Origin: Escherichia coli
Lineage (GTDB): Bacteria > Pseudomonadota > Gammaproteobacteria > Enterobacterales > Enterobacteriaceae
DNA: 64,000 nt
Reading direction: 5' to 3' (one strand)
Assembly: GCF_965641715.1 (NCBI RefSeq)
Contig: NZ_OZ282453.1
Shown: positions 1-64,000 of the stretch, piece by piece
Position numbering within the stretch: position 1 is the first letter of the stretch
Layout of the letters: the number at the start of each line of letters is the position of its first letter
Program-made: the position numbers and the translations under genes
The notes under the pieces: model-generated
The model's input: the letters and a program-made list of their open reading frames with translations, nothing else
What the model was told of the DNA's origin: nothing
The model's database searches: none

Positions 1-1070
1 GCCCACTATTGGATCGTAAAGGCCCACGCCTGATGCTGGGACTGGGGATGTTCTTCTGGTCACTGTTCCAGGCCATGTCTGGCATGGTGCACAGCTTTAC
101 GCAGTTCGTGTTGGTGCGTATCGGTATGGGGATTGGTGAAGCGCCGATGAACCCATGCGGTGTAAAAGTCATTAACGACTGGTTCAACATCAAAGAGCGC
201 GGACGCCCGATGGGCTTCTTCAACGCAGCTTCTACCATTGGCGTTGCCGTAAGCCCACCGATTCTGGCGGCGATGATGCTGGTGATGGGCTGGCGCGGGA
301 TGTTTATTACCATTGGTGTACTGGGGATTTTTCTCGCCATCGGCTGGTATATGCTCTATCGCAACCGCGAGCACGTAGAACTGACTGCCGTTGAACAAGC
401 TTATCTCAATGCAGGTAGCGTCAATGCCCGCCGAGATCCGCTCAGTTTTGCCGAATGGCGCAGCCTGTTCCGTAACCGCACAATGTGGGGAATGATGCTC
501 GGATTCAGTGGCATCAACTACACTGCGTGGCTGTATCTGGCCTGGCTTCCTGGTTACCTGCAAACAGCCTATAACCTGGATTTAAAAAGCACAGGGTTGA
601 TGGCGGCTATCCCTTTCCTGTTTGGGGCTGCCGGGATGCTGGTCAACGGTTACGTTACTGACTGGCTGGTCAAAGGGGGAATGGCTCCGATTAAAAGCCG
701 TAAGATCTGCATTATTGCCGGGATGTTCTGTTCTGCCGCCTTTACGCTGATAGTACCACAAGCGACAACATCCATGATGGCGGTTCTGCTGATTGGCATG
801 GCACTGTTCTGTATTCACTTTGCCGGAACATCCTGCTGGGGCTTGATCCACGTCGCAGTTGCTTCTCGCATGACTGCGTCGGTGGGCAGTATCCAGAACT
901 TTGCCAGCTTCATCTGCGCCTCTTTCGCGCCGATCATTACTGGTTTTATTGTTGATACAACCCACTCATTCCGTCTGGCACTAATCATTTGCGGTTGCGT
1001 CACCGCAGCGGGAGCACTGGCGTACATCTTCCTGGTTCGTCAGCCGATCAACGACCCGCGTAAAGATTAA
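1..1070 (+). CDS. lgoT: MFS transporter, 3' portion (gene starts upstream of window); probable L-galactonate transporter
   Basis: ORF 9..1070 has typical MFS hydrophobic repeats and runs open from the window edge; lies convergent with tsr as yjjL/lgoT does in K-12 (identity from synteny and memory). Confidence 0.6.
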   Translation, partial: PLLDRKGPRLMLGLGMFFWSLFQAMSGMVHSFTQFVLVRIGMGIGEAPMNPCGVKVINDWFNIKERGRPMGFFNAASTIGVAVSPPILAAMMLVMGWRGMFITIGVLGIFLAIGWYMLYRNREHVELTAVEQAYLNAGSVNARRDPLSFAEWRSLFRNRTMWGMMLGFSGINYTAWLYLAWLPGYLQTAYNLDLKSTGLMAAIPFLFGAAGMLVNGYVTDWLVKGGMAPIKSRKICIIAGMFCSAAFTLIVPQATTSMMAVLLIGMALFCIHFAGTSCWGLIHVAVASRMTASVGSIQNFASFICASFAPIITGFIVDTTHSFRLALIICGCVTAAGALAYIFLVRQPINDPRKD

Positions 1071-1077
1071 ACTCCCT

Positions 1078-1111
1078 ATGCCCGATAACATTTTGCTTAT
1101 CGGGCATTTTT
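1078..1111. terminator. Hairpin plus T-run between convergent lgoT and tsr
   Basis: Inverted repeat ATGCCCGATAA / TTATCGGGCAT followed by TTTT; coordinates approximate. Confidence 0.6.
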
Positions 1112-1118
1112 ATGGCGA

Positions 1119-2783
1119 TTAAAACGTTTCCCAGTTCTCCCCGCTATCTGCCACTGCCATTTTACGCGGCGTAGCTGGCGTCACGGTTTTTACCACAGCC
1201 GATGTTTCACGCTGCTGTTGCTGCTGTTGCTGAATCCGGAACACTGCCACAGCTTCGGTCAGGCGACTGGCCTGCTCTTCCAGCGCGGCGGCGGCAGCGG
1301 CAGATTCTTCCACCAGCGCGGCGTTCTGTTGAGTTACCCGGTCCATCTCAGCAACCGCTAAGCCAACCTGATCGATACCACGGCTCTGCTCATCAGAAGC
1401 AGAAGCAATTTCGCCCATAATGTCCGTCACGCGGGTCACAGCACTGACAATCTCCGCCATTGTTTCCCCGGCGCTTTCGACCAGCGTAGAGCCAACATCC
1501 ACTTTCCCCACCGAGTCTTCAATCAGGCTTTTAATTTCACGAGCCGCCTGGGCGCTACGCTGGGCCAGATTACGCACTTCACCCGCGACCACCGCAAAAC
1601 CGCGCCCTTGCTCACCCGCACGCGCAGCCTCAACCGCCGCGTTCAAAGCCAGAATATTGGTCTGGAAAGCAATGCCGTCAATTACGCTGATAATATCGGC
1701 GATTTTCTGCGAACTGGTGGAGATATCGCGCATAGTCTGCACCACGTTATCTACCACTTTGCCGCCGCGTTGCGCCGTTTCAGAAGCACTTAATGCCAGA
1801 TGGCTGGCCTGGCGCGCATTCTCGGCGTTCTGTTTCACCGTTGCGGTCAGTTGCTCCATGCTGGCTGCCGTCTCTTCCAGCGAAGCGGCCTGTTGCTCGG
1901 TGCGCGAAGAGAGATCGTTATTGCCGGTAGCGATTTCGCTGGCACCGCTATAGATGGCATTGGCCCCGTTGCGCACATCACCGACGGTACGCATCAGTTC
2001 TCCCTGCATATGGCGCAAACTCTCTGCCAGTTGCCCCATCTCATTAGAGCCATCCACCTCAATCGGTTTCACCAGATCGCCGCCTGCAATATGACGGATG
2101 CTGTCAATCAGGCGATTCATTGGCGCTACCAGCGAGGCTTTAATACCGAACCAGACGGCGAAGATGACCGCCAGTACCACGATCATCACGCCCACCAGAA
2201 TCCACATCGCCTGGCTGTAGGAGGCATTGTTATCGCTGACGGCGATATCATAGAGCCGATCGTTTTGCTCCATGTAAGCCACATACTGCTTCTCGAAACC
2301 GTCTTGATATCCCTGGGTCGGCTGATCAAAGAACTCGTTGATTTTGCCTGCACCTAACAGTTGGATCAGCTCCGCCAGCGCATTGTGATAAATATCGTAA
2401 TTACGTTTGATCTCTGCCGCTGCGGCGGTGCTCTGACGCGGGTCACGCGGCAACGCTTCGTAATCCGCCCAGTTTTTTTCCGCCTGTTTCAACGAAATAC
2501 TGGCACTCTGCATCAGCTCAGCAACGGTTGAACCGCTACCAATATTATTCTGATCCATCATGTAGCGGATACCCGCGCGGTTGAGGGTGTTACGCGTCTG
2601 CAACAACGCGACCCAGCTGCCATTCAGCGTGGATTGCTGCTGGCGAATGGTTTGTAAAACAGTGAAATTTTCTTTGTCATTCTTTAAGGCATTAAAGAAC
2701 AGACCGCCTGATGTCAGTTGTAAAAGGCCAAAAACGGCCAAAACCAGCAGTAAGCTGGTCACGATCTTGATACGTTTTAACAT
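1119..2783 (-). CDS. tsr: Methyl-accepting chemotaxis protein I (serine chemoreceptor)
   Basis: 554-aa ORF with HAMP and MCP signalling domain, Q/E methylation regions and C-terminal NWETF pentapeptide. Confidence 0.95.
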
Positions 2784-2812
2784 GGTTTCTCTTTCCTGTG
2801 GACCGATGCAAG

Positions 2813-2840
2813 ATTTTCGGCCTGGAAAGCAAAAACTTTA
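2813..2840 (-). promoter_or_regulatory. Sigma-28 (FliA) class III promoter for tsr
   Basis: Minus strand reads TAAAGTTT - 11 nt - GCCGAAAAT, matching the sigma-28 consensus TAAAGTTT-N11-GCCGATAA, about 30 nt upstream of the tsr ATG. Confidence 0.7.
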
Positions 2841-2901
2841 TGAAAAGGTGTAACCCGCCATCCATGGAAAAACCAGGCGCTGGTTATCAGATACTAAAAA
2901 G

Positions 2902-3348
2902 TTATTCATTATCGCCCGGGATGTCTTCTTGTCGGGAATTGCCCAGAGCAATAAATTCCTCTAACAGATGGGTTAACTGTTGCATTTTCTCGGCAGTAAA
3001 CTGAGCTTCAATCTGCCGATAGGCTTCTTCAATCTGTGTCTGAGCGCGGTTATACAGCGCCTGCCCCTCTTTGGTCAGCGAGATATAGAGCTTCCGCTGA
3101 TCATTGATCGGCTTTAATCGCAACACTAGACCGTCGCGTTCCATCCGCGTGAGGATCCCGGTCAGGCTTGGGCGCAAAATGCAGGCGCGATACGCCAGAT
3201 CGTGAAAATCCATTGATGGGCTTTCCGCCAGAATACGCACGATGCGCCACTGTTGCTCAGTCAAATTATGCCGTTTAACGATTGGGCGAAAATAACTCAT
3301 CGCCGCTTCTCGCGCCTGGAGCAACGCAATGGTTAGTGAGTCGTGCAT
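2902..3348 (-). CDS. hpaR: MarR-family repressor of the homoprotocatechuate pathway
   Basis: ORF 2902..3429; likely start at internal Met (MHDSLTIALLQ...) giving about 148 aa; MarR-like wHTH; divergent from hpaG. Confidence 0.85.
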   Translation of the reverse strand: MHDSLTIALLQAREAAMSYFRPIVKRHNLTEQQWRIVRILAESPSMDFHDLAYRACILRPSLTGILTRMERDGLVLRLKPINDQRKLYISLTKEGQALYNRAQTQIEEAYRQIEAQFTAEKMQQLTHLLEEFIALGNSRQEDIPGDNE

Positions 3349-3570
3349 TATCTTTCCCCTGAAAAATTCAAAATCATTAATATAGAAACAGTTAATCGTC
3401 ACGTTACCGGGACTGCGCTGTCCCTGCAATTCCTGATTTTATCAAAATTGATGATATTTTATTAACTTACTGATATTTAATATTTTATTATCTTTAAATG
3501 TAAATAGTTTGTTAATTAGATCACATTTACATCACTTACTTTTGCCAAACTACGCAATCGGGAATAAAAG

Positions 3571-3594
3571 TAATCATTAACATATTAATGATTA
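3571..3594. promoter_or_regulatory. Perfect 10-bp-arm palindrome in the hpaR-hpaG divergent promoter region; candidate HpaR operator
   Basis: TAATCATTAA-cata-TTAATGATTA, 26-49 bp upstream of the hpaG ATG inside an AT-rich spacer. Confidence 0.5.
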
Positions 3595-3619
3595 AGATGA
3601 TCGAATCCGAGGAGTGGTA

Positions 3620-4909
3620 ATGAAAGGCACTATCTTCGCCGTAGCGTTGAACCATCGCAGCCAGCTTGATGCATGGCAGGACGCGTTCCAGCAATCCCCC
3701 TACAAAGCCCCGCCTAAAACTGCGGTCTGGTTTATTAAACCGCGCAATACGGTGATTGGTTGCGGTGAACCGATTCCCTTTCCACAGAGTGAAAAGGTAC
3801 TGAGCGGTGCGACAGTTGCGCTGATTGTGGGAAAAACGGCGACGAAAGTACGTGAAGAAGATGCGGCAGAGTACATCGCCGGATATGCGCTGGCTAACGA
3901 CGTCAGCCTGCCGGAAGAGAGCTTTTACCGTCCGGCAATCAAAGCAAAATGTCGTGATGGATTCTGCCCCATTGGCGAAACCGTGGCTCTCAGCAATGTC
4001 GATAATCTGACTATCTATACCGAGATCAACGGGCGTCCTGCCGATCACTGGAATACCGCCGATTTACAACGTAACGCCGCACAGCTGCTGAGCGCCCTGA
4101 GCGAATTTGCCACGCTGAATCCAGGCGATGCTATTCTGCTCGGCACGCCACAGGCGCGCGTGGAAATACAGCCAGGCGATCGCGTGCGTGTTCTCGCAGA
4201 AGGTTTCCCGCCGCTGGAAAATCCGGTAGTGGACGAACGTGAAGTGACCACGCGCAAGAGCTTCCCAACGCAGCCACACCCGCACGGCACGCTGTTTGCC
4301 CTCGGCCTGAACTACGCCGACCACGCCAGCGAACTGGAATTTAAGCCACCGGAAGAACCGCTGGTGTTCCTGAAAGCGCCGAATACCCTCACTGGCGATA
4401 ACCAGACCTCCGTGCGCCCGAACAATATTGAATACATGCACTACGAAGCGGAGCTGGTGGTGGTGATTGGCAAGCAGGCGCGTAACGTCAGCGAAGCCGA
4501 TGCCATGGATTATGTCGCGGGCTACACCGTGTGTAACGACTACGCCATTCGCGACTATCTGGAAAACTACTACCGCCCTAACCTGCGGGTAAAAAGCCGC
4601 GACGGACTGACGCCGATGCTTTCAACCATCGTGCCGAAAGAGGCGATCCCGGACCCGCATAATCTGACCCTTCGCACCTTCGTCAACGGCGAGTTACGCC
4701 AGCAAGGCACCACCGCCGATCTGATCTTCAGCGTGCCCTTCCTGATCGCCTACTTAAGCGAATTTATGACCCTGAATCCGGGCGACATGATCGCCACCGG
4801 CACACCAAAAGGCTTATCTGACGTGGTGCCTGGCGATGAAGTAGTGGTGGAAGTAGAAGGCGTGGGCCGCTTGGTGAACCGAATTGTGAGTGAGGATACA
4901 GCGAAATGA
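3620..4909 (+). CDS. hpaG: Bifunctional OPET decarboxylase / HHDD isomerase (FAH family, duplicated domain)
   Basis: 429-aa product; GGAG SD 5 nt upstream of ATG 3620; stop overlaps hpaE start (ATGA). Confidence 0.9.
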   Translation: MKGTIFAVALNHRSQLDAWQDAFQQSPYKAPPKTAVWFIKPRNTVIGCGEPIPFPQSEKVLSGATVALIVGKTATKVREEDAAEYIAGYALANDVSLPEESFYRPAIKAKCRDGFCPIGETVALSNVDNLTIYTEINGRPADHWNTADLQRNAAQLLSALSEFATLNPGDAILLGTPQARVEIQPGDRVRVLAEGFPPLENPVVDEREVTTRKSFPTQPHPHGTLFALGLNYADHASELEFKPPEEPLVFLKAPNTLTGDNQTSVRPNNIEYMHYEAELVVVIGKQARNVSEADAMDYVAGYTVCNDYAIRDYLENYYRPNLRVKSRDGLTPMLSTIVPKEAIPDPHNLTLRTFVNGELRQQGTTADLIFSVPFLIAYLSEFMTLNPGDMIATGTPKGLSDVVPGDEVVVEVEGVGRLVNRIVSEDTAK

Positions 4910-6372
4910 AAAAAGTAAATCATTGGATCAACGGCAAAAATGTCGCAGGTAACGACTACTTCCAGACCACCAATCCGGCAACCGGTGAAGTGCTGGCGGA
5001 TGTGGCCTCTGGCGGTGAAGCGGAGATCAATCAGGCGGTAGCGGCAGCGAAAGAGGCGTTCCCGAAATGGGCCAATCTGCCGATGAAAGAGCGTGCGCGC
5101 CTGATGCGCCGTCTGGGCGATCTGATCGACCAGAACGTGCCGGAGATCGCCGCGATGGAAACCGCTGACACGGGCCTGCCGATCCATCAGACCAAAAACG
5201 TGTTGATCCCACGCGCTTCCCACAACTTTGAATTTTTCGCGGAAGTCTGCCAGCAGATGAACGGCAAGACCTATCCGGTTGACGACAAGATGCTCAACTA
5301 CACGCTGGTGCAGCCGGTGGGCGTTTGTGCGCTGGTATCGCCGTGGAACGTGCCGTTTATGACCGCCACCTGGAAGGTCGCGCCGTGTCTGGCGCTGGGC
5401 AATACCGCGGTGCTGAAGATGTCCGAACTCTCCCCGCTGACCGCTGACCGCCTGGGTGAGCTGGCGCTGGAAGCCGGTATTCCGGCGGGCGTGCTGAACG
5501 TGGTACAGGGCTACGGCGCAACCGCAGGCGATGCGCTGGTCCGTCATCATGACGTGCGTGCCGTGTCGTTCACCGGCGGTACGGCGACCGGGCGCAATAT
5601 CATGAAAAACGCCGGGCTGAAAAAATACTCCATGGAACTGGGCGGTAAATCGCCGGTGCTGATTTTTGAAGATGCCGATATTGAGCGCGCGCTGGACGCC
5701 GCCCTGTTCACCATCTTCTCGATCAACGGCGAACGCTGCACCGCCGGTTCGCGCATCTTTATTCAGCAGAGCATCTACCCGGAATTTATAAAGCGCTTTG
5801 CCGAACGCGCTAACCGTCTGCGCGTGGGCGATCCGACCGATCCGAATACCCAGGTGGGGGCGCTTATCAGCCAGCAACACTGGGAAAAAGTCTCCGGCTA
5901 TATCCGTCTGGGCATTGAAGAAGGCGCAACCCTGCTGGCGGGCGGCCCGGATAAACCGTCCGACCTGCCTGCGCACCTGAAAGGCGGCAACTTCCTGCGC
6001 CCAACGGTGCTGGCGGATGTCGATAACCGCATGCGAGTGGCGCAGGAAGAGATCTTCGGGCCGGTCGCCTGCCTGCTGCCGTTTAAAGACGAAGCCGAAG
6101 GTCTGCGCCTGGCAAACGACGTGGAGTACGGCCTCGCGTCGTACATCTGGACACAGGATGTCAGCAAAGTGTTACGCCTGGCGCGTGGCATTGAAGCAGG
6201 CATGGTGTTCGTCAACACCCAGAACGTGCGTGACCTGCGCCAGCCATTTGGCGGCGTAAAAGCCTCCGGCACCGGGCGTGAAGGCGGTGAGTACAGCTTC
6301 GAAGTGTTCGCGGAAATGAAGAACGTCTGCATTTCCATGGGCGACCATCCCATTCCGAAATGGGGAGTCTGA
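4906..6372 (+). CDS. hpaE: 5-carboxymethyl-2-hydroxymuconate semialdehyde dehydrogenase
   Basis: 488-aa aldehyde dehydrogenase family ORF. Confidence 0.9.
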   Translation: MKKVNHWINGKNVAGNDYFQTTNPATGEVLADVASGGEAEINQAVAAAKEAFPKWANLPMKERARLMRRLGDLIDQNVPEIAAMETADTGLPIHQTKNVLIPRASHNFEFFAEVCQQMNGKTYPVDDKMLNYTLVQPVGVCALVSPWNVPFMTATWKVAPCLALGNTAVLKMSELSPLTADRLGELALEAGIPAGVLNVVQGYGATAGDALVRHHDVRAVSFTGGTATGRNIMKNAGLKKYSMELGGKSPVLIFEDADIERALDAALFTIFSINGERCTAGSRIFIQQSIYPEFIKRFAERANRLRVGDPTDPNTQVGALISQQHWEKVSGYIRLGIEEGATLLAGGPDKPSDLPAHLKGGNFLRPTVLADVDNRMRVAQEEIFGPVACLLPFKDEAEGLRLANDVEYGLASYIWTQDVSKVLRLARGIEAGMVFVNTQNVRDLRQPFGGVKASGTGREGGEYSFEVFAEMKNVCISMGDHPIPKWGV

Positions 6373-6373
6373 T

Positions 6374-7225
6374 ATGGGTAAGTTAGCATTAGCAGCAAAA
6401 ATCACACACGTACCGTCGATGTATCTCTCTGAACTGCCTGGGAAAAACCACGGTTGTCGCCAGGGCGCGATCGACGGGCATAAAGAGATCAGCAAGCGTT
6501 GCCGGGAAATGGGCGTCGATACCATTATCGTTTTCGATACCCACTGGCTGGTCAACAGTGCTTATCACATCAACTGTGCAGACCATTTTGAAGGCGTCTA
6601 CACCAGCAACGAGCTGCCGCATTTTATTCGTGACATGACCTACAACTACGAGGGCAACCCGGAGTTGGGGCAGCTTATTGCCGATGAAGCCTTAAAGCTC
6701 GGCGTGCGGGCGAAAGCGCACAACATTCCCAGCCTCAAACTGGAGTACGGCACGCTGGTACCGATGCGCTACATGAATGAAGACAAGCGCTTCAAAGTGG
6801 TCTCCATTTCGGCTTTCTGCACGGTTCACGATTTTGCCGACAGCCGCAAGCTGGGCGAAGCGATTCTGAAAGCGATCGAACAGTACGACGGCACCGTGGC
6901 GGTCCTTGCCAGCGGTTCGTTATCGCACCGCTTTATTGACGATCAGCGTGCGGAAGAAGGGATGAACAGCTATACCCGCGAGTTCGACCGCCAGATGGAC
7001 GAGCGTGTGGTGAAGCTGTGGCGCGAAGGCCAGTTCAAAGAGTTTTGCAATATGCTGCCGGAGTACACCGACTACTGCTACGGCGAAGGCAATATGCACG
7101 ACACGGTGATGCTGCTGGGGATGCTCGGCTGGGATAAATACGACGGCAAGGTGGAGTTTATTACCGAGCTGTTCCCAAGCTCTGGCACCGGTCAGGTTAA
7201 CGCTGTTTTCCCGCTGCCCGCGTAA
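6374..7225 (+). CDS. hpaD: Homoprotocatechuate 2,3-dioxygenase (extradiol)
   Basis: 283-aa ORF immediately after hpaE. Confidence 0.9.
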   Translation: MGKLALAAKITHVPSMYLSELPGKNHGCRQGAIDGHKEISKRCREMGVDTIIVFDTHWLVNSAYHINCADHFEGVYTSNELPHFIRDMTYNYEGNPELGQLIADEALKLGVRAKAHNIPSLKLEYGTLVPMRYMNEDKRFKVVSISAFCTVHDFADSRKLGEAILKAIEQYDGTVAVLASGSLSHRFIDDQRAEEGMNSYTREFDRQMDERVVKLWREGQFKEFCNMLPEYTDYCYGEGNMHDTVMLLGMLGWDKYDGKVEFITELFPSSGTGQVNAVFPLPA

Positions 7226-7234
7226 GGACGTTTT

Positions 7235-7615
7235 ATGCCGCACTTTATCGTGGAATGTACTGAAAATATTCGTGAAGAAGCCCGCTTACCTGAGCTGTTT
7301 GCCAGTGTTAACACTGCACTGGCGGCAACGGGGATTTTTCCGCTTGGGGGAATACGTAGCCGGGCGCACTGGATCGATACCTGGCAAATGGCTGATGGCA
7401 AGCACGATTACGCCTTTGTGCATATGACGCTAAAAATCGGCAGCGGACGCAGTCTGGAAAGCCGTCAGGAAGTGGGCGAAATGCTGTTTGATCTGATTAA
7501 AACGCACTTCGCCTCACTGATGGAGAGCCGTTACCTGGCGCTTTCATTTGAGATTGCAGAGCTGCACCCGACGTTGAATTTCAAACAGAACAACGTACAC
7601 GCGTTGTTTAAATAA
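7235..7615 (+). CDS. hpaF: 5-carboxymethyl-2-hydroxymuconate isomerase
   Basis: 126-aa ORF, size and operon position. Confidence 0.85.
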
Positions 7616-7629
7616 ATTTGCACCAGCTT

Positions 7630-7662
7630 CCAGGCCGGATGATAAGGCGCTGCCGCATCCGG
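7630..7662. repeat. REP-like palindromic unit in the hpaF-hpaH spacer
   Basis: GCCGGATGATAAGGCG...CGCATCCGGC palindromic GC-rich unit. Confidence 0.5.
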
Positions 7663-7682
7663 CAATGCCACAGGATATCGCT

Positions 7683-8486
7683 ATGTTCGATAAACACACC
7701 CACACCCTGATCGCCCAGCGTCTGGATCAGGCAGAAAAACAGCGCGAACAGATCCGCGCGATCTCCCTGGATTATCCGGAGATCACCATCGAAGACGCTT
7801 ACGCGGTGCAGCGTGAATGGGTTCGACTGAAAATCGCCGAAGGTCGCACGCTGAAAGGCCACAAAATCGGCCTGACCTCGAAAGCGATGCAGGCCAGCTC
7901 GCAGATCAGCGAACCAGATTACGGTGCCCTGCTGGATGACATGTTCTTCCACGATGGCAGCGATATCCCGACCGATCGCTTTATCGTGCCGCGCATTGAA
8001 GTGGAGCTGGCTTTCGTGCTGGCAAAACCGCTGCGTGGGCCAAACTGCACGCTGTTCGACGTTTACAACGCCACGGACTATGTGATCCCGGCGCTGGAGC
8101 TGATCGACGCTCGCTGCCACAACATCGATCCGGAAACCCAGCGCCCGCGTAAAGTGTTCGACACCATTTCTGATAACGCCGCCAATGCCGGGGTGATCCT
8201 CGGTGGTCGTCCCATTAAGCCCGATGAGTTGGATCTACGTTGGATCTCCGCCCTGATGTATCGCAATGGCGTGATTGAAGAAACCGGCGTCGCCGCTGGT
8301 GTGCTGAATCATCCGGCAAACGGCGTGGCCTGGCTGGCGAACAAACTCGCACCCTATGACGTACAACTGGAAGCCGGGCAAATCATTCTCGGCGGTTCGT
8401 TTACCCGCCCGGTTCCGGCGCGTAAGGGCGACACCTTCCACGTCGATTACGGCAACATGGGCTCCATTAGCTGCCGCTTTGTTTAA
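7683..8486 (+). CDS. hpaH: 2-oxo-hept-3-ene-1,7-dioate hydratase
   Basis: ORF 7665..8486; likely start MFDKHTHTL... (about 267 aa). Confidence 0.85.
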
Positions 8487-8496
8487 GGAGAGAACG

Positions 8497-9300
8497 ATGG
8501 AAAACAGTTTTAAAGCGGCGCTGAAAGCAGGCCGCCCGCAGATCGGATTATGGCTGGGGCTGAGTAGCAGTTACAGCGCAGAGTTACTGGCCGGAGCAGG
8601 ATTCGACTGGTTGTTGATCGACGGTGAACACGCGCCGAACAACGTGCAAACCGTGCTCACCCAGCTACAGGCGATTGCGCCCTATCCCAGCCAACCGGTA
8701 GTACGTCCGTCGTGGAACGATCCAGTGCAAATCAAACAACTGCTGGACGTCGGTACACAAACCTTACTGGTGCCGATGGTACAAAACGCTGACGAAGCCC
8801 GTGAAGCGGTATGCGCCACCCGTTATCCCCCCGCCGGTATTCGCGGTGTGGGCAGTGCGCTGGCTCGCGCCTCGCGCTGGAATCGTATTCCTGATTACCT
8901 GCAAAAAGCCAACGATCAAATGTGCGTGCTGGTGCAGATCGAAACGCGTGAGGCAATGAAGAACTTACCGCAGATTCTGGACGTGGAAGGAGTCGACGGC
9001 GTGTTTATCGGCCCGGCGGATCTGAGCGCCGATATGGGTTATGCCGGTAATCCACAGCACCCGGAAGTACAGGTCGCCATTGAGCAGGCGATCGTGCAGA
9101 TCCGCGAAGCGGGCAAAGCGCCGGGGATTCTGATCGCCAATGAGCAACTGGCAAAACGCTATCTGGAACTGGGCGCGCTGTTTGTCGCCGTCGGCGTTGA
9201 CACCACCCTGCTCGCCCGCGCCGCTGAAGCGCTGGCAGCACGGTTTGGTAATAGTTCTTCTATTTCGATGGCGAAGCAAAACAACAACTCTGTCTACTAA
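8497..9300 (+). CDS. hpaI: 2,4-dihydroxyhept-2-ene-1,7-dioate aldolase
   Basis: HpcH/HpaI aldolase family; true start MENSFKAAL... with AAGGAG SD; the ORF-track start at 8356 is an overlapping upstream extension. Confidence 0.85.
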
Positions 9301-9321
9301 ACGTACGATGTGGAGCGCATC

Positions 9322-10677
9322 ATGACGACCTCTACCCTGCAATATAAAGATAATAAAACTGTTGAAATTGAACATCGTGTCATTAATAAATTATTTCGTC
9401 GCCTAATCATTTTTCTTTTTATTCTGTTTGTTTTTTCGTTTCTTGATCGCATCAATATAGGATTTGCCGGACTGACAATGGGCAAGGATCTTGGCCTGAC
9501 GTCCACAATGTTTGGCCTCGCCGCGACACTCTTTTATGTCACGTACGTCATGTGCGGGATCCCCAGTAATATGATGTTAGCGAAAATTGGCGCTCGTCGA
9601 TGGATCGCTGGGATCATGGTGGTCTGGGGAATTGCTTCCACCTGCACAATGTTTGCAACAAGCCCCGAAACACTCTATCTACTGCGTATGCTGGTTGGTA
9701 TTGCTGAGGCGGGTTTTTTACCTGGTATTTTGGTTTATCTGACCTGGTGGTTCCCGGCATATCATCGGGCCAGAGCCAATGCCTTATTTATGATAGCGAT
9801 GCCAGTCACTATGATGCTGGGATCGATCCTTTCAGGCTACATTCTGGCCTTGGATGGACTGTGGAATCTAAAAGGCTGGCAATGGCTCTTTTTGCTGGAA
9901 GGTCTGCCATCGGTCATTCTTGGTGTCGTCACCTGGTTTTATCTCAACGACACACCAGACCAGGCGACCTGGCTTGATGAAAACGAAAAACAGGCTTTAA
10001 AAACGATGATTCTCCGTGAACAAGAGAGTGCATTTGCCCATGCATCTGTTCCACGCTCAACCTTACGTGAAGTCCTGACCCCAGCCATCATGCTATATAC
10101 ACTTGCTTATTTTTGCCTGACCAATACTCTGAGTGCGATTAATATCTGGACGCCGCAAATCCTACAGAGTTTCAATACTGGCAGTAGCAACATCATGATT
10201 GGTTTGCTGGCGGCCATCCCCCAATTCTGCACAATTTTTGGCATGATCTGGTGGAGTCGTCGTTCCGACCGTCTTAAAGAACGCAAAAAGCATACGATTC
10301 TTCCCTACCTGTTTGCCGCTGCCGGATGGTTACTCGCTTCTGCGACAGATCACAGCCTCATTCAACTGAGCGGCATCATTATGGCCTCAATGGGATCATT
10401 TACCGCGATGGCTATCTTTTGGACAACACCGGATCAAGTTATAAGCTTGCAATCGCGTGCCGTTGCGATGGCTGTCATCAATGCTGTCGGCAATGTAGGT
10501 TCAGCAGTCAGTCCATTACTTATCGGTATTTTGAAAGATGCAACCGGCAGTTTTAGCTCAGGTTTGTGGTTTGTAGCAGGATTGCTGGTACTGGGCGCGT
10601 TAGTCATGACCCGAATCCCTATGGGGAGTCGGGAACACTCTCTTTCATCTGAACTTATCGCACCAAAACCGCAATAA
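9322..10677 (+). CDS. hpaX: 4-hydroxyphenylacetate permease (MFS)
   Basis: MFS transporter ORF; ATG 9322 has a GGAG SD (track start 9310 is GTG inside the SD); lower GC than flanking hpa genes. Confidence 0.85.
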   Translation: MTTSTLQYKDNKTVEIEHRVINKLFRRLIIFLFILFVFSFLDRINIGFAGLTMGKDLGLTSTMFGLAATLFYVTYVMCGIPSNMMLAKIGARRWIAGIMVVWGIASTCTMFATSPETLYLLRMLVGIAEAGFLPGILVYLTWWFPAYHRARANALFMIAMPVTMMLGSILSGYILALDGLWNLKGWQWLFLLEGLPSVILGVVTWFYLNDTPDQATWLDENEKQALKTMILREQESAFAHASVPRSTLREVLTPAIMLYTLAYFCLTNTLSAINIWTPQILQSFNTGSSNIMIGLLAAIPQFCTIFGMIWWSRRSDRLKERKKHTILPYLFAAAGWLLASATDHSLIQLSGIIMASMGSFTAMAIFWTTPDQVISLQSRAVAMAVINAVGNVGSAVSPLLIGILKDATGSFSSGLWFVAGLLVLGALVMTRIPMGSREHSLSSELIAPKPQ

Positions 10678-10683
10678 GGAGTC

Positions 10684-11577
10684 ATGATGTCCAGTGAAGC
10701 TATCTTTGAACATGGTTATGAAAATATTGATTTGGTCCGGGAATATGATGCCCGCTACGCTGGTGAAGATGTGCATTATGAAACATTTGCCCGGTTAGCG
10801 AATTTCTTTGGACGCGATATGCGCCCTCACTGGCACGATAGATATTTTCAACTCCATTATCTGGTCACTGGACGCATTACTTTACAACTGGATGAGCACT
10901 TCTATTCTGTGCGCGCACCGCTTTTTGTACTAACACCACCATCGGTGCCACATACTTTCTTTACTGATCCTGATAGCGATGGGCATGTTCTGACCGTACG
11001 TCAGGAGTTAATTTGGCCCCTGGTAGAAAAGCTCTGGCCTGGTAGTGGAGATGCCGCAATGCTACAAGGTATCTGTCTGTCACTGGAGGGAATGGAACAT
11101 ACACTGGCGGCATTAAATCATTATTGGCCGATAATATCCCGGGAGTTTCAACAAAATAAGCCAGGACGGGAAATTCTATTGCAATCACTGGCGCAAAGTA
11201 TTTTTACAATCCTACTGCGTGAAGCACCACCAAATGATATTTCAACATGCAGCGTGCGCGGCGAGATGTGTTTATTCCAGAAGTTTAATCGGCTGATTGA
11301 CGAAAATTATCGCCAACATTTAATGGTCCCTGAATATGCAACAATGCTCGGTATGAGTGAATCACGGCTTACCGAGCTGTGCCGACGTTTTGCCAATCAA
11401 TCGCCGAAGAGATTGATTTTCGAACGAGTGAGCCGGGAAGCCAGACGGCTTCTGCTCTATAGCGAGCAAAGCATCAACCAGATAGCCCTTGATCTTGGCT
11501 ACAAAGATCCCGCCTATTTCGCCCGTTTTTTCAACCGAATGATGGGTTGCTCACCAACACAATTCCGTGGTCGCTGA
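10684..11577 (+). CDS. hpaA: AraC/XylS-family activator of hpaBC
   Basis: 297-aa ORF with C-terminal AraC-type HTH. Confidence 0.85.
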   Translation: MMSSEAIFEHGYENIDLVREYDARYAGEDVHYETFARLANFFGRDMRPHWHDRYFQLHYLVTGRITLQLDEHFYSVRAPLFVLTPPSVPHTFFTDPDSDGHVLTVRQELIWPLVEKLWPGSGDAAMLQGICLSLEGMEHTLAALNHYWPIISREFQQNKPGREILLQSLAQSIFTILLREAPPNDISTCSVRGEMCLFQKFNRLIDENYRQHLMVPEYATMLGMSESRLTELCRRFANQSPKRLIFERVSREARRLLLYSEQSINQIALDLGYKDPAYFARFFNRMMGCSPTQFRGR

Positions 11578-11603
11578 CCATTTATCAACCTGAGAGACTC
11601 GAC

Positions 11604-12542
11604 ATGAAAATATCTTTACGCTCACTATTTGTGGCGTGCCTGATTGCGCCAGTGGCATTCACCTACGCCTCCGAACCGCAAGAAATGAAAATTGTACTAC
11701 TTGGAACGAAAGGTGGCCCTTCTTTATTAAAAGCTGACCGTTTACCGATGGCAACGGCACTTATTATTGGCAATAAAACCTGGTTAATTGATGCTGGTTA
11801 CGGGGCCAGCTTACAACTGGTAAAAAATAATATTCCACTGCGCCAGATTGATAATATTTTACTCACCCATTTACACAGTGATCATATTCTGGACTATCCA
11901 TCAGTCTTAATGAATGCATGGGCTAGCGGTCTGCAGGACAAAACTATTCATGTGTTCGGTCCGCCAGGCACCCGAGCCATGACCGCTGCCAGTTGGCAGG
12001 TCTTCGATCGGGACATCACACTGCGTATGGAAGAAGAAGGAAAACCCGATCCTCGCAAACTCGTTACAGCTCAAGATGTTGGTGAAGGCGTAGTTTATAA
12101 AGATGATACCGTGACCGTGACTGCATTAAAGGTCCCTCATTCTCCTTTCCCTGACGGTGAGGCTTTTGCTTATCGCTTCGACACACAAGGCAAGCGAATT
12201 GTCTTCTCAGGAGATACCTCGTACTTTCCCCCACTGGCAACTTTCTCAGAAGGCGCTGATATACTTGTGCATGAGGCCGTACATGAGCCCTCCGTCGCTA
12301 AGCTGGCAGACAGTATTGGCAATGGTAAAACACTGGCAAAAGCCATTGCTTCTCACCATACGACTATTGAGGATGTAGGCAAAATTGCCAATGAAGCAAA
12401 AGTGAAAAAACTCATCCTTAGCCACCTGGTACCAATCACCGTTCCGGATGAAACATGGAAGCAAGAAGCACAGAAAAACTATTCAGGCCCTATCGTCGTT
12501 GGTCATGAAAATATGACGATTACCATTCCATTCGCCCCATAA
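11604..12542 (+). CDS. Secreted MBL-fold metallo-hydrolase (function unknown)
   Basis: Signal peptide MKISLRSLFVACLIAPVAFTYA; HxHxDH motif (LTHLHSDHI) plus downstream His residues; AT-rich codon usage; sits between hpaA and hpaB. Confidence 0.75.
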   Translation: MKISLRSLFVACLIAPVAFTYASEPQEMKIVLLGTKGGPSLLKADRLPMATALIIGNKTWLIDAGYGASLQLVKNNIPLRQIDNILLTHLHSDHILDYPSVLMNAWASGLQDKTIHVFGPPGTRAMTAASWQVFDRDITLRMEEEGKPDPRKLVTAQDVGEGVVYKDDTVTVTALKVPHSPFPDGEAFAYRFDTQGKRIVFSGDTSYFPPLATFSEGADILVHEAVHEPSVAKLADSIGNGKTLAKAIASHHTTIEDVGKIANEAKVKKLILSHLVPITVPDETWKQEAQKNYSGPIVVGHENMTITIPFAP

Positions 12543-12768
12543 AAAATTCCGTCCCCGTTAGCCCTTGTTAGCGGGGAATATTATGATTTGCCTTACTGTA
12601 AGTTGATCACGATCGCAGTTTACTATTTAACTCCACCTTGCTGGCGAAAAGTACCAACGTTCGCCTGAAACGTCTCTTCCCGACAACCGCGTTCAACGCT
12701 TCAATTAAATAACAAAAACAACACACAAAATTAACAATCGTATTCCGATTAATACTGTAGAGGTCGAC

Positions 12769-14331
12769 ATGAAACCAGAAGATTTCCGCGCCAGTACCCA
12801 ACGTCCGTTCACCGGGGAAGAGTATCTGAAAAGCCTGCAGGATGGTCGCGAGATCTATATCTATGGCGAGCGAGTGAAAGACGTCACCACTCATCCGGCA
12901 TTTCGTAATGCGGCAGCGTCTGTTGCCCAACTGTACGACGCGCTGCACAAACCGGAGATGCAGGACTCTCTGTGTTGGAACACCGACACCGGCAGCGGCG
13001 GCTATACCCATAAATTCTTCCGCGTGGCGAAAAGTGCCGACGACCTGCGCCAGCAACGCGACGCCATCGCTGAGTGGTCACGCCTGAGCTATGGCTGGAT
13101 GGGCCGTACCCCAGACTACAAAGCCGCTTTCGGTTGCGCACTGGGCGCGAATCCGGGCTTTTACGGTCAGTTCGAGCAGAACGCCCGTAACTGGTATACC
13201 CGTATTCAGGAAACTGGCCTCTACTTTAACCACGCGATTGTTAACCCACCGATCGATCGTCATTTGCCGACCGATAAAGTGAAAGACGTTTACATCAAGC
13301 TGGAAAAAGAGACTGACGCCGGGATTATCGTCAGCGGTGCGAAAGTGGTTGCCACCAACTCGGCGCTGACTCACTACAACATGATTGGCTTCGGCTCGGC
13401 ACAAGTGATGGGCGAAAACCCGGACTTCGCACTGATGTTCGTTGCGCCAATGGATGCCGATGGCGTCAAATTAATCTCCCGCGCCTCTTATGAGATGGTC
13501 GCGGGTGCTACCGGCTCGCCATACGACTACCCGCTCTCCAGCCGCTTCGATGAGAACGATGCGATTCTGGTGATGGATAACGTGCTGATCCCATGGGAAA
13601 ACGTGCTGATCTACCGCGATTTTGATCGCTGCCGTCGCTGGACGATGGAAGGCGGTTTTGCCCGTATGTATCCGCTGCAAGCCTGTGTGCGCCTGGCAGT
13701 GAAACTCGACTTCATCACGGCACTGCTGAAAAAATCACTCGAATGTACCGGCACCCTGGAGTTCCGTGGTGTGCAGGCCGATCTCGGTGAAGTGGTAGCG
13801 TGGCGCAACACCTTCTGGGCATTGAGTGACTCGATGTGTTCAGAAGCGACGCCGTGGGTCAACGGGGCTTATTTACCGGATCATGCCGCACTGCAAACCT
13901 ATCGCGTACTGGCACCAATGGCCTACGCGAAGATCAAAAACATTATCGAACGCAACGTTACCAGTGGCCTGATCTACCTCCCTTCCAGTGCCCGTGACCT
14001 GAACAATCCGCAGATCGACCAGTATCTGGCGAAGTATGTGCGCGGTTCGAATGGTATGGATCACGTCCAGCGCATCAAGATCCTCAAACTGATGTGGGAC
14101 GCCATTGGCAGCGAATTTGGTGGTCGTCACGAGCTGTATGAAATCAACTACTCCGGTAGCCAGGATGAGATTCGCTTGCAATGTCTGCGCCAGGCACAAA
14201 GCTCCGGCAATATGGACAAGATGATGGCGATGGTTGATCGCTGCCTGTCGGAATACGACCAGAACGGCTGGACTGTGCCGCACCTGCACAACAACGACGA
14301 TATCAACATGCTGGATAAGCTGCTGAAATAA
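12769..14331 (+). CDS. hpaB: 4-hydroxyphenylacetate 3-monooxygenase, oxygenase component
   Basis: 520-aa ORF. Confidence 0.9.
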   Translation: MKPEDFRASTQRPFTGEEYLKSLQDGREIYIYGERVKDVTTHPAFRNAAASVAQLYDALHKPEMQDSLCWNTDTGSGGYTHKFFRVAKSADDLRQQRDAIAEWSRLSYGWMGRTPDYKAAFGCALGANPGFYGQFEQNARNWYTRIQETGLYFNHAIVNPPIDRHLPTDKVKDVYIKLEKETDAGIIVSGAKVVATNSALTHYNMIGFGSAQVMGENPDFALMFVAPMDADGVKLISRASYEMVAGATGSPYDYPLSSRFDENDAILVMDNVLIPWENVLIYRDFDRCRRWTMEGGFARMYPLQACVRLAVKLDFITALLKKSLECTGTLEFRGVQADLGEVVAWRNTFWALSDSMCSEATPWVNGAYLPDHAALQTYRVLAPMAYAKIKNIIERNVTSGLIYLPSSARDLNNPQIDQYLAKYVRGSNGMDHVQRIKILKLMWDAIGSEFGGRHELYEINYSGSQDEIRLQCLRQAQSSGNMDKMMAMVDRCLSEYDQNGWTVPHLHNNDDINMLDKLLK

Positions 14332-14348
14332 CGCAGCAGGAGGTTAAG

Positions 14349-14861
14349 ATGCAATTAGATGAACAACGCCTGCGCTTTCGTGACGCGATGGCCAGCCTGT
14401 CGGCAGCGGTAAATATTATCACCACCGAGGGCGACGCCGGACAATGCGGGATTACGGCAACGGCCGTCTGCTCGGTAACGGATACACCACCGTCGCTGAT
14501 GGTGTGCATTAACGCCAACAGTGCGATGAACCCGGTTTTTCAGGGCAACGGCAAGTTGTGCGTCAACGTCCTCAACCATGAGCAGGAGCTGATGGCACGC
14601 CACTTCGCGGGCATGACGGGCATGGCGATGGAAGAGCGTTTTAGCCTCTCGTGCTGGCAAAAAGGTCCGCTGGCGCAGCCGGTGCTAAAAGGTTCGCTGG
14701 CCAGTCTTGAAGGTGAGATCCGCGATGTGCAGGCAATTGGCACACATCTGGTGTATCTGGTGGAGATTAAAAACATCATCCTCAGTGCAGAAGGTCACGG
14801 ACTTATCTACTTTAAACGCCGTTTCCATCCGGTGATGCTGGAAATGGAAGCTGCGATTTAA
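14349..14861 (+). CDS. hpaC: 4-hydroxyphenylacetate 3-monooxygenase, flavin reductase component
   Basis: 170-aa flavin reductase-like ORF directly downstream of hpaB. Confidence 0.9.
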   Translation: MQLDEQRLRFRDAMASLSAAVNIITTEGDAGQCGITATAVCSVTDTPPSLMVCINANSAMNPVFQGNGKLCVNVLNHEQELMARHFAGMTGMAMEERFSLSCWQKGPLAQPVLKGSLASLEGEIRDVQAIGTHLVYLVEIKNIILSAEGHGLIYFKRRFHPVMLEMEAAI

Positions 14862-14867
14862 GCTCCA

Positions 14868-14901
14868 GCCCCTTCACGCATTCGTCGAAGGGGCATTTTT
14901 A
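14868..14901 (+). terminator. Rho-independent terminator after hpaC
   Basis: GCCCCTTC-loop-GAAGGGGC followed by ATTTTTATT. Confidence 0.75.
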
Positions 14902-14902
14902 T

Positions 14903-14918
14903 TGTGATCTCAATCACA
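14903..14918. promoter_or_regulatory. Consensus CRP site upstream of btsT
   Basis: TGTGA-tctcaa-TCACA, exact match to TGTGA-N6-TCACA, directly abutting the hpaC terminator. Confidence 0.7.
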
Positions 14919-14946
14919 TATCCACCCGATGAATAATTCTTGCCCA

Positions 14947-14995
14947 ACCGCTCACCGCCATTCCTGACCGCTTACATCCCTAAAATAACCACTCA
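14947..14995 (+). promoter_or_regulatory. Three direct repeats of the BtsR (YehT) motif ACC(G/A)CT(C/T)A
   Basis: ACCGCTCA, ACCGCTTA, ACCACTCA with 12- and 13-bp spacers; motif recalled from yjiY promoter literature. Confidence 0.6.
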
Positions 14996-15253
14996 GTTAT
15001 TTACCTTACTTTACGCGCGCGTATCTCTGGCAACATCACTGCAGGATAGCGGTCAATTTACCTCCTCAAACGCAACGCAAACCTAGAACGGCTTCGGCCT
15101 ATGATTAACAAATTACTCTATGGATTTTGGTTTGCAGGAAGGCAGCAAGTGAGTGAATCCCCGGGAGCTTACAACAGTAAGTGTCAGAGGTGAACGAACG
15201 CAGCTGCCGCACCTGTAAGCCAAAAGACGACGAGTAAAATGCCAGGTTTTACT

Positions 15254-17404
15254 ATGGATACGAAAAAACTATTCAAGCACATACCCTGGGTGATTCTCGG
15301 AATCATCGGTGCATTCTGCCTCGCGGTAGTTGCATTACGTCGGGGGGAGCACGTCAGCGCCCTGTGGATCGTGGTCGCCTCTGTGTCGGTGTATCTGGTG
15401 GCGTATCGCTACTACAGTCTGTACATCGCCCAGAAGGTGATGAAACTCGACCCCACACGCGCGACGCCTGCGGTTATTAACAACGACGGTCTGAACTACG
15501 TTCCGACCAACCGTTACGTGTTGTTTGGTCACCACTTCGCCGCTATCGCCGGTGCTGGTCCGCTGGTTGGTCCGGTGCTCGCCGCGCAGATGGGCTACCT
15601 GCCTGGCACGCTGTGGCTGCTGGCGGGGGTAGTGCTGGCCGGTGCGGTACAGGACTTTATGGTGCTGTTTATCTCCTCTCGCCGTAACGGCGCATCTCTC
15701 GGTGAGATGATCAAAGAAGAGATGGGGCCAGTACCGGGGACTATCGCGCTGTTTGGCTGTTTTTTAATCATGATCATCATCCTCGCCGTTCTGGCGCTGA
15801 TTGTGGTTAAAGCCCTGGCCGAAAGTCCGTGGGGTGTCTTCACCGTTTGCTCAACCGTACCAATTGCGCTGTTTATGGGTATCTACATGCGCTTTATCCG
15901 TCCGGGGCGTGTGGGTGAAGTCTCTGTCATTGGTATCGTGCTGCTGGTTGCCTCTATCTACTTCGGTGGCGTGATTGCTCACGATCCGTACTGGGGTCCG
16001 GCACTGACCTTTAAAGACACCACCATTACCTTCGCGCTGATTGGCTATGCGTTTGTTTCCGCACTGCTGCCGGTGTGGCTGATCCTCGCACCGCGCGATT
16101 ATCTGGCAACCTTCCTGAAAATCGGCGTTATCGTCGGCCTGGCGCTGGGTATCGTGGTGCTGAACCCGGAACTGAAAATGCCTGCGATGACCCAGTACAT
16201 TGACGGTACTGGCCCGCTGTGGAAAGGCGCTCTGTTCCCGTTCCTGTTCATCACCATCGCCTGTGGTGCGGTATCTGGCTTCCACGCGCTGATCTCTTCC
16301 GGTACGACGCCGAAACTGCTGGCTAACGAAACCGACGCGCGTTTCATTGGCTACGGCGCAATGCTGATGGAGTCCTTCGTGGCGATTATGGCGCTGGTTG
16401 CTGCGTCCATCATCGAACCGGGTCTTTACTTCGCGATGAATACCCCGCCTGCGGGCCTTGGCATCACCATGCCTAACCTGCATGAAATGGGTGGCGAGAA
16501 CGCGCCGATCATCATGGCGCAGCTGAAAGACGTTACCGCACACGCGGCGGCGACCGTCAGCTCCTGGGGCTTCGTGATTTCGCCAGAGCAGATCCTGCAA
16601 ACCGCGAAAGACATTGGTGAGCCTTCTGTCCTGAACCGTGCAGGTGGTGCGCCGACGCTGGCGGTAGGTATCGCTCATGTGTTCCACAAAGTGCTGCCGA
16701 TGGCTGACATGGGCTTCTGGTATCACTTCGGTATTCTGTTCGAAGCCCTGTTCATCCTGACCGCGCTGGATGCGGGTACCCGTTCTGGCCGCTTTATGCT
16801 GCAAGACCTGCTGGGTAACTTCATCCCGTTCCTGAAAAAAACCGACTCTCTGGTTGCCGGTATCATCGGTACTGCGGGCTGTGTGGGTCTGTGGGGCTAC
16901 CTGCTGTATCAGGGCGTGGTCGATCCGCTGGGCGGCGTTAAGAGCCTGTGGCCGCTGTTCGGTATCTCCAACCAGATGCTGGCAGCCGTAGCGCTGGTAC
17001 TGGGCACCGTTGTGCTGATTAAGATGAAGCGCACCCAATACATCTGGGTAACTGTTGTTCCGGCTGTATGGCTGCTTATCTGCACCACCTGGGCGCTGGG
17101 TCTGAAACTGTTCAGTACCAACCCGCAGATGGAAGGCTTCTTCTACATGGCAAGCCAGTACAAAGAGAAGATTGCTAACGGTACTGACCTGACGGCGCAG
17201 CAGATTGCCAACATGAACCACATCGTTGTGAACAACTACACCAACGCAGGCCTGAGTATTCTGTTCCTGATTGTGGTGTACAGCATCATCTTCTACGGTT
17301 TCAAAACCTGGCTTGCGGTGCGTAACAGCGACAAACGTACTGACAAAGAAACACCGTACGTTCCAATCCCGGAAGGCGGCGTGAAGATCTCTTCGCACCA
17401 CTAA
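15254..17404 (+). CDS. btsT: Pyruvate/H+ symporter, CstA family
   Basis: ORF 15239..17404; likely start MDTKKLFKHIPW (716 aa); polytopic CstA-type transporter; synteny with yjiX-yjiA. Confidence 0.9.
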   Translation: MDTKKLFKHIPWVILGIIGAFCLAVVALRRGEHVSALWIVVASVSVYLVAYRYYSLYIAQKVMKLDPTRATPAVINNDGLNYVPTNRYVLFGHHFAAIAGAGPLVGPVLAAQMGYLPGTLWLLAGVVLAGAVQDFMVLFISSRRNGASLGEMIKEEMGPVPGTIALFGCFLIMIIILAVLALIVVKALAESPWGVFTVCSTVPIALFMGIYMRFIRPGRVGEVSVIGIVLLVASIYFGGVIAHDPYWGPALTFKDTTITFALIGYAFVSALLPVWLILAPRDYLATFLKIGVIVGLALGIVVLNPELKMPAMTQYIDGTGPLWKGALFPFLFITIACGAVSGFHALISSGTTPKLLANETDARFIGYGAMLMESFVAIMALVAASIIEPGLYFAMNTPPAGLGITMPNLHEMGGENAPIIMAQLKDVTAHAAATVSSWGFVISPEQILQTAKDIGEPSVLNRAGGAPTLAVGIAHVFHKVLPMADMGFWYHFGILFEALFILTALDAGTRSGRFMLQDLLGNFIPFLKKTDSLVAGIIGTAGCVGLWGYLLYQGVVDPLGGVKSLWPLFGISNQMLAAVALVLGTVVLIKMKRTQYIWVTVVPAVWLLICTTWALGLKLFSTNPQMEGFFYMASQYKEKIANGTDLTAQQIANMNHIVVNNYTNAGLSILFLIVVYSIIFYGFKTWLAVRNSDKRTDKETPYVPIPEGGVKISSHH

Positions 17405-17412
17405 CCGTGTTT

Positions 17413-17440
17413 AGCCCCGCTTCGGCGGGGCTTTGTTCTT
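17413..17440 (+). terminator. Hairpin plus T-run between btsT and yjiX
   Basis: AGCCCCGC-ttcg-GCGGGGCT followed by TTGTTCTT. Confidence 0.7.
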
Positions 17441-17453
17441 ATCAGAGTGAACT

Positions 17454-17657
17454 ATGTTTGGTAACTTAGGACAGGCAAAAAAATATCTCGGCCAGGCGGC
17501 GAAGATGTTGATTGGCATTCCAGACTACGACAACTACGTCGAGCATATGAAGACCAACCATCCCGACAAGCCGTACATGAGCTATGAAGAATTCTTCCGC
17601 GAACGCCAGAACGCGCGCTACGGCGGCGATGGTAAAGGCGGTATGCGCTGTTGTTAA
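17454..17657 (+). CDS. yjiX: YbdD/YjiX-family small protein (DUF466)
   Basis: 67-aa ORF directly downstream of the CstA-family transporter, the conserved pairing. Confidence 0.85.
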
Positions 17658-17667
17658 TGGAGAGAGC

Positions 17668-18624
17668 ATGAACCCGATTGCAGTTACCCTACTCACCGGT
17701 TTTTTAGGCGCGGGAAAAACCACCCTGCTGCGCCATATTCTTAACGAACAACACGGCTACAAGATTGCCGTGATTGAAAACGAATTCGGCGAAGTCTCCG
17801 TTGATGATCAACTGATTGGCGACCGCGCCACGCAGATCAAAACGCTGACCAACGGCTGCATCTGCTGTTCGCGCTCCAACGAGCTGGAGAACGCGCTACT
17901 CGACCTGCTGGATAATCTCGACAAGGGCAATATTCAGTTCGATCGTCTGGTCATTGAATGCACCGGCATGGCCGATCCTGGCCCGATTATTCAGACCTTT
18001 TTCTCCCATGAGATTTTATGCCAGCGCTACCTGCTGGACGGCGTGATTGCGCTGGTGGATGCGGTACATGCCGATGAGCAGATGAACCAGTTCACCATCG
18101 CCCAGTCCCAGGTTGGCTACGCCGACCGTATTCTGCTGACTAAAACCGACGTCGCAGGCGAAGCAGAAATACTGCGTGAACGTCTGGCACGCATCAACGC
18201 CCGTGCACCGGTCTACACCGTCACCCACGGCGACATCGACCTGGGCCTGCTGTTCAACACTAACGGTTTTATGCTGGAAGAAAACGTCGTCAGCACCAAA
18301 CCGCGTTTCCACTTTATCGCGGATAAACAAAACGATATTTCGTCGATTGTGGTGGAACTGGATTACCCGGTAGATATCAGCGAAGTTTCCCGCGTGATGG
18401 AAAACCTGCTGCTGGAATCGGCGGATAAACTGCTGCGTTACAAAGGGATGCTGTGGATTGACGGCGAACCTAATCGCCTGCTGTTCCAGGGCGTCCAGCG
18501 CCTCTACAGCGCCGACTGGGACCGCCCATGGGGCGATGAAAAACCGCATAGCACGATGGTGTTTATCGGGATTCAGTTGCCGGAGGAAGAGATTCGGGCG
18601 GCGTTTGCGGGGTTGAGGAAGTAA
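17668..18624 (+). CDS. yjiA: CobW/COG0523-family P-loop GTPase (metal chaperone-like)
   Basis: Start MNPIAVTLLTGFLGAGKTTL (Walker A), CICCS metal-binding motif; 318 aa. Confidence 0.9.
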   Translation: MNPIAVTLLTGFLGAGKTTLLRHILNEQHGYKIAVIENEFGEVSVDDQLIGDRATQIKTLTNGCICCSRSNELENALLDLLDNLDKGNIQFDRLVIECTGMADPGPIIQTFFSHEILCQRYLLDGVIALVDAVHADEQMNQFTIAQSQVGYADRILLTKTDVAGEAEILRERLARINARAPVYTVTHGDIDLGLLFNTNGFMLEENVVSTKPRFHFIADKQNDISSIVVELDYPVDISEVSRVMENLLLESADKLLRYKGMLWIDGEPNRLLFQGVQRLYSADWDRPWGDEKPHSTMVFIGIQLPEEEIRAAFAGLRK

Positions 18625-18710
18625 TCGTGAAAGGTTGAGTGTAAAGCAGCTCAATGCCCCATTTAGCAGTGAGGGGGGAAACAGAACGACGTGCTCCCCT
18701 CCGCTAAGTT

Positions 18711-18902
18711 TTATTGCGCGTGAATACCTGGATCTGGCAAAAAATTGCCGCGTTTGGCGTCAGACCATGCTTCGCTACCAGAAGCAGGAATGTCGCTGTA
18801 ATCAATGTCTTCGTCGGATTTATTAACCAAAGCCATGAGTTCAGCTTCTTGCTGCACATCAAGTGTGTAGAGTGTGCCCCGTTTATGTTTAACCATGCTC
18901 AT
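18711..18902 (-). CDS. Small acidic ORF of uncertain status, possibly a truncated antitoxin-like fragment
   Basis: 63-aa ORF 39 nt downstream of the membrane-protein gene on the same strand; carries an EDIDYSDIP motif that resembles, from memory, the N-terminal segment of BrnA/DUF4415-type antitoxins; no RHH domain follows. Confidence 0.35.
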   Translation of the reverse strand: MSMVKHKRGTLYTLDVQQEAELMALVNKSDEDIDYSDIPASGSEAWSDAKRGNFLPDPGIHAQ

Positions 18903-18941
18903 TTATGACCAGAACCTTTACGATTTAATTATAAAGATGAC

Positions 18942-19910
18942 TTATTTCAGCCATCCAGGCACGTTATATTCTGAGACATTCTCAATGGAATATGCATCTC
19001 TCCTGTCAGAACCTTTCTTACACTTCAACTCATTGAACCCCCATTTACCCTCTCTATTGGAATAAAATACAGTATATTTATCAGTATTAAACCCGAAATA
19101 TCTTTCATCCGGACGTGAAATATTCAACTCTCCACATTTAACCTGACTGCGCCATTCAAAATCTATGGTGCTTTTTAAAACGTAGTACGAAATATTCTCT
19201 ACATTTTTTGAAGCAAAAACTACTAAAATAGTAGATACTATAAATGCTCCGGCAAGTATAAATAACCTATACACACTTAATTTAGTCCCCAGAGTTAAAA
19301 AAGCAAAATAGATAATAAGTTGCATCAACATGAAGAAAATCAACAAAAAAGCCATCCCTTTCCAGAAATACTCAACCCATGGTGATAGTGTGATATTTAG
19401 ATTACTCAAACTTAAAAATAAACTGGAAGAAAAACTACTTGAGAATAAATATATAATTGGTATGACAGCTAAAGTCATAGACCTAATAATCATTAATTTT
19501 TTATTATTTTTAAATTCCAACTCTAATATAATAAAAACACCTCCCAGAAAAACAAATACTGAAAAAGCACTAAAAACGTATACAGAGACACTGACTGGAA
19601 AAATATTAATTGAAAGCACAAAAAACAAAAATATAAACCATGCAATAAGTGAACACCAGGCAGCACAACTATTCAAACTGTTTTTATTACTGAACTTGAC
19701 AAAATACCCCATATATTCTGTAATGCGATTTTCTTCCACTAATGCATAAAGAAGAATACCAACAAAGCACAGAGATAAAATAATATCTTTCCACAGATAT
19801 TTATAAGGGAGAAGTATAAAACCAAGGAGTAGATAAATTAGCAGAATGACATCTAATGCCTTAGTACAAAAATATTGTTTCACTCCTTGCAAGAACCGAA
19901 CATTCTCCAT
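18942..19910 (-). CDS. Uncharacterised polytopic membrane protein (about 7 TM helices plus ~90-aa C-terminal soluble domain)
   Basis: ORF 18942..19943; ATG at 19910 preceded by GGAGAAGGA SD; very AT-rich; occupies the slot between yjiA and hsdR where K-12 carries mrr. Confidence 0.7.
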   Translation of the reverse strand: MENVRFLQGVKQYFCTKALDVILLIYLLLGFILLPYKYLWKDIILSLCFVGILLYALVEENRITEYMGYFVKFSNKNSLNSCAAWCSLIAWFIFLFFVLSINIFPVSVSVYVFSAFSVFVFLGGVFIILELEFKNNKKLMIIRSMTLAVIPIIYLFSSSFSSSLFLSLSNLNITLSPWVEYFWKGMAFLLIFFMLMQLIIYFAFLTLGTKLSVYRLFILAGAFIVSTILVVFASKNVENISYYVLKSTIDFEWRSQVKCGELNISRPDERYFGFNTDKYTVFYSNREGKWGFNELKCKKGSDRRDAYSIENVSEYNVPGWLK

Positions 19911-20050
19911 ATGAATCCTTCTCCAGCTATTGATGAAACTCAAGAATACCTTTAAAACAGTGACTTAACGCTGATAATACTCTTTGAACAGATGAATTCA
20001 TCTATTTTTCTGTGTAGAATTTGCGCATCGCATTTAGATGAGAACACCCC

Positions 20051-22483
20051 ATGGCGGAACTGAACCTAAGTAACCTGACGGAAGCAGACATCATTACCAA
20101 ATGCGTTATGCCAGCCATTCTCAATGCAGGCTGGGACAACACAACGCAAATCAGACAGGAGGTCAAACTCCGGGACGGTAAAGTCATCGTACGTGGTAAA
20201 GTTGCGGCACGCAGAACGGTAAAATCTGCTGACATCGTGCTGTACCACAAGCCAGGCATTCCCTTAGCCGTGATTGAAGCAAAAGCCAACAAACATGAAA
20301 TTGGCAAAGGGATGCAACAGGGCATTGAATATGCGCGCCTGCTGGACGTTCCTTTTGTTTTTGCCACCAATGGTGATGGCTTTATCTTCCGCGATGCCAC
20401 CGCAGCTGAAGGTGAATGCCTTGAAAAGCAAATAACGCTGGATGACTTCCCCTCCCCCGCTGAACTCTGGCAAAAATTCTGCCTCTGGAAAGGATACACA
20501 CAAGCTCAGCTTCCGGTGATTACTCAGGACTATTACGACGATGGTAGCGGTAAATCGCCTCGTTATTATCAACTTCAGGCAATCAACAAAACCATTGAAG
20601 CCGTCTCCAACGGGCAAAACCGCGTTCTGCTGGTCATGGCGACCGGAACAGGGAAAACCTATACCGCATTCCAGATCATCTGGCGCCTGTGGAAATCAAA
20701 AAATAAAAAACGCATTCTGTTCCTTGCCGATCGCAACATTCTGGTCGACCAAACCAAAAATAATGATTTCCAGCCATTTGGTACGGCAATGACCAAAGTC
20801 AGCGGACGCACCATTGATCCCGCTTATGAAATTCACCTCGCGCTCTATCAGGCTATAACTGGCCCGGAGGAAGACCAAAAAGCGTTTAAACAAGTCGCAC
20901 CAGATTTCTTCGATCTGATCGTGATCGACGAATGCCATCGCGGCAGCGCATCCGAAGACAGCGCCTGGCGAGAGATCCTTGATTATTTCAGTTCCGCCAC
21001 CCAAATTGGCTTAACCGCCACGCCAAAAGAGACGCATGAAGTCTCCAGCACGGATTACTTCGGCGATCCGGTTTACGTCTACTCGCTAAAAGAAGGGATC
21101 GAAGACGGCTTCCTCGCCCCTTATAAAGTTGTCCGTGTTGATATTGATGTTGATCTGCAAGGCTGGCGCCCAACCAAAGGGCAAACTGACTTAAACGGCG
21201 AAGTGATCGACGATCGTATCTATAACCAGAAAGATTTCGATCGCACGATGGTAATCGACGAACGCACAGAACTGGTTGCCAGAACCATTACCGACTACCT
21301 CAAGCGCACCAATCCGATGGATAAAACCATCGTCTTCTGTAACGACATCGATCATGCAGAACGTATGCGCCGCGCCCTGGTTAATCTCAACCCGGAGCAG
21401 GTGAAAAAGAACGACAAATACGTCATGAAAATCACCGGCGATGATGAAATTGGCAAAGCTCAGTTGGATAACTTCATCAACCCGAAAAAACCGTACCCGG
21501 TTATCGCGACCACTTCAGAGCTGATGACCACCGGTGTGGATGCTAAAACCTGCAAACTGGTAGTACTGGACCAGAACATCCAGTCGATGACCAAATTCAA
21601 GCAGATTATCGGTCGTGGTACACGCATCGACGAACGTTACGGCAAACTCTGGTTTACCATCCTCGACTTTAAAAAAGCCACCGAACTGTTTGCCGATGAG
21701 CGTTTCGATGGCATTCCCGAAAAAGTCATGGATACCACACCAGAGGATATCGCCGATCCAGACTCTGATTTTGAAGAGAAACTCGAAGAAATCAGCGAAC
21801 ATGTCGACGAACAGGTAACAGGCGTTGATGAACCGCCTGCGCCACCATACCAGGTTAAAGATACCGATGATGTCGGCCCACTTCCGGAAGAAGACGAGAA
21901 GAAAATCCGCAAGTTTCACGTCAACGGTGTAGCGGTGGGCGTTATTGCCCAGCGTGTTCAGTATTACGACGCCGACGGTAAACTGGTTACCGAATCCTTT
22001 AAAGATTACACTCGCAAAACACTGCTCAAAGAATATGCCTCGCTGGATGACTTTACCCGCAAGTGGCAGGACGCCGATCGCAAAGAAGCGATCATTCACG
22101 AGCTGGAGCAACAGGGGATCATCTGGGAAGTACTGGCAGAAGAAGTCGGTAAAGATCTCGACCCATTCGACATGCTTTGCCACGTAGTGTATGGTCAGCC
22201 GCCGTTAACCCGCAAAGAGCGCGCCGAGAACGTGCGCAAGCGGAACTACTTCACAAAATACTCTGAAGCAGCGCAAGCCGTGCTCGATAATCTGCTGGAT
22301 AAATACGCCGATGCGGGCGTACAGGAGATCGAAAGTATTCAGGTGCTGAAACTTAAGCCATTCGACAGCATGGGCACCTTACCGGAGATTATTAAAACCG
22401 GATTTGGCGACCGTAACGGGTATAATCAGGCGCTCAGCGAGCTGGAAAACGAAATCTACCAATTACCGCCCCGCTCTGCTTAA
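20051..22483 (+). CDS. hsdR: Type I restriction enzyme R subunit
   Basis: 810 aa; N-terminal PD-(D/E)xK-like motif (D...IEAK), SF2 helicase motif I (MATGTGKT) and motif II (DECHR). Confidence 0.9.
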
Positions 22484-22549
22484 CAACTCTCTTTTGTGCC
22501 TTCTGCAACCATCATGTTGCAGAAGGCCTTGTTTTTCATGGAATACAAC

Positions 22550-24019
22550 ATGTCTATCAGCTCAGTAATCAAATCATTACAAGATATTATGCGCAAAGAT
22601 GCCGGTGTGGACGGCGATGCGCAGCGTCTCGGTCAGCTCTCCTGGCTGCTATTTTTGAAAATCTTCGATGCCCAGGAAGAGGCGCTGGAACTGGAGCAGG
22701 ATAACTATCAATATCCGATCCCACAGCGTTATTTGTGGCGCAGTTGGGCCGCCAACGCGCAGGGCATTACCGGTGATTCCCTGCTGGAATTCGTTAATGA
22801 TGATCTGTTCCCGGCGTTGAAAAACCTCACTGCGCCTATCGATAAAAACCCACGCGGCTACGTGGTAAAGCAGGCGTTCAGCGATGCCTATAACTATATG
22901 AAAAACGGTACGCTACTGCGTCAGGTGATCAACAAGCTGAACGAAATTGACTTTACCAGCGCCAGCGAACGCCATCTGTTTGGTGATATTTACGAACAGA
23001 TCCTTAAAGATCTGCAATCTGCGGGCAATGCTGGCGAATTCTATACTCCACGCGCCGTCACTCGCTTTATGGTGGATCGCGTCGATCCGAAACTCGGCGA
23101 ATCCATTATGGACCCGGCCTGCGGTACGGGCGGTTTTCTTGCCTGCGCATTTGATCATGTAAAGAACAAATACGTGAAGAGCGTCGCCGATCATCAGACG
23201 CTGCAACAACAGATCCACGGTGTTGAGAAAAAACAGCTTCCGCACCTGCTGGCGACCACCAATATGCTGCTGCACGGCATTGAAGTACCGGTACAAATTC
23301 GTCACGACAACACCCTGAACAAACCGCTTTCCTCCTGGGATGAACAACTGGATGTCATTGTTACCAACCCGCCGTTTGGTGGCACGGAAGAAGATGGTAT
23401 TGAGAAGAACTTTCCAGCAGAGATGCAAACCCGCGAAACGGCGGATTTGTTCCTGCAACTGATTGTGGAAGTACTGGCGAAAAACGGTCGCGCGGCGGTG
23501 GTATTGCCGGATGGCACACTATTTGGCGAAGGCGTTAAAACCAAAATCAAAAAGCTACTTACCGAAGAGTGCAACCTGCATACCATCGTGCGCTTACCGA
23601 ATGGTGTGTTTAACCCCTATACCGGCATTAAAACCAACCTGTTGTTCTTTACCAAAGGTCAGCCAACCAAAGAGATTTGGTTCTATGAGCATCCGTATCC
23701 GGCGGGCGTGAAAAACTACAGCAAAACCAAGCCGATGAAGTTTGAAGAGTTTCAGGCGGAGATCGACTGGTGGGGTAACGAGGCCGATGGTTTTGCCAGC
23801 CGCGTCGAGAATGAGCAAGCGTGGAAAGTCAGCATTGATGACGTGATTGCGCGTAACTTCAATCTGGATATTAAAAACCCACATCAGGCGGAAACCGTCA
23901 GCCATGATCCGGACGAACTGTTAGCGCAGTATGCAAAGCAACAGGCGGAGATCCAGACGCTGCGTAATCAACTGCGCGATATTCTCGGCGCTGCGCTGTC
24001 TGGCAAGGAGGTTAACTGA
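22550..24019 (+). CDS. hsdM: Type I restriction-modification N6-adenine methyltransferase M subunit
   Basis: ORF 22496..24019; AdoMet motif DPACGTGGFL and catalytic NPPFGG; start is uncertain (Met at 22538 or 22550). Confidence 0.9.
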   Translation: MSISSVIKSLQDIMRKDAGVDGDAQRLGQLSWLLFLKIFDAQEEALELEQDNYQYPIPQRYLWRSWAANAQGITGDSLLEFVNDDLFPALKNLTAPIDKNPRGYVVKQAFSDAYNYMKNGTLLRQVINKLNEIDFTSASERHLFGDIYEQILKDLQSAGNAGEFYTPRAVTRFMVDRVDPKLGESIMDPACGTGGFLACAFDHVKNKYVKSVADHQTLQQQIHGVEKKQLPHLLATTNMLLHGIEVPVQIRHDNTLNKPLSSWDEQLDVIVTNPPFGGTEEDGIEKNFPAEMQTRETADLFLQLIVEVLAKNGRAAVVLPDGTLFGEGVKTKIKKLLTEECNLHTIVRLPNGVFNPYTGIKTNLLFFTKGQPTKEIWFYEHPYPAGVKNYSKTKPMKFEEFQAEIDWWGNEADGFASRVENEQAWKVSIDDVIARNFNLDIKNPHQAETVSHDPDELLAQYAKQQAEIQTLRNQLRDILGAALSGKEVN

Positions 24020-25776
24020 TGAGTGTGGAAAAGCTGATCGTTGATCATATGGAAACCTGGACCTCGGCGTTGCAAACCCGTTCCACCGCCGGGCGCGGCA
24101 GCTCCGGTAAGATTGATTTGTATGGTATTAAGAAATTGCGTGAGCTGATTCTGGAACTGGCGGTGCGCGGTAAACTGGTGCCGCAGGATCCGCATGATGA
24201 ACCGGCGTCGGAGCTGCTGAAGCGTAATGAAGAACGGAAAAAAGAATTAGCGCGCAATAATGGTATGAAAACCACAGCAAGCACTAATATCCATGGAAAT
24301 GAATATTATATCGATACCCCCGAAAAGTGGTCATGGATAAGACTTGGTAATTTAGCTAAATTCATCGATTACCGAGGAAAAACACCACATAAAAAAGAAA
24401 ATGGTATAAGGCTTATAACAGCAAAAAATATCAGAAAGGGCTATATTGATCTCAATCCAGAAGAGTTCATATCTGAAGAAGATTACATATCATGGATGAC
24501 AAGAGGCTTTCCTAAATGTGGTGATATTTTATTCACAACTGAAGCACCACTGGGGAATGCAGCGATTATTGATTTAGACGGAAAGTTCGCTCTTGCTCAA
24601 CGTTCTATCTGTTTTCAATGGCATACTCCAGAGATAAGCCCTTTTATGCTTATTCAAATCCTGGCGATCCCCTTCCAGTCACAACTAAGTGACAAATCTA
24701 CAGGCATGACCGCAACAGGAATAAAAGCGTCTAAGTTAAAAGAGATCCCTGTTATTTTACCACCTTACCAAGAACAAATACGTATTGTATCCAAAGTACA
24801 GGAGTTCATGTCCCTATGTGACCAACTGGAACAGCAATCCCTGACCAGTCTGGACGCACATCAGCAACTGGTTGAAACCCTGTTGGAAACACTTACAGAC
24901 AGCCAAAACGCCGAGGAACTGGCTGAAAACTGGGCGCGTATTAGCGAGCATTTCGACACCCTATTTACCACTGAAGCCAGCGTGGATGCGTTAAAACAGA
25001 CCATTCTGCAACTGGCCGTAATGGGTAAACTTGTGCCGCAGGATCCGAATGACGAACCAGCCTCTGAACTGCTCAAACGAATTGCGCAGGAAAAAGCTCA
25101 ACTGGTGAAAGAAGGGAAAATAAAAAAACAAAAACCGTTGCCGCCAATTAGCGATGAGGAAAAGCCGTTTGAACTGCCGGAAGGTTGGGAGTGGTGTCGA
25201 TTGGGTTCTATTTATAATTTTTTAAATGGATATGCCTTTAAAAGTGAGTGGTTTACCTCTGTCGGTTTACGTTTATTGCGGAATGCTAACATTGCTCATG
25301 GAGTTACCAATTGGAAAGATGTTGTACATATACCAAATGACATGATATCCGATTTTGAAAATTATATTTTGTCAGAAAATGATATTGTTATTTCATTAGA
25401 CAGACCAATTATTAATACCGGGTTAAAATATGCTATCATTAGCAAATCAGATTTACCCTGTTTACTGCTCCAACGAGTAGCAAAATTTAAAAATTATGCA
25501 AACACTGTGTCTAACTCCTTCTTGACAATATGGTTGCAATCTTATTTCTTCATAAATTCAATTGATCCTGGAAGAAGTAATGGAGTTCCACATATATCTA
25601 CGAAACAGTTAGAGATGACACTATTTCCTCTTCTACCGCAAAGTGAACAAGATCGTATTATTTCAAAAACGGATGAATTAATACAAACCTGTAATAAACT
25701 GAAATATATTATCAAAACCGCCAAACAAACCCAACTGCACCTTGCAGACGCACTGACTGACGCAGCGATAAACTAA
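24019..25776 (+). CDS. hsdS: Type I restriction-modification specificity subunit with two target-recognition domains
   Basis: 585 aa; start overlaps hsdM stop; two AT-rich variable regions flanked by a duplicated conserved segment (LAV(R/M)GKLVPQDP(H/N)DEPASELLKR) near 24130-24230 and 25000-25085. Confidence 0.9.
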   Translation: MSVEKLIVDHMETWTSALQTRSTAGRGSSGKIDLYGIKKLRELILELAVRGKLVPQDPHDEPASELLKRNEERKKELARNNGMKTTASTNIHGNEYYIDTPEKWSWIRLGNLAKFIDYRGKTPHKKENGIRLITAKNIRKGYIDLNPEEFISEEDYISWMTRGFPKCGDILFTTEAPLGNAAIIDLDGKFALAQRSICFQWHTPEISPFMLIQILAIPFQSQLSDKSTGMTATGIKASKLKEIPVILPPYQEQIRIVSKVQEFMSLCDQLEQQSLTSLDAHQQLVETLLETLTDSQNAEELAENWARISEHFDTLFTTEASVDALKQTILQLAVMGKLVPQDPNDEPASELLKRIAQEKAQLVKEGKIKKQKPLPPISDEEKPFELPEGWEWCRLGSIYNFLNGYAFKSEWFTSVGLRLLRNANIAHGVTNWKDVVHIPNDMISDFENYILSENDIVISLDRPIINTGLKYAIISKSDLPCLLLQRVAKFKNYANTVSNSFLTIWLQSYFFINSIDPGRSNGVPHISTKQLEMTLFPLLPQSEQDRIISKTDELIQTCNKLKYIIKTAKQTQLHLADALTDAAIN

Positions 25777-25800
25777 TTCCCTCGCCCTCAAAAAACCAAT

Positions 25801-25822
25801 AAAGCGGCTAAATAGCCGCTTT
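25801..25822. terminator. Hairpin after hsdS
   Basis: AAAGCGGCTA / TAGCCGCTTT inverted repeat preceded by an A-run and followed by TTATT. Confidence 0.55.
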
Positions 25823-25903
25823 ATTCACATCACCAAAAATTATATTTCACGCTAAACTTCATCTTATTTTCATTAATTTTTAGCTGGACTTCCCCTGTAT
25901 TTA

Positions 25904-25919
25904 CTGATGATATATCCAG
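25904..25919. promoter_or_regulatory. LexA (SOS) box in the symE promoter
   Basis: CTG-atgatatatc-CAG matches CTG-N10-CAG about 80 bp upstream of symE. Confidence 0.7.
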
Positions 25920-25925
25920 GTATTT

Positions 25926-26002
25926 AGCGCGGTGCGGATGTGCGCCAACACACCCGCACCGCTAATCACAATCCCTATTTCTAAGGAATAGTAATCATGA
26001 CT
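25926..26002 (-). ncRNA. symR: Antisense sRNA SymR, placed by homology expectation only
   Basis: SymR is known to be encoded antisense to the symE 5' end; an imperfect 14-bp hairpin (GCGGTGCGGATGTG ... CACACCCGCACCGC) lies at 25929-25962; exact ends not determinable from sequence. Confidence 0.35.
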
Positions 26003-26338
26003 GACACGCATTCTATTGCACAACCGTTCGAAGCAGAAGTCTCCCCGGCAAATAACCGTCAATTAACCGTGAGTTATGCGAGCCGCTACCCGGATTACAG
26101 CCGTATTCCCGCCATCACCCTGAAAGGTCAGTGGCTGGAAGCCGCCGGTTTTGCCACTGGCACGGCGGTAGATGTCAAAGTGATGGAAGGCTGTATTGTC
26201 CTCACCGCCCAACCCGCCGCCGCCGAAGAGAGCGAACTGATGCAGTCACTACGCCAGGTGTGCAAACTGTCGGCGCGTAAACAAAAGCAGGTGCGGGAAT
26301 TTATTGGGGTGATTGCGGGTAAACAGAAAGTCGCCTGA
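25997..26338 (+). CDS. symE: SOS-induced toxin SymE (type I TA toxin, AbrB-fold)
   Basis: 113-aa [37 protein letters not shown]... recognised as SymE; downstream of hsdS as in K-12. Confidence 0.9.
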
Positions 26339-26345
26339 TACATTG

Positions 26346-26371
26346 ACCCGGTAGCGCCAGTGCTACCGGGT
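26346..26371. terminator. Hairpin between convergent symE and the GmrSD-like gene
   Basis: ACCCGGTAGC-gccagt-GCTACCGGGT followed by ATTATT. Confidence 0.65.
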
Positions 26372-26384
26372 ATTATTCGCCGCG

Positions 26385-28478
26385 TTATACCAAGGCGCTC
26401 TCCATCTGTTTTTCAAATGCCTGACGAATTAATCCCATAATGTAAGGAAGTTGTGCGAGGTCACTGAAACCAATTTCCACATCACCATTACCCCAGCGCC
26501 CAACATTTGTCACATCTTTGGCAATACCTTTCGGATCGACCAGTTCATGAAACTGCATATTAAGCGACAATCGCAGTCGGCTTTTTTGCGGCACAACATC
26601 AACAAAATTCGTTTCCGCTTTAAACGCAATATATAGCTTCAATACTTCCTGCGTGATCCCTGCGTCCAGGCGCATAACTTCATCGCGAAGATGATCGAAT
26701 AACACCCGGCTATGCGAACCATCAGCAAGAAAAGGATAATCACTCAGGCTGTAACTGGTTTTGTTTTCAGGCTGTCCCCGATAAACAGCTAAAACCTCTT
26801 CAGGAAGAGAAGGCGCTTGCCAGACCTGAACCGCGAGATCGGCCAGACGATCGGCTCGGGCGTGAATGGCGGCTTCATCCCATTTTTCGCACTGTCCAAG
26901 ACCGATATTCAAATAGAGCGGGCTATGCTTAAAGCCGTCTTCAATATCGCGTTTTTCTGCGAAAGGTCTGTCACTGTAACGGGAGTTATAGCGCGTTAAA
27001 GTGAGATTCCCCAACGTATGCAACAGTTCTTTATGAATACGCTGCCAGTCGCTTCCCAGCTCTTCGCGCCATTTAGCCGACAAATTTTCGTTCTGCGGCA
27101 TAATATGTTCAATCGTAAACTCTTCCACGCGCTCTCTGCGTTTATCGTTTTCCAGTCGTCGTAACCAGTAGCTGCGACTACGGAAGTTATAGAGATCGCG
27201 AACTTTTAATTCCCGTTTAAATTCATCATCGTTGGGGAAACGACGATATGAAGGTAGATTCAAAAAATGTACCTGAATACTTTCCAGATAATTTTCTTTA
27301 TTAATAACTTTATAAAAAGTGGCAAATGTCTTGTTCAAAGAATTTGTCGGAATTGCACATACTGCACGGCGGAAAACATAAGATTCAATTAAACGAATTA
27401 TGCTCAGGAAATCTTCGTGAGACAAAACGCCATTTTTATAGTCATGATAAAGCGCCAGTAAGAAAGGATACACCACATCGACCTTTAACTCGCGCAAATC
27501 CTGAAAAGCCGTAGCAAGCAATTTGTCACTTTCTTTTCCCAATGCCATTGCACAGTAATACTCCGCGTAGATATGAATATCTTCAACCAGCCGATCTACG
27601 CCTTTTTCAGCAACACTCTGGCTGCGGGCATGGAGTTTAAATGCCTCATAGACTTCATCTGTCCGAGGGATCTCCCCCGTTTTTACCGTCAGATAATGAC
27701 GCATAAAACTGTCAAAATATTCGCTGTAACCTTGCTGACCAAAGGCGACTTCCATTGGACGCCAGTGATCTTCATACAACCGGGTTTGATGCTCTGGTTC
27801 GAGGCCCATCAGAATAAAATTGCGCACCAGATCGGCCTGACTTAACGCCTTACCGGTGGAGTTCATACTTTCAAAAATCAGTTGCGGATTATCCTGACCA
27901 CGATTAAGCGCCACATCGACAATTAATAACTTTGCTAACCCACGACATAAGGGGATCAAGTCATCACCGAGTTTGGCAATTTGTTCATCAAAGAAAGTAA
28001 AGTTTTCCATTATTCGATGGGAATAGTTTTCTGGCATTGGTCTTTGTTTTATTAACGCCAGTAAACTGTCTTTATCAGTCTCGGTCAGCAGTAATTTAAA
28101 ACCTTTCTCGCCGGACTCATAAGGATTGAGCAAATAATAATTACGCAATTTCATTGCCGAAAAGCCATCAAAAACTTCGTCTTCGCCAAGATGGCGCGAT
28201 AAAGCCTCAATCAGCAACATTGCGGTCGTCAGCCGCTGCTGACCATCAATGACCAGCAACGGAGAAATACCAGAAACCTGATACAATCCCTGCTCTATAT
28301 AAACAACCGAACCGATAAAATGCGCTGATATATCGTCACGCTTTCCTGCACGAATGATGTCGTCCCAAAGTTGCCGACATTGTTGCCCGGTCCATGAATA
28401 AGTCCGTTGATAAATGGGAATAACAAACTGCTGCGAACGTTTTAAAAAATCGAGTAGGCGAGCTTCTGTAGCTTTCAT
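26385..28478 (-). CDS. Single-chain DUF262/DUF1524 protein, GmrSD-family type IV restriction endonuclease candidate
   Basis: 697 aa; N-terminal DGQQR motif (DUF262 / ParB-like NTPase); C-terminal His-Me finger-like EHIMPQ motif (DUF1524); sits where K-12 carries yjiT-yjiV-mcrCB. Confidence 0.8.
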   Translation of the reverse strand: MKATEARLLDFLKRSQQFVIPIYQRTYSWTGQQCRQLWDDIIRAGKRDDISAHFIGSVVYIEQGLYQVSGISPLLVIDGQQRLTTAMLLIEALSRHLGEDEVFDGFSAMKLRNYYLLNPYESGEKGFKLLLTETDKDSLLALIKQRPMPENYSHRIMENFTFFDEQIAKLGDDLIPLCRGLAKLLIVDVALNRGQDNPQLIFESMNSTGKALSQADLVRNFILMGLEPEHQTRLYEDHWRPMEVAFGQQGYSEYFDSFMRHYLTVKTGEIPRTDEVYEAFKLHARSQSVAEKGVDRLVEDIHIYAEYYCAMALGKESDKLLATAFQDLRELKVDVVYPFLLALYHDYKNGVLSHEDFLSIIRLIESYVFRRAVCAIPTNSLNKTFATFYKVINKENYLESIQVHFLNLPSYRRFPNDDEFKRELKVRDLYNFRSRSYWLRRLENDKRRERVEEFTIEHIMPQNENLSAKWREELGSDWQRIHKELLHTLGNLTLTRYNSRYSDRPFAEKRDIEDGFKHSPLYLNIGLGQCEKWDEAAIHARADRLADLAVQVWQAPSLPEEVLAVYRGQPENKTSYSLSDYPFLADGSHSRVLFDHLRDEVMRLDAGITQEVLKLYIAFKAETNFVDVVPQKSRLRLSLNMQFHELVDPKGIAKDVTNVGRWGNGDVEIGFSDLAQLPYIMGLIRQAFEKQMESALV

Positions 28479-28574
28479 TCTGACGTCTTTCCGTGAAACG
28501 ATGATTTCGCAATAATAACCACTTCCTTGTGGAGGTTATAGAGAAATCCTGTTTATCCGCGACGAACATACCCC

Positions 28575-28739
28575 TCACTCCACATCCTCCCTGCGTAACC
28601 CAATATCCCTCAACCGCTCATCACTCATCTGCTGTAACACTCGTCGGGTCTGCATTTGCCACCGCCAACGCCTCATCGCCTGCCAGAGTTGCACAAGTCT
28701 GATAAACGGCGTTTTGGCTTTGTTTTCGTGAAATTCCAT
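28575..28739 (-). CDS. yjiS: DUF1127 small protein
   Basis: 54-aa ORF MEFHENKAKTPFIRLVQLWQAMRRWRWQMQTRRVLQQMSDERLRDIGLRREDVE translated by hand from the minus strand; below the ORF-track length cutoff; divergent from yjiR; coordinates +/-2. Confidence 0.7.
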   Translation of the reverse strand: MEFHENKAKTPFIRLVQLWQAMRRWRWQMQTRRVLQQMSDERLRDIGLRREDVE

Positions 28740-28915
28740 CTGCTGCCTCCTCATCTTTCAGAGGCTTCATCATCCGCCTTCTGGCAGTTCACAATACAGA
28801 TGCAAATATTAGTTTTATTTAACATACAGACAGGTTAAAACAGCATCTGCATCCGGTTTTTTAGCTTCATCTGTACCGGTTTTTCTCTCTGTATGGTCTA
28901 AATAAGGAATACAGC

Positions 28916-30328
28916 ATGACGCGTTATCAACATCTGGCAACTCTGCTTGCCGAGCGGATTGAGCAAGGGCTGTATCGTCACGGGGAGAAATTGCCGTCGG
29001 TGCGCAGCTTAAGTCAGGAGCACGGCGTCAGCATCAGCACCGTGCAGCAGGCGTATCAGACGCTGGAGACGATGAAGCTCATCACTCCGCAGCCGCGTTC
29101 GGGGTATTTTGTCGCACAACGTAAAGCCCAGCCGCCAGTGCCGCCGATGACGCGTCCGGTGCAGCGCCCGGTGGAAATTACCCAGTGGGATCAGGTACTG
29201 GATATGCTGGAGGCGCATAGCGACAGTTCCATTGTTCCGTTAAGCAAAAGCACGCCGGATGTCGAAACGCCCAGCCTGAAACCACTCTGGCGGGAGCTAA
29301 GCCGGGTGGTACAGCATAATCTGCAAACCGTTCTCGGTTATGACTTGCTAGCCGGTCAGCGGGTATTGCGCGAGCAGGTTGCCCGCCTGATGCTCGACAG
29401 CGGCTCGGTGGTCACCGCCGATGACATCATTATCACCAGCGGCTGCCATAACTCGATGTCGCTGGCGTTAATGGCGGTGTGTAAACCGGGCGATATTGTC
29501 GCGGTCGAATCCCCCTGTTATTACGGTTCGATGCAGATGCTGCGCGGCATGGGCGTGAAAGTGATTGAAATCCCAACCGATCCAGAAACTGGCATCAGCG
29601 TTGAAGCGCTGGAACTGGCGCTGGAACAGTGGCCGATTAAAGGCATCATTTTGGTGCCAAACTGTAATAATCCGCTGGGATTTATTATGCCGGACGCGCG
29701 CAAACGGGCCGTTCTCTCTCTCGCTCAGCGTCATGATATTGTGATTTTTGAAGATGATGTCTACGGCGAACTGGCAACGGAGTATCCGCGCCCGCGGACC
29801 ATTCATTCATGGGATATCGACGGGCGAGTGCTGTTGTGCAGCTCGTTCAGTAAAAGTATTGCTCCAGGCCTGCGCGTGGGTTGGGTCGCACCGGGGCGTT
29901 ATCACGATAAACTGCTGCATATGAAATACGCCATCAGCAGCTTTAATGTGCCGTCCACGCAAATGGCGGCAGCAACGTTTGTGCTGGAAGGTCACTATCA
30001 TCGCCATATCCGGCGGATGCGGCAGATCTATCAGCGCAATTTGGCGCTTTATACCTGCTGGATACGGGAATATTTTCCCTGCGAAATCTGTATTACGCGC
30101 CCGAAAGGCGGATTTTTACTGTGGATAGAATTGCCTGAACAGGTCGATATGGTCTGCGTCGCGCGGCAGCTGTGCCGCATGAAAATCCAGGTGGCGGCAG
30201 GCTCGATTTTCTCAGCTTCCGGCAAATACCGTAACTGCCTGCGCATCAACTGCGCTTTGCCGCTCAGCGAAACCTATCGCGAAGCACTGAAGCAAATTGG
30301 CGAGGCCGTGTATCAGGCAATGGAATGA
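28916..30328 (+). CDS. yjiR: MocR-type regulator (GntR HTH fused to PLP-dependent aminotransferase-like domain)
   Basis: 470-aa ORF with N-terminal GntR-type HTH and large class I aminotransferase-like domain. Confidence 0.85.
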   Translation: MTRYQHLATLLAERIEQGLYRHGEKLPSVRSLSQEHGVSISTVQQAYQTLETMKLITPQPRSGYFVAQRKAQPPVPPMTRPVQRPVEITQWDQVLDMLEAHSDSSIVPLSKSTPDVETPSLKPLWRELSRVVQHNLQTVLGYDLLAGQRVLREQVARLMLDSGSVVTADDIIITSGCHNSMSLALMAVCKPGDIVAVESPCYYGSMQMLRGMGVKVIEIPTDPETGISVEALELALEQWPIKGIILVPNCNNPLGFIMPDARKRAVLSLAQRHDIVIFEDDVYGELATEYPRPRTIHSWDIDGRVLLCSSFSKSIAPGLRVGWVAPGRYHDKLLHMKYAISSFNVPSTQMAAATFVLEGHYHRHIRRMRQIYQRNLALYTCWIREYFPCEICITRPKGGFLLWIELPEQVDMVCVARQLCRMKIQVAAGSIFSASGKYRNCLRINCALPLSETYREALKQIGEAVYQAME

Positions 30329-30446
30329 ATTCGAATCAGTGGCGAGGCCCCTGATTTCCTCTCACGAATCGCCTGTGACTCGTTTTATCTTTGCAGGGGC
30401 ATCACCACGTTCCAGCATGGCTTAGGCAAAGTGTGCTTTGTTCATA

Positions 30447-30545
30447 CCGGATGCGGCGTGAACGCCTTATCCGGCTTACAAATCGCGCAAATTCAATAGA
30501 TTGCAGAGGTAATGTAGGTCTGATAAGCGTAGCACATCAGGCAGC
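30447..30545. repeat. BIME: two REP units in opposite orientation
   Basis: CCGGATGCGGCGTGAACGCCTTATCCGGCTTAC and GTAGGTCTGATAAGCGTAGCACATCAGGCAG. Confidence 0.8.
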
Positions 30546-30569
30546 TTTGCGTTTGTCATCAGTCTCTGA

Positions 30570-44900: not shown

Positions 44901-47212
44901 TGCCGGATGAGGATGTGAAATTTACCTTGCCAGCCTCCATGACCGGGAACTTCACGCTAAGTAGTGAAACCGCCCGCACCGATACAAACGGTGATGCCGT
45001 GGTCACATTGCGAGGCACAAAAGCGGGTGAGTTTACAGTTACGGCGACGCTGACCAGAAATAATACCGTTGCTTATCAGCAAGTCACTTTTATTGGGGAT
45101 ACAAACAGTGCGCAGCTCCAGCCGCTGACTGCCTCATTAAATCCCATTGTTGCGGGTAACAGTACGGGGAGTACCCTGACGGCAACGATCCTGGACGCTT
45201 ACCAAAATCCGCTTAAAGACCAGTTGGTCACTTTCCAGAGTAACGATGTCACTCTAAGCGGAAAAGAAGTCACCACCAATACGCTGGGTCAGGCGACGGT
45301 AACAATGACCAGCAATATTGCCGGACAACATAACGTCGTGGTGAGCCGGAAAGCGCAAGCCTCCGATAATAAAACGTTTAGTTTATCAGTGCTGCCGGAT
45401 GAAAGTTCGGCGAAGGTAATAAGTATAACCGGAGCCGAAAAAACGATAACGGTGGGCGAAAACATCACGCTACGGATACTCGTCCAGGACGCGTTTAACA
45501 ATGTAATCGCGGGTCAACGCGTCAGATTAAGTGCGCAGCCAACAACTAACATTACGATAGGCGATACGGCTTACACCGATAATAACGGTTATGCGTACGT
45601 TAACCTTCTCAGCACCCAACCTGGGGTTTATCAGGTGACGGCAACGCTGGACAATAACAGTAGTAGTAAGGTTGACGTGAATGTGGCAAATGGCAAACTC
45701 GAGTTAACATCATCGAAACCAGAAACCACGGTCCATAATAGTGAGGGTATTACGCTGACCGCAACGGCGAGAAATGCGCGGGGTGAATTGATGCCAGGGC
45801 AAATTATCACCTTTAGCGTAACGCCTGAAGGTGCAACGCTAAGCAATACAGGGGAAGTCCTTACTGACCAGTCAGGTCAGGCCAAAGTGACACTGACCAG
45901 TGACAAAGTGAATGTCTATACCGTTACGGCCATAATGGGCAAAGATGTTCCCGTTCAGAGCCAGGTAACGGTTGCGGTTAAGGCAGATGCTAAAACGGCA
46001 CATGTTGTGAGCGTCGTGGCTTCTCCTGACACCATCACCGCCGACGGCATCGATAGCAGCACCATCACTTCACGAGTAGAAGATGATTACGGATTCCCGG
46101 TTGAAGGTGTCGATGTTAGTCATGGCTTAGACACCAAAGGCAGCCCGGTAGTTAATATTCCAACTACGCGTACCGATCAGTCCGGGCAAGTCACGGCGAC
46201 AATAACCAGTACATTAGCAGAAACCTTAACAGTCAATGTGCAAGTTCCTGGTACAGCCAACCAATCCGCAACCATTACATTGGTTGCCGGCACGGCCGAT
46301 GAAAGTAAGTCAATTTTGAAATCCGATGTTGACACTCTGAAGGCTGACTACCAGCAGAGCGCAAAACTTACGCTAACATTGCAAGACAAGTACGGTAACC
46401 CGATAGTGACGTCTGATCATCTGGAATTTGTCCAGTCAGGCCCCTTCGTGAACTTTCTCAAGTTGAGCGATATTGATTACAGCCAAAGAAATTATGGCGA
46501 GTACACCGTGACTGTCACTGGCGGAAAAGAGGGAACAGCGACCCTCATTCCCATGCTGAACGGGGTTCATCAGGCAAACTTAAGCATATCGCTGAATCTC
46601 ATCCAATCGATAAAAGAAATGTCCGGTCATGTCACTGCAAACAACCATACCTTCTCAACGGCTAAATTCCCGAGCGAAGGCTTTGCAGGGGCGTATTACA
46701 CACTCAACAATGATAACTTTGAAGCGGGTAAAACCGTTGATGATTATATGTTTTCAAGTTCACAGGGTTGGGTGTCTGTCGATGCTTCAGGTAAAGTTTC
46801 TTTCGCAAATATCGGCGATCAAACGTCAGTCACAATAAGCGCGGTTCCCCGACAAGGAGGTACAACCTACCAGACCTTAATTAAGCTGAAAGGCTGGTGG
46901 GTGAATAATGGAAATCATACCAATATCTGGCTAGCTGCCAATGCGCTCTGTCATGCTAAAAATGATGGATATAATCTTCCTGGCATCACACATTTGACGT
47001 CTGGCGAAAACAAACGCACGCAGGGATCACTGTATGGTGAATGGGGGAACGTTGGAGCGTTTTCCAGTAATTCGCAATTTACACCGGGAGCTTACTGGAC
47101 AAGTGAATCTGATGATTACAGTCGGCACTACTATGTGCAGATGCTAACCGGTATGACCGGAAGCGACGCTGATTCCAGCCCCCAACTGACCGCCTGCCGT
47201 AAATCACTTTAA
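41972..47212 (+). CDS. Invasin/intimin-family inverse autotransporter adhesin (LysM + beta-barrel + multiple Big domains + C-type lectin-like tip)
   Basis: 1746 aa; LysM-like segment (YTLGALESAQSVADRFGISLEELRRLNQF); W/Y-rich barrel region; more than 10 repeated ~100-aa Ig-like segments (e.g. TLTVTAHDSDGTPVPG, TLTAIVTDFHNNPLKD, TLTATILDAYQNPLKD); Cys-containing C-terminal domain. Confidence 0.9.
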   Translation: MASTNAHQIKNNDQNSLCGLGDKIRRLTAGVCLFTQIFFPVMATAQNVVHAKPQTTVSSAPPLIENNTVPYTLGALESAQSVADRFGISLEELRRLNQFRTFARGFDNVRQGEELDVPATTSQKSHEQQNAIPPANGENTLENQIASTSQRVGTLLSQDMNSEQASGMARGWASSEASGAMTDWLNNFGTAKISLGVDEDFSLKNSQFDFLHPWYDTPDYLLFSQHTLHRTDDRTQINTGLGWRHFTSSWMSGINLFFDHDLSRYHSRAGLGAEYWRDYLKLSSNAYIGLTGWRSAPELDNDFEARPANGWDLRAEGWLPAWPQLGGKLVYEQYYGDEVALFDKNDRQSNPHAITAGLNYTPFPLLTLSAEQRQGKQGENDTRFAVDLTWQPSSSMQKQLNPDEVAGRRSLAGSRYDLIDRNNNIVLEYRKKELIRLSLLDPVKGKSGEIKPLVSSIQTKYALKGYNIEAAALEAAGGKVSTSGKDITVTLPGYRFTNTPETDNTWSIDVTAEDVKGNLSRHEQSMVVIQAPTLSQKDSLLSVNPLTVAADKKSTTTLTVTAHDSDGTPVPGLALQTRSEGVQDITLSDWTDNGDGSYTQILTAGTTSGSVTLTPQINGESAVKESIVVNIVPVVSSRDHSSITIDNVSYYAGDDIKVRVELKDESNQPVAYQKEELVKAVTVENSKPGATIVWHEEQPGVYTANYPAHKQGTALRAQLSLHNWNAPLQSHIYNIEANQNKARVATLSATNNDVYADKKTFNTLTINVTDESDNPLINHQVTFKNEKGSAEFVEPPQQNTDAYGVATINMVSQVAEENTISATLPNGFSQRIIAKFVSDSSTPKFKQLVADPDTIIAGNSQGSTLTAIVTDFHNNPLKDMKVNFVAPGGSQLDNTTATTDQSGIVRVHLTSSKAGSYSVDASLEVDKNIHQSVTITVVPNREQSVMTLNAGSGSAIANNTNTVTLTASVKDVYGHPLPDEDVKFTLPASMTGNFTLSSETARTDTNGDAVVTLRGTKAGEFTVTATLTRNNTVAYQQVTFIGDTNSAQLQPLTASLNPIVAGNSTGSTLTATILDAYQNPLKDQLVTFQSNDVTLSGKEVTTNTLGQATVTMTSNIAGQHNVVVSRKAQASDNKTFSLSVLPDESSAKVISITGAEKTITVGENITLRILVQDAFNNVIAGQRVRLSAQPTTNITIGDTAYTDNNGYAYVNLLSTQPGVYQVTATLDNNSSSKVDVNVANGKLELTSSKPETTVHNSEGITLTATARNARGELMPGQIITFSVTPEGATLSNTGEVLTDQSGQAKVTLTSDKVNVYTVTAIMGKDVPVQSQVTVAVKADAKTAHVVSVVASPDTITADGIDSSTITSRVEDDYGFPVEGVDVSHGLDTKGSPVVNIPTTRTDQSGQVTATITSTLAETLTVNVQVPGTANQSATITLVAGTADESKSILKSDVDTLKADYQQSAKLTLTLQDKYGNPIVTSDHLEFVQSGPFVNFLKLSDIDYSQRNYGEYTVTVTGGKEGTATLIPMLNGVHQANLSISLNLIQSIKEMSGHVTANNHTFSTAKFPSEGFAGAYYTLNNDNFEAGKTVDDYMFSSSQGWVSVDASGKVSFANIGDQTSVTISAVPRQGGTTYQTLIKLKGWWVNNGNHTNIWLAANALCHAKNDGYNLPGITHLTSGENKRTQGSLYGEWGNVGAFSSNSQFTPGAYWTSESDDYSRHYYVQMLTGMTGSDADSSPQLTACRKSL

Positions 47213-47283
47213 TTTCAGCAGTTGTTATTAAAGGATACCCTTTTGCGAGGGTATCCTTTCAGACTGATAACAAACGCTACATT

Positions 47284-47312
47284 GCCTGATGCGCTGCGCT
47301 TATCAGGCCTAT
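47284..47312. repeat. REP element between adhesin gene and kptA
   Basis: GCCTGATGCGCTGCGCTTATCAGGCCTAT; preceded by hairpin AAGGATACCC-ttttgcga-GGGTATCCTT at about 47232-47260. Confidence 0.75.
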
Positions 47313-47335
47313 ATAGCCCCTGCAATATATTGAAT

Positions 47336-47920
47336 TTATTGTTTTTGTACCCCAGTCGGCATAAACGACCACTCAAGAAACTCAACAGCAACCGTTGATG
47401 TCAGCCAGACCCCGTTTTCCGCTTGCCAGAAAGGGATGCCTCGTTTCGCCATCTCCTGTGCTTTGACGGTTAAGATAACCGGCGATCCGTGTCTTGCTCC
47501 CACTTTGCGTGCCGTTGCTTCATCAGCAGAGAGATGCACGTAATGACGACCCCCTGCAATCAGCCCCTGTTTTTTTATCTCGTCAAGGAAACGGCTTGCC
47601 GTACCGTGGTAGAGAAACTGTGGCGGTGTTTTTTCGGCAAAGGAAATAGCGACCTGCGAAGTCGAATGCCCCTGAACCGCGCGGATGCACCTACCATCAC
47701 TGGAATAACTAAAACGCTTTTTATCGCTGGTTGCGACCACGGTATCCAGCAATGCACGGGTTAATCGCTTGCCCGCTTTTTGGGCACAAAGTATGAGCTT
47801 ATCGATATTCGCCCATCCTTCACGGTCCAGTACGATACCAATCGCCTCCGGTTTGTGTCGGAGGACAAAACTTAAAAACTTGCTCGTATCCGCCAGCTCT
47901 TTTTCGTTGTACTTTGCCAT
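47336..47920 (-). CDS. kptA: RNA 2'-phosphotransferase (Tpt1/KptA family)
   Basis: ORF 47336..48022; likely start [25 protein letters not shown]. Confidence 0.85.
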
Positions 47921-48169
47921 CGCGTTTTCGTCCCTGGGTTTTCTGTTTTTATTTACCAATGTCATTGTCACTGGGTTTATGAATTTTCTGCAACTCAATC
48001 CTGCGCAGAACCTTTTCCACACAGCGTAATGTTTCCCCTATGCAAAAAACGCATAGCCAGAAACATACTTGCATTTTCCCCATACCCACATGGCTGATAA
48101 GGTTTTTCAGTTCCAGGAATTTTCCTGGCTCAAGCAACACACAAACACAAAAAAACAATGGGGATTGTT

Positions 48170-48853
48170 ATGACACAACAAGGGGATGCTGTAGCCGGGG
48201 AGCTGGCGACAGAAAAAGTGGGCATTAAAGGGTATCTGGCTTTTTTTCTCACCATAATCTTTTTTTCCGGTGTTTTTTCCGGAACAGACAGCTGGTGGCG
48301 CGTTTTTGATTTTTCCGTTCTGAACGGATCGTTTGGGCAACTGCCTGGTGCGAACGGAGCCACCACCTCATTTCGCGGCGCGGGTGGTGCGGGGGCTAAA
48401 GATGGCTTTCTCTTTGCGCTGGAGCTGGCACCGTCAGTCATTCTCTCTCTGGGGATTATTTCAATTACCGATGGTCTTGGTGGATTACGCGCCGCGCAGC
48501 AGTTAATGACACCTGTGCTAAAACCGTTGTTGGGCATTCCAGGGATCTGCTCGCTGGCGCTGATCGCTAACTTGCAAAACACTGATGCCGCCGCCGGTAT
48601 GACCAAAGAGCTGGCGCAGGAAGGTGAAATTACCGAACGCGATAAAGTGATTTTCGCCGCATATCAAACCAGCGGTAGCGCCATCATCACCAACTACTTC
48701 TCTTCCGGCGTCGCGGTGTTTGCCTTTCTGGGCACGTCCGTAATCGTACCTTTAGCCGTCATCCTGGTGTTTAAATTTGTCGGAGCCAACATTTTGCGCG
48801 TCTGGCTTAACTTCGAAGAACGTCGCAACCCAACGCAAGGAGCGCAAGCATGA
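48170..48853 (+). CDS. yjiH: Inner-membrane protein with nucleoside-recognition-like domain
   Basis: ORF 48158..48853; Met at 48170 has a GGGGA SD; 227 aa; overlaps yjiG start. Confidence 0.8.
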   Translation: MTQQGDAVAGELATEKVGIKGYLAFFLTIIFFSGVFSGTDSWWRVFDFSVLNGSFGQLPGANGATTSFRGAGGAGAKDGFLFALELAPSVILSLGIISITDGLGGLRAAQQLMTPVLKPLLGIPGICSLALIANLQNTDAAAGMTKELAQEGEITERDKVIFAAYQTSGSAIITNYFSSGVAVFAFLGTSVIVPLAVILVFKFVGANILRVWLNFEERRNPTQGAQA

Positions 48854-49311
48854 CAACTCAGGTCCGCAAAAACGTCATGGATATGTTTATCGATGGCGCG
48901 CGCCGTGGCTTTACTATCGCCACGACCAACCTGCTGCCAAACGTGGTGATGGCGTTTGTCATCATTCAGGCGCTGAAAATTACCGGCCTGCTCGACTGGG
49001 TGGGGCATATCTGTGAACCCGTAATGGCGCTGTGGGGATTACCCGGTGAAGCGGCAACCGTCCTTTTAGCCGCATTAATGAGTATGGGCGGCGCAGTCGG
49101 TGTTGCCGCCAGTCTGGCAACCGCTGGCGCTTTAACCGGCCACGATGTCACCGTTTTACTACCCGCAATGTATTTAATGGGCAACCCGGTGCAAAATGTC
49201 GGTCGCTGCCTGGGGACAGCCGAAGTGAATGCCAAATATTACCCGCATATCATTACGGTCTGCGTGATTAACGCATTGCTGTCGATCTGGGTTATGCAGC
49301 TTATTGTTTAA
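48850..49311 (+). CDS. yjiG: SpmB-family inner-membrane protein
   Basis: 153-aa hydrophobic ORF coupled to yjiH (ATGA overlap). Confidence 0.8.
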   Translation: MTTQVRKNVMDMFIDGARRGFTIATTNLLPNVVMAFVIIQALKITGLLDWVGHICEPVMALWGLPGEAATVLLAALMSMGGAVGVAASLATAGALTGHDVTVLLPAMYLMGNPVQNVGRCLGTAEVNAKYYPHIITVCVINALLSIWVMQLIV

Positions 49312-49323
49312 CAAGGAGTTACC

Positions 49324-50496
49324 ATGATTGATTATACCGCAGCCGGTTTTACCCTGCTGCAGGGAGCGCATTTGTATGCGCCGGAAGATCGGGGAATTTG
49401 CGATGTCCTCGTCGCTAACGGCAAAATTATCGCCGTTGCCAGCAATATCCCTTCTGACATTGTACCGAACTGCACGGTTGTCGATCTCAGTGGGCAGATC
49501 CTCTGCCCAGGTTTTATTGATCAACACGTTCATTTGATTGGCGGTGGCGGCGAAGCAGGTCCCACGACGCGCACGCCGGAAGTGGCGCTAAGTCGCCTGA
49601 CGGAAGCGGGCGTCACGTCAGTGGTTGGTCTGCTGGGCACCGACTCTATCTCTCGCCACCCGGAATCCCTGCTCGCCAAGACCCGTGCGCTCAATGAAGA
49701 AGGCATCAGCGCCTGGATGCTGACCGGCGCTTATCATGTCCCTTCCCGCACCATTACGGGTTCCGTGGAAAAAGACGTGGCGATTATCGATCGTGTGATT
49801 GGCGTGAAATGCGCCATCTCTGATCACCGTTCTGCCGCACCGGACGTTTATCACCTGGCTAATATGGCGGCAGAATCCCGCGTTGGCGGTTTGCTCGGCG
49901 GTAAACCTGGCGTCACCGTGTTCCACATGGGCGACAGTAAAAAGGCATTACAGCCTATTTATGACCTGCTGGAAAACTGCGATGTGCCGATCAGCAAGCT
50001 GCTGCCGACCCACGTTAACCGCAACGTACCGTTGTTTGAGCAGGCGCTGGAGTTCGCGCGCAAAGGCGGCACCATCGATATCACCAGCAGCATTGACGAA
50101 CCGGTCGCCCCTGCCGAAGGTATTGCCCGCGCCGTTCAGGCGGGTATTCCGCTGGCACGCGTCACCCTCAGCTCCGACGGCAACGGTAGCCAGCCGTTCT
50201 TCGATGATGAAGGGAATTTAACCCATATCGGCGTTGCAGGTTTTGAAACGTTGCTGGAAACCGTGCAGGTGCTGGTTAAAGACTATGATTTCAGTATCAG
50301 CGATGCCCTGCGCCCGCTCACCAGTAGCGTAGCCGGTTTCCTTAACCTGAGCGGGAAAGGCGAAATTCTGCCAGGCAATGACGCAGACTTACTGGTCATG
50401 ACGCCAGAATTGCGCATTGAGCAGGTATACGCTCGCGGCAAACTGATGGTCAAAGACGGCAAAGCCTGCGTGAAAGGAACGTTTGAAACGGCTTAA
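49324..50496 (+). CDS. iadA: Isoaspartyl dipeptidase (amidohydrolase superfamily)
   Basis: 390-aa ORF with HxH metal-binding motif (DQHVHLIGGGGE). Confidence 0.9.
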   Translation: MIDYTAAGFTLLQGAHLYAPEDRGICDVLVANGKIIAVASNIPSDIVPNCTVVDLSGQILCPGFIDQHVHLIGGGGEAGPTTRTPEVALSRLTEAGVTSVVGLLGTDSISRHPESLLAKTRALNEEGISAWMLTGAYHVPSRTITGSVEKDVAIIDRVIGVKCAISDHRSAAPDVYHLANMAAESRVGGLLGGKPGVTVFHMGDSKKALQPIYDLLENCDVPISKLLPTHVNRNVPLFEQALEFARKGGTIDITSSIDEPVAPAEGIARAVQAGIPLARVTLSSDGNGSQPFFDDEGNLTHIGVAGFETLLETVQVLVKDYDFSISDALRPLTSSVAGFLNLSGKGEILPGNDADLLVMTPELRIEQVYARGKLMVKDGKACVKGTFETA

Positions 50497-50560
50497 ACGG
50501 TTGTCAGCCGCCCTAATGGACGTAGAATGCCCGCAAGGGCGGCTGACAGAGTAAAACGTA

Positions 50561-51472
50561 ATGGATGACTGTGGTGCGGTTTTGCATAATATTGAAACCA
50601 AATGGCTTTATGATTTTCTGACCCTGGAAAAATGCCGCAATTTTTCCCAGGCGGCAGTCAGTCGTAACGTCTCGCAACCGGCATTCAGCCGCCGCATCCG
50701 CGCGCTGGAACAGGCGATTGGCGTTGAATTGTTTAACCGCCAGGTGACGCCGCTGCAACTCTCAGAACAAGGGAAAATCTTCCATTCGCAGATCCGCCAT
50801 CTGTTGCAACAGTTAGAAAGTAACCTTGCAGAGCTGCGTGGCGGCAGCGATTACGCGCAACGTAAAATCAAGATAGCCGCTGCACACTCTCTTTCCCTCG
50901 GTCTGTTACCGTCCATTATCAGCCAGATGCCGCCGCTCTTTACCTGGGCGATTGAAGCTATTGATGTCGATGAAGCAGTCGATAAACTGCGTGAAGGGCA
51001 AAGTGACTGTATTTTTTCCTTTCACGACGAAGATTTGCTGGAAGCGCCGTTTGACCACATTCGCTTATTTGAATCTCAATTATTCCCTGTCTGCGCCAGT
51101 GACGAACACGGAGAAGCACTTTTTAACCTCGCGCAGCCACACTTTCCGTTACTGAATTACAGCCGCAACTCCTACATGGGGCGATTGATTAATCGCACCC
51201 TGACGCGCCACAGCGAGTTAAGTTTCAGCACCTTTTTTGTCTCTTCGATGAGCGAGCTATTAAAGCAGGTTGCCCTCGACGGCTGTGGGATTGCCTGGCT
51301 GCCGGAGTATGCCATCCAACAAGAAATTCGCAGCGGGCAGCTCGTTGTGCTGAATCGGGACGAACTGGTGATCCCGATTCAGGCCTACGCATACCGGATG
51401 AATACCCGCATGAATCCAGTTGCCGAACGCTTCTGGCGTGAACTGCGCGAGCTGGAGATTGTGCTTAGCTGA
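50561..51472 (+). CDS. hypT: LysR-family regulator (hypochlorite-responsive HypT)
   Basis: 303-aa ORF with N-terminal LysR HTH. Confidence 0.85.
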
Positions 51473-51857
51473 CATTCTCCAGCGTCGCACTGCGCCAACC
51501 GCCATTATCCCAGACCAGATCAAACGTTAGCGGTTCATCGTCGTGGTACAGCATTATCTCAAGGCTGATCGCCAGAGTGTGGCAGTACGCTTCTTTCAAA
51601 TTAACCTGCAACGCCGCAATCCGTGGCTCATGAAATAACAGTGCAGAACGCAGCTGACGGCAATACCAGCTCTGGAGATGTTTGTCGCTCGGGTTATGCA
51701 CTTGCCACTCGGGCATGCCTGAAACAAGTAATGACGGTAATGCCGAATGAGGAGAATTAAAAAGAGTGAGGAGATCGCTGCATACCGATTTACGCAGCAA
51801 TGACGTTTTATTGCCTGAAATTTCAGGTAAAACAGCCTGAAGTGATTGGCGCATCAT
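51465..51857 (-). CDS. iraD: Anti-adaptor protein IraD (RpoS stabiliser)
   Basis: ORF 51465..51866; likely start [21 protein letters not shown] (130 aa); 3' end overlaps the hypT 3' end convergently. Confidence 0.8.
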
Positions 51858-52529
51858 TTTGCGCACTCCTGACGTTTAGCAACATATGCGGCTTGCCCTG
51901 AACACCGGGCACCACTGTATTGATGCTCATTTTCCATAGCCATTCCCTTTTGTTCATTACATCCATGTCAGTCTGAGACAGGCCTGAATCCTGTCAGCAA
52001 AGTATAAAACCTTACTTGCCTATGAATATCTACTGACTTTTCAGGAAAAAAGTCATGATTTGATAAAAATCATCAAACTCAAAAAAAAACCGCTAGTATA
52101 TTCTGAATATTCCGAATAGTTACGTAGATGAAAATTCTTGTCACCGCCGCTACTTAATTTCGGTGGGAAATTATTTATTTCCGCATAATCAGCCATGTAT
52201 TATTTGAAACAATTAGTTTGTAAATAATATAAATTGATAACATATCAAATACATCAAAAATACCATTCACAGGCATTATTAATATAGACATCAATATAGC
52301 AACATCAAATTCCAATTAGTAATAAGATATGCTTTTTAATTGCATGAAAATAATTTCAAATGAGCGTTTTTTGATACTTTAGAGTGTTTCCTACCCTTTA
52401 ATATCACCGTGTAGAGTTGATATCACTACAACAGAAACATGCATGTCATTTTTTTACTTCTCATTTTACTACAGAAAAATTTATCTATTTTTCTAAACAT
52501 CAGTGAAATACTCATAAAAGGTAACTATT

Positions 52530-53360
52530 ATGTCTATGCCATTAAGCAATACCCTTCAGAGCCAAATTATTACAGATAATCACTTCCTTCATCATCCAAA
52601 AGTCGACAGTGAGTTAACACGTAAATATGAACGTGCACGCCTGGATACGGAAAATATCTATCTTCTGCCTCTTGCTCGTGGCAATAACCATAATTACGAT
52701 GGAAAAAGCGTTGTCGAAATTAGAAAACTTGATATTAGTAAAGAGTCCTGGCCATTTAATTATGTGACAGAAGCATGCAGAGAATCCGATGGTATTACAA
52801 CAACAGGACGTATGCTCTATCGAAACTTGAAAATCACCTCAGCTTTAGACGAAATATATGGTGGCATATGTAAAAAGGCGCATGCTGCTACAGAATTAGC
52901 AGAAGGTTTACGGCTAAATTTATTTATGAAGAGCCCTTTCGATCCTGTTGAGGACTATACAGTTCATGAAATAACATTAGGCCCTGGTTGCAATGTTCCA
53001 GGTTACGCCGGAACCACGATAGGATATATTTCAACCCTTCCAGTTTCTCAGGCAAAAAGATGGACCAATGAGCAGCCAAGAATTGATATCTATATTGATC
53101 AGATAATAACTGTCTCAGGGGTAGCAAATTCTTCCGGATTCGCCCTTGCCGCATTACTTAATGCTAATATTGAGATGGGAAATGACCCAATCATTGGTAT
53201 AGAAGCCTATCCTGGTACCGCGGAGATCCATGCAAAAATGGGATATAAAGTTATCCCCGGTGATGAAGATGCGCCACTCAAACGCATGACTCTGCAACCG
53301 TCATCTCTTCCAGAACTGTTTGAATTAAAAAATGGTGAATGGAATTATATTGGCAAATAA
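52530..53360 (+). CDS. yjiC: Uncharacterised protein
   Basis: 276-aa AT-rich ORF in conserved position between iraD and uxuR. Confidence 0.75.
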   Translation: MSMPLSNTLQSQIITDNHFLHHPKVDSELTRKYERARLDTENIYLLPLARGNNHNYDGKSVVEIRKLDISKESWPFNYVTEACRESDGITTTGRMLYRNLKITSALDEIYGGICKKAHAATELAEGLRLNLFMKSPFDPVEDYTVHEITLGPGCNVPGYAGTTIGYISTLPVSQAKRWTNEQPRIDIYIDQIITVSGVANSSGFALAALLNANIEMGNDPIIGIEAYPGTAEIHAKMGYKVIPGDEDAPLKRMTLQPSSLPELFELKNGEWNYIGK

Positions 53361-53460
53361 CCACTGAGAAGAATGAGTACTAACATTCAGGTTATATAGA
53401 TATTTAAACAATACCCTGCAATTTACAAAGTAATACTCATTGCGACTTCTTAATTTAAGA

Positions 53461-53489
53461 AAGCGCAAGGAACGTTTACCCTTGCGCTT
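53461..53489. terminator. Bidirectional hairpin between yjiC and uxuR
   Basis: AAGCGCAAGG-aacgtttac-CCTTGCGCTT. Confidence 0.7.
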
Positions 53490-53500
53490 ATCATAATCAG

Positions 53501-54274
53501 TCAGGCGTCGACTTTATCCAGCGGCCATGAATCAAAGAGATAGCCGTCAAAATAAATATCGTCAACGTTCGAGAATTCCAGCAGACGTTGCTTAACGTTT
53601 TCCAGATGCTGCCACATTGCCAGCTTCGCCGCTCGGGCATCTTTTTTGATTAACGCGGCAAGGATCTGTTTGTGATCGCCCAACCACTCTTTGCGATACA
53701 GGCTGTCATCCAGATGGCTGTGCAACTGGATCCACATTGGATTGTTTTCCCGCCACTGCCAGGACTGACGGAATAACTCCACCAGCATGCTGTTATGCGT
53801 TGCTTCAGCAATGGCGAGATGGAACTGCATGTCACCGCTTTCGCTGCTACCCGGCGCGCTGGAAGCCAGTTCACGCTCTTCCAGTTGCAATGCCTGACGC
53901 ATTTTGACGATATCTTCGCGGGTAGCCTGCAGGGCGGCAAACTCGGCGATGTTACTTTCCAGTAACTGACGCGCCTGTAACAGCTCAAAAGGACCCGCAT
54001 CATTGCAGACGTTGGCATCCGGACTGTCTGTGTTGTGGCTGCCTGAGCTATCAAGAACATAGATACCGGCACCCCGGCGCACTTCCACCAGCCCTTTGAT
54101 CTCCAGCATGATCAGCGCTTCACGTACCACCGTCCGCGTGACATCAAGCATTTCTGCAATTTCACGCTCCGGCGGCAGCCGTTCGCCAGGATTGTACGGC
54201 GTCTTTATGATCAGATCGCGGATCATCGCCCCGACTTCCTGGTAAGGTCTTTGCGCAGAGGTGGCAGATTTCAT
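53501..54274 (-). CDS. uxuR: GntR/FadR-family repressor of hexuronate genes
   Basis: 257-aa ORF with N-terminal GntR HTH and FCD-type C-terminal domain. Confidence 0.9.
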   Translation of the reverse strand: MKSATSAQRPYQEVGAMIRDLIIKTPYNPGERLPPEREIAEMLDVTRTVVREALIMLEIKGLVEVRRGAGIYVLDSSGSHNTDSPDANVCNDAGPFELLQARQLLESNIAEFAALQATREDIVKMRQALQLEERELASSAPGSSESGDMQFHLAIAEATHNSMLVELFRQSWQWRENNPMWIQLHSHLDDSLYRKEWLGDHKQILAALIKKDARAAKLAMWQHLENVKQRLLEFSNVDDIYFDGYLFDSWPLDKVDA

Positions 54275-54311
54275 GGTGTTGTGTCCGTTAGGTGCGGTTA
54301 ATCAAATTTTT

Positions 54312-54345
54312 GCCGGATGCGGCGTGAACGCCTTATCCGGCCTAC
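54312..54345. repeat. REP element between uxuB and uxuR
   Basis: GCCGGATGCGGCGTGAACGCCTTATCCGGCCTAC canonical REP. Confidence 0.85.
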
Positions 54346-54488
54346 AAAGGGCAATTTTACGGCCCCCGTTAATCTCAAACTATACCATTAGCACTGGAAG
54401 TTGGCACGTACAGGTGGGCAAAAAAACGAAAACTGGTCAACCAAATATCAGTTTGATTGACCAGTAAGTCTGTAGGGTAATCAGTTAG

Positions 54489-64000: not shown

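Follow-up and report, generated by a model that had tools for sequence, protein, structure and literature searches.

An in-frame 9-bp tandem repeat of variable copy number at the base of the C-terminal tether of the Escherichia coli serine chemoreceptor Tsr

The serine chemoreceptor gene tsr of Escherichia coli contains an in-frame variable-number tandem repeat, in which a leading CAG is followed by one to four perfect copies of the 9-bp unit CAACAGCAG. Our preferred reading, to which we give a probability of roughly 0.8, is that these copies are gained and lost by strand misalignment or unequal exchange and that the variation is probably nearly neutral. In the stretch of E. coli DNA analysed here (64,000 nucleotides; hereafter the window), the tract spans 1212..1232 on the minus strand, consists of CAG plus two units (direct reading of the sequence; Tandem Repeats Finder) and encodes the glutamines Q518-Q524. 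A run of seven consecutive glutamines in the tsr open reading frame had already been pointed out by the first-pass annotation, within positions 1195-1235, and it is present as described.

The tsr coding sequence lies at 1119..2783 on the minus strand (554 aa plus stop) and was identified from the list of open reading frames, Pfam, identity to the K-12 protein and RefSeq annotation. Pfam recovered TarH (residues 1-176, E 9e-55), HAMP (217-263) and MCPsignal (327-484, E 2e-62), all above the curated cut-offs and in the order TarH, HAMP, MCPsignal, as for a Tsr-type methyl-accepting chemotaxis protein. The translation ends in the pentapeptide NWETF (1122..1136, minus strand), which is conserved in 80 orthologues and is preceded by a linker that is not; in Tsr this pentapeptide is the docking site of CheR and CheB (PMC10561060, PMC4692393). 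Of the 5,426 complete E. coli genomes in RefSeq, 5,382 have the matching gene annotated as tsr. The gene lgoT is found downstream of tsr in the window as it is in K-12, and the same locus together with near-identity of the proteins supports orthology, whereas the upstream neighbours differ (btsT in K-12; hpaR and the hpa cluster in the window). Within the window, tsr is the first complete gene on the minus strand.

The codons of Q518-Q524 are CAG CAA CAG CAG CAA CAG CAG (plus-strand coordinates 1232..1212), and the tract sits between the flanks TTCCGGATT and CGTGAA. It comprises a leading CAG (1230..1232, minus strand), a partial repeat copy evident in the sequence and found in all aligned alleles; a first copy of CAACAGCAG (QQQ; 1221..1229, minus strand), evident from the sequence, Tandem Repeats Finder and the allele alignment; and a second copy (QQQ; 1212..1220, minus strand), one such unit being missing in K-12, where the gap is exactly 9 bp. 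The best-scoring solution of Tandem Repeats Finder has a period of 9, with 2.4 copies and 100% matches (1211..1232), and we therefore read the tract as CAG plus two perfect copies of CAACAGCAG. Both this program and the codon display give head-to-tail copies of one unit, the arrangement by which a coding tandem repeat is recognised. Perfect period-9 tracts of at least 22 bp have an expectation of 0.003 per shuffled window; the window holds two, the second of which, near 38.65 kb, belongs to an unrelated repeat protein. Apart from Q7, the long six-frame open reading frames of the window contain no homopolymeric amino-acid run that reaches seven residues.

A tract whose codons are only CAG and CAA may also be read as a classical trinucleotide microsatellite, in which the glutamine run would change by one codon per step, and Tandem Repeats Finder does return a period-3 solution as well. 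This solution reaches only 78% matches, however, against 100% for period 9, and no more than two CAG codons stand in a row, which is not enough for 3-bp slippage to be efficient. The alleles described below also bear on this reading, which we regard as very improbable.

The K-12 allele, taken from strain J53 (WP_000919536.1), has a tsr of 1,656 bp encoding 551 aa, and its tract reads CAG CAA CAG CAG, that is, four glutamines and a single copy of CAACAGCAG; W3110 is identical to J53 across the repeat stretch. The two proteins share the gene, its position, the TarH-HAMP-MCPsignal architecture and the NWETF end, and they are identical at 547 of 554 residues (99%), with a single gap of three residues that falls inside the glutamine run. 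K-12 Tsr accordingly reads IQQQQRETS, with one 9-bp unit where the window has two, and beyond the gap the proteins differ by four substitutions (window to K-12: Q92E, Y178H, T538A and G547E). The first-pass annotation had set the 554 aa of the window against 551 aa for K-12 and had assigned the difference to the glutamine run, and the alignment bears out both points. The residues are "extra" relative to K-12, as it had put it, but not as a general statement, since 554 aa is the length of the allele carried by about 76% of E. coli and corresponds to the modal tail length of Tsr in other Enterobacteriaceae.

Aligned at the codon level, the E. coli sequences fall into four alleles, all with perfect copies of the unit and conserved flanks, and all separated by whole units. 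One unit (4Q; 551 aa, CDS 1656 bp) is found in K-12, MS20653, W224N, SH21PTE31 and JNEC-KY174; two units (7Q; 554 aa, CDS 1665 bp) in the window, M3, O157:H7 and E. coli C; three units (10Q; 557 aa, CDS 1674 bp) in LF82, NRG 857C, HS, MP1, MEI3O-23 and EC6622; and four units (13Q; 560 aa, CDS 1683 bp) in RM14723, A13 and Z1323HEC0355. The Tsr forms of 551, 554, 557 and 560 aa are separate RefSeq protein accessions. Counting glutamine codons against K-12 and other alleles, as had been proposed when the run was first noticed, with equal counts as the outcome that would speak against a polymorphism, thus gives four different numbers: 4, 7, 10 and 13.

The frequencies of these alleles were obtained by BLAST with queries built such that one 9-bp gap moves a match into another identity band, so that the counts are identity-band inferences from five differently designed queries and not explicit genotypes. 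Run against the complete genomes of E. coli in RefSeq, the 7Q query matched 4,056 records with an identity of at least 95%, 1,323 at 90-95% and three at 80-90%, and the K-12 4Q query matched 1,214, 4,055 and 73 records in the same bands. With the 13Q query there were three exact matches and 72 records at 90-95%, nearly all of the matches listed in that band being of 10Q length. Among the 5,382 genomes with tsr, we estimate about 4,095 with 7Q (76%), 1,214 with 4Q (22.6%), 70 with 10Q (1.3%) and three with 13Q, in a sample that is non-random and in which laboratory derivatives of K-12 raise the 4Q count. Some 39-40 records that stood at 90-95% to the 7Q query and were not seeded by the K-12 query are placed in 7Q only indirectly, by their absence from the 4Q band of one of the synthetic queries described below, and a search with the haplotype of strain 98232 did not identify them. 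K-12 carries a minority short allele, and the 554-aa form of the window is the majority allele of E. coli (about 76%).

Synthetic 8Q and 6Q queries found no match at 99% or more in 5,381 genomes, the best being 7Q alleles at 97% with a 3-bp gap, and all 352 matches listed with coordinates differ in length from the repeat of the query by multiples of 9 bp only. Among the matches listed for the 13Q query, no 16Q allele ranked above those of 10Q length. The 80-90% band of the 7Q query, where a 1Q allele would fall, holds three records, which equals the number of 13Q genomes, and Z1323HEC0355 is the one 13Q genome among the matches listed there. Repeat assemblies of one strain agree with each other (LF82, two; HS, two; 8178, three; and many K-12 derivatives). 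Steps of 9 bp only and concordant assemblies together indicate that the variation is real and moves by whole units, not by single codons. Sequencing or assembly error in low-complexity sequence does occasionally affect short repeats, yet here the differences are exact multiples of 9 bp between perfect copies, the same allele recurs in independent assemblies of one strain and in up to thousands of genomes, and a tract of 21-39 bp is far shorter than any read, so that the chance of an artefact is negligible. Slippage by single codons is rejected on the same data: all observed alleles (4Q, 7Q, 10Q, 13Q) are 9 bp apart, with CAA kept at every third codon, and neither a 6Q nor an 8Q allele turned up in the genomes searched.

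We reconstructed a tree from the full tsr of 21 E. coli strains, a sample deliberately enriched in rare alleles, on which Fitch parsimony counts 10 changes of copy number (bootstrap 7-11; minimum possible 3). When about 400 nt around the repeat are compared, at least three right-flank haplotypes carry 4Q, and at least three carry 10Q. Near-identical flanks carry different lengths: a single change among about 400 flanking sites separates MS20653 and W224N (4Q) from 98232 (7Q), MEI3O-23 (10Q) is likewise one flanking site away from the 13Q group, and the right flank of HS and S51 (10Q) is the right flank of K-12 (4Q). The scatter of alleles over the tree and the near-identical flanks with different lengths argue that the copy number has changed repeatedly. 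Such recurrence is what would be expected if units were repeatedly gained and lost in place, as replication slippage would produce. The gene is also mosaic, in that M3 matches HS to the left of the repeat and the window to the right of it, and recombination within tsr means that part of the apparent recurrence could reflect transfer of whole alleles and not new mutation. Within the 21-strain sample, copy number was always the same wherever the 170-nt flanks were identical, so that the locus shows no hypermutability over short periods.

The most likely cause of the change in copy number would be misalignment of strands during replication, or unequal exchange between the repeats. A tract of at least two copies would offer 12 bp or more of identity in a register shifted by 9 bp, a classic substrate for slippage; the leading CAG and the last CAG of each unit would together provide the 12-bp overlap that permits a 9-bp misalignment. 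In the one-copy allele only a 3-bp overlap (CAG...CAG) would be left. From this difference in overlap, 4Q should arise easily by contraction but re-expand only with difficulty or rarely, and easy contraction would fit with 4Q having arisen independently within 7Q backgrounds. The slipped-strand length polymorphism suggested by the first-pass annotation is therefore retained in part: strains do differ in the way that slippage produces, but the unit is not the CAG/CAA codon that it had implied, it is the 9-bp CAACAGCAG. As the unit comprises three codons, the frame is always kept and the repeat cannot act as an on/off switch of phase variation. A phase-variable contingency locus was considered separately and ruled out, the 9-bp unit lying inside the coding sequence and all four alleles being full-length to NWETF.

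At the level of the product, the only outcome of a change in copy number would be the length of the tether between I517 and NWETF. The non-conserved C-terminal tether comprises residues 518-549 (1137..1232, minus strand), as delimited by conservation, the confidence of an AlphaFold2 model and the literature. In the 80 orthologues, conservation ends with the nearly invariant R516 and I517, and beyond these the only conserved positions are R540, K541 and those of the pentapeptide (W551, E552 and F554 invariant; N550 and T553 nearly so). Published work agrees with this boundary: residue 517 has been described as the last conserved residue of Tsr, followed by a 34-residue C-terminus (PMC4692393), and the tether of K-12 Tsr as a flexible chain of 30 residues that starts from I517 and begins IQQQQRETS (PMC10561060). 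Because conservation ends at I517, the tether begins with the glutamine run, which lies at the base of the chain that keeps CheR and CheB close to the sites of methylation. An earlier placement of the run in the C-terminal tether before NWETF is thereby upheld, with the refinement that the run is not in the middle of the tether, it directly follows I517. Measured from I517 to NWETF, the tether has 30, 33, 36 and 39 residues in 4Q, 7Q, 10Q and 13Q.

The run could instead extend the C-terminal signalling helix, in which case copy number would move the anchor of the tether (by about 0.45 nm per unit) or make the bundle more or less stable at its membrane-proximal end near HAMP. In an AlphaFold2 monomer model built from the 80-sequence alignment, which is of low quality (mean pLDDT 63.7, pTM 0.35), DSSP assigns a helix to residues 434-526, straight through the glutamine run, and the run abuts the conserved hydrophobic helix end AVAVFRI. 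If this helix to residue 526 is real, added glutamines may not act as a flexible chain. Experimental evidence for disorder of the tether comes only from Tar, by way of the papers cited here. Against a helical extension, pLDDT is below 50 for residues 518-554 in the same poor monomer model, the N-terminal arm has no partner helix beyond this point, and in the published accounts conserved structure ends and an unstructured tether begins at residue 517 (PMC10561060, PMC4692393). We therefore consider a role of the run as part of the helix unlikely.

What a change in tether length might do can be judged from Tar, in which tethers of 22, 29, 34 and 46 residues have been engineered; the peak of the CheR distribution moves by 0.128 nm per residue, and adaptation precision and methylation kinetics were altered (PMC10561060). 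If this value applies to Tsr, the reach of tethered CheR and CheB along the receptor would shift by about 0.38 nm per unit. Neighbouring receptors in mixed arrays supply tethers in trans (PMC4692393), so that a small effect on reach is likely to be buffered. The functional effect of copy number is probably small and the length variation probably nearly neutral.

Selection could, on the other hand, have made a "tuning knob" of the repeat, with tether length setting the reach of CheR and CheB and the speed and precision of adaptation to serine, and with different lineages or niches favouring different copy numbers. The altered methylation kinetics of the engineered Tar variants, the repeated change in copy number, and the occurrence of 10Q in several gut-adapted strains (e.g., LF82, NRG 857C, HS and MP1) would fit such a role, as would the strong conservation of tail length, though not of tail sequence, in 79 orthologues. 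A step of three residues predicts, however, a shift of only about 0.38 nm in a peak that lies at about 10 nm, the tethers in trans should buffer it, hosts and sources overlap broadly among 4Q, 7Q and 10Q strains, and the allele frequencies are consistent with mutation, drift and clonal sampling. Selection of this kind seems unlikely to us. The stronger claim, that the repeat acts as an evolvable dial for tether length, whose settings of 30, 33, 36 and 39 residues measurably change the reach of CheR and CheB and the speed and precision of serine adaptation, with lineages sorted by selection, we hold to be similarly unlikely; if it were true, almost all quantitative work on chemotaxis would have been done with an atypical short form, that of K-12. 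Near-neutrality remains our preferred reading, and the tight conservation of tail length, which hints at selection on length, sits uneasily with it.

To place the repeat in a wider context, we scanned species-representative genomes and obtained 80 Tsr loci from about twenty enterobacterial genera, a set without E. albertii, E. fergusonii and the E. coli species representative, in which the nearest outgroups are two Escherichia genomes with Tsr identities of 94-95%. At the position of the glutamine run, Tsr of other genera reads FRIQQEQQRAR(D/E) or variants of it, all imperfect, and the two closest Escherichia outgroups read FRIQQ(T/A)QQRQHE; none of the 79 orthologues has a glutamine run longer than three. 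On this comparison, both the uninterrupted run of glutamines and the perfect repetition of the 9-bp unit are specific to E. coli. The tail after F515 measures 36-41 residues in the 79 orthologues, with a mode of 39 (47 of 79) that equals the length in the 7Q allele, and in this set its length is tightly kept while its sequence is barely conserved. K-12, with 551 aa, stands at the short edge of this range, and the forms of 557 and 560 aa lie beyond it. The sequence of the closest outgroup (L008) aligns to 7Q alleles without a gap (best match 84.7%). An ancestral-type, imperfect allele within E. coli was sought with the same sequence, and no near match to it was found in the RefSeq complete genomes.

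The agreement in tail length between the outgroups and 7Q shows that the 554-aa length is old and typical. The perfect two-copy state could have come about either by substitutions in an old QQxQQ motif or by a deletion followed by a duplication; that the synonymous CAA recurs at exactly the same place in each copy speaks for a step of duplication or homogenisation. The tsr gene presents a case in which an old imperfect QQxQQ motif was turned into a perfect, slippage-prone repeat in a single species.

K-12 Tsr is the basis of nearly all quantitative models of chemotaxis, and its tether lacks three residues relative both to the form found in about three quarters of sequenced E. coli and to the length that is usual in related genera. 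The natural alleles with tethers of 30, 33, 36 and 39 residues offer a ready series for testing the tethered-enzyme model of adaptation, and the repeat could be used as a minor marker in typing. In practical terms its significance is modest, and the understanding of chemoreceptors is unchanged by the repeat. A full-text search of the literature found no account of the tsr repeat, of natural variation in Tsr tether length or of tsr as a typing locus, and the tsr repeat is thus apparently an undescribed instance of a well-known feature, the in-frame coding tandem-repeat polymorphism.

In-frame short-unit VNTRs are used in MLVA typing of E. coli and Salmonella, and the likeness is drawn here to this class as a whole and not to a specific locus. 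Like them, the tsr repeat consists of perfect head-to-tail copies of a unit divisible by three, keeps the reading frame and has changed recurrently; it differs from them in its few copies (1-4) and its apparently modest mutability. Eukaryotic CAG/CAA polyglutamine tracts share with tsr the codons, the product and the interruption of CAG runs by CAA. These tracts expand mainly through 3-bp slippage in long pure CAG stretches, whereas in tsr CAA recurs strictly every 9 bp and gains and losses involve the 9-bp unit as a whole. A further comparison is with the engineered Tar series (Yue et al. 2023, PMC10561060, where earlier work on the Tar tether by Li & Hazelbauer 2006 and Bartelli & Hazelbauer 2011 is cited), which likewise varies the chain between the signalling helix and NWETF, over 22-46 residues compared with 30-39 in natural Tsr. 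The Tar variants were made in the laboratory by adding or deleting residues beside the pentapeptide, whereas the variation in Tsr is natural, lies next to the helix, consists entirely of glutamine and proceeds in steps of three residues.

The C-terminal tail of Tsr, the serine chemoreceptor, is highly variable in sequence across about 20 enterobacterial genera (loci L007-L086), while its length is tightly constrained, with 36-41 residues following F515, a residue near the end of the conserved C-terminal helix, and exactly 39 in 47 of 79 cases. This suggests that selection acts on the length of the tether and not on its sequence. Besides the Q run, tsr contains a second low-complexity stretch, AAAAAA, encoded by GCC, GCT and GCG codons on the minus strand (1285-1303; TRF period 6, 3.2 copies), which, unlike the Q run, hardly varies in length from one orthologue to another, nearly all having the same number of residues.

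Where the C-terminal helix ends in an Ala-rich segment, the minus strand carries two 11-bp direct repeats, CGCCGCGCTGG, at 1280-1290 and 1313-1323, with a spacing of 33 bp. Both copies are intact in the tsr of the window. In strain 3PT, from mink (locus L002, 136-1767), exactly the 33 bp between the two copies are deleted, and its Tsr comprises 543 aa, 11 residues being missing through this deletion.

In strain M3 (L003), compared with the window and with loci L090 and L091, the left flank of tsr carries the haplotype of HS and S51 and the right flank that of the window, which points to a recombination breakpoint no more than a few hundred bases away from the 9-bp repeat. The neighbours of tsr also vary among strains (window 1-4900; loci L001, L003, L004 and L093): lgoT lies downstream in the window, K-12, O157:H7 and HS, and a gene for a TRAP transporter permease in LF82, MS20653 and 3PT; upstream, hpaR and the hpa cluster are found in the window and M3, and btsT in K-12. 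In the 48-bp gap between the convergent lgoT and tsr, the arms GCCCGATAA...TTATCGGGC form an inverted repeat with a T run after it (1079-1110); read by eye, this looks like a putative bidirectional terminator common to both genes. A search of complete E. coli genomes for the 3' end of tsr returned no match in 44 of 5,426; three matches belong to records that are labelled as plasmid sequence, and two copies were present in a single genome.

A further length-variable coding repeat, besides tsr, is probably present in the plus-strand ORF at 37154-39406, which encodes a pentapeptide-repeat protein of 750 aa (Pfam PF00805, E 3e-33) and contains two internal tandem arrays, one of 9.8 copies of a 24-bp unit specifying STDKQANN-like 8-residue repeats (39079-39313), the other of 9/18-bp units with PKIPGT-like repeats (38650-38752).

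Follow-up and report, generated by a model that had tools for sequence, protein, structure and literature searches.

The cluster for 4-hydroxyphenylacetate (4-HPA) catabolism of E. coli W, B and C, hpa, was reportedly described by Prieto, Diaz and Garcia in 1996 (J Bacteriol 178:111). In the E. coli W scheme, which would apply by analogy to the locus studied here, 4-HPA is imported by HpaX, and HpaA with bound 4-HPA activates the hpaBC promoter. HpaBC then hydroxylates 4-HPA to homoprotocatechuate, the formation of which lifts HpaR repression of hpaGEDFHI, and the hpaGEDFHI products yield pyruvate and succinic semialdehyde. Strains B and W carry hpa and K-12 does not (PMC3446290, PMC5909237, PMC4468947), and K-12 has been seen experimentally to gain hpa through recombination, with B or W as donor (PMC5909237).

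We analysed a 64,000-nt stretch of an E. coli genome (contig NZ_OZ282453.1, assembly GCF_965641715.1; hereafter the window), which carries the following genes.

1119–2783, minus strand: tsr, serine chemoreceptor, left flank (PRK15041 1225 bits, cut-off 947; tsr in matching RefSeq records)
2845–14902, no strand assigned: variable block relative to K-12, 12,058 bp in place of ~90 bp of K-12 filler (blastn and direct reading against C600)
2902–3348, minus strand: hpaR, MarR-type repressor of the meta operon (TIGR02337 201 bits, cut-off 121)
3620–9300, plus strand: hpaG-hpaE-hpaD-hpaF-hpaH-hpaI, homoprotocatechuate meta-cleavage operon (each gene above its equivalog cut-off)
9322–10677, plus strand: hpaX, 4-HPA permease of a variant class, 451 aa (TIGR02332 863 bits, cut-off 615)
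10684–11577, plus strand: hpaA, AraC-type hpaBC activator of a variant class (TIGR02297 493 bits, cut-off 275)
11604–12542, plus strand: extra gene for an MBL-fold hydrolase (Pfam Lactamase_B_2)
12769–14861, plus strand: hpaB-hpaC, two-component 4-HPA 3-monooxygenase (TIGR02310 1110 bits, cut-off 885; PRK15486 386 bits, cut-off 315)
15254–17404, plus strand: btsT (yjiY), pyruvate/H+ symporter, right flank (btsT in matching records)

Each of the 11 canonical hpa genes exceeds the cut-off of its NCBIfam equivalog model, bearing out the hpa assignment made in an earlier sequence-only reading of this DNA. Judged by these profile scores, the block flanked by tsr and btsT is the canonical chromosomal hpa cluster for 3-/4-hydroxyphenylacetate catabolism via homoprotocatechuate meta-cleavage. 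It shares with the cluster of E. coli W, B and C its 11 genes, their order and orientation, the position between tsr and btsT/yjiY, and 96–99% identity over hpaR-hpaI and hpaBC; the hpaGEDFHI operon is 96–98% identical to the hpa of 2072 of 5426 E. coli genomes. It differs in that positions 9250–12697 are replaced and include the extra MBL-fold gene, the C-terminus of HpaI is chimeric, the hpaBC promoter differs in its upstream half, and the hpaI-hpaX spacer is 21 bp long, as opposed to 174 bp in the common allele, where it looks REP-containing.

The same reading had given tsr and btsT as adjacent in K-12 and had placed a tightly joined block between them, from 2841 to 14902. The two genes are indeed neighbours in the K-12 strain C600, with a spacer of 377 bp, and in most hpa-negative genomes; the end of the block was correct, whereas its start was 4 bp off. 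The junctions involve the following elements.

2814–2840, minus strand: tsr sigma-28 promoter (-35 TAAAGTTT at 2833–2840, N11 spacer, -10 GCCGAAAA at 2814–2821)
14868–14903, plus strand: hpaC intrinsic terminator (hairpin 14868–14894, U-tract 14895–14903)
14903–14918, plus strand: btsT consensus CRP site TGTGATCTCAATCACA (the only perfect TGTGA-N6-TCACA in the window; 0.04 expected)
14947–14974, plus strand: direct repeat ACCGCTCA-N12-ACCGCTTA, presumed BtsR (YehT) boxes, conserved across genera
15109–15238, plus strand: ERIC/IRU-like 130-bp imperfect palindrome in the btsT leader, outside hpa (-53 kcal/mol, z -5.8)

On the left, K-12 homology stops at 2844, 4 bp past the -35 box of the tsr sigma-28 promoter, the only such consensus promoter in the window (0.00 expected by chance). 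This -35 box is kept in the K-12, O157 and hpa+ haplotypes, as well as in Salmonella and Citrobacter. On the right, the hpaC stop codon (14859–14861) is followed by the terminator, whose hairpin is stable (-18 kcal/mol, z -5.4; none of 200 shuffles folds as well) and whose U-tract runs directly into the CRP site, so that the terminator tail touches the CRP half-site; the junctions are thus as tight as had been claimed. In each of the 12 genera inspected, a matching or near-matching CRP site precedes the btsT ATG by 221–228 bp, and btsT/yjiY depends on cAMP-CRP (PMC5431176). BLAST-level K-12 homology restarts only at 14948, because the CRP-proximal 45 nt, from the CRP site to the second ACCGCTTA repeat, have diverged (18/45 identical between the hpa+ and K-12 haplotypes, at equal length). 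We take the repeat itself to be the BtsR (YehT) boxes reportedly described by Kraxenberger et al. 2012. The BtsR motif is conserved (PMC5552118). The palindrome further into the leader also occurs in O121, A30, M7424, E. albertii and Escherichia sp. E1V33; a comparison of btsT leaders did not find it in K-12, O157, ST2747 or Escherichia sp. MOD1-EC7003.

The gap between tsr and btsT is multi-allelic. Among 5426 complete E. coli genomes, 2072 carry hpa, 2753 the K-12 filler and 366 an O157-type orphan ORF, and these at least three unrelated fillers have identical left and right edges. The tight junctions are better explained by selection on the outermost tsr and btsT promoter elements, with everything between them exchangeable: alternative cassettes would share their edges because the sigma-28 -35 box on the left and the CRP site on the right, which would delimit the variable interval, are the outermost elements that selection keeps. 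Each alternative cassette would bring its own terminator.

The sequence-only reading regarded hpa as an inserted island. The location between tsr and btsT stands; insertion into a K-12-like ancestor is not supported, given the conserved synteny and the lack of a mobility signature. If a foreign catabolic island of 12 kb had entered a tsr-btsT region of K-12-like ancestral type relatively recently, this would fit the adjacency of the two genes in K-12 and most hpa-negative genomes, junctions precise to within a few bases, the empty arrangement of Salmonella and Citrobacter, and the K-12-type filler of E. albertii. Against it, the ORF and annotation check revealed no integrase or mobility gene and no extra ORF within the block, no tRNA was found at the locus, and no direct repeats flank 2845 and 14902. 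Composition is typical outside 9250–12697, with GC3 of 56–72% in the catabolic genes versus 60–69% in tsr, btsT and yjiA, and hpa gene diversity within E. coli (2–5%) is at least equal to that of the flanks. The 90-bp K-12 filler is itself replaced by the third, unrelated cassette in the 366 genomes.

Synteny also argues against a recent arrival. Within the 80 best BtsT matches among species representatives (BtsT protein identity 90–100% across the 80 species), btsT is immediately preceded by hpaE...hpaC in Raoultella (4 genomes), Klebsiella spallanzanii, K. grimontii, K. michiganensis, Enterobacter asburiae, Enterobacter sp. 10-1, Lelliottia nimipressuralis, Pseudocitrobacter (2 species) and Citrobacter spp. 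R56, NCU1 and 18056. The hpaBC-btsT-yjiX-yjiA linkage is kept in at least six other genera, and the complete hpaR-to-hpaC cluster beside btsT was confirmed in three of the syntenic loci. The order hpaR, hpaG-hpaI, hpaX, hpaA, hpaB, hpaC, btsT, yjiX, yjiA is common to Klebsiella (oxytoca group), Raoultella, Enterobacter/Lelliottia, Pseudocitrobacter and Citrobacter R56/NCU1, as is a terminator followed by the conserved CRP site. These loci differ from the window in lacking the MBL gene, in an hpaC-to-CRP-site distance of 41 to ~150 nt, and in their left neighbour, which is a hydroxyproline cluster in Raoultella and D-serine/dgo genes in K. michiganensis, while in Pseudocitrobacter four other genes precede tsr. 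DNA identity in the syntenic genera is 84–90% for hpaE, hpaD, hpaH and hpaB (higher, 92–96%, in Pseudocitrobacter), 84–88% for btsT and 81–88% for yjiA; by this measure, the hpa genes appear to have diverged between genera as much as the core genes beside them.

Loss has left traces within the genus. Upstream of btsT, and next to a TRAP transporter, Escherichia sp. MOD1-EC7003 still has ~113 bp from the 3' end of hpaC together with the terminator and CRP site, and this hpaC 3' remnant is, from its sequence, a loss scar. Altogether, two Escherichia species other than E. coli have either such a remnant or the btsT promoter haplotype of the hpa type. Taken with the evidence above, these remnants make a recent island very improbable. 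An empty tsr-btsT arrangement (83–92-nt spacer) is nevertheless widespread, in Salmonella arizonae and diarizonae, the Citrobacter freundii group, Kosakonia, Phytobacter and Superficieibacter, and E. albertii shares the filler of K-12, with 37 of 45 CRP-proximal positions identical. The family, and Escherichia itself, may therefore have started out either with or without hpa at this site, and an ancient insertion must have taken place at some point.

Descent has not been purely vertical either. Pseudocitrobacter vendiensis is 95–97% identical to the window over hpaE-hpaD and 82–87% over hpaF and btsT, a contrast showing that inter-genus transfer affects the locus. Such exchange raises the possibility that Escherichia was ancestrally hpa-negative, of the K-12/E. 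albertii type, and gained the whole hpa-btsT-proximal haplotype, early in the history of the genus, from another genus of Enterobacteriaceae. The hpa-linked 45-nt haplotype (GCCCAACCGCT...), so unlike that of K-12, is closer to those of hpa+ Klebsiella, Raoultella and Pseudocitrobacter than the K-12 one is. However, hpaF, hpaB, hpaC and btsT are only 78–89% identical to every sampled genus, so no whole-cluster donor is visible, and the remnant or hpa-type haplotype in those two Escherichia species also speaks against such a gain. We consider this introgression unlikely, and equally so its route by homologous recombination in tsr/lgoT and btsT.

We therefore favour, with good though not complete confidence, an old Enterobacteriaceae locus linked to btsT-yjiX-yjiA rather than a mobile island, polymorphic in Escherichia and carrying a derived replacement at 9250–12697. 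The presence or absence of hpa in Escherichia would be an old polymorphism, maintained through deletion or replacement and through allelic exchange by homologous recombination in the conserved flanks; we infer both this mechanism and the direction of change at the locus. The replaced stretch and the sequence just downstream of it comprise the following features.

9250–12697, plus strand: rare replacement (last 17 codons of hpaI, hpaX, hpaA, the MBL gene and the upstream half of the hpaBC promoter)
12552–12577, plus strand: terminator-like hairpin after the MBL gene, with a weak U-tract (-21 kcal/mol, z -3.9)
12698–12768, plus strand: hpaBC promoter core and leader of the common E. coli type (1 mismatch to O121 over 71 bp)

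The left breakpoint falls exactly between 9249 and 9250, in the 3' end of hpaI, and the right one at about 12697/12698, downstream of which the sequence matches the common allele as far as the hpaB start codon. Between them, hpaX and hpaA included, the segment is 59–71% identical to the common E. coli allele, and the hpaBC promoter half upstream of 12698 resembles the nearest variant-class relative, not common E. coli. The segment occurs in 48 of the 5426 genomes, every carrier being at least 99.1% identical; three carriers differ from the window by 0.1–0.9% in the segment and by 2.3–2.7% in the adjacent hpa genes. GC is 46–47% and GC3 41–48% in hpaX, hpaA and the MBL gene, against 50–60% and 56–72% in the other genes from lgoT to yjiA. 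The higher AT content noted in the sequence-only reading is thus confirmed, and its suggestion of a mosaic origin agrees with the sharp breakpoints, the few carriers and the GC3 contrast; together these sequence features support a separate origin of the hpaX-hpaA-MBL stretch.

At the protein level, HpaX is 87–91% identical to that of Raoultella planticola, Enterobacter asburiae and Lelliottia, and 68–72% to that of Klebsiella, Citrobacter R56/NCU1 and Pseudocitrobacter. For HpaA, the closest non-E. coli relatives are a metagenomic protein (83%) and the Pluralibacter gergoviae protein (80%); identity is 51–66% to Salmonella and Klebsiella, and 59–62% to the common class of the syntenic hpa+ genera. 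Salmonella enterica hpa also ends hpaX-hpaA-MBL, in that order, with an MBL protein 77% identical. It differs in lying at another chromosomal locus, near sopB/pipD and cbpA-scsABCD, with hpaBC inverted at the opposite end of the cluster.

The shared Salmonella order and the widespread variant-class HpaX of Raoultella, Enterobacter and Lelliottia would suit an ancestral hpaX-hpaA-MBL arrangement in E. coli, the common W/B/C-type hpaX-hpaA being the replacement. We regard this as the least credible of the alternatives, and extremely so: 48 genomes have the variant and ~2020 the common type, the variant is 3- to 20-fold less diverse than the flanking hpa genes, its GC3 departs from the rest of the locus, its GC is 46.6% versus 53.6% for common hpaX-hpaA, and the Salmonella module, at its different locus, is only 67–71% identical in DNA. 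In the favoured reading, the 3.45-kb replacement would be derived. Homologous recombination, breaking in the 3' end of hpaI and within the hpaBC promoter, would have introduced it and so exchanged permease, activator and activator-proximal promoter half together. No donor of 9250–12697 was found, the best DNA identity being 74–78%; it may have been some lower-GC member of Enterobacterales. Salmonella was ruled out as donor by the same 67–71% DNA identity and its GC of 52% versus 46.6%.

The replacement would also add a predicted secreted, uncharacterised MBL-fold hydrolase. The protein begins with a signal-peptide-like segment and contains the motif HLHSDH, and its profile scores are below all NCBIfam cut-offs. 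Its AlphaFold model (pLDDT 89.7) has the arylsulfatase 8gyg as top fold match (TM 0.80), which is also the top sequence match among solved structures (E 1.5e-25), making this arylsulfatase-type protein the predicted nearest solved relative. The HxHxDH motif is shared with the SulfAtlas S4 / ElaC-AtsA clade (arylsulfatase AtsA; PDB 8gyg), a family described previously (PMC5066984), but identity to that clade is only 24–31%, and the scores of RNase Z, YhfI and PNGM-1 are almost as high. In the meta operons of Pseudomonas putida and Alcanivorax xiamenensis, an MBL homologue (53–57% identical), also with a signal-peptide-like N-terminus, immediately follows hpaI; these operons differ in having split hpaG1/hpaG2, hpaX inside the operon and no adjacent hpaA. 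The MBL gene starts 26 nt past the hpaA stop, after a GAGAGA ribosome-binding-like motif, and we infer that it is probably co-transcribed with hpaX-hpaA and that its product may have a role in the cluster.

The window thus holds the long-known E. coli 4-hydroxyphenylacetate cluster, at its usual and probably evolutionarily old site rather than as a fresh insertion. In this strain the transporter-regulator block has undergone a rare replacement, which adds the gene for an uncharacterised, predicted secreted hydrolase.

The first 19 kb of the window is ~98% identical to E. coli chromosomes and carries a 4-hydroxyphenylacetate (4-HPA) catabolic cluster between tsr and btsT, with the following features (window coordinates).

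lgoT, left of tsr, in the order lgoT-tsr-hpaR
1119–2783, minus strand, tsr
2902–3348, minus strand, hpaR (repressor), divergent from hpaGEDFHI
3620–9300, hpaG-E-D-F-H-I
9322–10677, hpaX (permease)
10684–11577, hpaA (AraC-type activator)
11604–12542, ORF for a metallo-beta-lactamase (MBL)-fold protein
12769–14861, hpaB-hpaC (monooxygenase), with the hpaC stop codon at 14859–14861
15254–17404, btsT, followed by yjiX and yjiA

The hpa identity proposed from the sequence alone is borne out, with all 11 canonical proteins (R, G, E, D, F, H, I, X, A, B and C) scoring above their NCBIfam equivalog cut-offs. According to the ORF map and the RefSeq annotation of matching records, gene order and orientation are those of the known cluster (hpaR divergent from hpaGEDFHI, which hpaXA and then hpaBC follow), and the chromosomal site, tsr/btsT (yjiY), is that of the known E. 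coli hpa cluster. That hpa sits between tsr and btsT, and that K-12 lacks it, has been textbook knowledge since the 1990s, with tsr/cstA-like flanks reportedly described by Prieto et al. in 1996 and Diaz et al. in 2001. The known cluster of strains W, B and C has hpaX-hpaA without an added gene, whereas the window shows 59–71% DNA identity there and an extra ORF of 312 aa, and we therefore regard it as a variant of the E. coli hpa cluster. By analogy with the known cluster, it would be expected to let cells grow on 3-HPA and 4-HPA and to have its hpaBC genes induced through HpaA.

Alignment with the K-12 derivative C600, in which tsr and btsT are neighbours with a 377-bp spacer, as the sequence-only reading stated for K-12, fixed the junctions at 2844/2845 and 14902/14903. 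On the left, homology extends from base 1 to 2844, and a sigma-28 consensus promoter (TAAAGTTT-N11-GCCGAAAA, minus strand) occupies 2814–2840, the sole one in the 64-kb window (one found against 0.00 expected), so that the left edge of the variable block lies 4 bp past the tsr -35 box. On the right, a hairpin downstream of the hpaC stop (14868–14894, -18 kcal/mol, z -5.4) runs into a U-tract (14895–14903) that stops on the first T of a CRP site, a perfect TGTGA-N6-TCACA at 14903–14918 that is likewise the only one in the window (one found against 0.04 expected). This terminator has a bulged stem, and was missed by a simple terminator scan and recovered by folding. Expression of btsT/yjiY is dependent on cAMP-CRP (PMC5431176). 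BLAST-level similarity to K-12 restarts only at 14948; K-12 has its own CRP site, TGTGATATGAATCACA, located 45 nt from a ACCGCTCA/ACCGCTTA repeat, the same distance as in the window, with 18 of these 45 nt identical between the two haplotypes. The block 2845–14902 is 12,058 bp long, with a K-12 counterpart of ~90 bp. The sequence-only reading thus had the right end (14902) and the tight abutment of the hpaC terminator on the CRP site correct, while its left edge moves from 2841 to 2845. No Rfam family matched 2500–15500 at the gathering threshold, and a candidate hpaR terminator within 2845–2901 (AACCAG-CGC-CTGGTT-TTT) was rejected as no better than shuffled sequence (z -0.4).

A census of 5426 complete E. 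coli genomes shows that this gap has several alleles. The hpa meta operon is present in 2072 genomes and the K-12-type filler, itself varying by up to 10%, in 2753; a third, unrelated filler of O157:H7 type with a 543-bp orphan ORF occurs in 366, leaving ~235 with other contents. The O157:H7 filler (L004:3312–3854) is low in GC and ~800 bp long, and its 180-aa orphan product has no Pfam or NCBIfam match. All three major fillers start immediately beyond the tsr -35 box (AAAACTTTAT) and stop at a CRP site, making the tight junctions a property of the site rather than of hpa, and the meaning first given to them wrong or at least unsupported. We infer that each of the two divergent promoters keeps its outermost functional elements while the interior is exchangeable. 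The hpa genes differ by 2–5% between E. coli strains, no less than the flanking genes do. The distribution of hpa is phylogroup-structured (PMC12444784), and K-12 has been shown experimentally to gain hpa by recombination with B or W donors (PMC5909237). RefSeq annotates hpaI as frameshifted in strain A30, a carrier of the replacement segment described below (L015:9246–10051), and hpaA in O121:H19 16-9255 (L003:11346–12235), so some hpa clusters may be decaying.

The block had been read as an island inserted between tsr and btsT, a reading that its presence or absence relative to K-12 invites. A mobile genomic island should carry mobility genes or traces of integration; we found no integrase, recombinase or transposase in 2845–14902, where all ORFs are hpa genes or the MBL gene, no tRNA gene in 1–20000, and no repeat family with copies at both block ends that could represent att sites or a target-site duplication. 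Composition is also ordinary, with GC3 of 56–72% in the catabolic genes compared with 60–69% in tsr, btsT and yjiA, and atypical values only in 9250–12697.

The same conclusion comes from outgroups, for which BtsT was searched in species-representative genomes (best 80 matches) and neighbours within 10-kb flanks were mapped by tblastn. Genes hpaE-hpaC immediately precede btsT-yjiX-yjiA in Raoultella (four genomes), Klebsiella spallanzanii, K. grimontii and K. michiganensis, Enterobacter asburiae and Enterobacter sp. 10-1, Lelliottia nimipressuralis, Pseudocitrobacter (two species) and Citrobacter spp. R56, NCU1 and 18056. Full hpaR-hpaC clusters adjoining btsT were confirmed in three such loci, and left-hand neighbours vary. 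In Salmonella arizonae/diarizonae, the Citrobacter freundii group, Kosakonia, Phytobacter and others, tsr is directly upstream of btsT. A CRP-like site is found 221–228 bp upstream of the btsT ATG in all genera inspected, and conservation ends there. In the hpa-positive genera, DNA identity to the window is 84–90% for hpaE/D/H/B, 84–88% for btsT and 81–88% for yjiA, an equal divergence that co-inheritance predicts and that counts against recent acquisition by E. coli. Linkage of hpaBC to btsT with core-like divergence in at least six other genera, together with the missing mobility genes, tRNA genes, flanking repeats and atypical composition, shows that the cluster is not a mobile island, and the proposed polarity of insertion is wrong or at least unsupported. 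This site is old, syntenic and multi-allelic, and presence or absence relative to K-12 should not be read as insertion.

Other Escherichia add further states of the site. In Escherichia sp. MOD1-EC7003 (L018:9619–9735), the last ~113 bp of hpaC, its terminator and the CRP site remain beside a TRAP-transporter cassette, and this remnant is a deletion scar; the 90-bp K-12 filler has no blastn similarity to the hpa block, leaving K-12, unlike MOD1-EC7003, without an hpa scar. In Escherichia sp. E1V33 (L017:4800–9650), a hydroxyproline-catabolism cluster abuts the CRP site, next to an hpa-type downstream haplotype (43/45). E. albertii has the K-12-type filler (37/45). These three states imply that both haplotypes predate, or cross, species boundaries in Escherichia. 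The hydroxyproline cluster of E1V33 is of the same kind as one flanking hpaR in Raoultella and Pluralibacter. In Pseudocitrobacter vendiensis (L058), hpaE-hpaD are 95–97% identical to window 4906–7000, within the E. coli allelic range, compared with 82–88% for hpaF, hpaB, hpaC and btsT, a sequence pattern indicative of recent recombination between genera within the meta operon.

The region downstream of the CRP site is also variable. A 130-bp ERIC/IRU-like imperfect palindrome (15109–15238; -53 kcal/mol, z -5.8) lies in the btsT leader, 16 bp upstream of the start codon, its core presumably matching the ERIC1R and ERIC2 primer sequences. The element is present in the window, O121, A30, M7424, E. 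albertii and E1V33, and absent from C600, O157:H7, ST2747 and MOD1-EC7003. Downstream of yjiA, 18700–28500 has a low GC content (29–38%) and encodes a GmrSD-family nuclease together with HsdR (its C-terminus of EcoEI type), HsdM and HsdS of a type I restriction-modification system; this is the variable 'immigration control' region known from E. coli. Since btsT is under CsrA translational control (PMC5431176), the ERIC-like insertion could affect its expression.

Within the cluster, the suspected mosaic origin of hpaX-hpaA-MBL is supported by composition and by sharp breakpoints. The window is 98% identical as far as 9249 to the common allele (that of O121:H19, whose type W, B and C share); identity falls to 59–71% across hpaX-hpaA and returns to ~99% from 12698. 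GC across this replacement segment (9250–12697) is 46.6%, compared with 53.6% for the common hpaX-hpaA, and GC3 is 41–48%, compared with 56–72% in neighbouring genes. The left breakpoint is exact (...GCACGGTTTGGT|AATAG), falling inside hpaI 17 codons before the stop and giving a chimeric C-terminus. The hpaI-hpaX spacer is 21 bp (9301–9321), against 174 bp in the common allele; the latter (L003:9786–9959) has, by eye, REP/BIME-like palindromes (GCCGGATGCGC...CTTATCCGGCCTAC) that the variant lacks. On the right, the break falls within the hpaBC promoter region, 71 bp ahead of the hpaB start codon, and the sequence upstream of this breakpoint (GTTGATCRCGATCGCAGTTTA...) resembles the intergenic region of the nearest variant-class relative and not the common allele. 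The activator and the activator-proximal half of its promoter thus appear to have moved together, although a mapped HpaA operator was not found in the literature searched. An inverted 16-nt pair (I17, 9320–9335/12757–12772), one copy at the start of hpaX and the other in the ribosome-binding region of hpaB, was dismissed as chance, being one of 23 similar pairs.

The segment is present in 48 of the 5426 E. coli genomes, always at ≥99.1% identity, and three carriers differ from the window by 0.1–0.9% in the segment against 2.3–2.7% in adjacent hpa genes, suggesting that the segment entered E. coli once and relatively recently. Variant HpaX is closest to a Raoultella/Enterobacter/Lelliottia class (87–91% protein and 76–78% DNA identity) and variant HpaA to a metagenomic enterobacterium (83%) and Pluralibacter (80%), with a top overall DNA match to the segment of 77%. 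Protein searches with MBL and HpaA, with context look-ups, returned no donor above 83–85% protein or 74–78% DNA identity, and Salmonella, Pluralibacter and the metagenomic enterobacterium (L011–L014) were rejected as donors. Salmonella shares the order hpaX-hpaA-MBL, but at another locus, near sopB/pipD and cbpA, and at 67–71% DNA identity. The occurrence of an exchanged transporter-regulator-promoter module in ~1% of E. coli is a modestly novel finding, with a bearing on the HpaA/hpaBC promoter as biosensor parts and on HpaBC strains in biocatalysis.

The MBL gene starts 26 nt past the hpaA stop codon, with a GAGAGA motif ahead of it and a hairpin (-21 kcal/mol) after it; this layout suggests a hpaX-hpaA-MBL transcription unit. 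Its 312-aa product matches Pfam Lactamase_B_2, falls below every NCBIfam cut-off and has an HLHSDH (HxHxDH) metal-binding motif that aligns with that of the MBL-fold arylsulfatase 8gyg. Among solved relatives this enzyme ranks first in sequence (E 1.5e-25) as well as in fold (TM 0.80, model pLDDT 89.7), yet at 24–31% identity, with RNase Z (E 2e-23), YhfI and PNGM-1 close behind. These relatives belong to the ElaC/AtsA clade, SulfAtlas family S4 (described in PMC5066984), in which the product may be an arylsulfatase. The N-terminus, MKISLRSLFVACLIAPVAFTYASE, looks signal-peptide-like by eye, as do the comparable hydrophobic leaders ending in A-x-A in all eight homologues compared.

Family members lie inside or at the end of homoprotocatechuate clusters at four loci.

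L103:6001–6981, Pseudomonas putida
L104:6001–6954, Alcanivorax xiamenensis
L005:7216–8154, Salmonella enterica
11604–12542, the rare E. coli variant in the window

The P. putida and A. xiamenensis homologues are 53–57% identical and directly follow hpaI, while a Castellaniella homologue is outside any homoprotocatechuate context; hpaY of P. putida proved to be a second HpaR and not the MBL protein. The MBL gene is not described in the literature searched for hpaX/hpaA together with metallo-beta-lactamase or arylsulfatase, and its recurrent link to homoprotocatechuate clusters in distant Gammaproteobacteria is new here, if of modest novelty.

The 4-HPAA that circulates in mice is mostly in glucuronidated or sulfated form (PMC8262340). 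Taken with the signal-like leaders, the arylsulfatase-like fold and the cluster linkage, this makes a periplasmic deconjugating role a reasonable hypothesis. Only tentatively do we propose that the MBL proteins might be an accessory enzyme family of homoprotocatechuate/4-HPA clusters, acting in the periplasm to free hydroxyphenylacetates from conjugates such as O-sulfate esters. The link offers a concrete, cheaply approached enzymological hypothesis on bacterial use of host-conjugated phenolic acids. If the proposal is true, the hydroxyphenylacetates set free, for instance from the O-sulfate esters that form much of the host 4-HPAA pool, would supply HpaX and broaden what the pathway can use in the gut, and the replacement segment would be a self-contained module for sensing, uptake and pre-processing that homologous recombination carries from one hpa cluster to another along with its activator-binding half of the promoter.

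Follow-up and report, generated by a model that had tools for sequence, protein, structure and literature searches.

The perfect palindrome TAATCATTAA-CATA-TTAATGATTA between the divergent hpaR and hpaG genes of E. coli is, with a probability that we put at about 0.93, the operator to which the MarR-family repressor HpaR binds with high affinity, known as OPR1 in E. coli W. It lies in a stretch of 64,000 nucleotides, which we call the window and to whose first letter all coordinates refer. The identification with OPR1 is based on sequence identity with strain W, on a secondary source and on what is reported of the original work, and it is almost certainly right. The primary paper on the E. coli system is that of Galán, Kolb, Sanz, García and Prieto (2003, Nucleic Acids Res 31:6598). 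The feature has already been described, the operator having been published since 2003, and the finding is correct but ordinary. The initial annotation picked a true regulatory site from the raw sequence, and the operator itself adds nothing new. What is mildly new comes from comparison only: an 18-bp recognition core, a constrained spacing of ~199 bp between two operator copies, an IHF-consensus element at a fixed position and a flipped operator centre in rare strains.

The host of the window is E. coli (99.4% identity over 1 kb to NZ_CP116241), and about 2071 of 5426 complete genomes carry the hpa locus. In the RefSeq E. coli annotation, which also gives the name hpaR to the repressor gene, the complete cluster reads tsr / hpaR / hpaGEDFHI-hpaX-hpaA-hpaBC / btsT. 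The start codon of hpaR appears as CAT on the plus strand at 3346-3348, and a spacer of 271 bp (3349-3619) with a G+C content of 29% separates the two divergent genes. The MarR fold of HpaR is indicated by the Pfam families PF01047 and PF12802 on close homologues and by strong matches to MarR-family crystal structures. We compared the locus with its counterpart in E. coli W, the source of the characterised HpaR. It turned out that HpaR of the window is identical to that of strain W at 148 of 148 residues. The spacer of strain W is also 271 bp long and differs from that of the window at 8 sites, all within columns 50-139. Both operator copies (3371-3394 and 3571-3594), the CRP-like site, the inferred -35 and -10 hexamers and the leader are identical in the two strains, and there is no change in 3498-3619. 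Since the HpaR protein and the operator copies are the same, the results obtained with strain W apply directly to the locus in the window. The coordinates of the features are collected in Table 1.

Table 1. Features of the hpaR-hpaG region in window coordinates, with the evidence for each
Feature	Position	Strand	Evidence
hpaR, MarR-family repressor gene, 148 aa	2902-3348	-	NCBIfam TIGR02337 HpaR equivalog, 201 bits (cut-off 121)
Distal degenerate operator copy, AAATCATTAA-TATA-GAAACAGTTA	3371-3394		12-nt exact word shared with main palindrome; conserved position
Conserved island: distal site	3373-3382		MAFFT alignment
Conserved island: TTAA and TGAT	3462-3465 and 3471-3474		MAFFT alignment
IHF-consensus site (predicted), TATCAGTAAGTTA (WATCARNNNNTTR)	3463-3475	-	Exact consensus match
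Conserved island: TGTAAAT	3499-3505		MAFFT alignment; just upstream of CRP-like site
CRP-like site TGTTA-N6-TCACA, TGTTAATTAGATCACA	3510-3525		One mismatch to TGTGA-N6-TCACA; half-sites at least 80-100% conserved in 50 Enterobacteriaceae
Conserved island: TCACTT	3532-3537		MAFFT alignment
Inferred -35 hexamer TTGCCA of the hpaG promoter (Pg)	3542-3547	+	TTGC..AA at least 95% conserved in 50 species
Conserved island: ATAAAA / TAAAAG	3564-3570		MAFFT alignment
Inferred -10 hexamer TAAAAG of Pg	3565-3570	+	ATAAAA 80-100% conserved; 17 bp after -35
Main HpaR operator (predicted), perfect 10+4+10 palindrome	3571-3594		Sequence, shuffles, conservation in 78 species, strain W identity
Conserved island: main operator core	3574-3591		MAFFT alignment
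Shine-Dalgarno GAGGAG of hpaG	3609-3614	+	At least 95% conserved; 5 bases upstream of ATG
hpaG, first gene of the hpaGEDFHI meta-cleavage operon	3620-4909	+	NF011750, 975 bits (cut-off 811)

The initial annotation had claimed a perfect inverted repeat with 10-bp arms and a 4-bp spacer, placed 26-49 bp upstream of hpaG within the divergent spacer. The repeat is present, with its arms at 3571-3580 and 3585-3594 and its centre CATA at 3581-3584, and the distance to the ATG of hpaG at 3620 agrees. Using shuffles of the spacer that preserve the dinucleotide composition, we found a perfect inverted repeat with arms of at least 10 bp and a gap of at most 10 bp in 249 of 20,000 sequences (p about 0.012). 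The palindrome by itself is only moderately improbable in A+T-rich DNA, and it is the conservation across species that makes the case. One could suppose that the palindrome has no function and arose by chance in intergenic DNA rich in A+T, since perfect inverted repeats as large as this one turn up in about 1.2% of the shuffled spacers and conservation does not extend to the outer 3 bp of either arm. This explanation is effectively refuted by the core positions, which are invariant from Escherichia to Photorhabdus in an otherwise poorly conserved spacer, by the exact preservation of 3568-3595 in 2026 E. coli genomes and by a second copy kept at a fixed distance.

In the whole window, 0.01 occurrences of the exact palindrome pattern with up to 3 mismatches are expected. 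A search of the 64 kb for further copies of the 18-bp core with up to 3 mismatches gave none beyond the main site. The palindrome is also the sole A+T-rich perfect inverted repeat of such size in the window. Eight other perfect inverted repeats with arms of at least 10 bp occur there, at 1078-1107, 22498-22527, 25798-25825, 26346-26371, 47230-47259, 53461-53489, 58908-58928 and 60951-60974. They contain G+C, which would also be true of terminator stems, unlike the A+T-only operator; the first of them lies just downstream of the convergent genes lgoT and tsr.

We then determined how the site is conserved. Scanning species-representative genomes with an alignment of HpaR, we obtained 80 loci, which extend from Escherichia to Photorhabdus, Xenorhabdus, Yersinia, Serratia, Hafnia and Edwardsiella. 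Divergent hpaR and hpaG genes are present at 77 of these loci, and the remaining three are truncated where the available sequence ends. These 77 loci and the window make up the set of 78 Enterobacterales spacers. The proximal operator site was found in all 78, at a distance of 34-67 bp from the ATG of hpaG, with the exception of one Photorhabdus in which the distance is 179 bp. Eleven positions are invariant in 78/78 (T3574, T3577, T3578, A3579, A3580, A3582, T3585, T3586, A3587, A3588 and A3591), and T3583 is kept in 77. The consensus of the 18-bp core at 3574-3591 is T[CT][AG]TTAA-[CT]AT[AG]-TTAA[TC][GA]A; the window reads TCATTAA-CATA-TTAATGA, and TTAA-N4-TTAA is present in every spacer. 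With 7-bp arms and a 4-bp gap, the centres of the half-sites are 11 bp apart, which is about one helical turn. The three outer bases of each arm carry only 0.4-1.0 bit of information across species, and the right-hand TTA (3592-3594) is essentially restricted to E. coli. Since these outer bases are poorly conserved, the perfect 10-bp arms have no cross-species support. Judging by the alignment, the functional unit is most simply taken to be an 18-bp dyad with 7-bp arms, and the perfect 24-bp palindrome a peculiarity of the species. Thus, of the 10-bp arms initially proposed as the operator, the inner 7 bp and the YATR centre stand, and the outer 3 bp are specific to E. coli. The proposal of an HpaR operator at the hpaG promoter is itself supported by the flanking hpaR and hpaG genes, by the conservation of the core in 78/78 spacers and by the conserved -35 and -10 elements that it abuts.

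Within E. coli, the segment 3568-3595 is exact in 2026 of the about 2071 genomes that carry the locus. About half of the locus-carrying genomes match the 30-mer 3568-3597 over its first 28 bases only, and a single mismatch in the 42-mer 3562-3603 was seen in 936 genomes. The likely reason is a common polymorphism at 3596-3597, just beyond the right edge of the palindrome, with the palindrome itself exact. In the complete E. coli genome E7-1N7 (NZ_CP134805) and in one species-representative locus (L002), the centre reads TATG, the reverse complement of CATA. In E7-1N7, a stretch of 842 bp holds only 8 differences, and the two centre changes are among them. For the change from CATA to TATG, a single minute inversion of the palindrome loop is a better explanation than two independent point mutations. 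Across genera the centre reads YATR, and both orientations fit this consensus.

To describe the surroundings of the operator, we aligned 50 distinct spacers of Enterobacteriaceae with MAFFT; they are mostly unconserved outside the islands listed in Table 1. For the promoter of hpaG, the arrangement TTGCCA-17-TAAAAG presents itself as the obvious candidate. Its predicted start is at about 3577-3579, inside the left arm of the operator, or in a wider estimate at about 3577-3581, and the operator begins one base after the putative -10 hexamer. A generic sigma-70 scan of the spacer did not call TTGCCA/TAAAAG and called three A+T-rich candidates elsewhere in the spacer. TAAAAG was missed because the scan requires a T at position 6 of the hexamer.

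The position of the palindrome between the inferred promoter and the ribosome-binding site raises another explanation, namely that it works at the RNA level, as a 5' leader stem-loop of hpaG that affects stability or translation of the message. A 10-bp A-U-rich hairpin with a 4-nt loop can be drawn (centroid -6.8 kcal/mol). However, the RNA folds no better than its shuffles (z = -1.0, with an equally good fold in 33 of 200), and the inferred start falls inside the left arm, so that the full stem is probably not transcribed. The outer three pairs of the hairpin are lost in most other species without compensation; it is the identity of the bases that is conserved and not their pairing. The distal copy, which has lost its right arm and kept its position, also argues against an RNA stem. 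We therefore consider a role in RNA very unlikely and return to the palindrome as a DNA site for HpaR.

Upstream of the promoter, the CRP-like site is centred at 3517.5, about 60 bp from the inferred start (near -60 to -61.5). This would be a class I position, and a function of CRP here is presumed from the sequence. A perfect CRP core, TGTGATCTCAATCACA, is found far from the spacer, at 14903-14918, after the hpaC-like reductase gene and before the start of btsT (15239), and presumably is the CRP site of the btsT promoter. Further towards hpaR there is the exact match to the IHF consensus. In the 78 spacers, searched in one orientation, 36 exact IHF matches were found; all of them are 114-116 bp from the centre of the main operator, and none is elsewhere. 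Alternatively, the segment 3463-3475 could be a third, degenerate HpaR half-site (ATTAA-N4-YTGAT). Its conserved bases appear to fit IHF better than an HpaR half-site.

The CRP-like and IHF-like matches in a spacer of 29% G+C make it probable that several proteins bind there, and the palindrome might serve a different protein instead of HpaR, for instance a nucleoid-associated protein or a regulator with a preference for A+T-rich DNA. We regard this as highly improbable. The site co-occurs with hpaR in 78/78 species, it is single in the 64-kb window even at 3 mismatches, and its 11-bp half-site spacing suits a MarR dimer. The published footprints, with which a comparison had been proposed in the initial annotation, point the same way: the form TTAA-N4-TTAA is the one protected from DNase I by purified Yersinia HpaR (PMC7180172). 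The reading of the palindrome as the HpaR operator is retained.

A second copy of the operator, which the initial annotation did not mention, lies 23-46 bp upstream of the ATG of hpaR and 200 bp from the main palindrome. Using a repeat finder, we showed that AATCATTAATAT (3372-3383) matches 3582-3593 exactly in inverted orientation and that 3372-3395 aligns with 3572-3595, 200 bp from start to start. A shared word of 12 nt arises in 0.6% of shuffles (P=0.006). The left arm of the distal copy is intact and its TATA centre is kept, and the right arm has decayed (GAAAC for TTAAT). In the operator matrix the distal site scores about 0 and the main site 27. With such a score, independent binding of HpaR at the distal site of E. 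coli is doubtful. Positions 3373-3382 are conserved in the 50 Enterobacteriaceae, and a homologous distal site exists in every one of the 78 species. Probably, this copy is OPR2.

The distance between the centres of the two operators, determined by the half-site rule, is 193-201 bp in 76 of the 78 species, with a mode of 199 bp; the exceptions are Pluralibacter (189 bp) and Yersinia (180 bp). For the distal site of Photorhabdus, the choice based on the matrix gives 205 bp and the half-site rule 197 bp, and we took the latter as the homologous register. The length of the spacer itself varies between 261 and 513 bp, with the additional DNA invariably inserted between the distal site and hpaR. 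A spacing that stays at 193-201 bp despite such variation indicates that the distance between the operators is constrained, as it should be if they are bound cooperatively or joined by a loop. We also considered a strict helical phasing of the two operators and rejected it: distances of 197-201 bp fit about 19 turns, but the values of Xenorhabdus (193-196 bp) and Yersinia (180 bp) cannot all be reconciled with it. The fixed spacing, together with the fixed position of the IHF consensus, gives indirect support for cooperative occupancy or looping. It is possible that the spacer holds a conserved three-part repression loop, which would extend the two-operator scheme of the literature. It would be composed of a strong operator, a weak operator ~199 bp away and an IHF-type site 114-116 bp from the strong and ~84 bp from the weak operator, with the register kept in genera ranging from Escherichia to Photorhabdus. 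Bending by IHF would then let the weak site fill and hpaR regulate itself. We offer this loop tentatively, as an idea that is rather less probable than its opposite.

Starting from the sequence, the neighbouring genes, the identity with strain W and the conservation of the core, the second site and the spacing, and taking HpaR binding, the start site, cooperativity, looping and inducers from the literature or by extrapolation, we propose the following mechanism. One HpaR dimer would contact the half-sites TCATTAA and TTAATGA, each with one of its two winged-helix domains. Bound at 3574-3591, HpaR would abut the -10 element and cover the inferred start; RNA polymerase would be excluded, or the open complex blocked, and hpaGEDFHI would be off. 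The weak distal copy at 3371-3394 would probably be filled cooperatively, with help from the strong site, via a loop of ~200 bp. This putative loop would enclose the IHF-type bend site and the CRP-like site, and it would also repress hpaR itself. Binding of homoprotocatechuate, 4-HPA or 3-HPA to HpaR would lead to its release from the DNA. For HpaR of Serratia, ITC detected no binding of 4-HPA or 3,4-HPA (PMC10364317), which counts against the inducer step.

The comparison defines the recognition core of HpaR more cleanly, as an 18-bp core and not as the 24-bp palindrome, and shows that the spacing of the operators is under selection. Possible uses are biosensors for 4-HPA or homoprotocatechuate made from HpaR and Pg, and the annotation of hpa clusters in other Enterobacterales.

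The closest known system is that of E. coli W itself. In 2003, Galán and colleagues reportedly obtained footprints of HpaR in this strain and found two operators, OPR1 and OPR2, in the Pg-Pr region. OPR1 is said to be a perfect palindrome over the start site of Pg, and OPR2 an imperfect site that resembles it, about 200 bp from it in the direction of hpaR. Reportedly, HpaR bound the two sites cooperatively, hpaR was autoregulated, and 4-HPA, 3-HPA and homoprotocatechuate were inducers. This description fits 3571-3594 and 3371-3394, which we take to be these two sites. The species, the 271-bp spacer length, the operator copies and HpaR are the same, there is no detectable difference, and apparently this is the same object. 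Unrelated uses of the name (HpaR of Xanthomonas, a TetR-type HpaR, HpAroK and the HPAR dye) were set aside.

In Yersinia pseudotuberculosis, EMSA and DNase I footprinting with purified HpaR at the hpaG1 promoter revealed two 15-bp TTAA-N4-TTAA sites (PMC7180172). They are at -8, overlapping the -10 element, and at -189, and were called "similar to E. coli W"; deletion of hpaR led to derepression (PMC7180172). In our operator scan, the Y. pestis locus likewise contains exactly two TTAA-N4-TTAA sites, 180 bp apart. As in E. coli, two sites lie in the hpaR-hpaG spacer of Yersinia, the proximal one over the core promoter. However, the roles of the sites are reversed: the perfect palindrome, TTATTATTAA-TAGC-TTAATAATAA, is found at the distal position in Yersinia, and the weaker site at the proximal one. 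The operators are also closer than in E. coli (180 bp versus 200 bp). In addition, Yersinia HpaR activates T6SS4 via a dissimilar site that is richer in G+C.

Other relatives are known from their structures, which are dimers of the MarR type. NadR of Neisseria meningitidis (PDB 5AIP) is the closest solved relative of the window HpaR (E = 6e-44). It responds to 4-HPA and has several operators flanking a promoter (PMC2791445). In contrast to HpaR, NadR represses nadA, which encodes an adhesin and is not a catabolic operon, and its operators and their spacing differ, being tied to a phase-variable repeat. HpaR of A. baumannii (PDB 7EL2/7EL3) is a more distant MarR-type homologue (E = 1e-32 to the window protein). 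In its complex with DNA (7EL3), the two winged-helix domains make symmetric contacts with a pseudo-palindromic operator. In general, operators of the MarR family, such as marO of E. coli, are likewise pseudo-palindromes in the spacer between the regulator and a divergent operon, lie over the core promoter and act by steric hindrance. The site described here differs from them in its half-site TCATTAA, which is specific to HpaR, and in its second copy, which lies 200 bp away and not adjacent.

What the first reader, a model, noticed from the sequence alone, without database searches (positions are those of the whole stretch)
11604..12542. Secreted MBL-fold hydrolase gene embedded between hpaA and hpaBC
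A 312-aa ORF with a clear signal peptide and HxHxDH metallo-beta-lactamase-fold motif lies between the hpaA activator gene and its target operon hpaBC. The 11-gene hpa cluster as I remember it (hpaR, hpaGEDFHI, hpaX, hpaA, hpaBC) has no such member. It may be a passenger gene, or a periplasmic hydrolase acting on an aromatic ester or lactone that feeds the pathway.
Basis: partly seen in the sequence, partly recalled or inferred. Interest (0 to 1): 0.5.

Follow-up and report, generated by a model that had tools for sequence, protein, structure and literature searches.

The report
Exported metallo-hydrolase in variant hpa cluster
A rare E. coli version of the 4-hydroxyphenylacetate degradation cluster carries an extra, exported zinc-type hydrolase gene of unknown substrate whose relatives sit inside aromatic-acid degradation operons in many other bacteria, so it is probably an uncharacterised helper enzyme of these pathways, not a stray passenger.

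Summary
Window 11604-12542 (+) encodes an intact 312-aa protein with a Sec-type leader, an HLHSDH motif and a confident MBL fold, between hpaA and hpaBC.

In it, hpaX and hpaA are also replaced by alleles only 71% and 58% identical to the canonical ones, and GC3 is 0.41-0.48 against 0.66-0.69 in the flanks. Only 48 of 5,426 complete E. coli genomes carry it, all intact. RefSeq calls it just "MBL fold metallo-hydrolase".

It is very unlikely to be a passenger. Homologues follow hpaA in Salmonella, and follow hpaI in Pseudomonas and Alcanivorax. Others sit beside tyramine oxidase (Acinetobacter), beside another aromatic cluster (Providencia), or, without a leader, inside hmgA-MBL-fah operons in rhizobia.

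The closest characterised relative is the MBL-type arylsulfatase 8GYG (SulfAtlas S4; TM 0.81-0.83, 26% identity). The protein lies outside that clade and is not an RNase Z.

Best reading: a periplasmic binuclear-metal ester hydrolase that unmasks conjugated, most plausibly sulfated, hydroxyphenyl acids for HpaX/HpaBC. The link to the pathway is well supported. The chemistry is inferred.

The parts
9250..12700 (+). Xenologous cassette (hpaI 3' tail, hpaX', hpaA', the MBL gene, and the hpaBC upstream activator region) that replaces the canonical E. coli hpaX-hpaA segment
   Evidence: blastn against canonical strain 2014C-3307 gives 97.9% identity up to 9249 and 98.2% from 12646, with 66-69% or no match in between. 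Base-level junctions are 9250 on the left and 12697-12708 on the right. GC is 0.43-0.50 inside and 0.52-0.60 outside. GC3 is 0.41-0.48 inside and 0.66-0.69 in the flanks.
9322..10677 (+). hpaX' (4-HPA MFS permease, divergent allele)
   Evidence: PGAP calls it hpaX in A30. It is 71% aa identical to both canonical E. coli and Salmonella HpaX, whereas those two are 87.6% identical to each other. It starts only 22 nt after hpaI, against 175 nt in the canonical cluster.
10687..11577 (+). hpaA' (AraC-family activator of hpaBC, divergent allele)
   Evidence: TIGR02297 HpaA scores 493 bits against a cutoff of 275. It is 58% identical to canonical HpaA and 60% to Salmonella HpaA. Its nearest named relatives are Pluralibacter gergoviae (80%), Entomohabitans (77%) and Mixta (75%).
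11592..11597 (+). Shine-Dalgarno-like GAGAGA, 6 nt before the ATG
   Evidence: Read directly from the sequence. No sigma-70-like promoter or terminator was found between hpaA' and the MBL gene on the + strand.
11604..11669 (+). Sec-type signal peptide (residues 1-22, predicted cleavage TYA|SE)
   Evidence: Composition read from the sequence. The region has low pLDDT and no secondary structure in the model. Equivalent leaders occur in the clade's homologues.
11670..12542 (+). Mature MBL-fold binuclear-metal hydrolase (residues 23-312) plus stop codon
   Evidence: Pfam Lactamase_B_2 at 5.6e-20. AF2 pLDDT 90.1, pTM 0.87. The best structural match is arylsulfatase 8GYG, TM 0.81-0.83. Family-invariant residues are H89, H91, H94, H179, D204, E224, H252 and H274; D93 is conserved in more than 90% of members.
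11868..11885 (+). HLHSDH metal-binding motif (H89-H94)
   Evidence: Read from the sequence and confirmed in the family alignment.
12552..12577 (+). Stem-loop directly after the stop codon (11-bp stem, 4-nt loop), a probable transcript end or stabiliser that separates the gene from hpaBC
   Evidence: RNA fold gives -22.8 kcal/mol against a shuffle mean of -14.3, z = -3.3. The simple terminator scan did not call it because the downstream T run is weak.
12603..12676 (+). hpaBC upstream activator region of the HpaA' lineage: box TTGATCACGATCGCAGTTTA (12603-12622) and two GAAA(A/C)GT-type repeats 21 bp apart (12644-12655 and 12665-12676)
   Evidence: Alignment with the hpaA-hpaB spacers of L097 (HpaA 83% identical), Mixta and canonical E. 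coli. This stretch resembles L097 and Mixta more than canonical E. coli, while the core promoter from about 12700 is nearly identical to canonical. The operator role is inferred.
12769..14861 (+). hpaB-hpaC (canonical E. coli alleles), the operon activated by HpaA
   Evidence: ORFs, PGAP annotation, 98.2% identity to canonical.

Best explanation
[quoted passage not shown] It entered a minority of E. coli lineages by homologous replacement, as part of a 3.45 kb cassette (hpaX'-hpaA'-MBL plus the hpaBC upstream region) from another enterobacterial lineage with lower GC content.

It is probably co-transcribed with hpaX' and hpaA', and a stem-loop ends or stabilises the transcript before the hpaBC promoter.

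The proposed mechanism runs as follows:
- Site 1 is formed by H89, H91 and H179. Site 2 is formed by D93, H94 and H274. D204 bridges the two metals.
- A metal-bridging hydroxide attacks the electrophilic centre of an ester-type conjugate on the phenolic oxygen of a hydroxyphenyl acid or amine. An aryl O-sulfate is most plausible, followed by an aryl phosphate (di)ester.
- E224 and H252, which correspond to the RNase Z 'HEAT' and 'HST' positions, assist.
- The freed 4-HPA, 3-HPA or 3,4-dihydroxyphenylacetate is taken up by HpaX', sensed by HpaA' and degraded by HpaBC and HpaGEDFHI.

Shown here: the ORF, the leader, the fold, the metal ligands, the cassette structure, the rarity and intactness in E. 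coli, and the conserved genomic link to aromatic catabolism. Inferred: export, co-transcription, substrate class, and the role of feeding the pathway.
For: **Fold and ligands.** Pfam Lactamase_B_2 matches at 5.6e-20. The AF2 model has pLDDT 90.1. Metal ligands are conserved across 31 homologues.

**Nearest characterised relative.** The MBL-type arylsulfatase 8GYG is the best match by sequence (1.5e-25, full length; 26% identity, E 7e-30). It is also the best match by structure (TM 0.81-0.83, ahead of PNGM-1, RNase Z and YhfI). Profile-profile comparison with the S4 family gives probability 100% and E 3.9e-59 over 308 columns, leader included.

**Not a passenger.**
- Homologues follow hpaA in Salmonella (77% identity) and in metagenomic locus L100 (76%).
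- Homologues follow hpaI in P. putida and in three Alcanivorax/Alloalcanivorax loci (53-58%).
- The Acinetobacter homologue lies in a cluster with an aldehyde dehydrogenase and a copper amine oxidase.
- The Providencia homologue sits next to a Rieske oxygenase and extradiol dioxygenase cluster.
- The Achromobacter homologue lies between TctC and HPPD, in a cluster that also holds an S1 sulfatase and an FMN dehydrogenase.
- Overall, 31 of 87 loci carry hpa-type, homogentisate-type or other aromatic genes. The Tat-exported clade of 33 loci has no recurrent neighbour, so the link is clade-specific.

**Selection.** Against Salmonella, pN is 0.14 for the MBL gene, 0.20 for hpaX and 0.27 for hpaA, with synonymous sites saturated. 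All 48 E. coli copies are full length, gap-free and at least 99.0% identical. 14 of 15 Salmonella cluster members read keep HLHSDH.

**Expression anatomy.** There is a 26-nt gap after hpaA', a Shine-Dalgarno-like run, and no promoter or terminator in between. A stable hairpin follows the stop codon. The hpaBC upstream region remains intact downstream.
Against: - No biochemical, expression or export data exist for this protein or any member of its clade. I found nothing in the searchable literature.
- Identity to the S4 prototypes is only 25.6-26.3% (30.4% to a Blastomonas member), and the protein falls outside the S4 clade in a rough NJ tree.
- By my reading of the hhalign columns, residues invariant in S4 (R106, Q108, N179, H262 in 8GYG numbering) are not conserved here. 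This family has its own invariants instead (K36, R141, E145, W285; Y66 nearly invariant).
- The catalytic residues are equally those of the RNase Z phosphodiesterases, so they cannot separate sulfate from phosphate esters.
- The characterised S4 enzyme sits in a polysaccharide and sulfatase neighbourhood, not an aromatic one.
- The relatives embedded in hmgA-MBL-fah operons and those next to class-III aminotransferases lack any leader. They should be cytoplasmic, which a periplasmic unmasking model does not explain.
- An S1 sulfatase lies near the homologue in only 3 of 87 loci, and no sulfur-metabolism genes recur.
- The genomes whose HpaA is closest to HpaA' (Pluralibacter, Mixta, L097) lack the gene, so it is dispensable for the pathway.
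Confidence: 0.42

Rival explanations
1. It is a periplasmic phosphodiesterase or phosphatase (like E. coli ZiPD/ElaC or YhfI) acting on aryl phosphate esters or other phosphodiesters. Its link to hpa genes would come through phosphorylated phenolics, or through a more general scavenging role.
For: RNase Z, ZiPD, YhfI, PhnP-like diphosphatase and Apyc1 are all strong structural neighbours. NCBIfam RNase Z models score 125-127 bits. The RNase Z 'HEAT' and 'HST' positions (E224, H252) are invariant. The catalytic residues do not discriminate phosphate from sulfate esters.
Against: All RNase Z, PhnP and cyclic-nucleotide PDE models score far below their curated cutoffs. In the alignment, B. subtilis RNase Z residues 151-200 have no counterpart in the query; from prior knowledge this is the tRNA-binding flexible arm. 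The best hit by both sequence and structure is the sulfatase. No phosphate-regulon or phosphonate genes recur nearby.
Confidence: 0.17
2. It is a lactonase or carboxyl-esterase acting on an aromatic ester or lactone. Candidate substrates are esters of hydroxyphenylacetate or hydroxyphenyl-lactate, homogentisate gamma-lactone, and 2-coumaranone-type lactones.
For: From general knowledge, MBL-fold lactonases exist (AiiA, UlaG). Neutral esters and lactones cross membranes, which would fit the presence of both exported and leaderless members. The tight hmgA-MBL-fah arrangement would suit a homogentisate-lactone hydrolase.
Against: No lactonase or carboxylesterase appears among the top 50 structural matches or among the sequence hits to solved structures. 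By its chemistry, 4-HPA and 3,4-dihydroxyphenylacetate cannot form an intramolecular lactone.
Confidence: 0.13
3. The family does something tied to the dihydroxyphenylacetate intermediates themselves (homoprotocatechuate, homogentisate), not to substrate unmasking. One example would be removing a toxic side-product or adduct formed when these auto-oxidising diphenols leak. This would unify the exported and cytoplasmic members.
For: The two best-represented contexts are the homoprotocatechuate and homogentisate pathways. The gene lies inside the ring-cleavage operons, after hpaI or between hmgA and fah, and not next to uptake genes. Leaderless and exported clades group together in the tree.
Against: No known MBL-fold enzyme has such a role. 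No specific substrate can be named. In E. coli, Salmonella and L100 the gene follows the regulator and permease genes instead. In Acinetobacter and Providencia it accompanies other entry routes.
Confidence: 0.15
4. It is a functionally unrelated passenger that hitch-hiked on the recombined hpaX'-hpaA' segment. It could be a decaying gene, or a beta-lactamase-like resistance gene.
For: The gene is absent from about 98% of hpa-positive E. coli and from the genomes whose HpaA is closest to HpaA', so it is dispensable. PNGM-1, an MBL with beta-lactamase activity, is a structural neighbour.
Against: The gene recurs with aromatic catabolic genes in several independent gene orders and families. It has the lowest non-synonymous divergence of the cassette genes. 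It is intact in all 48 E. coli carriers and in Salmonella, including subsp. arizonae. Identity to PNGM-1 is only 20-22%.
Confidence: 0.08

Closest known systems
SulfAtlas family S4 arylsulfohydrolases (AtsA of Pseudoalteromonas carrageenovora; PDB 8GYG from Paraglaciecola/Pseudoalteromonas atlantica T6c)
   Same: Both are exported proteins of about 310-330 aa with a single MBL domain and no extra domains. All metal ligands and the E and H 'HEAT/HST' positions align. 8GYG is the best hit by sequence and by structure.
   Different: Identity to the prototypes is 25.6-26.3%. The protein belongs to a separate clade. S4-invariant residues near the active site are not conserved, by my reading. The genomic context differs: polysaccharide and S1-sulfatase genes for 8GYG, aromatic-acid catabolism here. 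S4 itself has been characterised only on artificial aryl sulfates (PMC5066984).
RNase Z / ElaC (ZiPD) zinc phosphodiesterases
   Same: They belong to the same branch of the MBL superfamily and share the HxHxDH, H, D, H, HEAT and HST positions. TM scores are 0.71-0.73 normalised to the query.
   Different: This protein has a signal peptide. RNase Z residues 151-200 are unmatched in the alignment; from prior knowledge this is the flexible-arm exosite. All NCBIfam RNase Z equivalog models score far below cutoff, for example 127 bits against 252.
Classical hpa cluster of E. coli W/B/C (hpaR, hpaGEDFHI, hpaX, hpaA, hpaBC)
   Same: The chromosomal site is the same, between tsr and btsT. hpaR, hpaGEDFH, most of hpaI, and hpaBC are 98% identical.
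   Different: hpaX and hpaA are replaced by 71% and 58% identical alleles, the tail of hpaI is of the donor type, and there is an extra exported hydrolase gene. The hpaI-hpaX spacer shrinks from 175 to 22 nt.
Salmonella enterica hpa cluster with its terminal 'MBL fold metallo-hydrolase' (probably STM1109, 'putative periplasmic protein')
   Same: The gene order is hpaX-hpaA-MBL. The protein is 312 aa with a leader and is 77% identical.
   Different: In Salmonella the gene ends the cluster and is followed by a pmrD-like gene and cbpAM, not by hpaBC. Salmonella HpaX and HpaA are of the canonical type, 87.5% identical to E. coli W-type. The equation with STM1109 rests on my memory of LT2 gene order plus the label in PMC5797601, and I did not test it.

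Membership tests
Metallo-beta-lactamase (MBL) fold superfamily | HxHxDH motif plus downstream His, Asp and His metal ligands, on an alpha-beta/beta-alpha sandwich | tested here: met
   HLHSDH is at residues 89-94, and H179, D204 and H274 are invariant in the family. Pfam PF12706 scores 72 bits against a cutoff of 27. The AF2 model matches MBL-fold structures with probability 1.00.
SulfAtlas S4 (AtsA-type arylsulfohydrolase) | At least 30% sequence identity to AtsA (P28607), plus HxHxDH (criterion stated in PMC5066984) | tested here: inconclusive
Proxies give 25.6% (8GYG/P0241), 26.3% (a Pseudoalteromonas member, P0268), 29.7% (Sphingomonas) and 30.4% (Blastomonas). HxHxDH is present.
SulfAtlas S4 (AtsA-type arylsulfohydrolase) | Falls inside the S4 clade and shares its family-invariant residues | tested here: not met
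   None of the query's relatives appear among the top 120 homologues of 8GYG. The two groups form separate clades in a rough NJ tree. Profile identity is 23%. By my reading of the hhalign columns, S4-invariant R106, Q108, N179 and H262 align to non-conserved positions here.
SulfAtlas S4 (AtsA-type arylsulfohydrolase) | Hydrolysis of aryl sulfate esters | not testable with these tools
   This needs an enzyme assay.
RNase Z / ElaC | Flexible-arm tRNA exosite, cytoplasmic location, and a score above the equivalog cutoffs | tested here: not met
   B. subtilis RNase Z residues 151-200 have no counterpart in the query; their identity as the flexible arm is from prior knowledge. A signal peptide is present. 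Scores are 127 against 252, 125 against 293, and 124 against 363 bits.
Cyclic-nucleotide phosphodiesterase / anti-Pycsar Apyc1 | A score above the Pfam or NCBIfam cutoff | tested here: not met
   PF23023 scores 19 bits against a cutoff of 50. NF041851 scores 84 bits against 400.
hpa (homoprotocatechuate / 4-HPA) catabolic gene cluster, as an accessory member | Conserved physical linkage to hpa genes across distinct lineages and gene orders | tested here: met
   The gene follows hpaA in the E. coli variant, Salmonella and L100. It follows hpaI in P. putida and three Alcanivorax-group loci. It is adjacent to hpaI in L071 and L090.
hpa (homoprotocatechuate / 4-HPA) catabolic gene cluster, as an accessory member | Co-regulation with the pathway and a contribution to substrate use | not testable with these tools
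   Only anatomy is available: a 26-nt gap after hpaA', no promoter or terminator in between, and a hairpin after the stop codon.

The most novel reading that the evidence does not exclude
The protein belongs to a previously unrecognised enzyme family, sister to the S4 sulfatases, that performs a missing accessory step shared by the homoprotocatechuate and homogentisate pathways. The most attractive version is that it is a new kind of aryl-sulfate (or aryl-phosphate) esterase. This would let Salmonella and a minority of E. coli strains feed on host- or plant-conjugated phenolic acids and amines (4-HPA sulfate, DOPAC sulfate, tyrosine or tyramine O-sulfate). Cytoplasmic paralogues would do the same after uptake in rhizobia and roseobacters.
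Probability: 0.25. Interest if true: 0.7.

Novelty: new variant of a known kind. Interest (0 to 1): 0.45.

Why it matters
The 4-hydroxyphenylacetate and homogentisate pathways are textbook routes that are regarded as enzymatically complete. A paper from 2025 still describes "completing" the 4-HPA pathway without this gene (PMC12718150).

A conserved, uncharacterised metallo-hydrolase is embedded in both pathways across several proteobacterial lineages. That points either to an unrecognised class of natural substrates (conjugated phenolics) or to an unrecognised maintenance step.

In the gut, sulfated phenolic acids and amines are abundant host and dietary metabolites. An exported esterase wired to hpa would give Salmonella and rare E. 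coli lineages a private carbon source, and it would change the pool of circulating phenolic conjugates.

The locus is also a clean natural example of a regulator, its operator region, a transporter and an accessory enzyme being exchanged together by homologous recombination inside an otherwise conserved operon.

The hypothesis can be tested directly with a handful of substrates and one deletion mutant.

Tried and rejected
- **RNase Z / RNase BN** (the label many sources give to relatives): rejected because of the leader, the unmatched arm region and sub-threshold scores.
- **Anti-Pycsar or cyclic-nucleotide PDE, PhnP, GntH:** all far below their cutoffs.
- **True S4 membership:** not supported.
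- **Lipoprotein:** Cys12 is conserved in enteric members, and P0002 even reads LAAC. However, the Cys sits only 11 residues in, in the middle of the hydrophobic core, and is absent from the Pseudomonas and Alcanivorax members. A type-I signal is more likely. No predictor was available.
- **Possible inactivation in Salmonella (D93N in P0007):** a singleton, since 14 of 14 other members keep Asp.
- **Donor search via HpaA':** the nearest named genomes (Pluralibacter, Mixta) and the 83% metagenomic relative lack the MBL gene. No donor above 85% identity was found for the MBL protein, so the donor remains unidentified.
- **Literature searches** for any link between MBL genes and hpa or hmg clusters, or between sulfatases and these pathways, found nothing relevant. 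A search for '8GYG' found no paper.
- **Neighbour analysis of the Tat-exported clade** gave no recurrent partner and no hint about chemistry.
- **dN/dS** could not be computed because synonymous sites are saturated. I report only pN and pS.
Full report
Window 11604-12542 (+) is an uninterrupted 312-codon ORF.
- Its ATG lies 26 nt after the hpaA stop codon (11575-11577) and 6 nt after a GAGAGA run.
- The N-terminus, MKISLRSLFVACLIAPVAFTYA|SE, has the charge, hydrophobic-core and small-residue pattern of a type-I Sec signal. It is the only poorly structured part of the AlphaFold model (pLDDT 53-62 for residues 1-20, 90.1 overall).
- HLHSDH occupies residues 89-94 (nt 11868-11885). Pfam assigns Lactamase_B_2 at 5.6e-20.
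- The upstream gene is a bona fide HpaA (TIGR02297, 493 bits against a cutoff of 275). hpaB and hpaC follow.

**2. The setting is a swapped cassette, not a simple insertion.** The window is an E. coli chromosome (opgB-lgo-tsr-hpa-btsT) and is 99.9% identical to strain A30. Comparison with a canonical hpa locus (strain 2014C-3307) shows the following.
- Identity is 97.9% up to position 9249 and 98.2% from 12646. In between, hpaX matches at 69%, hpaA at 66-67%, and the MBL gene has no match.
- Base-level junctions are at 9250, inside the last codons of hpaI, and at 12697-12708, inside the hpaBC promoter region.
- Within the cassette GC3 is 0.41-0.48, against 0.66-0.69 in the flanks.
- HpaX' is 71% identical to both canonical E. 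coli and Salmonella HpaX. HpaA' is 58% identical to canonical HpaA and 60% to the Salmonella protein. The canonical and Salmonella proteins are 87.5% identical to each other. The donor therefore lies outside the E. coli-Salmonella pair.
- HpaA' is closest to Pluralibacter (80%), Entomohabitans (77%) and Mixta (75%). The variant HpaI tail is of the same type as in Pluralibacter.
- The hpaBC upstream region also follows the HpaA' lineage up to about 12697: a TTGATCNCGATCGCAGTTTA box and two GAAAAGT-type repeats 21 bp apart. The core promoter is canonical. Regulator and presumed operator thus moved together.
- Relative to L097 and Mixta, where the same upstream region follows hpaA directly, the MBL gene plus a strong stem-loop (12552-12577; -22.8 kcal/mol, z = -3.3) forms a discrete module of about 1 kb.
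- No promoter-like or terminator-like site separates hpaA' from the gene, and hpaX' starts only 22 nt after hpaI. Transcription together with hpaX'A', and possibly with the whole meta operon, is likely but untested.

**3. Distribution.**
- The gene is present in 48 of 5,426 complete E. coli genomes. It is always chromosomal, full length and gap-free, at 99.0-100% identity. No other E. coli genome has any detectable homologue.
- About 2,000 further genomes carry the canonical cluster.
- RefSeq annotates the gene only as "MBL fold metallo-hydrolase" (WP_001672356.1).
- In Salmonella enterica a 77%-identical orthologue is widespread. Its 90%-identity cluster has 1,719 sequences and includes subsp. 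arizonae. There the gene ends the cluster hpaGEDFHI-X-A-MBL.
- One Salmonella representative has D93N, but 14 of 14 other members read keep the Asp.

**4. What the protein is.**
- By sequence, the best solved relative is 8GYG, an MBL-fold arylsulfatase from P. atlantica T6c (1.5e-25, residues 30-299; 26% identity).
- By structure it is again first (TM 0.81-0.83), ahead of PNGM-1, RNase Z, YhfI and ZiPD.
- Across 31 homologues the invariant residues are H89, H91, H94, H179, D204, E224, H252 and H274; D93 is conserved in more than 90%. These are the binuclear-metal ligands plus the RNase Z "HEAT" and "HST" positions.
- It is not an RNase Z. It has a leader, RNase Z residues 151-200 are unmatched in the alignment, and every RNase Z, PhnP, GntH and cyclic-nucleotide PDE model scores far below its cutoff.
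- It is related to SulfAtlas family S4 but lies outside it. Profile-profile probability is 100% (E 3.9e-59) at only 23% identity. Pairwise identity to S4 members is 25.6-30.4%, straddling the 30% criterion of PMC5066984. The two groups form separate clades. By my reading of the alignment, S4-invariant residues (R106, Q108, N179, H262) are not conserved here. The family has its own invariants instead: K36, R141, E145 and W285, with Y66 nearly invariant.
- The characterised S4 enzyme sits among S1 sulfatases and a GH16 gene, which is a different biological setting.

**5. Genomic association.** This is the strongest functional evidence. Contexts found in other genomes are listed below.

| Organism or locus | Identity to query | Context |
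|---|---|---|
| P. putida | 53% | directly after hpaI |
| Alcanivorax / Alloalcanivorax (3 loci) | 57-58% | directly after hpaI |
| Metagenomic locus L100 | 76% | hpaX-hpaA-MBL |
| Acinetobacter | 47% | with GMC oxidoreductase, aldehyde dehydrogenase and copper amine oxidase (a tyramine-to-4-HPA route) |
| Providencia | 50% | next to Rieske/VanA-type oxygenase, SDR, IclR, extradiol dioxygenase, reductase, MFS |
| Achromobacter | 40% | between TctC and HPPD, in a cluster that also holds an S1 sulfatase and an FMN dehydrogenase |

- Across 87 loci, 31 carry tyrosine-derived aromatic catabolic genes within 10 kb.
- Of these, 10 are hpa-type and 20 are homogentisate-type. In 17 loci hmgA lies 0-30 bp upstream on the same strand. 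In 13 loci a fumarylacetoacetase-family gene lies downstream, within 110 bp in 11 of them.
- Eight loci have a class-III aminotransferase; in seven it lies 0-31 bp away.
- A rough NJ tree separates three groups: a Tat-exported clade of 33 loci with no recurrent neighbour, the exported gammaproteobacterial clade that contains the E. coli protein, and a leaderless alphaproteobacterial clade that groups with it.

**6. The complication.** The hmgA-linked and aminotransferase-linked members have only 6-12 residues before the first conserved strand. They should therefore be cytoplasmic. A model in which the family always pre-processes substrates in the periplasm cannot be general. What is common to both localisations is the link to (di)hydroxyphenyl-acid catabolism.

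**7. Selection.** Against Salmonella, synonymous sites are saturated (pS about 0.79). Non-synonymous divergence is lowest for the MBL gene (pN 0.14), compared with hpaX (0.20) and hpaA (0.27). Together with the gene's intactness in all carriers, this argues for a maintained function.

**8. Most likely mechanism.** The protein is exported by Sec. In the periplasm its binuclear metal centre hydrolyses an ester-type conjugate that masks a phenolic compound. An aryl O-sulfate is the best guess because of the S4 relationship, and an aryl phosphate (di)ester is second. The released hydroxyphenylacetate is imported by HpaX', sensed by HpaA' and degraded.
- I put about 0.8 on a functional tie to the pathway.
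- I put about 0.42 on the full statement, including an ester-conjugate substrate.
- I put about 0.25-0.3 on sulfate specifically.

Rival readings are a phosphoesterase (0.17), a role tied to the diphenol intermediates that would unify exported and cytoplasmic members (0.15), a lactonase or carboxyl-esterase (0.13), and an unrelated passenger or beta-lactamase (0.08).

**9. Prior knowledge.** The gene is annotated only generically. STM1109 is listed as a "putative periplasmic protein" detected by proteomics in S. Typhimurium (PMC5797601). Equating it with this orthologue rests on my memory of LT2 gene order and on the neighbouring cbpAM-scs-agp genes. It is a lead, not a test. I found no paper that links an MBL-fold gene to hpa or hmg clusters. 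The searchable library is limited to open-access papers.

**10. Verdict.** The feature is real and correctly described. It is an intact accessory gene of an uncharacterised MBL-fold family, carried on a recombined hpaX'-hpaA'-MBL cassette in about 0.9% of complete E. coli genomes. Conserved synteny ties it to aromatic-acid catabolism. Its chemistry is unknown. It is of moderate interest and easy to test.

Noticed in passing
window 9250-9300 (3' end of hpaI): The left recombination junction lies inside hpaI. The last ~17 codons therefore encode a donor-type tail (...[20 protein letters not shown]) that resembles the Pluralibacter and L096 tails. PGAP flags hpaI as 'frameshifted' in both A30 and canonical strain 2014C-3307, but in the window 8497-9300 reads through.
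   Followed up: partly
window 12603-12676: A conserved TTGATCNCGATCGCAGTTTA box and two GAAA(A/C)GT-type repeats 21 bp apart lie upstream of hpaB. They are shared with the hpaA-hpaB spacers of L097 and Mixta, and canonical E. coli also has the repeats. This is a candidate HpaA operator. The right-hand crossover lies between it and the core promoter.
   Followed up: partly
P0004 (Salmonella-type protein, 419 aa, seen on 7 contigs): This protein is an in-frame fusion of the N-terminal ~108 residues of HpaE to the MBL protein. It implies a deletion that removed the rest of hpaE through hpaA while keeping the MBL reading frame.
   Followed up: no
L010:1-7700: A Mu-like prophage (MuA, MuB, Gam, Kil) sits directly upstream of the Salmonella-type MBL gene in one assembly, with the hpa genes missing on that side.
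   Followed up: no
L003:7216-8154 (P0007): The cluster representative from one Salmonella assembly has HLHSNH, with D93N at a metal ligand. All 14 other members read keep HLHSDH, so this is an isolated and probably inactivating variant.
   Followed up: yes
L028, L030-L038, L053, L059 (Mesorhizobium, Ensifer/Sinorhizobium and related rhizobial loci): Leaderless homologues (36-40% identity) are embedded between homogentisate 1,2-dioxygenase and a fumarylacetoacetase-family gene. A DinB-family gene follows in most of these loci, and HPPD lies divergently nearby. This extra gene in the homogentisate operon appears not to have been described.
   Followed up: partly
L052, L056, L076, L083, L084, L089, L090 (mostly Rhodobacteraceae): Leaderless homologues lie immediately next to a class-III aminotransferase. 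IclR, aldehyde dehydrogenase and tripartite tricarboxylate transporter (Tct-type) genes recur nearby in many of these loci. In L090 (Amylibacter ulvae), hpaI, hpaH and hpaF homologues are adjacent, with weaker hpaE-, hpaG- and hpaR-like hits nearby.
   Followed up: partly
L093 (Pluralibacter gergoviae) 10000-18500: In this genome the hpa cluster ends at hpaA. It is followed by a region with repeated SymE-toxin-like small ORFs and a Tox-ART-HYD1 gene. hpaBC is not adjacent.
   Followed up: no

Follow-up and report, generated by a model that had tools for sequence, protein, structure and literature searches.

The btsT control region of an Escherichia coli strain: a consensus CRP site, three BtsR-type repeats and an ERIC element in the leader

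Results

The hpaC-btsT locus

The window, by which we mean the whole 64-kb stretch of E. coli DNA analyzed here, carries between hpaC and btsT (also known as yjiY) the features that are collected in Table 1. The gene had been called btsT in the first-pass annotation, and this name is confirmed by E. coli genomes that are 100% identical and in which both flanking genes are annotated: the window from 14700 to 15400 matches strain 120899 (NZ_CP025916) at 100% identity, and the genes are given there as the HpaC reductase subunit and as "btsT: pyruvate/proton symporter". The start of K-12 btsT (b4354) aligns at position 15254 of the window. A mechanical list of open reading frames begins the gene five codons earlier, at the in-frame ATG 15239-15241, which is found in E. 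coli and is absent from Citrobacter and Salmonella; because this ATG is not kept in the latter two genera, we take the annotated ATG at 15254 to be the conserved start. In a scan of species-representative genomes, orthologues of BtsT with 90-100% identity were present in 80 species of Enterobacterales.

Table 1. Coordinates of the features found at the hpaC-btsT locus of the window.
Feature	Position	Strand	Remarks
hpaC (4-hydroxyphenylacetate 3-monooxygenase reductase subunit)	14349..14861	+	upstream neighbor; open reading frame list and NZ_CP025916 annotation
terminator-like hairpin after hpaC	14868..14902	+	stem GCCCCTTC / GAAGGGGC, 11-nt loop, then T-run ATTTTTAT
consensus cAMP-CRP site TGTGATCTCAATCACA	14903..14918	.	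exact TGTGA-N6-TCACA palindrome
BtsR-type repeat R1 (distal) ACCGCTCA	14947..14954	+	exact ACCRCTYA
BtsR-type repeat R2 (middle) ACCGCTTA	14967..14974	+	exact ACCRCTYA
BtsR-type repeat R3 (proximal) ACCACTCA	14988..14995	+	exact ACCRCTYA
putative weak sigma-70 core promoter	15000..15027	+	TTTACC, 16-nt spacer, TATCTC; position predicted
small predicted hairpin ACUGC-AGGAUA-GCGGU	15038..15053	+	GGA 15044-15046 in the loop; minimum-free-energy structures
GGC-UUCG-GCC tetraloop hairpin	15090..15099	+	folded in all predictions; conserved
ERIC/IRU miniature inverted-repeat element, 123 bp	15114..15236	+	termini TACTC...GAGTA
Shine-Dalgarno AGG of btsT	15244..15246	+	7 nt past the end of ERIC, 7 nt before ATG
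btsT (yjiY), pyruvate/H+ symporter, 716 aa	15254..17404	+	annotation of identical genomes; K-12 alignment

Both the inverted-repeat listing and the sequence place a terminator-like hairpin after hpaC that stops just short of the CRP site and that probably serves as the terminator of this gene. It was left out by a consensus terminator scan because the scan accepts loops of up to 8 nt. Among E. coli strains, four different genes lie upstream of btsT, namely hpaC, tsr, a hypothetical protein and a FAD-dependent oxidoreductase; the window has hpaC at the place where K-12 has tsr. As hpaC also adjoins btsT in Klebsiella, Raoultella, Pseudocitrobacter and some Citrobacter and Enterobacter, the arrangement of the window looks ancestral and that of K-12 derived. 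A natural btsT knockout was seen in E. coli 20AH011 (NZ_AP043959; locus L007, 3001-3955), in which the promoter and leader are intact and the gene is interrupted, right behind its start codon, by a resistance region that is flanked by IS26 and carries aph(3'')-Ib and aph(6)-Id.

The CRP site

The exact TGTGA-N6-TCACA site that had been claimed for this region is present, and it is the sole occurrence of this pattern in the 64-kb window, where shuffled sequences give an expectation of 0.04. Its distance to the first repeat, described as about 30 bp, holds as an approximation; the measured gap is 28 bp. In K-12 (TGTGATATGAATCACA) and in O157 (TGTGATCATCATCACA) the half-sites are kept despite diverged flanks, and in K-12 they stand at the same 44-bp offset. 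The N6 differs, being TATGAA in K-12 and TCTCAA, the pan-enterobacterial form, in the window. In an alignment of 67 Enterobacterales species, anchored on the CRP-like site, the 16-mer of the window is the commonest form (identical in 19 species) and the half-sites are peaks of information content. Across the 80 species loci obtained from the BtsT scan, (N)GTGA-N6-TCACA sits in most cases 43-45 bp upstream of R1.

Just upstream of R1, homology among E. coli strains breaks down (14919-14946 and the upstream junction), and a CRP palindrome nevertheless stands 44 bp from R1 in all of these upstream contexts, with a different N6 in each. The break in homology, taken together with the kept half-sites, points to recombination breakpoints inside the btsT promoter, with selection presumably acting on the CRP half-sites.

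Three in-phase BtsR-type repeats

Three copies of ACC(G/A)CT(C/T)A with spacers of 12 and 13 bp had been described downstream of the CRP site, and all three are indeed exact in the window, with start-to-start steps of 20 and 21 bp. On both strands of the window the motif ACCRCTYA has 13 matches (6.2 expected), of which only R1 to R3 are clustered, and three in-phase copies never arose in 1600 shuffled upstream regions. The first-pass annotation had further opposed these three copies to two in K-12. K-12 does differ in the first copy, but what it carries there, GCCGCTCA, is this third copy with a single base changed, which gives one mismatch to ACCRCTYA. Neither is the array a peculiarity of this strain: three or more in-phase copies (at most one mismatch each, steps of 20-21 bp) precede btsT at 78 of the 80 Enterobacterales loci and are therefore the conserved norm, and one of the two loci lacking such a chain is a truncated contig. 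Four in-phase copies occur at 9/80 loci. Neighboring copies are separated by steps of 20 bp in 89 cases and of 21 bp in 22 cases.

The 67-species alignment gives the same picture. All three repeat positions, R1 included, fit the motif with at most one mismatch in 67/67 species; three exact copies were found in 32 of them, and R2 is exact in 60. Information content peaks at R1, R2 and R3, as it does at the CRP half-sites, and is low in the spacers, the value for R1 being comparable to those for R2 and R3. Upstream of btsT, no phylogenetic footprint is stronger than those of the CRP-type site and the ACCRCTYA repeats. As a side observation, the length of the repeat array upstream of btsT differs between genera, the four-copy loci (L017, L018, L021, L025, L029, L037, L077, L079 and L083) including Pantoea coffeiphila and several Citrobacter.

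Within E. coli, the locus is orthologous to that of K-12, and R2, R3, the spacer between them and the core promoter block are nearly identical, as are the first ~80 nt of the leader; the stretch from R1 to about 15110 is nearly identical in the window, K-12, O157:H7 and five more strains. The window differs from K-12 in R1 itself and in the haplotype of the R1-R2 spacer. At R1, FG92-1 and O157 share ACCGCTCA with the window, K-12 and three other strains have GCCGCTCA, and the CCGCTCA core is invariant in the eight E. coli alleles compared, across two spacer haplotypes and four upstream contexts. We counted the R1 haplotypes in 5,426 complete E. coli genomes. The window type (2,250 genomes) and the O157 type (362 genomes) have ACCGCTCA, while the K-12 type (2,029 genomes) and a second G type (667 genomes) have GCCGCTCA. 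The GCCGCTCA variant is thus found in about half of complete E. coli genomes and three exact repeats in about 44%, so that the latter are about as common as the K-12 variant.

Core promoter and leader

Directly downstream of R3, a block reading TTTACC...TTTACGCGCGCG...CTCTGGCAA is conserved in the 67-species alignment. A consensus promoter scan of 14800-15300 returned no sigma-70 promoter, and we therefore infer the core promoter, and with it the true length of the leader, from the position just after R3 and from the conserved TTTACC block: a weak sigma-70 promoter would abut R3, and transcription would start near 15032-15036. The Cappable-seq supplement (PMC4782308) holds no entry for the locus, and a literature search on the yjiY transcription start site together with CsrA gave no match. 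A published reporter fragment, PbtsT -212/+88 (PMC10653868), is compatible with a length of about 90-100 nt for the K-12 leader. If a start near 15034 is used, the center of the CRP site falls at about -123.5, and a center near -123 would be far upstream for simple class I activation.

The distance of about 250 nt from the repeats to the start codon had been given correctly (258 nt from the end of R3 at 14995 to the ATG at 15254). As the length of a leader it needs revision, since the predicted promoter is situated after the repeats: transcription would probably yield a leader of about 220 nt, of which 123 bp are an ERIC/IRU element. The leader is long in the window because this element has been inserted, and the length is not intrinsic to btsT. 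The GCTTCGG core of the tetraloop hairpin is invariant across Escherichia, Citrobacter and Salmonella, and in Salmonella diarizonae the hairpin reads CAGCTTCGGCTG, with one compensatory pair. At the Shine-Dalgarno sequence, CCAGGTTTTACTATGGATA is invariant across genera.

GGA motifs and CsrA

The leader had also been said to contain several GGA motifs compatible with CsrA binding. Five are present between 15034 and 15260 (at 15044, 15122, 15137, 15164 and 15256), but this is no more than chance would give (4.1 expected, P = 0.40 in composition-matched shuffles) and three of them lie inside the ERIC element; GGA enrichment as evidence for CsrA was rejected on this count. Two motifs are outside ERIC. 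The one at 15044 falls in the predicted AGGAUA hexaloop, is 30-50% unpaired in the ensemble and is not conserved in Citrobacter or Salmonella; the one at 15256 overlaps the ATG. Both are plausible candidate contacts of CsrA, while the predicted hairpin around the former is a weak candidate for a CsrA site. Mapped CsrA sites on btsT were not found in the literature, and we know of none. The leader of cstA is said to be repressed by CsrA. This gene encodes a paralogous transporter that is also controlled by CRP and CsrA (PMC7730263), and the likeness includes one GGA that overlaps the ATG and another in the loop of a predicted hairpin; the btsT leader differs in that GGA is not enriched and that GGA 15044 is not conserved outside Escherichia. 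BtsT itself is post-transcriptionally controlled by CsrA (PMC5431176, PMC5936718, PMC7730263), and btsT is repressed by LeuO (PMC5431176, PMC5936718).

An ERIC element in the leader

The segment from 15114 to 15236 is an ERIC/IRU element, which had been overlooked in the first-pass annotation. Its 123 bp are missing from seven other E. coli alleles, including K-12 and O157. Positions 15153-15174 match the reverse complement of the ERIC1R primer at 20 of 22 positions, and the joined ERIC1R/ERIC2 core agrees with the central 44 nt at 37 positions (the sequences of both primers were confirmed from the literature). A 150-nt stretch with the element behaves as a dispersed repeat: 5425 of 5426 E. 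coli genomes contain it, with a median of 9 places each. At 95% identity or more it is found in only 2,056 of the 5,426, and a query spanning the whole of hpaC-btsT is covered in 2,065; as these two counts agree, we place the ERIC-filled allele in about 38% of complete E. coli genomes (ATCC 8739 among them), the other 62% being without it. Elsewhere in the 64-kb window, no further ERIC copies were found.

Outside E. coli, the btsT leaders of E. albertii and Escherichia sp. E1V33 have the element at this site too (98% identity). Citrobacter portucalensis also has a copy there, which is more diverged, with 79% identity over the central 81 nt and 41 of 44 matches to the primer core, whereas the site is empty in other Citrobacter species and in Salmonella.

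As RNA, the element is predicted to form a long, imperfect and self-contained hairpin (-53.1 kcal/mol, z = -7.3). Sequestration of the Shine-Dalgarno sequence by ERIC was rejected: in partition function calculations, the region of the Shine-Dalgarno sequence and the start codon is unpaired with a probability of 0.44 in the filled allele and of 0.46 in an allele emptied in silico.

Discussion

The region from 14903 to 15253 is the already-characterized control region of a known gene, btsT, in a common allele. The features flagged at first sight belong to this characterized promoter, their assignment to CRP and BtsR was sound, and the value of the present analysis is mainly corrective. The K-12 yjiY promoter reportedly contains a direct repeat for YehT/BtsR together with a cAMP-CRP site, and the motif ACC[G/A]CT[C/T]A is said to form there a two-copy direct repeat with a 13-bp spacer. 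We take R2 to be the upstream half and R3 the downstream half of this K-12 repeat. The dependence of btsT on its regulators is taken here from the literature: the gene is under the control of BtsS/BtsR and of cAMP-CRP (PMC5431176, PMC5936718), and its dependence on BtsSR extends to Salmonella (PMC9504724). Binding by BtsR, and an induction that requires pyruvate and BtsS, are likewise known from published work on K-12 and Salmonella. Two small additions can be made to this. The conservation of three sites in the BtsR operator may never have been stated explicitly before, and the ERIC polymorphism of the btsT leader is minor and, as far as we could find, previously undescribed, our search having returned no paper that links ERIC with btsT or yjiY.

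We consider it very probable that btsT is controlled here by a three-repeat BtsR array and CRP at a weak promoter, followed by a leader that a nearly neutral ERIC element has lengthened. In this proposal, the pyruvate-responsive LytTR response regulator BtsR would activate transcription of btsT from three direct repeats that share one helical face, in an array of 20-21 bp steps that would abut a weak sigma-70 promoter, and cAMP-CRP would help activation from the consensus site about 44 bp upstream of R1. The three-repeat array with its CRP site would represent the ancestral Enterobacterales architecture, of which the distal repeat of K-12 would be a one-base variant. The mRNA leader would measure about 97 nt in K-12 and about 220 nt here, owing to the ERIC element in front of the Shine-Dalgarno sequence, and the ERIC hairpin would at most alter the stability or processing of the mRNA and not the access of ribosomes.

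One part of this proposal that departs from the K-12 description is the occupancy of the third repeat, R1, which we infer from its conservation. One could argue instead that R1 is not a working BtsR site but a relic or a chance likeness, and that only the R2-R3 pair with its 13-bp spacer is bound. The published K-12 motif is, after all, reportedly a two-copy direct repeat; a G at position 1 of R1 is tolerated in K-12 and in about half of E. coli genomes, and position 8 is a G instead of an A in 17 of the 67 species. Yet R1 is as conserved as R3 over these 67 species when the flanking spacers are not, its CCGCTCA has stayed constant in the eight E. coli alleles while spacers and upstream contexts varied, and at 78 of the 80 loci it has stayed in phase at a 20-bp step. 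In addition, the probe published as the YehT site for surface plasmon resonance covers all three copies, so that the authors' own probe contains R1 (PMC4847170). We regard a two-site operator as quite unlikely for these reasons. The array also resembles the operators of other LytTR regulators (AgrA at P2/P3, ComE, PlnC/D and YpdB at yhjX), in which direct repeats lie on the same face at steps of ~20-21 bp and adjoin a weak -35; YpdB, for example, binds two GGCATTTCAT repeats cooperatively (PMC4847170). The btsT operator differs from these in that its conserved copies number three, or four in some genera, where a pair is usual, and in having a distal CRP site as part of the conserved module.

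A different question is whether the leader does more than the proposal allows. The btsT copy has the length of ERIC/IRU/RU-1 elements, their central conserved inverted repeat, their TA-ended terminal inverted repeats and their long imperfect hairpin, and like them it lies in an intergenic, transcribed location with filled and empty alleles; it differs in diverging from the primer consensus (37/44). These elements were reportedly described in 1990 and 1991, and their copies are said to be generally old and mostly immobile passengers. Given the unchanged predicted accessibility of the ribosome-binding region, the self-contained hairpin and the lack of GGA enrichment, we rate the copy in the btsT leader as most likely a nearly neutral, tolerated passenger. 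Thermodynamic folding may nevertheless miss consequences of ERIC that arise by way of RNase E, of CsrA or of folding during transcription. The element could then be a functional module that alters the half-life of btsT mRNA (through RNase E) or its CsrA-dependent translation, in which case the ~38% of E. coli with the filled allele would differ from K-12 in how they regulate pyruvate uptake. It would lie within the predicted 5' UTR, 7 nt from the Shine-Dalgarno sequence, where it contributes three GGA motifs as well as a hairpin of high stability, and it recurs at the same site in E. albertii and Citrobacter portucalensis. In the literature, ERIC is an element of about 127 bp with terminal inverted repeats and TA termini that is co-transcribed and that affects the stability of the co-transcribed mRNA in Yersinia, depending on its orientation (PMC2229807, PMC3184786); the Yersinia copies studied are, however, 3' or intercistronic, whereas that of btsT is in the 5' UTR by the Shine-Dalgarno sequence. 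Against such a role stand the equal predicted accessibility of the Shine-Dalgarno and start region with and without the element, the GGA motifs inside it, which are mostly base-paired in the stem, and the absence of ERIC at btsT from most species and from 62% of E. coli, besides the view of ERIC copies as passengers mentioned above. We therefore find a functional ERIC module possible but doubtful.

Far less credible, in our opinion, is the idea that the long leader is a dedicated cis-regulatory RNA, be it a riboswitch or an sRNA gene, or that it carries a sigma-54 promoter. It is true that the leader of the window folds better than shuffled sequence (z = -2.4) and has a sub-threshold match to the Rfam family V_AS5, and that GG and GC are spaced in the 16-mer at 15028-15043 as they are in a sigma-54 promoter. 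The excess of folding energy comes, however, entirely from ERIC, the K-12 leader without the element showing no unusual folding (z = +1), and no Rfam family reaches its gathering score, the V_AS5 match being ERIC-like sequence (28 bits against 96). The sigma-54 candidate TGGCAACATCACTGCA (TGGCAA-N5-CTGCA, GG-N10-GC) was rejected as a chance likeness, because K-12 (TAC) and other genera lack its -12 GC; moreover, BtsR is a LytTR regulator and not a sigma-54 enhancer-binding protein. A dedicated regulatory RNA or sigma-54 promoter thus appears highly improbable.

A wider reading of the same data would be that BtsR operators of three to four sites are universally conserved with two-helical-turn phasing, and that the ERIC element makes the post-transcriptional control of pyruvate uptake dependent on the strain. 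We offer this combination tentatively, as something that may hold rather than something we expect. If the three-site operator is true, it would imply the cooperative binding of at least three BtsR protomers at a fixed distance from CRP. Work on BtsS/BtsR in K-12 relies on an allele whose distal repeat is degenerate and which lacks ERIC, and as the K-12 allele differs in this way, reporter constructs and conclusions on CsrA or mRNA stability that come from K-12 may not transfer to strains like ATCC 8739 or to many clinical isolates.

Some minor observations concern the ERIC elements themselves. Over the full length of its model (1-129), the Rfam family V_AS5 (RF02818, "Vibrio RNA AS5") can be aligned to two ERIC copies, 15116-15234 of the window and 1365-1481 of locus L019, with 27-28 bits against the gathering score of 96. 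It seems that what Rfam classes as an "antisense RNA" is a repeat of the ERIC type. The left end of the element in the window holds a 10-codon open reading frame (15120-15152, MDFGLQEGSK*) whose start context CTATGGAT (15118-15125) is identical to that of btsT (15252-15259); the ATG of this frame is absent from the Citrobacter copy. In Pseudocitrobacter faecalis (L052, 3843-3937), another ERIC element lies just downstream of btsT.

Follow-up and report, generated by a model that had tools for sequence, protein, structure and literature searches.

In Escherichia coli K-12, mrr lies beside hsdR in the slot between yjiA and hsdR. In the 64-kb stretch of E. coli DNA analysed here (the window), the same slot holds a gene for a 322-aa membrane protein and a 63-aa ORF, which raises the question of what the two genes are, whether they belong together and whether either serves in defence. 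We are highly confident of the identity and anatomy of both ORFs as described below; the role of the larger one is a matter of graded likelihood.

Layout of the interval and its cassette junctions

The interval follows yjiA, which ends at 18624, and is closed by an hsdR gene of the EcoAI/FtnUII family (type IB; 20051..22483, plus strand; NCBIfam NF046051, 1192 bits). Beyond hsdR lie hsdM and then hsdS, followed by symE (25997-26338) and a GmrSD-like type IV gene (26385-28478, minus strand). Our analysis supports the initial annotation in placing the interval in the immigration control region (ICR), in naming mrr as its K-12 occupant, and in stating that neither ORF is Mrr. A tblastn search with K-12 Mrr found nothing in the window, and neither the Mrr_cat (PD-QxK) nuclease domain nor a DUF262/HNH domain was found in the two ORFs with Pfam or NCBIfam. 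In O157:H7 strains, the same yjiA and the same hsdR enclose a gene for a GmrSD-like DUF262/HNH enzyme (annotation of locus L018), and blastn comparison with this locus delimits the variable segment to 18634..20039. EcoKMrr and the GmrSD-like type IV enzymes thus share the slot with the 322-aa protein, and mrr in K-12 also its orientation. However, these enzymes are cytoplasmic nucleases, whereas the 322-aa protein is an integral membrane protein without a nuclease domain.

One junction of the cassette swap falls within brnA and the other 11 nt ahead of the start of hsdR, so that the exchange left a toxin-antitoxin scar behind and replaced the promoter region of hsdR. The two ORFs are unrelated items that came to lie next to each other through the replacement of cassettes where the ICR borders on yjiA.

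The 322-aa gene and hsdR are divergent, and the 140 nt between them (19911..20050) serve both genes. From 19937 onward, this intergenic region is conserved with that of a Salmonella unit in which a homologous seven-helix gene faces hsdR. A promoter-like site for hsdR is located at 19951-19978 (plus strand), in a promoter scan that overall was at chance level; the promoter and terminator scans of the interval gave signals no better than chance, and a search of both strands against Rfam gave no match. A 139-aa antisense ORF (19330-19749) was considered as a gene and rejected, since it is not conserved in the orthologues.

The 63-aa open reading frame

The small ORF (18711..18902 including the stop, minus strand) lies on the same strand as the 322-aa gene and is separated from its stop codon by 39 nt. 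It is acidic, with 11 D+E vs 6 K+R, and contains an EDIDYSDIP motif, as described initially. The accompanying statement that neither ORF belongs to a recognised family holds for the membrane protein but not for this one, which is a truncated antitoxin of the BrnA family. It is annotated by PGAP as “antitoxin” (WP_000063145.1) and matches the “antitoxin” chain 7VD7_B in PDB over residues 15-55 (E=3e-11). The other chain, 7VD7_A, is a BrnT-family toxin that matches the BrnT of E. coli locus L002 at E=1.5e-52; no paper on 7VD7 came up in the literature.

Over the first 54 residues, identity to 100-aa enterobacterial BrnA proteins is 78-85% (78% in tblastn), and the DNA at 18740-18902 is 80% identical to codons 1-54 of the L002 brnA gene. 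After residue ~54, the protein alignment departs from BrnA. The full-length 100-aa relatives carry PF14384 at residues 37-93, of which residues 55-93 are missing here, and the ORF has no Pfam match even at E<=10. Its last nine codons, unrelated to brnA, and its stop are provided by a filler of 114 nt that separates the yjiA stop from the end of the brnA homology (18626..18739, minus strand; blastn and MAFFT against L002). No similarity was found in this filler to the 3' half of brnA, which is present there in brnTA-bearing strains.

Directly upstream of the ATG of the truncated brnA, DNA alignment reveals ~25 nt of the 3' end of brnT (ATCGTAAAG..., 18903..18930, minus strand); apart from this remnant and the segment 18740-18902, there is no DNA homology to the L002 brnTA pair. 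In a complete system, the cognate brnT would lie directly upstream and overlap the brnA start. It is missing beside the 63-aa ORF, and tblastn detected no other brnT in the window. Other E. coli, such as the strain with locus L002, have an intact brnT-brnA at the yjiA boundary, with brnA in the same position and orientation, and these strains lack the 322-aa gene. The brnAT pair is listed as an ICR toxin-antitoxin system (PMC12707154).

Compared with BrnT-BrnA systems (PF04365 / PF14384; PDB 7VD7, 3U97), the ORF thus shares residues 1-54 of BrnA but differs in its lack of brnT, its lack of PF14384 residues 55-93 and its unrelated end. Judged by its sequence, it is the scar of a brnT-brnA operon: since PF14384 is mostly lost and brnT is gone, it is neither a working toxin-antitoxin system nor a partner of the 322-aa gene. 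The proposal of a degraded toxin-antitoxin remnant therefore applies to the 63-aa ORF and not to the membrane gene. Codons 1-54 of brnA essentially correspond to the toxin-contacting segment in 7VD7, and because this segment is retained, the scar could act as an orphan “anti-addiction” antitoxin that neutralises incoming BrnT toxins.

The 322-aa membrane protein and its family

The larger gene (18942..19910, minus strand) starts at ATG 19910 and ends with TAA at 18944-18942. The open frame extends upstream to a TTG (18942-19943, minus strand, 333 aa), while the ATG, which is also the start chosen by PGAP, gives 322 aa. It is preceded at a distance of 5 nt by the Shine-Dalgarno sequence GGAGAAGGA (19924-19916, minus strand). 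The GC content is 31% vs 50% for the window and falls to 28% across 19200-19800, so the start, the Shine-Dalgarno sequence and the AT-richness are all as originally reported. All orthologues, even at an identity as low as 23%, have the ORF intact, and dN/dS is ~0.35 between E. coli alleles. On these two grounds, it is not a chance ORF but a gene that is under purifying selection and selectively maintained. The two E. coli alleles are separated by a patch covering TM3-TM7 (19184..19683, minus strand), with 8-13% nucleotide divergence vs ~1% in the flanks and dS of 0.22 vs 0.04. Positive selection on the patch was rejected: its dN/dS of 0.38 together with the raised dS indicates a recombination mosaic.

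The predicted protein consists of a transmembrane part (residues 1-234; 19209..19910, minus strand), delimited by hydropathy, AF2 helices and conservation, and a C-terminal domain of 88 aa (residues 235-322; 18945..19208, minus strand), delimited by an AF2 domain model and conservation. Seven hydrophobic segments, in agreement with the seven helices first proposed, are placed by hydropathy and AF2 at about residues 19-35, 43-58, 82-101, 106-129, 144-168, 186-207 and 216-234. The loops follow the positive-inside rule, with 12 K+R on the odd loops vs 3 on the even loops. This predicts a cytoplasmic N-terminus, seven transmembrane helices and a periplasmic C-terminal domain. A soluble C-terminal domain of ~90 aa, as claimed before, is thus present, but it is predicted to be periplasmic and not cytoplasmic.

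The C-terminal domain is modelled as one helix and a six-stranded antiparallel beta structure (AF2; pLDDT 90.6, pTM 0.82). It contains the invariant residues E252, W253, C259, Y271, F292 and C297 as well as the near-invariant motif YFGFNTDKY / KWGF, and, with its two invariant cysteines, it is predicted to be disulfide-capable. Altogether, 16 of the 25 invariant or near-invariant positions fall in this domain; others are P177 in periplasmic loop 5 and five positions in the flanking TM5 and TM6. The conserved features of the transmembrane part are a Ser-rich TM5, the periplasmic loop 169-185 (SNxxIxxSPWxExxWK) and TM6. Conservation is lowest in the cytoplasmic loops. The predicted topology includes no cytoplasmic domain and places the conserved surface in the periplasm.

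Homology searches recovered little beyond the family itself. Among 5.8e9 proteins, 29 homologues were found, and among 1.84e9 representatives 38 clusters; a Salmonella cluster has >1,000 member sequences. All homologues are about 310-330 aa or fragments, and a deep HMM search of the 1.84e9 representatives returned only the family. Only six family loci were found in ~100,000 species genomes, all of them Enterobacterales. The family is absent from 50,697 phage records, and its sole plasmid match is doubtful. For the 322-aa protein, Pfam and NCBIfam gave nothing; when 20 members were searched singly, Pfam returned only DUF1422 and DUF7378, in one member each at E>0.01. The window proteins had no match at E<=10 in PADLOC-DB v2.0.0, a library no newer than 2023, and eight divergent family members had none at E<=1. 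In PHROGs, the only match was phrog_944 “membrane protein” (E=0.04), which we take as noise, and PDB sequence profiles gave no relative.

Structure searches agreed with these results. The full-length model (pLDDT 66) retrieved only uncharacterised membrane proteins or family members from AFDB50, and the C-terminal domain had no fold relative outside the family, solved or predicted. Outside the family, nothing in PDB, AFDB or PHROGs thus resembles the protein in sequence or fold, and publications dealing with the ICR or with EcoAO83I make no mention of the ORF. The initial annotation had called it uncharacterised, which our analysis supports. On present comparisons, the protein belongs to a tiny orphan family of the inner membrane, restricted to Enterobacterales.

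The 322-aa gene occurs in 443 of 5,426 complete E. coli genomes (~8%). It is absent from 527 of the 970 E. coli genomes with an EcoAI-type hsdR, in which the hsdR promoter region differs, and some copies are broken by IS1/IS5 insertions or truncated. Its absence from these genomes and its disrupted copies mark the gene as dispensable. Salmonella has the same order yjiA / 7TM / hsdR (IB) with the conserved intergenic region, and the 322-aa gene and EcoAI-type hsdR form an old divergent unit common to the two genera. Between them, the 322-aa protein is 42% identical, vs 82-97% for its neighbours.

A sister subfamily is found in leuX islands of five lineages, arranged as tRNA-Leu(CAA), a P4-type integrase, 49-52 nt and the homologue. 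Here, too, the homologues have diverged faster, with 70-74% identity vs 90-96% for the integrase. The leuX elements contain a P4-alpha-like primase; no psu was seen, and they are at most putative P4 satellites. No attR repeat of at least 14 nt was found in these islands within the flanks covered. The position of the homologue resembles that of the int-adjacent cargo of P4-like satellites, as it is likewise the first gene after a P4-type integrase, but the 322-aa protein matches none of the validated P4 hotspot systems in PADLOC. In P4-like elements, the site next to int has been validated by experiment as a hotspot of anti-phage genes (Rousset et al. 2022, PMC9122126), and the leuX island and the ICR have been numbered as defence hotspots 37 and 36, respectively (PMC12707154). 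Elsewhere, one homologue adjoins Mrr-like, SymE and type I hsd genes, and one is located beside ICE transfer genes. Four further contexts were on contigs too short to inform or were otherwise uninformative. Across the family contexts, no conserved partner or sensor neighbour was found. These comparisons bear out the earlier view that the protein is tied to defence and mobile islands, and the gene is horizontally moving cargo.

Possible roles of the membrane protein

Our best reading, which we infer, is that the 322-aa protein would be a stand-alone defence or exclusion protein of the envelope. A defence or exclusion role as such is a real possibility, which we hold tentatively, and the same tentative weight falls on the composite picture of a toxin-antitoxin scar beside an orphan island cargo gene with such a role. 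The protein would act alone and at the envelope. The conserved surface predicted to face the periplasm comprises the C-terminal domain together with the hairpin TM5-loop-TM6. At the inner membrane, it would interact with some part of an invading element and so block DNA entry; candidate targets are the ejection or tape-measure apparatus of a phage, or a conjugative channel. This would be a barrier resembling superinfection exclusion, acting ahead of the cytoplasmic restriction enzymes encoded alongside. We consider this specific mechanism of entry block doubtful. Points against the reading as a whole are the missing resemblance to catalogued defence proteins, to known families and to other folds, the absence from sequenced phages, the dispensability of the gene and the metabolic or regulatory neighbours of some homologues.

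Superinfection-exclusion proteins of the phage inner membrane, such as T4 Imm, P22 SieA and HK97 gp15, have one to four TM helices. Like these, with which it would have its mode of action in common, the 322-aa protein would be a small stand-alone inner-membrane protein on mobile DNA with a functional surface facing the periplasm, the compartment that phage DNA and ejection proteins traverse on their way in. It differs in its seven predicted helices and beta domain, and whereas superinfection-exclusion genes are classically phage-borne, this family occurs in no sequenced phage. Another parallel is offered by the “R-linked” genes found inside type I R-M loci, such as PrrC in EcoprrI; the 322-aa gene is likewise physically tied to a type I R-M cassette.

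An alternative is a non-defence function in the envelope, in which the protein, carried by islands, would serve as an enzyme, a transporter or a factor that modifies the cell surface, with a periplasmic or lipid-linked substrate. The host would gain in fitness or in the manner of lysogenic conversion, and not in immunity. This idea is in keeping with the Ser-rich TM5 and with the conserved residues of polar and acidic type, which are predicted to face the periplasm, as is a marginal profile match to the luminal MIR domain of protein O-mannosyltransferase (E=0.034). Moreover, certain homologues adjoin metabolic or regulatory genes and not defence genes: the one in E. asburiae is next to an aldehyde dehydrogenase, and another (locus L021) has a two-component system and MFS transporters as neighbours, while gtrA-like and glycosyltransferase genes are found ~6 kb away. 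The ICR also carries non-defence cargo, including aldehyde dehydrogenase and transporters (PMC12707154). However, the searches linked the protein to no family of enzymes or transporters, and a fixed place beside hsdR or int combined with fast divergence is commoner in conflict genes. We regard a non-defence function as unlikely.

The defence-island context would also suit an abortive-infection effector, a seven-helix protein that permeabilises or depolarises the inner membrane upon infection, so that the cell dies before phage release. This is quite unlikely, given that no partner or sensor gene is kept across contexts, that no cytoplasmic domain is predicted, and that the cytoplasmic loops are the least conserved part of a protein whose conserved surface is predicted to be periplasmic.

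The gene might also be a decaying hitch-hiker, now functionless and kept by linkage to the type IB hsd cassette or the integrase. Its absence from over half of the genomes with EcoAI-type hsdR fits this possibility, as do the IS1/IS5 insertions, the truncations and the many fragmentary copies, and its low GC content may point to silencing, as a gene of 31% GC may be silenced by H-NS in the laboratory. Yet the intact ORF of ~310-330 aa across genera to 23% identity, the dN/dS of 0.35-0.38 and the strong conservation of the C-terminal motifs all speak against it, and we judge decay to be improbable.

A very improbable role is that of a type IB accessory factor, which would tether or regulate the EcoAI-type HsdR and be expressed from the shared divergent promoter region. 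The conservation of the divergent layout and of the intergenic region in E. coli and Salmonella is compatible with such a role, and other homologues are near type I hsd genes. However, the 527 genomes cited above have the same hsdR with a different promoter region and no 322-aa gene, the leuX subfamily has no hsd genes nearby, and the conserved face of the protein is predicted to be periplasmic while HsdR acts in the cytoplasm.

Finally, the pairing of the two ORFs proposed by the initial annotation, as a toxin and antitoxin or an effector and regulator, is suggested by their shared strand, the 39-nt gap and their co-occurrence in E. coli haplotypes but is hardly credible, since brnT is the natural partner of the brnA gene from which the small ORF is truncated, the membrane gene is missing wherever brnTA is intact, no brnA-like neighbour accompanies the homologues in Salmonella (including the orthologue), Pectobacterium, Enterobacter, Lonsdalea, metagenomes or any of the leuX islands, and a terminator-like hairpin, weak and not above chance, overlaps the stop codon of the membrane gene. 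As the homologues lack brnA and the brnTA strains lack the membrane gene, the adjacency of the two ORFs is the junction left by cassette replacement.

Returning to the envelope-level exclusion protein, its broadest form would make the 322-aa protein the founder of a new family of single-gene, periplasm-facing inner-membrane defence or exclusion proteins, confined to Enterobacterales, fast-evolving and blocking the entry of phage or conjugative DNA. Such a family would have settled in the two defence hotspots that are busiest in enterobacteria: in the ICR, the slot of Mrr beside the type IB hsdR, and in leuX islands, the place of the first cargo gene behind the integrase. We think it rather unlikely that this broad form holds.

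In both E. coli and Salmonella, the 322-aa gene takes precisely the place of a restriction enzyme in the archetypal defence island, without annotation, domain or fold relative, and the comparison with the brnTA and O157:H7 loci gives a concrete picture of the exchange of ICR cassettes. Should the gene have no part in defence, it would call for caution with guilt-by-position inference in defence islands. Should it encode a barrier at the level of the envelope, an island that has so far been described in terms of nucleases would gain a layer that acts at the membrane, and the gene would provide a simple one-gene system for study.

Gene content of the yjiA-hsdR interval

The interval is preceded by btsT (15239-17404), yjiX and yjiA (ending at 18624) and followed by hsdR (20051-22483), all on the plus strand. 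The 810-residue HsdR protein belongs to the EcoAI/FtnUII-family type IB (NF046051, 1192 bits), and downstream of its gene are hsdM, hsdS, symE and a gene for a 697-residue DUF262/GmrSD-like protein. Both ORFs in the interval are on the minus strand. The first, from the ATG at 19910 to the TAA at 18942-18944, encodes a 322-residue membrane protein (here the 7TM protein) and has the Shine-Dalgarno sequence GGAGAAGGA at 19924-19916, 5 nt ahead of the start codon. Its GC content is 31% overall, with a dip to 28%, as compared to 50% for the window. The second (18711-18902), located 39 nt downstream, encodes an acidic product of 63 residues with an EDIDYSDIP motif. In K-12 MG1655, mrr fills the same slot in the same orientation. 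The initial annotation had described the interval accurately. In other complete genomes, PGAP labels the two products “hypothetical protein” and “antitoxin”. A terminator-like hairpin spans the 7TM stop codon (18935-18956, minus strand), in a scan that was not above chance.

Among 5,426 complete E. coli genomes, 970 contain an EcoAI-type hsdR, 443 of these also contain the 7TM gene, and at least 80% of the gene is present in 409. Strains of O157:H7 have yjiA and hsdR as in the window, with a GmrSD-like gene (DUF262/HNH) between them. The homology to O157:H7 restarts only at 20040, 11 nt ahead of the hsdR start codon, and the variable segment (18634-20039) therefore includes the hsdR promoter region. 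The sequence upstream of hsdR (19911-20050) is wholly different between the two haplotypes, and with only 11 nt of upstream homology, the hsdR promoter has been replaced in the cassette swapping, which could alter the expression of the restriction genes between strains. From 19937 on, the divergent intergenic region is conserved in Salmonella, and the 7TM-hsdR unit is therefore older than the split of the E. coli and Salmonella cassettes.

Elsewhere in this immigration control region (ICR), hsdS contains two AT-rich dips (24200-24800 and 25000-25800, 31-39% GC), which we take to be probably its two variable target-recognition domains. The DUF262/GmrSD-like type IV restriction gene downstream of symE (26385-28478, minus strand) has an unbroken reading frame in the window and matches Orf5, HEC-06 and mREase_IV in PADLOC. 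In strain 19SZHZ869Rt, this gene is split or partial (L001:16776-18806), hsdM is frameshifted and hsdS is split. The content of the ICR is decaying in some strains.

The 63-aa ORF as a brnA remnant

The 63-aa product has no match in Pfam or NCBIfam, but it matches chain B of PDB entry 7VD7, a 44-residue “antitoxin” (E=3e-11). Chain A of this structure is a BrnT-family toxin that matches the BrnT protein of an E. coli locus with an intact brnT-brnA pair at yjiA (L002; E=1.5e-52) and, more distantly, the Brucella BrnT (3U97). A database search identified enterobacterial proteins of 100 residues annotated as BrnA (PF14384), the first ~54 residues of which are 76-85% identical to the 63-aa ORF, which departs from them after residue ~54. 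The PF14384 domain covers residues 37-93 of intact BrnA, and Pfam missed the ORF because only the first ~18 positions of the domain are kept in the remnant.

In other E. coli strains, an intact, overlapping brnT-brnA pair directly adjoins yjiA in the same convergent orientation and is followed by an Mrr-like gene and a different type I system. At the DNA level, 18740-18902 is 80% identical to brnA codons 1-54. Upstream of the start codon, about 25 nt remain of the 3' end of brnT, and the 3' half of brnA is replaced by an unrelated 114-nt filler (18626-18739). Just past the stop codon, the filler contains a G/C-rich inverted repeat (GAGGGG...CCCCTC, about 18680-18712, minus strand). No brnT-like sequence was found anywhere in the 64-kb window. 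The small ORF is thus a brnA remnant (brnA'), a toxin-antitoxin scar of an ordinary kind, and brnAT is among the ICR toxin-antitoxin systems listed in a 2025 EcoSal review (PMC12707154). Since brnA' keeps the part that matches BrnA residues 14-57, those crystallised with the toxin, it is conceivable that the remnant may still neutralise a BrnT in trans.

It had been proposed that the two ORFs might form a membrane-anchored defence module, but no such two-gene system exists: the Salmonella orthologue of the 7TM gene is placed between yjiA and hsdR without brnA, none of the more distant homologues examined has a brnA-like neighbour, and the 7TM gene is absent where brnTA is intact. The two ORFs co-travel in E. 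coli only because both are part of one haplotype, and the sole exception examined resulted from a secondary deletion mediated by IS1. Their adjacency is a cassette junction. The alternative proposal of a degraded toxin-antitoxin remnant holds for the 63-aa ORF, which is truncated and lacks brnT, but not for the 7TM gene, which is intact and constrained.

Distribution and evolution of the 7TM family

The 7TM protein has no significant match to Pfam, NCBIfam, PADLOC, PHROGs or PDB sequence profiles. The family is tiny, with 29 matches among 5.8e9 proteins, 38 clusters among 1.84e9 representatives (about 310-330 residues or fragments, none with another domain architecture) and six loci in ~100,000 species genomes. 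Members occur in Escherichia, Salmonella, Enterobacter, Klebsiella, Pantoea, Pectobacterium, Lonsdalea, Photorhabdus, Providencia and Proteus. No homologue was found in sequenced phages, and the lone “plasmid” match is a non-mobilisable record of 373 kb. A product 99% identical to residues 1-322 is encoded on JAEWTL010000091.1 (“MAG: Bacillota bacterium”), almost certainly a mis-binned Escherichia contig.

In the leuX islands of five lineages (Pectobacterium, two Enterobacter-group genomes, Lonsdalea and one metagenomic lineage), tRNA-Leu(CAA) is followed by a P4-type integrase and, after 49-52 nt, by a family member. The Pectobacterium island continues with a HigBA-like pair, a P4-alpha-like primase and variable genes of defence type (TIR, OLD-like). 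The ICR and the lptG-bounded leuX island have been listed as hotspots 36 and 37 (PMC12707154), and the int-adjacent locus of P4-like satellites was experimentally shown to be an anti-phage hotspot (Rousset et al., PMC9122126). One metagenomic homologue adjoins Mrr-like, SymE and type I hsd genes, and a truncated copy in Proteus is located near a type I hsdR and hsdS. ICE transfer genes, an aldehyde dehydrogenase and a two-component system each flank one copy. The metagenomic leuX island, ~2.5 kb long (L010:7433-9948) and followed by core genes, seemingly contains nothing but the tRNA, integrase and 7TM genes. A sister contig without the tRNA (L011:7555-9948) keeps the integrase-7TM pair and has a different upstream cargo (RloB/AAA_21, resolvase), which suggests tandem island accretion or decay. 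No attR repeat of at least 14 nt was found in the flanks examined of the leuX islands.

All orthologues examined keep the sense ORF intact, and the GC content of all family members is 31-35%, as compared to 47-52% for their hosts. The two E. coli alleles (about 99% and about 94% nucleotide identity; represented by L001 and L019) differ mainly in a sharply bounded 500-bp patch (19184-19683) with 8-13% divergence. The patch has a dS of 0.22 (0.04 outside it) and a dN/dS of 0.38 (0.35 for the whole gene). The brnA' and HsdR products on either side are identical between the two representatives. The patch is an intragenic recombination mosaic under purifying selection. A 139-residue lysine-rich ORF antisense to the 7TM gene (19330-19749, plus strand) was rejected as a gene for lack of conservation; the longest antisense ORF ranges from 31 to 139 residues, 31-95 in the orthologues, and is a by-product of AT-rich sequence. 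In several strains, the 7TM gene is hit by IS1 or IS5 or partly deleted (H13-H15, H93-H95, L032), and in one case an IS1-mediated deletion has removed brnA' and everything beyond it, across the ICR to its distal end. The 322-aa gene is thus an orphan membrane-protein gene that is intact, constrained and horizontally distributed, and the slots it occupies otherwise contain restriction enzymes or defence cargo.

The 7TM proteins of E. coli and Salmonella are 42% identical (35% in the TM part, 65% in the C-terminal domain), as compared to 97% for BtsT, 94% for YjiX, 91% for YjiA and HsdM, and 82% for HsdR. Likewise, the integrases in the leuX islands are 90-96% identical versus 70-74% for the adjacent family members. 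Genes in genetic conflict typically diverge this rapidly while keeping a fixed position, although the pattern is no proof of conflict.

Predicted topology and possible function

Hydropathy indicates seven TM segments, and Lys and Arg residues are concentrated on the odd loops (12, counting the N-terminus, versus 3 on the even ones). The N-terminus is thus predicted to be in the cytoplasm and the 88-residue C-terminal domain in the periplasm (N-in, C-out). The full-length AF2 model is of modest confidence (pLDDT 66); the C-terminal domain folded alone from 23 sequences is confidently modelled (pLDDT 90.6, pTM 0.82) as a single helix leading into an antiparallel beta structure of six strands. 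In 20 members, down to 23% identity, M1, F116, F165, P177, E252, W253, C259, Y271, F292 and C297 are invariant, and E294, W320 and the motifs YFGF, KY and WGF are among the near-invariant positions. Most of these residues therefore map to the C-terminal domain, predicted to be periplasmic, or to the TM5-loop5-TM6 hairpin, which would face the same side, and the two invariant cysteines would be compatible with a periplasmic disulfide. The cytoplasmic loops are weakly conserved, and several inter-allele substitutions in E. coli fall there.

The family is genuinely uncharacterised, and its association with defence is suggestive but circumstantial. A role in defence or exclusion is plausible, at somewhat less than even chances. 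Within such a role we favour a block on entry at the envelope, because the conserved surface is predicted to be periplasmic and there is no cytoplasmic domain and no conserved partner; taken by itself, this specific mechanism would still be unlikely. The evidence weighs against four other readings. A non-defence function in the envelope is just as unlikely, and a classical sensor-triggered Abi effector, against which the same three features speak, is rather less probable. That this intact gene is a decaying hitch-hiker is improbable, and an accessory factor of the type IB system is the least credible. Read as an entry block, the 7TM protein would be an island-borne membrane barrier, of a kind already known. 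By itself the gene is no surprising discovery; it is a good and cheap candidate for experiment.

Follow-up and report, generated by a model that had tools for sequence, protein, structure and literature searches.

The closest described relatives of the locus analyzed here are EcoAI of E. coli 15T- and EcoCFTI of E. coli CFT073, both with the recognition site GAG(N7)GTCA. EcoCFTI has been assigned to type IB and was found by restriction assay to restrict plasmids carrying this site (PMC8287963), and its R and M subunits are 99% identical to those of other type IB systems (PMC2481252, Table 1). Membership in type IB has been defined by genetic complementation and antibody cross-reaction with the EcoAI subunits, by allelism with the hsd genes of the enteric immigration control region (PMC3874165, PMC2481252), and by HsdR and HsdM identities above about 90% to established members (PMC2481252). 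Type IB specificity subunits carry a long N-terminal conserved region ahead of the first target recognition domain (TRD1), in the order D2-S1-D1-S2 (PMC3874165, PMC2481252). All of them also share a direct repeat whose copies begin near aa 50 and 325 (PMC2481252). Which 3′ half-site is read depends on the C-terminal TRD (PMC3874165), and the two methylated adenines are separated by an interval of 9 bp (PMC3874165, Table 1).

Within this family there are precedents for the type of TRD reassortment described below, with a predictable hybrid specificity: EcoAI and EcoEI share the half-site GAG, and an engineered hybrid of the StySKI N-terminal and EcoAI C-terminal parts showed hybrid specificity (PMC3874165). 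The TRDs of EcoEI, EcoAI and StySKI have assigned half-sites (GAG, CGAT, ATGC, GTCA), a point in which the TRD1 reported here differs from them. The type IB system EcoAO83I/Eco377I, GGA(N8)ATGC, occupies the same E. coli locus, carries this HsdS repeat as well (about aa 50 and 325; PMC2481252), and was also defined by a new TRD combination; its TRDs are unlike those found here, and its site was determined experimentally. EcoKI, AAC(N6)GTGC, shares the allelic position and the overall R2M2S1 logic but represents a separate family, type IA, with a 464-aa HsdS of permuted domain order and a 529-aa HsdM.

The hsd locus and its restriction and modification subunits

The window, i.e., the whole 64,000-nt stretch of E. 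coli DNA analyzed, contains three consecutive hsd genes; these and all other features described below lie on the + strand. The gene hsdR (20051–22483) encodes an 810-aa type IB restriction and translocase subunit with an N-terminal PD-(D/E)xK nuclease, an SF2 motor and an EcoEI_R_C tail. It is followed by hsdM (22550–24019), encoding a 489-aa N6-adenine methyltransferase subunit, and by hsdS (24019–25776), whose start overlaps the hsdM stop and which encodes a 585-aa specificity subunit. The lengths of the three ORFs are far above chance, and the genes are intact; the positions and sizes given in a preliminary description of this DNA (HsdR 810, HsdM about 489 and HsdS 585 aa) proved exact to the base. 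Upstream of the hsd genes lies yjiA, and downstream are symR/symE, a GmrSD-family gene and yjiR, in the same layout as in CFT073. [quoted passage not shown]

HsdR comprises the Pfam domains HSDR_N, ResIII, Helicase_C and EcoEI_R_C (PF08463, E 6e-37). It scores 1192 bits against the NCBIfam equivalog model NF046051 'EcoAI/FtnUII' (cut-off 550), covering model positions 1–768 of 768, and 1703 bits against PADLOC REase_I, with residues 1–810 aligned end to end to model positions 1–807 of 807; the nearest solved structure is 3h1t (E 4e-158). Both the nuclease motif (D61...E76-A-K78) and the motor motifs (GTGKT199, DECH293, TATP322, GRGTR521) are intact, in agreement with the PD-(D/E)xK and SF2 motifs noticed earlier. 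The protein had also been called unusually short, which is not the case: members of the EcoAI family normally have a full length of 810 aa, as shown by the end-to-end matches to both family profiles and by the HsdR proteins of CFT073, EC42405 and 06-00048, each likewise of 810 aa. The CFT073 subunit, that of EcoCFTI, is identical at 805 of 810 positions (99.4%), and the five substitutions all fall outside the catalytic motifs.

HsdM matches Pfam HsdM_N and N6_Mtase (E 8e-94), PADLOC MTase_I from end to end, and the PDB entry 3ufb (E 4e-123). Its AdoMet motif DPACGTGGF188 and catalytic motif NPPF273 are intact, and it is identical to the CFT073 protein at 488 of 489 positions (99.8%) and to those of EC42405 and 06-00048 at all 489. 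An alternative GTG start at 22496 would give a 507-aa product in place of the 489 aa read from the ATG at 22550; RefSeq uses the ATG in identical loci. The 66-nt hsdR–hsdM spacer contains a terminator-like hairpin followed by a T-run (22498–22537), with a perfect 12-bp stem and a 6-nt loop, folding at −21.8 kcal/mol (z = −4.3; equalled by none of 200 shuffles). Its position inside the GTG-started ORF favors the ATG at 22550 as the start of hsdM. A consensus scan for an hsdM promoter returned 14 sites, with no excess over shuffled sequence (14.0 ± 4.0).

The system belongs to type IB (the EcoAI family): HsdR and HsdM are more than 90% identical to those of EcoCFTI, HsdR exceeds the EcoAI/FtnUII cut-off and has the EcoEI_R_C domain, and HsdS has the type IB layout described below. 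The EcoAI-like rather than EcoKI-like affiliation, tentatively suggested in the preliminary description, was supported by every test run. A 589-aa E. coli HsdS identical to that of CFT073 at 587 of 589 positions bears the UniRef name 'EcoAI specificity'. Among complete E. coli genomes, about 19% have these hsdRM genes.

A mosaic specificity subunit

HsdS shows two Pfam Methylase_S stretches, and its residues 1–585 align to positions 1–589 of 589 of PADLOC Specificity_I. The N-terminal conserved region (24019–24242; aa 1–75; GC 0.531) is homologous to all three comparison alleles, those of CFT073, EC42405 and 06-00048. It is followed by TRD1 (24243–24804), a central conserved region (24805–25194; aa ~263–392), TRD2 (25195–25722) and a short C-terminal conserved tail (25723–25776), delimited by alignment to E. 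coli alleles. Both TRDs are AT-rich, as had been claimed, with a GC content of 0.377 in TRD1 and 0.318 in TRD2; the conserved hsdS segments have 0.48–0.53, and hsdR and hsdM have 0.50. The duplicated segment noticed alongside them is equally real, being an 82-nt internal direct repeat with copies at 24148–24229 (aa 44–70, LILELAVRGKLVPQDPHDEPASELLKR) and 25003–25084 (aa 329–355). The suggestion that it serves as the substrate for TRD shuffling fared less well: the copies are 79% identical and share an exact run of 15 nt at most, so the repeat by itself is a poor recombination substrate.

The two TRDs have different affinities. Together with the conserved regions, the whole of TRD2 is identical at the protein level to the EcoCFTI/EcoAI type (100% aa; 99.6% nt to CFT073), and 46 of the 5426 complete E. 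coli genomes searched carry this TRD2. TRD1, in contrast, shows no DNA-level homology to CFT073 over 24243–24804 and is unrelated to the N-terminal TRD of EcoCFTI and EcoAI, whose HsdS has 589 aa, although these systems share the locus and gene order. Of the 5426 complete genomes, only two have close TRD1 relatives: those of 06-00048 (CP015229) and of EC42405 (CP043414), a cryptic clade I strain, with 99.0–99.3% DNA and 99–100% protein identity. These strains also share HsdM (100%) and HsdR (99.4–99.5%), whereas the C-terminal TRD of each differs.

HsdS is a natural hybrid of the TRD1-type and TRD2-type alleles. The crossover can be placed within 24805–25194, because no other stretch is homologous to both parental types (to CFT073 from 24805, and to EC42405 and 06-00048 up to 25194); the central region differs from both at scattered positions, so that the interval is no narrower. 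The mosaic suggests that alleles have recombined through their long conserved regions, and the locus cleanly illustrates, in nature, how type I specificity evolves by reassortment of TRDs through such regions.

Across the 5426 complete E. coli genomes, TRD1 and TRD2 are never paired in this way. The allele persists in a lineage: at least 36 E. coli contigs encode exactly this HsdS protein, and 100% identity extends over 7.7 kb of the locus in two draft genomes. The assemblies GCA_036952445.1 and GCA_021646925.1 are among those matching the locus at 100%. An HsdS ortholog, 91% identical at the amino acid level and probably from another genus, has the same TRD pairing.

Predicted recognition sequence and function

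Since TRD2 is identical to that of EcoCFTI and the C-terminal TRD sets the 3′ half of the site, TRD2 is predicted to read GTCA (TGAC). TRD1 is unrelated to the corresponding EcoCFTI/EcoAI domain, and the 5′ half-site should therefore not be GAG. We consider it highly probable (about 0.9) that the type IB (EcoAI-family) restriction-modification system encoded here is complete and probably functional, that its HsdS is a hybrid, and that it recognizes 5′-[new half-site]-N7 or N8-GTCA-3′ rather than the EcoAI site. Its R and M subunits are essentially those of EcoCFTI. By analogy with EcoAI and EcoCFTI, the M2S1 complex would methylate one adenine in each half of the bipartite site, with TRD1 reading the different 5′ half. 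The R2M2S1 complex would bind unmethylated sites, translocate DNA by its SF2 motor, and use its N-terminal PD-(D/E)xK nuclease to cut at a distance. The analysis demonstrates that the genes are intact, to which family they belong, and that HsdS is a mosaic; enzymatic activity, the GTCA half-site and the N7 or N8 spacer length are all inferred here.

The near identity of R, M and TRD2 to EcoCFTI might suggest an isoschizomer of EcoAI and EcoCFTI with the site GAG(N7)GTCA. We regard this as highly improbable, the C-terminal TRD being of the EcoAI type and the N-terminal TRD not: besides the missing DNA homology, the best protein match of TRD1 to EcoAI-type alleles reaches only ~26–27% identity and falls on their other TRD; for the EcoAI-named allele P0152, BLASTP gave 27% at best, on the other TRD of that protein. 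Two unrelated TRDs might conceivably read the same triplet, though this would not be expected.

Matches of TRD1 to solved TRDs in the PDB were remote, with 25–30% identity at most, too distant for a half-site to be transferred. A protein search with TRD1 alone returned proteins of less than about 357 aa with at most 70% identity, from Psychrobacter and cyanobacteria, and no characterized relative; its candidate list seems limited by protein length, for the 99%-identical HsdS proteins of E. coli were absent from it. A full-length HsdS search with per-domain BLAST recovered many TRD1 carriers, none with a named specificity, and type IB HsdS proteins of Klebsiella and Raoultella carry TRD1 at 90–93% identity. 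In the literature, no published specificity was found for HsdS of EC42405 or 06-00048 by strain name or protein accession, and the motifs N7GTCA and TGACN7 led to EcoAI itself every time. The TRD1 half-site was also not found in a 2026 E. coli pan-methylome paper, in which type I motifs are excluded.

The suspicion that the specificity may be unusual thus stands for TRD1, which is rare and for which no characterized relative was found, but not for TRD2, a known GTCA reader. The chances seem about even that the allele confers a recognition sequence new for type I enzymes, combining a new 5′ half-site with GTCA, and that the TRD1 lineage is mobile between enterobacterial genera and between N- and C-terminal TRD positions, outpacing the divergence of the hsd operon. 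The novelty is limited to a new specificity allele in an otherwise ordinary, intact system. The enzyme family, locus, repeat and shuffling process are all textbook, no new mechanistic question is opened, and the significance beyond bookkeeping is small, the exact proteins being already in NCBI under the correct family name. Knowledge of the family and of the GTCA half-site can still help to predict barriers to transformation and to phage and plasmid entry in the carrier lineage.

Another reading is that of an inactive relic, in which the hybrid HsdS fails to assemble or the genes are silent, so that neither methylation nor restriction takes place. The terminator-like hairpin ahead of hsdM would fit silent genes, as would the failure of the consensus scan to locate an hsdMS promoter; the hairpin, however, lies within a stretch 98.6% identical to the functional CFT073 locus. 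The three ORFs with their catalytic motifs and the conserved HsdS scaffolding are intact, several assemblies carry the allele unchanged, and the TRD pairing persists in the 91%-identical ortholog, which itself argues that the hybrid HsdS is active. Loss of function is accordingly judged quite unlikely, even though a hybrid S subunit need not be active.

A probably functional type IB system with a hybrid HsdS is also favored over a type IA (EcoKI-like) one, the allele present at this locus in K-12. The hsd genes do occupy the chromosomal position of hsd in K-12, with symE adjacent. Against this, HsdR matches the type IA model NF008521 (PRK11448) only in part, at 217 bits against a cut-off of 729, HsdM and HsdS resemble those of EcoKI only locally (140 bits, and a weak 47 bits), and genes of the CFT073 type are less than 40% identical to type IA genes (PMC8287963). 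No test placed the subunits in type IA with a characterized specificity, and this assignment is rejected with near certainty.

Phase variation, in which hsdS copies or the two halves of the internal repeat would recombine to switch the specificity, is dismissed with equal firmness. Such a shufflon would have extra hsdS copies or inverted repeats next to a recombinase gene. Blastn and tblastn searches of the whole window with hsdS returned only hsdS itself and its internal repeat, with no second copy or fragment, and no recombinase occurs among the ORFs examined beside hsdS. The repeat that might suggest such switching is direct and is the structural repeat of all type IB HsdS, and the CFT073 system has been termed non-phase-variable (PMC8287963).

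The hsd locus and its type IB affiliation

The three genes lie on the plus strand in one orientation, exactly where the preliminary description had placed them: hsdR at 20051-22483 (810 aa), hsdM at 22550-24019 (489 aa) and hsdS at 24019-25776 (585 aa), the hsdS ATG overlapping the hsdM stop codon. The hsdM start was set to the ATG at 22550 after the RefSeq annotation of identical loci; an alternative ORF of 507 aa is counted from a GTG at 22496. Family profiles identify all three as real genes beyond doubt: HsdR contains HSDR_N, ResIII, Helicase_C and EcoEI_R_C domains, HsdM contains HsdM_N and N6_Mtase (E 8e-94), and two stretches of HsdS match Methylase_S, with end-to-end matches to the PADLOC type I models. 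The nuclease and helicase motifs previously claimed for HsdR were located (D61...E76-A-K78, GTGKT199, DECH293, TATP322, GRGTR521), and HsdM carries DPACGTGGF188 and NPPF273.

HsdR scored 1192 bits over the whole NCBIfam equivalog 'EcoAI/FtnUII family type I restriction enzyme subunit R' (cut-off 550 bits), whereas the type IA endonuclease model gave 217 bits, below its cut-off of 729. The proteins of strain CFT073 are identical to HsdR at 805 of 810 positions and to HsdM at 488 of 489. Its enzyme, EcoCFTI, is described as a non-phase-variable type IB system, less than 40% identical to type IA genes, with methylation-dependent restriction of GAG(N7)GTCA plasmids (PMC8287963). UniRef applies the name 'EcoAI specificity' to an HsdS identical to that of CFT073 at 587 of 589 residues. 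In contrast, EcoKI S (464 aa, 47 bits) and EcoKI M (529 aa, 140 bits) are remote from their counterparts in the window. The locus also agrees with type IB on both criteria of PMC2481252. The equivalog score, the near-identity to CFT073 and this agreement bear out the earlier suggestion of a type IB rather than EcoKI-like enzyme and support an ordinary type IB R-M system; HsdR is not "unusually short", 810 aa being the normal type IB size. Locus DNA at least 80-90% identical, with the same annotation, was present in 1008 of 5426 complete E. coli genomes (~1 in 5).

A mosaic hsdS allele

Protein and DNA alignments divided hsdS into five segments, all on the plus strand. An N-terminal region (24019-24242) common to all type IB alleles compared precedes the N-terminal target recognition domain, TRD1 (24243-24804), which was found only in strains EC42405 and 06-00048 (99.0-99.3% nucleotide identity, 2/5426 genomes), the former a cryptic clade I strain (PMC10100065). 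A central region homologous to every allele compared (24805-25194) separates it from the C-terminal TRD2 (25195-25722), shared with CFT073-type alleles (99.6% nucleotide and 100% amino acid identity, 46/5426 genomes), and a conserved tail (25723-25776) closes the gene. Both domains are AT-rich, as had been noted (GC 0.377 and 0.318, versus 0.48-0.53 in conserved hsdS); hsdR and hsdM stand at ~0.50. At a coverage of at least 80%, the whole gene was found in none of the 5426 complete genomes. Other assemblies carry the allele as well: NCBI lists the identical protein, under the name E. coli 'restriction endonuclease subunit S', on at least 36 contigs, and in two draft assemblies the match to the window is 100% across 7.7 kb. 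Separately, the best of the 5426 genomes is only 98.1% identical over the 19.6-kb flank 26385-46000, which suggests that complete genomes include few close relatives of the source lineage.

A phase-variable shufflon was rejected, because the 64-kb window holds no second hsdS copy. The duplicated segment proposed as a substrate for TRD shuffling is a real 82-nt direct repeat (24148-24229 and 25003-25084, 79% identical). The two copies match exactly over no more than 15 nt in a row, which argues against that role; this is the structural repeat of type IB HsdS. A more likely origin of the mosaic is recombination between different alleles by way of the conserved hsdS regions at the N-terminus (224 nt) and in the centre (390 nt). 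The exchange point between the parental alleles must fall inside 24805-25194, where scattered polymorphism allows no finer position.

The same TRD pairing occurs in an ortholog (TRD1 93%, TRD2 88%, overall 91% protein identity) whose hsdRMS-symE locus, L007, is 85.5% identical to the window in DNA, distant enough to suggest another genus of enterobacteria. Between L007:4001-5758 and 24019-25776, the TRD1 segment retains 91-95% DNA identity, more than the 80-90% of hsdR, hsdM and the conserved hsdS regions. This excess suggests exchange of the domain between genera, or strong selection on it. The closest relatives of TRD1 are uncharacterised HsdS proteins of Klebsiella and Raoultella (90-93% identical), followed by equally uncharacterised ones of Cronobacter, Enterobacter and Serratia (~80%); among solved TRD structures, the best matches were only remote. 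A TRD1-like domain (70% identical) also sits in the C-terminal position (aa 371-551) of two HsdS proteins that otherwise resemble type IB, P0242 and P0247, one of them from Kosakonia; the TRD1 lineage therefore occurs in both positions.

Predicted recognition site and activity

Each TRD of a type I HsdS governs one half of the site, the N-terminal domain the 5' half and the C-terminal domain the 3' half; the EcoAI site is [GAG]~[TGAC], EcoEI shares GAG with another 3' half, and an engineered StySKI-N/EcoAI-C hybrid displayed hybrid specificity (PMC3874165). Since TRD2 is identical to that of EcoAI/EcoCFTI, it should read GTCA as the 3' half-site. GAG is very unlikely as the 5' half-site, because TRD1 has no DNA homology to CFT073 TRD1 and its best protein matches in EcoAI-type alleles (~26-27% identity) fall on their other TRD. 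The predicted site would be 5'-[unassigned half-site]-N7 or N8-GTCA-3', its methylated adenines set apart by the interval of 9 bp typical of type IB; the spacer depends on the adenine position within the new half-site, as with GAG N7 versus GCA or GGA N8 (Table 1, PMC3874165). Of the unusual specificity once suggested, the TRD2 half thus gives way to a known type and the TRD1 half stands as rare; the allele probably has a new, half-predictable specificity. We infer an active system from the intact ORFs and motifs, R and M subunits nearly identical to those of a functional enzyme, with substitutions that spare the motifs, and retention of the TRD pair in a distant ortholog.

Surroundings and transcription signals

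The locus is in the E. coli immigration control region. Along the window, a CstA-family gene (15239-17404) and yjiA (17584-18624) are followed by a variable AT-rich slot (18700-19950) before hsdR; it holds DUF262 in CFT073 and an AAA ATPase with DUF262 in EC42405. Here the slot carries, on the minus strand (18711-19943), a 333-aa ORF (GC ~0.30) that looks like a multi-pass membrane protein and a 63-aa ORF whose 06-00048 counterpart is annotated 'antitoxin'; neither matched Pfam, NCBIfam or PADLOC. On the 3' side of hsdRMS comes the type I toxin-antitoxin pair found beside hsdS in E. coli: symE (25997-26338, plus strand) and, antisense to it and overlapping its 5' end, SymR RNA (25926-26002, minus strand; Rfam RF01809, 93 bits). 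Adjoining symE and followed by yjiR is an intact GmrSD-family gene (26385-28478, minus strand; 697 aa; GmrSD_N, GmrSD_C, DUF5655; PADLOC Orf5/HEC-06-like), which in CFT073 and 06-00048 is split into a 387-aa ORF and a pseudogene fragment.

Between hsdR and hsdM, a hairpin with a perfect 12-bp stem and a T-run (22498-22537, plus strand; -21.8 kcal/mol, z = -4.3) looks like an intrinsic terminator of hsdR. Beginning 14 nt past the hsdR stop and ending 12 nt 5' of the hsdM ATG, it leaves no space for an intergenic hsdMS promoter. A second 12-bp palindromic hairpin (AATAAAGCGGCT...AGCCGCTTTATT, 25798-25825), 22 nt past the hsdS stop, has an A-run on one side, hence a T-run on the opposite strand, and may serve as a terminator separating hsdS from the convergent symR.

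Follow-up and report, generated by a model that had tools for sequence, protein, structure and literature searches.

A symE/symR locus orthologous to that of Escherichia coli K-12, with a predicted LexA operator and SymR antisense RNA, between type IB hsdRMS and GmrSD-type restriction genes

In E. coli K-12, symE is repressed by LexA and induced by DNA damage (PMC1891008); LexA binding and damage induction at yjiW/symE are credited to Fernandez de Henestrosa 2000, as cited in PMC1891008. The E. coli DNA analysed here (64,000 nt, hereafter the window) carries a symE gene beside a different set of restriction genes, which raises the question of whether the gene has kept the LexA operator and the antisense RNA, SymR, of the K-12 locus. 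We combined homology to K-12, Rfam and Pfam matches, RNA folding and a comparison of 42 enterobacterial copies. Our assessment is that the locus is very probably a complete orthologue of the K-12 symE/symR module, and that it can be expected to work as in K-12. At the level of the sequence, every element proved orthologous, the RNA structure showed covariation, and the operator was conserved in its position. The features are collected in Table 1.

Table 1. Features of the symE/symR locus and its borders (window coordinates; HI, heterology index)
Feature	Coordinates	Strand	Basis
Terminator-like hairpin AATAAAGCGGCTAAATAGCCGCTTTATT after hsdS	25798..25825		12-bp stem, T-run on minus strand
symE promoter, putative -35-like hexamer TGGACT	25885..25890	+	conservation
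LexA (SOS) box TACTGATGATATATCCAGGT, predicted	25902..25921		K-12 homology, HI 8.7, conservation
SymR antisense RNA, 77 nt, predicted	25926..26002	-	Rfam RF01809, K-12 symR alignment
SymR 3' stem-loop, 15 bp, loop UUGG	25929..25962	-	fold; the hairpin first seen on the + strand
SymR 5' stem-loop with anti-Shine-Dalgarno (UUCCUU) and anti-AUG (CAU)	25964..26002	-	Rfam consensus structure, fold
symE Shine-Dalgarno region AAGGAA, covered by SymR	25983..25988	+	sequence; 9 nt before ATG
symE, 113 aa, intact	25997..26338	+	ORF, Pfam, K-12 identity
symR -10 hexamer TAGAAT	26010..26015	-	in symE codons 5-7; K-12 identity
symR putative -35-like hexamer TTCTGC, 17-nt spacer	26033..26038	-	conservation
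10-bp hairpin between symE and the convergent GmrSD gene, putatively terminator-like	26346..26371		-20.2 kcal/mol, z -3.0

The product of symE matches the Pfam family SymE_toxin (PF08845; E 1.4e-21, 76.7 bits against a cut-off of 29) and is identical to K-12 SymE at 107 of 113 residues (95%). With an AbrB/MazE-like fold, a length of about 110 residues and an intact reading frame, it is a member of the SymE family. SymE was first described as an RNase-like toxin. The current K-12 record names it 'nucleoid-associated protein SymE', and the summary of Thompson et al. 2022 in PMC11894785 describes it as being without RNase activity, binding DNA non-specifically and condensing the nucleoid. Since the RNase-toxin model has been challenged in this way, 'toxin' is best read as 'harmful when over-made'.

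The Rfam scan of the whole window gave one match only, RF01809 (symR), running from 26002 to 25926 on the minus strand, covering model positions 1-77 and scoring 93.1 bits against a threshold of 61. Alignment to K-12 symR, which the initial annotation had proposed as a check, places the annotated K-12 SymR (b4625) on the same 77 nt with 68 identical positions, so that the 5' region of symE is the SymR site, as had been expected. In the K-12 MG1655 record, symR is described as 'small regulatory RNA antitoxin SymR' and overlaps the symE 5' end. The initial annotation had held that the ends of SymR could not be fixed from sequence; they are indeed predictions for this strain, but K-12 homology, the Rfam model and a conserved -10 hexamer upstream of 26002 do place both. 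The predicted 5' end lies 3 nt past the symE ATG (25997-25999), which pairs with SymR nt 4-6, and the 3' end falls at 25926. The RNA is perfectly complementary to nearly the whole symE leader, Shine-Dalgarno region and AUG included, and this cis-antisense position over leader, Shine-Dalgarno region and start codon is that of the symR family. It folds into two hairpins (MFE -41.4 kcal/mol, z -7.2, compared with -37.8 kcal/mol for K-12 SymR), the 3' stem having 15 contiguous pairs, two of them G.U. Nine substitutions separate it from K-12 SymR, eight in the 5' hairpin and loop and one (A44G) in the 3' stem, where the A.C mismatch of K-12 becomes a G-C pair. Because SymR is encoded in cis, complementarity to the mRNA is kept automatically despite these substitutions.

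For a broader comparison, a degenerate pattern derived from the SymR 5' hairpin was used to retrieve 38 loci from species-representative genomes of about 20 enterobacterial genera; together with the window and three further E. coli loci these form a set of 42 copies. The genera include Citrobacter, Raoultella, Klebsiella, Kluyvera, Leclercia, Lelliottia, Kosakonia, Pantoea, Enterobacter and Pseudocitrobacter, and Escherichia whittamii is also represented. All 17 loci searched with Rfam exceeded the symR threshold (74-94 bits). An ATG stands in the register of SymR nt 4-6 in 42/42 copies and is followed in most by an intact open reading frame of 95-115 codons. Two of the loci (L025 and L041) lie on contigs of metagenome-assembled genomes labelled "Bacillota bacterium" and carry E. 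coli-like hsd, symER and GmrSD genes with 93-100% protein identity; the contigs are most likely mis-binned enterobacterial DNA.

The symR promoter was located through the same comparison. A generic sigma-70 promoter scan called neither the symE nor the symR promoter, and the promoter elements were therefore placed through homology and conservation. The symR -10 (26015-26010) ends 7 nt ahead of the predicted +1 and belongs to a segment within the symE codons (26003-26058) that is 100% identical to K-12. Of the 42 copies, 24 have TAGAAT and 17 have TACAAT at this hexamer (41/42 together), and both forms are good -10 hexamers though SymE residues 5-6 switch between His-Ser and Asp-Cys. The position of the putative -35 reads TTCTGG or TTCTGC in 38/42 copies, a weak match to TTGACA whose conservation may also be due to the SymE codons. 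By homology, then, the predicted symR promoter lies inside the symE coding sequence.

Directly after the SymR 3' hairpin, AAAUA is found in 42/42 copies and a U tract in none, thus suggesting that the 3' end of the 77-nt SymR does not arise from a canonical intrinsic terminator. The A-rich tail past the hairpin (25900-25926) is complementary to the stretch in which symE transcription is expected to begin. These features bear on how SymR acts. SymR is lost from K-12 when the symR -10 carries two point mutations, and symE mRNA then rises about 3-fold and SymE protein by more than 7-fold; SymR itself outnumbers symE mRNA by about 10:1 and is very stable (PMC1891008). One could propose that SymR represses mainly through decay of symE mRNA, or that symR transcription interferes with the symE promoter 10-120 nt downstream: the missing U tract makes read-through and trimming conceivable, symR transcription would meet no terminator-like site before 25825-25798, and the mRNA does rise in the K-12 -10 mutant. 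But the effect of that mutant on the protein exceeds its effect on the mRNA, SymR supplied in trans also represses in K-12 (PMC1891008, Fig. 2B legend), and loss of RNase III has no effect on SymR control, which points to a translational block (PMC4147584). We therefore regard mRNA decay or promoter interference as the main route of repression as unlikely, and favour inhibition of symE translation by SymR.

Selection on the SymR fold itself is apparent in its 3' helix. Among 40 distinct sequences, the Rfam-like SymR structure pairs in 92.8% of cells, and the 3' helix in 97.3%, with compensatory changes at 9 of its 15 pairs. In 500 shuffles the covariation score never came up to that observed for this helix, and every slid register was far worse. 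Since the 3' helix lies outside the search pattern save for its first three bases, this is independent evidence. Invariance of the 5' helix was discounted as evidence, most of its columns being fixed by the search pattern.

The same stem had been noticed at first on the plus strand, as an imperfect hairpin with a 14-bp stem; this description fits the 13 Watson-Crick pairs and A.C interruption at 25929-25962, although the hairpin ends 35 nt ahead of the ATG and not just before the start codon, as had been stated. It might accordingly be viewed as a cis-acting leader structure of symE, an attenuator or stabiliser acting on the sense strand. The plus strand does have a good fold of its own (-32.6 kcal/mol, z -3.6), the Shine-Dalgarno region, partly in a stem, and the AUG belong to another, smaller hairpin at 25966-26000, and any antisense fold is necessarily mirrored in the mRNA, so that both could matter. 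Yet the 3' helix pairs in 97.3% of cells when read as SymR, and reading it in the sense direction turns 90 G.U cells into A.C mismatches and so lowers pairing to 84.3%. Of the 40 sequences, 39 give a more stable hairpin on the SymR strand. Together with the full-length Rfam match and the documented RNA in K-12, this makes a dedicated leader structure most unlikely. Judged by its pairing on the two strands, the hairpin is the mirror image of the SymR 3' stem-loop.

The second regulatory element is the LexA box. Its core CTG-N10-CAG, CTGATGATATATCCAG, occupies 25904-25919; the CTG begins 93 nt and the CAG ends 77 nt ahead of the symE ATG, for which the earlier 'about 80 bp upstream' was a fair description. 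Over 16 positions it is identical to the K-12 symE box at 15, the single difference being CCAG here for ACAG in K-12. Sites were scored by heterology index with a matrix built from 20 K-12 LexA boxes, symE excluded; absolute values are approximate. On this scale the box (HI 8.7) is the best site in the 64-kb window, and 6.8 is obtained for the K-12 symE box in its best orientation, compared with a published value of 7.9 (PMC11228462). The C for A thus raises the index from 6.8 to 8.7, and LexA binding could be somewhat weaker here. Shuffling yields an equally good site in 0.1% of trials for the 220-nt intergenic region and in 14% for the whole window. The score is therefore only suggestive, and the strongest support comes from homology, position and conservation.

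The bare CTG-N10-CAG count was rejected as a diagnostic in favour of the HI scan, the window holding 24 copies against 12 expected from dinucleotide shuffles (none of 100 shuffles reached 24). This excess probably reflects codon and oligonucleotide bias and not LexA sites, as only 1 of the 24 scores well. The second-best LexA-like 20-mer, TACTGTATTTTATTCCAATA at 19055-19074 (HI 9.15, with CAA for CAG), lies within a 333-aa ORF and is probably a chance occurrence. A canonical LexA half-site, CTGTAT, is also present at 25895-25900, 9 nt upstream of the box, where K-12 reads CCCATAT; it has no CAG partner at the right spacing and is probably not a second operator.

Across the comparative set, CTG-N10-CAG is found at a fixed place in 38/42 copies, with the CTG 93-99 nt ahead of the ATG. 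The four exceptions comprise one contig end, one truncated symE and two TTG half-sites. The ten inner bases fall into distinct classes (e.g., CTGATGATATATACAG and CTGGTTAGATTTACAG), while CTG and CAG stay. Raoultella planticola (L029 and L030, on the same contig) and Candidatus Pantoea gossypiicola (L035 and L036) each have two symER copies, and in both species the LexA boxes of the two copies differ in sequence class. With at most one base changed, TGGACT stands 12-13 nt upstream of the box CTG in 40/42 copies, the distance here being 13 nt. Given such a distance and a normal spacer of 16-18 nt, the symE -10 must fall inside the LexA box, where several overlapping weak hexamers are found and a single unambiguous -10 was not identified. 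A CTG-N10-CAG operator near the consensus TACTGTATATATATACAGTA thus appears to lie over the predicted promoter, as expected for a member of the LexA regulon, and its K-12 homologue has been described as a LexA site that overlaps the symE promoter (PMC1891008, PMC3874152). The proposed LexA control of symE is well in line with this. That CTG-N10-CAG is here a chance motif at a locus free of LexA control is exceedingly improbable, despite the 24 bare copies, the 14% of whole-window shuffles that score as well and the one base changed from K-12, because the site is positionally homologous to the K-12 operator, keeps CTG and CAG in about 20 genera while its inner bases change, has a chance probability of about 0.001 in the intergenic region, and carries a CCAG that also occurs in 7 of the 20 boxes of the reference list. 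Comparison of the copies indicates clear selection on both the operator position and the SymR 3' helix across enterobacterial genera.

If the locus is regulated as in K-12, LexA would bind 25902-25921 over the symE -10 region, and this overlap would keep symE off until DNA damage triggers LexA cleavage. A constitutive promoter in the symE codons (-10 at 26015→26010) would supply the stable 77-nt SymR, with the ends given above. In excess over symE mRNA, SymR would pair with it, thereby blocking ribosome loading and modestly lowering the mRNA. SymE protein would be made only after strong, sustained SOS induction, and Lon would then limit its amount. In K-12, Lon degrades SymE and the three controls are additive (PMC1891008). 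By RNA-seq, symE expression was LexA-dependent, and clear symE induction was not seen in RNA-seq with AZT (PMC11228462).

The restriction genes around symE do differ from those of K-12, as the initial annotation had noted. Upstream lies an EcoAI-family (type IB) hsdRMS (20051-25776; hsdS, 24019-25776), and downstream, in convergent orientation, a GmrSD-type gene (26385-28478, minus strand), whereas K-12 has hsdRMS (EcoKI) and mcrBC. The GmrSD-type gene, a type IV restriction gene, is a single intact ORF of 697 aa with the domains GmrSD_N, GmrSD_C and DUF5655, its best PADLOC match being 'Orf5' (E 1.6e-222); in the closest complete E. coli genomes inspected (214-4 and 06-00048) it is annotated as a 1164-bp CDS and a pseudogene fragment. 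Between the hsdS cassette and the symE promoter stands the hairpin AATAAAGCGGCTAAATAGCCGCTTTATT, in a stretch that has no K-12 homology and is part of the variable cassette. UAUUAUU comes directly after the hairpin between symE and the GmrSD-type gene; this hairpin was not among the calls of the terminator scan.

This arrangement is a common alternative and not unusual. A 621-nt query matches 2,872 of 5,426 complete E. coli genomes, with at least 80% query coverage and the same downstream junction in 1,311 of the 5,426. The latter class includes O157:H7 strains, and a GmrSD gene is annotated in every row sampled from it. E. coli 214-4 and O157:H7 strains share the same order of hsdRMS (EcoAI family), symE, convergent GmrSD gene and yjiS, and the query is 94-98.6% identical to symER alleles of such GmrSD-neighbour lineages. 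Among complete RefSeq E. coli genomes none is more than 98.6% identical over the 621 nt, and a 60-nt promoter segment is identical in 17 complete genomes. The window is 98-99% identical to the nearest complete E. coli genomes, which is ordinary within-species divergence. HsdS is only about 49% identical to that of strain 214-4, so that the two differ in specificity.

K-12-type genomes match query positions 87-555 only, thus delimiting a conserved symER island of about 470 bp (~25866-26334), and in the alignment K-12 homology begins at ~25866-25877. By this comparison, the sequence outside ~25866-26334 is made up of variable cassettes. Those on the two sides of symER assort independently, as illustrated by contig L041, which combines an IA-like hsdM with GmrSD. 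Cassette variation is said to have been treated by Sibley and Raleigh in 2004. In other genera, hsd genes lie directly upstream of symE in 11 of 27 informative loci, with hsdS of type IA or IB. The association of symE genes with restriction-modification systems was noted earlier by Kawano et al. Two Pantoea loci (L017, 2038-2175; L035, 7552-7671) retain, directly upstream of symE, only a C-terminal piece of HsdS (40-46 aa, with 80-90% identity to the K-12 protein), as though the hsd cassette had been deleted and symER had stayed in place. Between yjiA and hsdR, the window has an AT-rich slot (18711-19943, minus strand) with two ORFs of 333 aa (many hydrophobic segments) and 63 aa, neither with a Pfam or PADLOC match. 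The 63-aa ORF is annotated as 'antitoxin' in strain 06-00048. In strain 214-4 the slot is occupied by a DUF262 gene, and it thus looks like a third variable cassette.

The feature as such is ordinary: the locus, its LexA box, the antisense RNA and the association with restriction-modification genes were already described between 2000 and 2007, SymR has its own Rfam family, and the discovery value is small. The practical use is in annotation, which can show SymR on the minus strand (26002-25926) along with the symE promoter and operator, and assign the hairpin to the antisense RNA and not to a leader structure. Two minor points come from the comparative set, namely selection on the operator position and 3' helix, and a SymR 3' end without a U tract. 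SymE has been reported to be SOS-induced and to coat DNA non-specifically, so that a role in restriction alleviation is conceivable, in which SymE might shield the chromosome from the neighbouring restriction enzymes when repair synthesis leaves unmodified sites. We consider this idea very doubtful; if true, symER would not simply be carried along between two restriction cassettes that are exchanged independently.

Among known systems, K-12 symE (b4347; PF08845) and symR (b4625, RyjC; RF01809) match the locus element for element, both loci lying downstream of hsdS. K-12 SymR shares the two-hairpin fold, and the Shine-Dalgarno region reads AAGGAA here and GGAGAA in K-12. The tisB/istR-1 and dinQ/agrB systems are similar in that a LexA-repressed gene, harmful if over-expressed, has its translation checked by a constitutive small RNA (PMC4147584). 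The TisB and DinQ toxins are small membrane peptides, however, and their small RNAs are encoded divergently or adjacently and pair to a limited extent, whereas SymE is a 113-aa protein with an AbrB/MazE fold and SymR a true cis-antisense RNA over leader and start codon. In hok/sok, likewise, translation is blocked by an antisense RNA whose promoter lies within the 5' end of the toxin transcript or close to it (PMC3874152). But Sok is unstable and acts via translational coupling to mok and RNase III, in contrast to SymR, which is very stable, present in about 10-fold excess and independent of RNase III.
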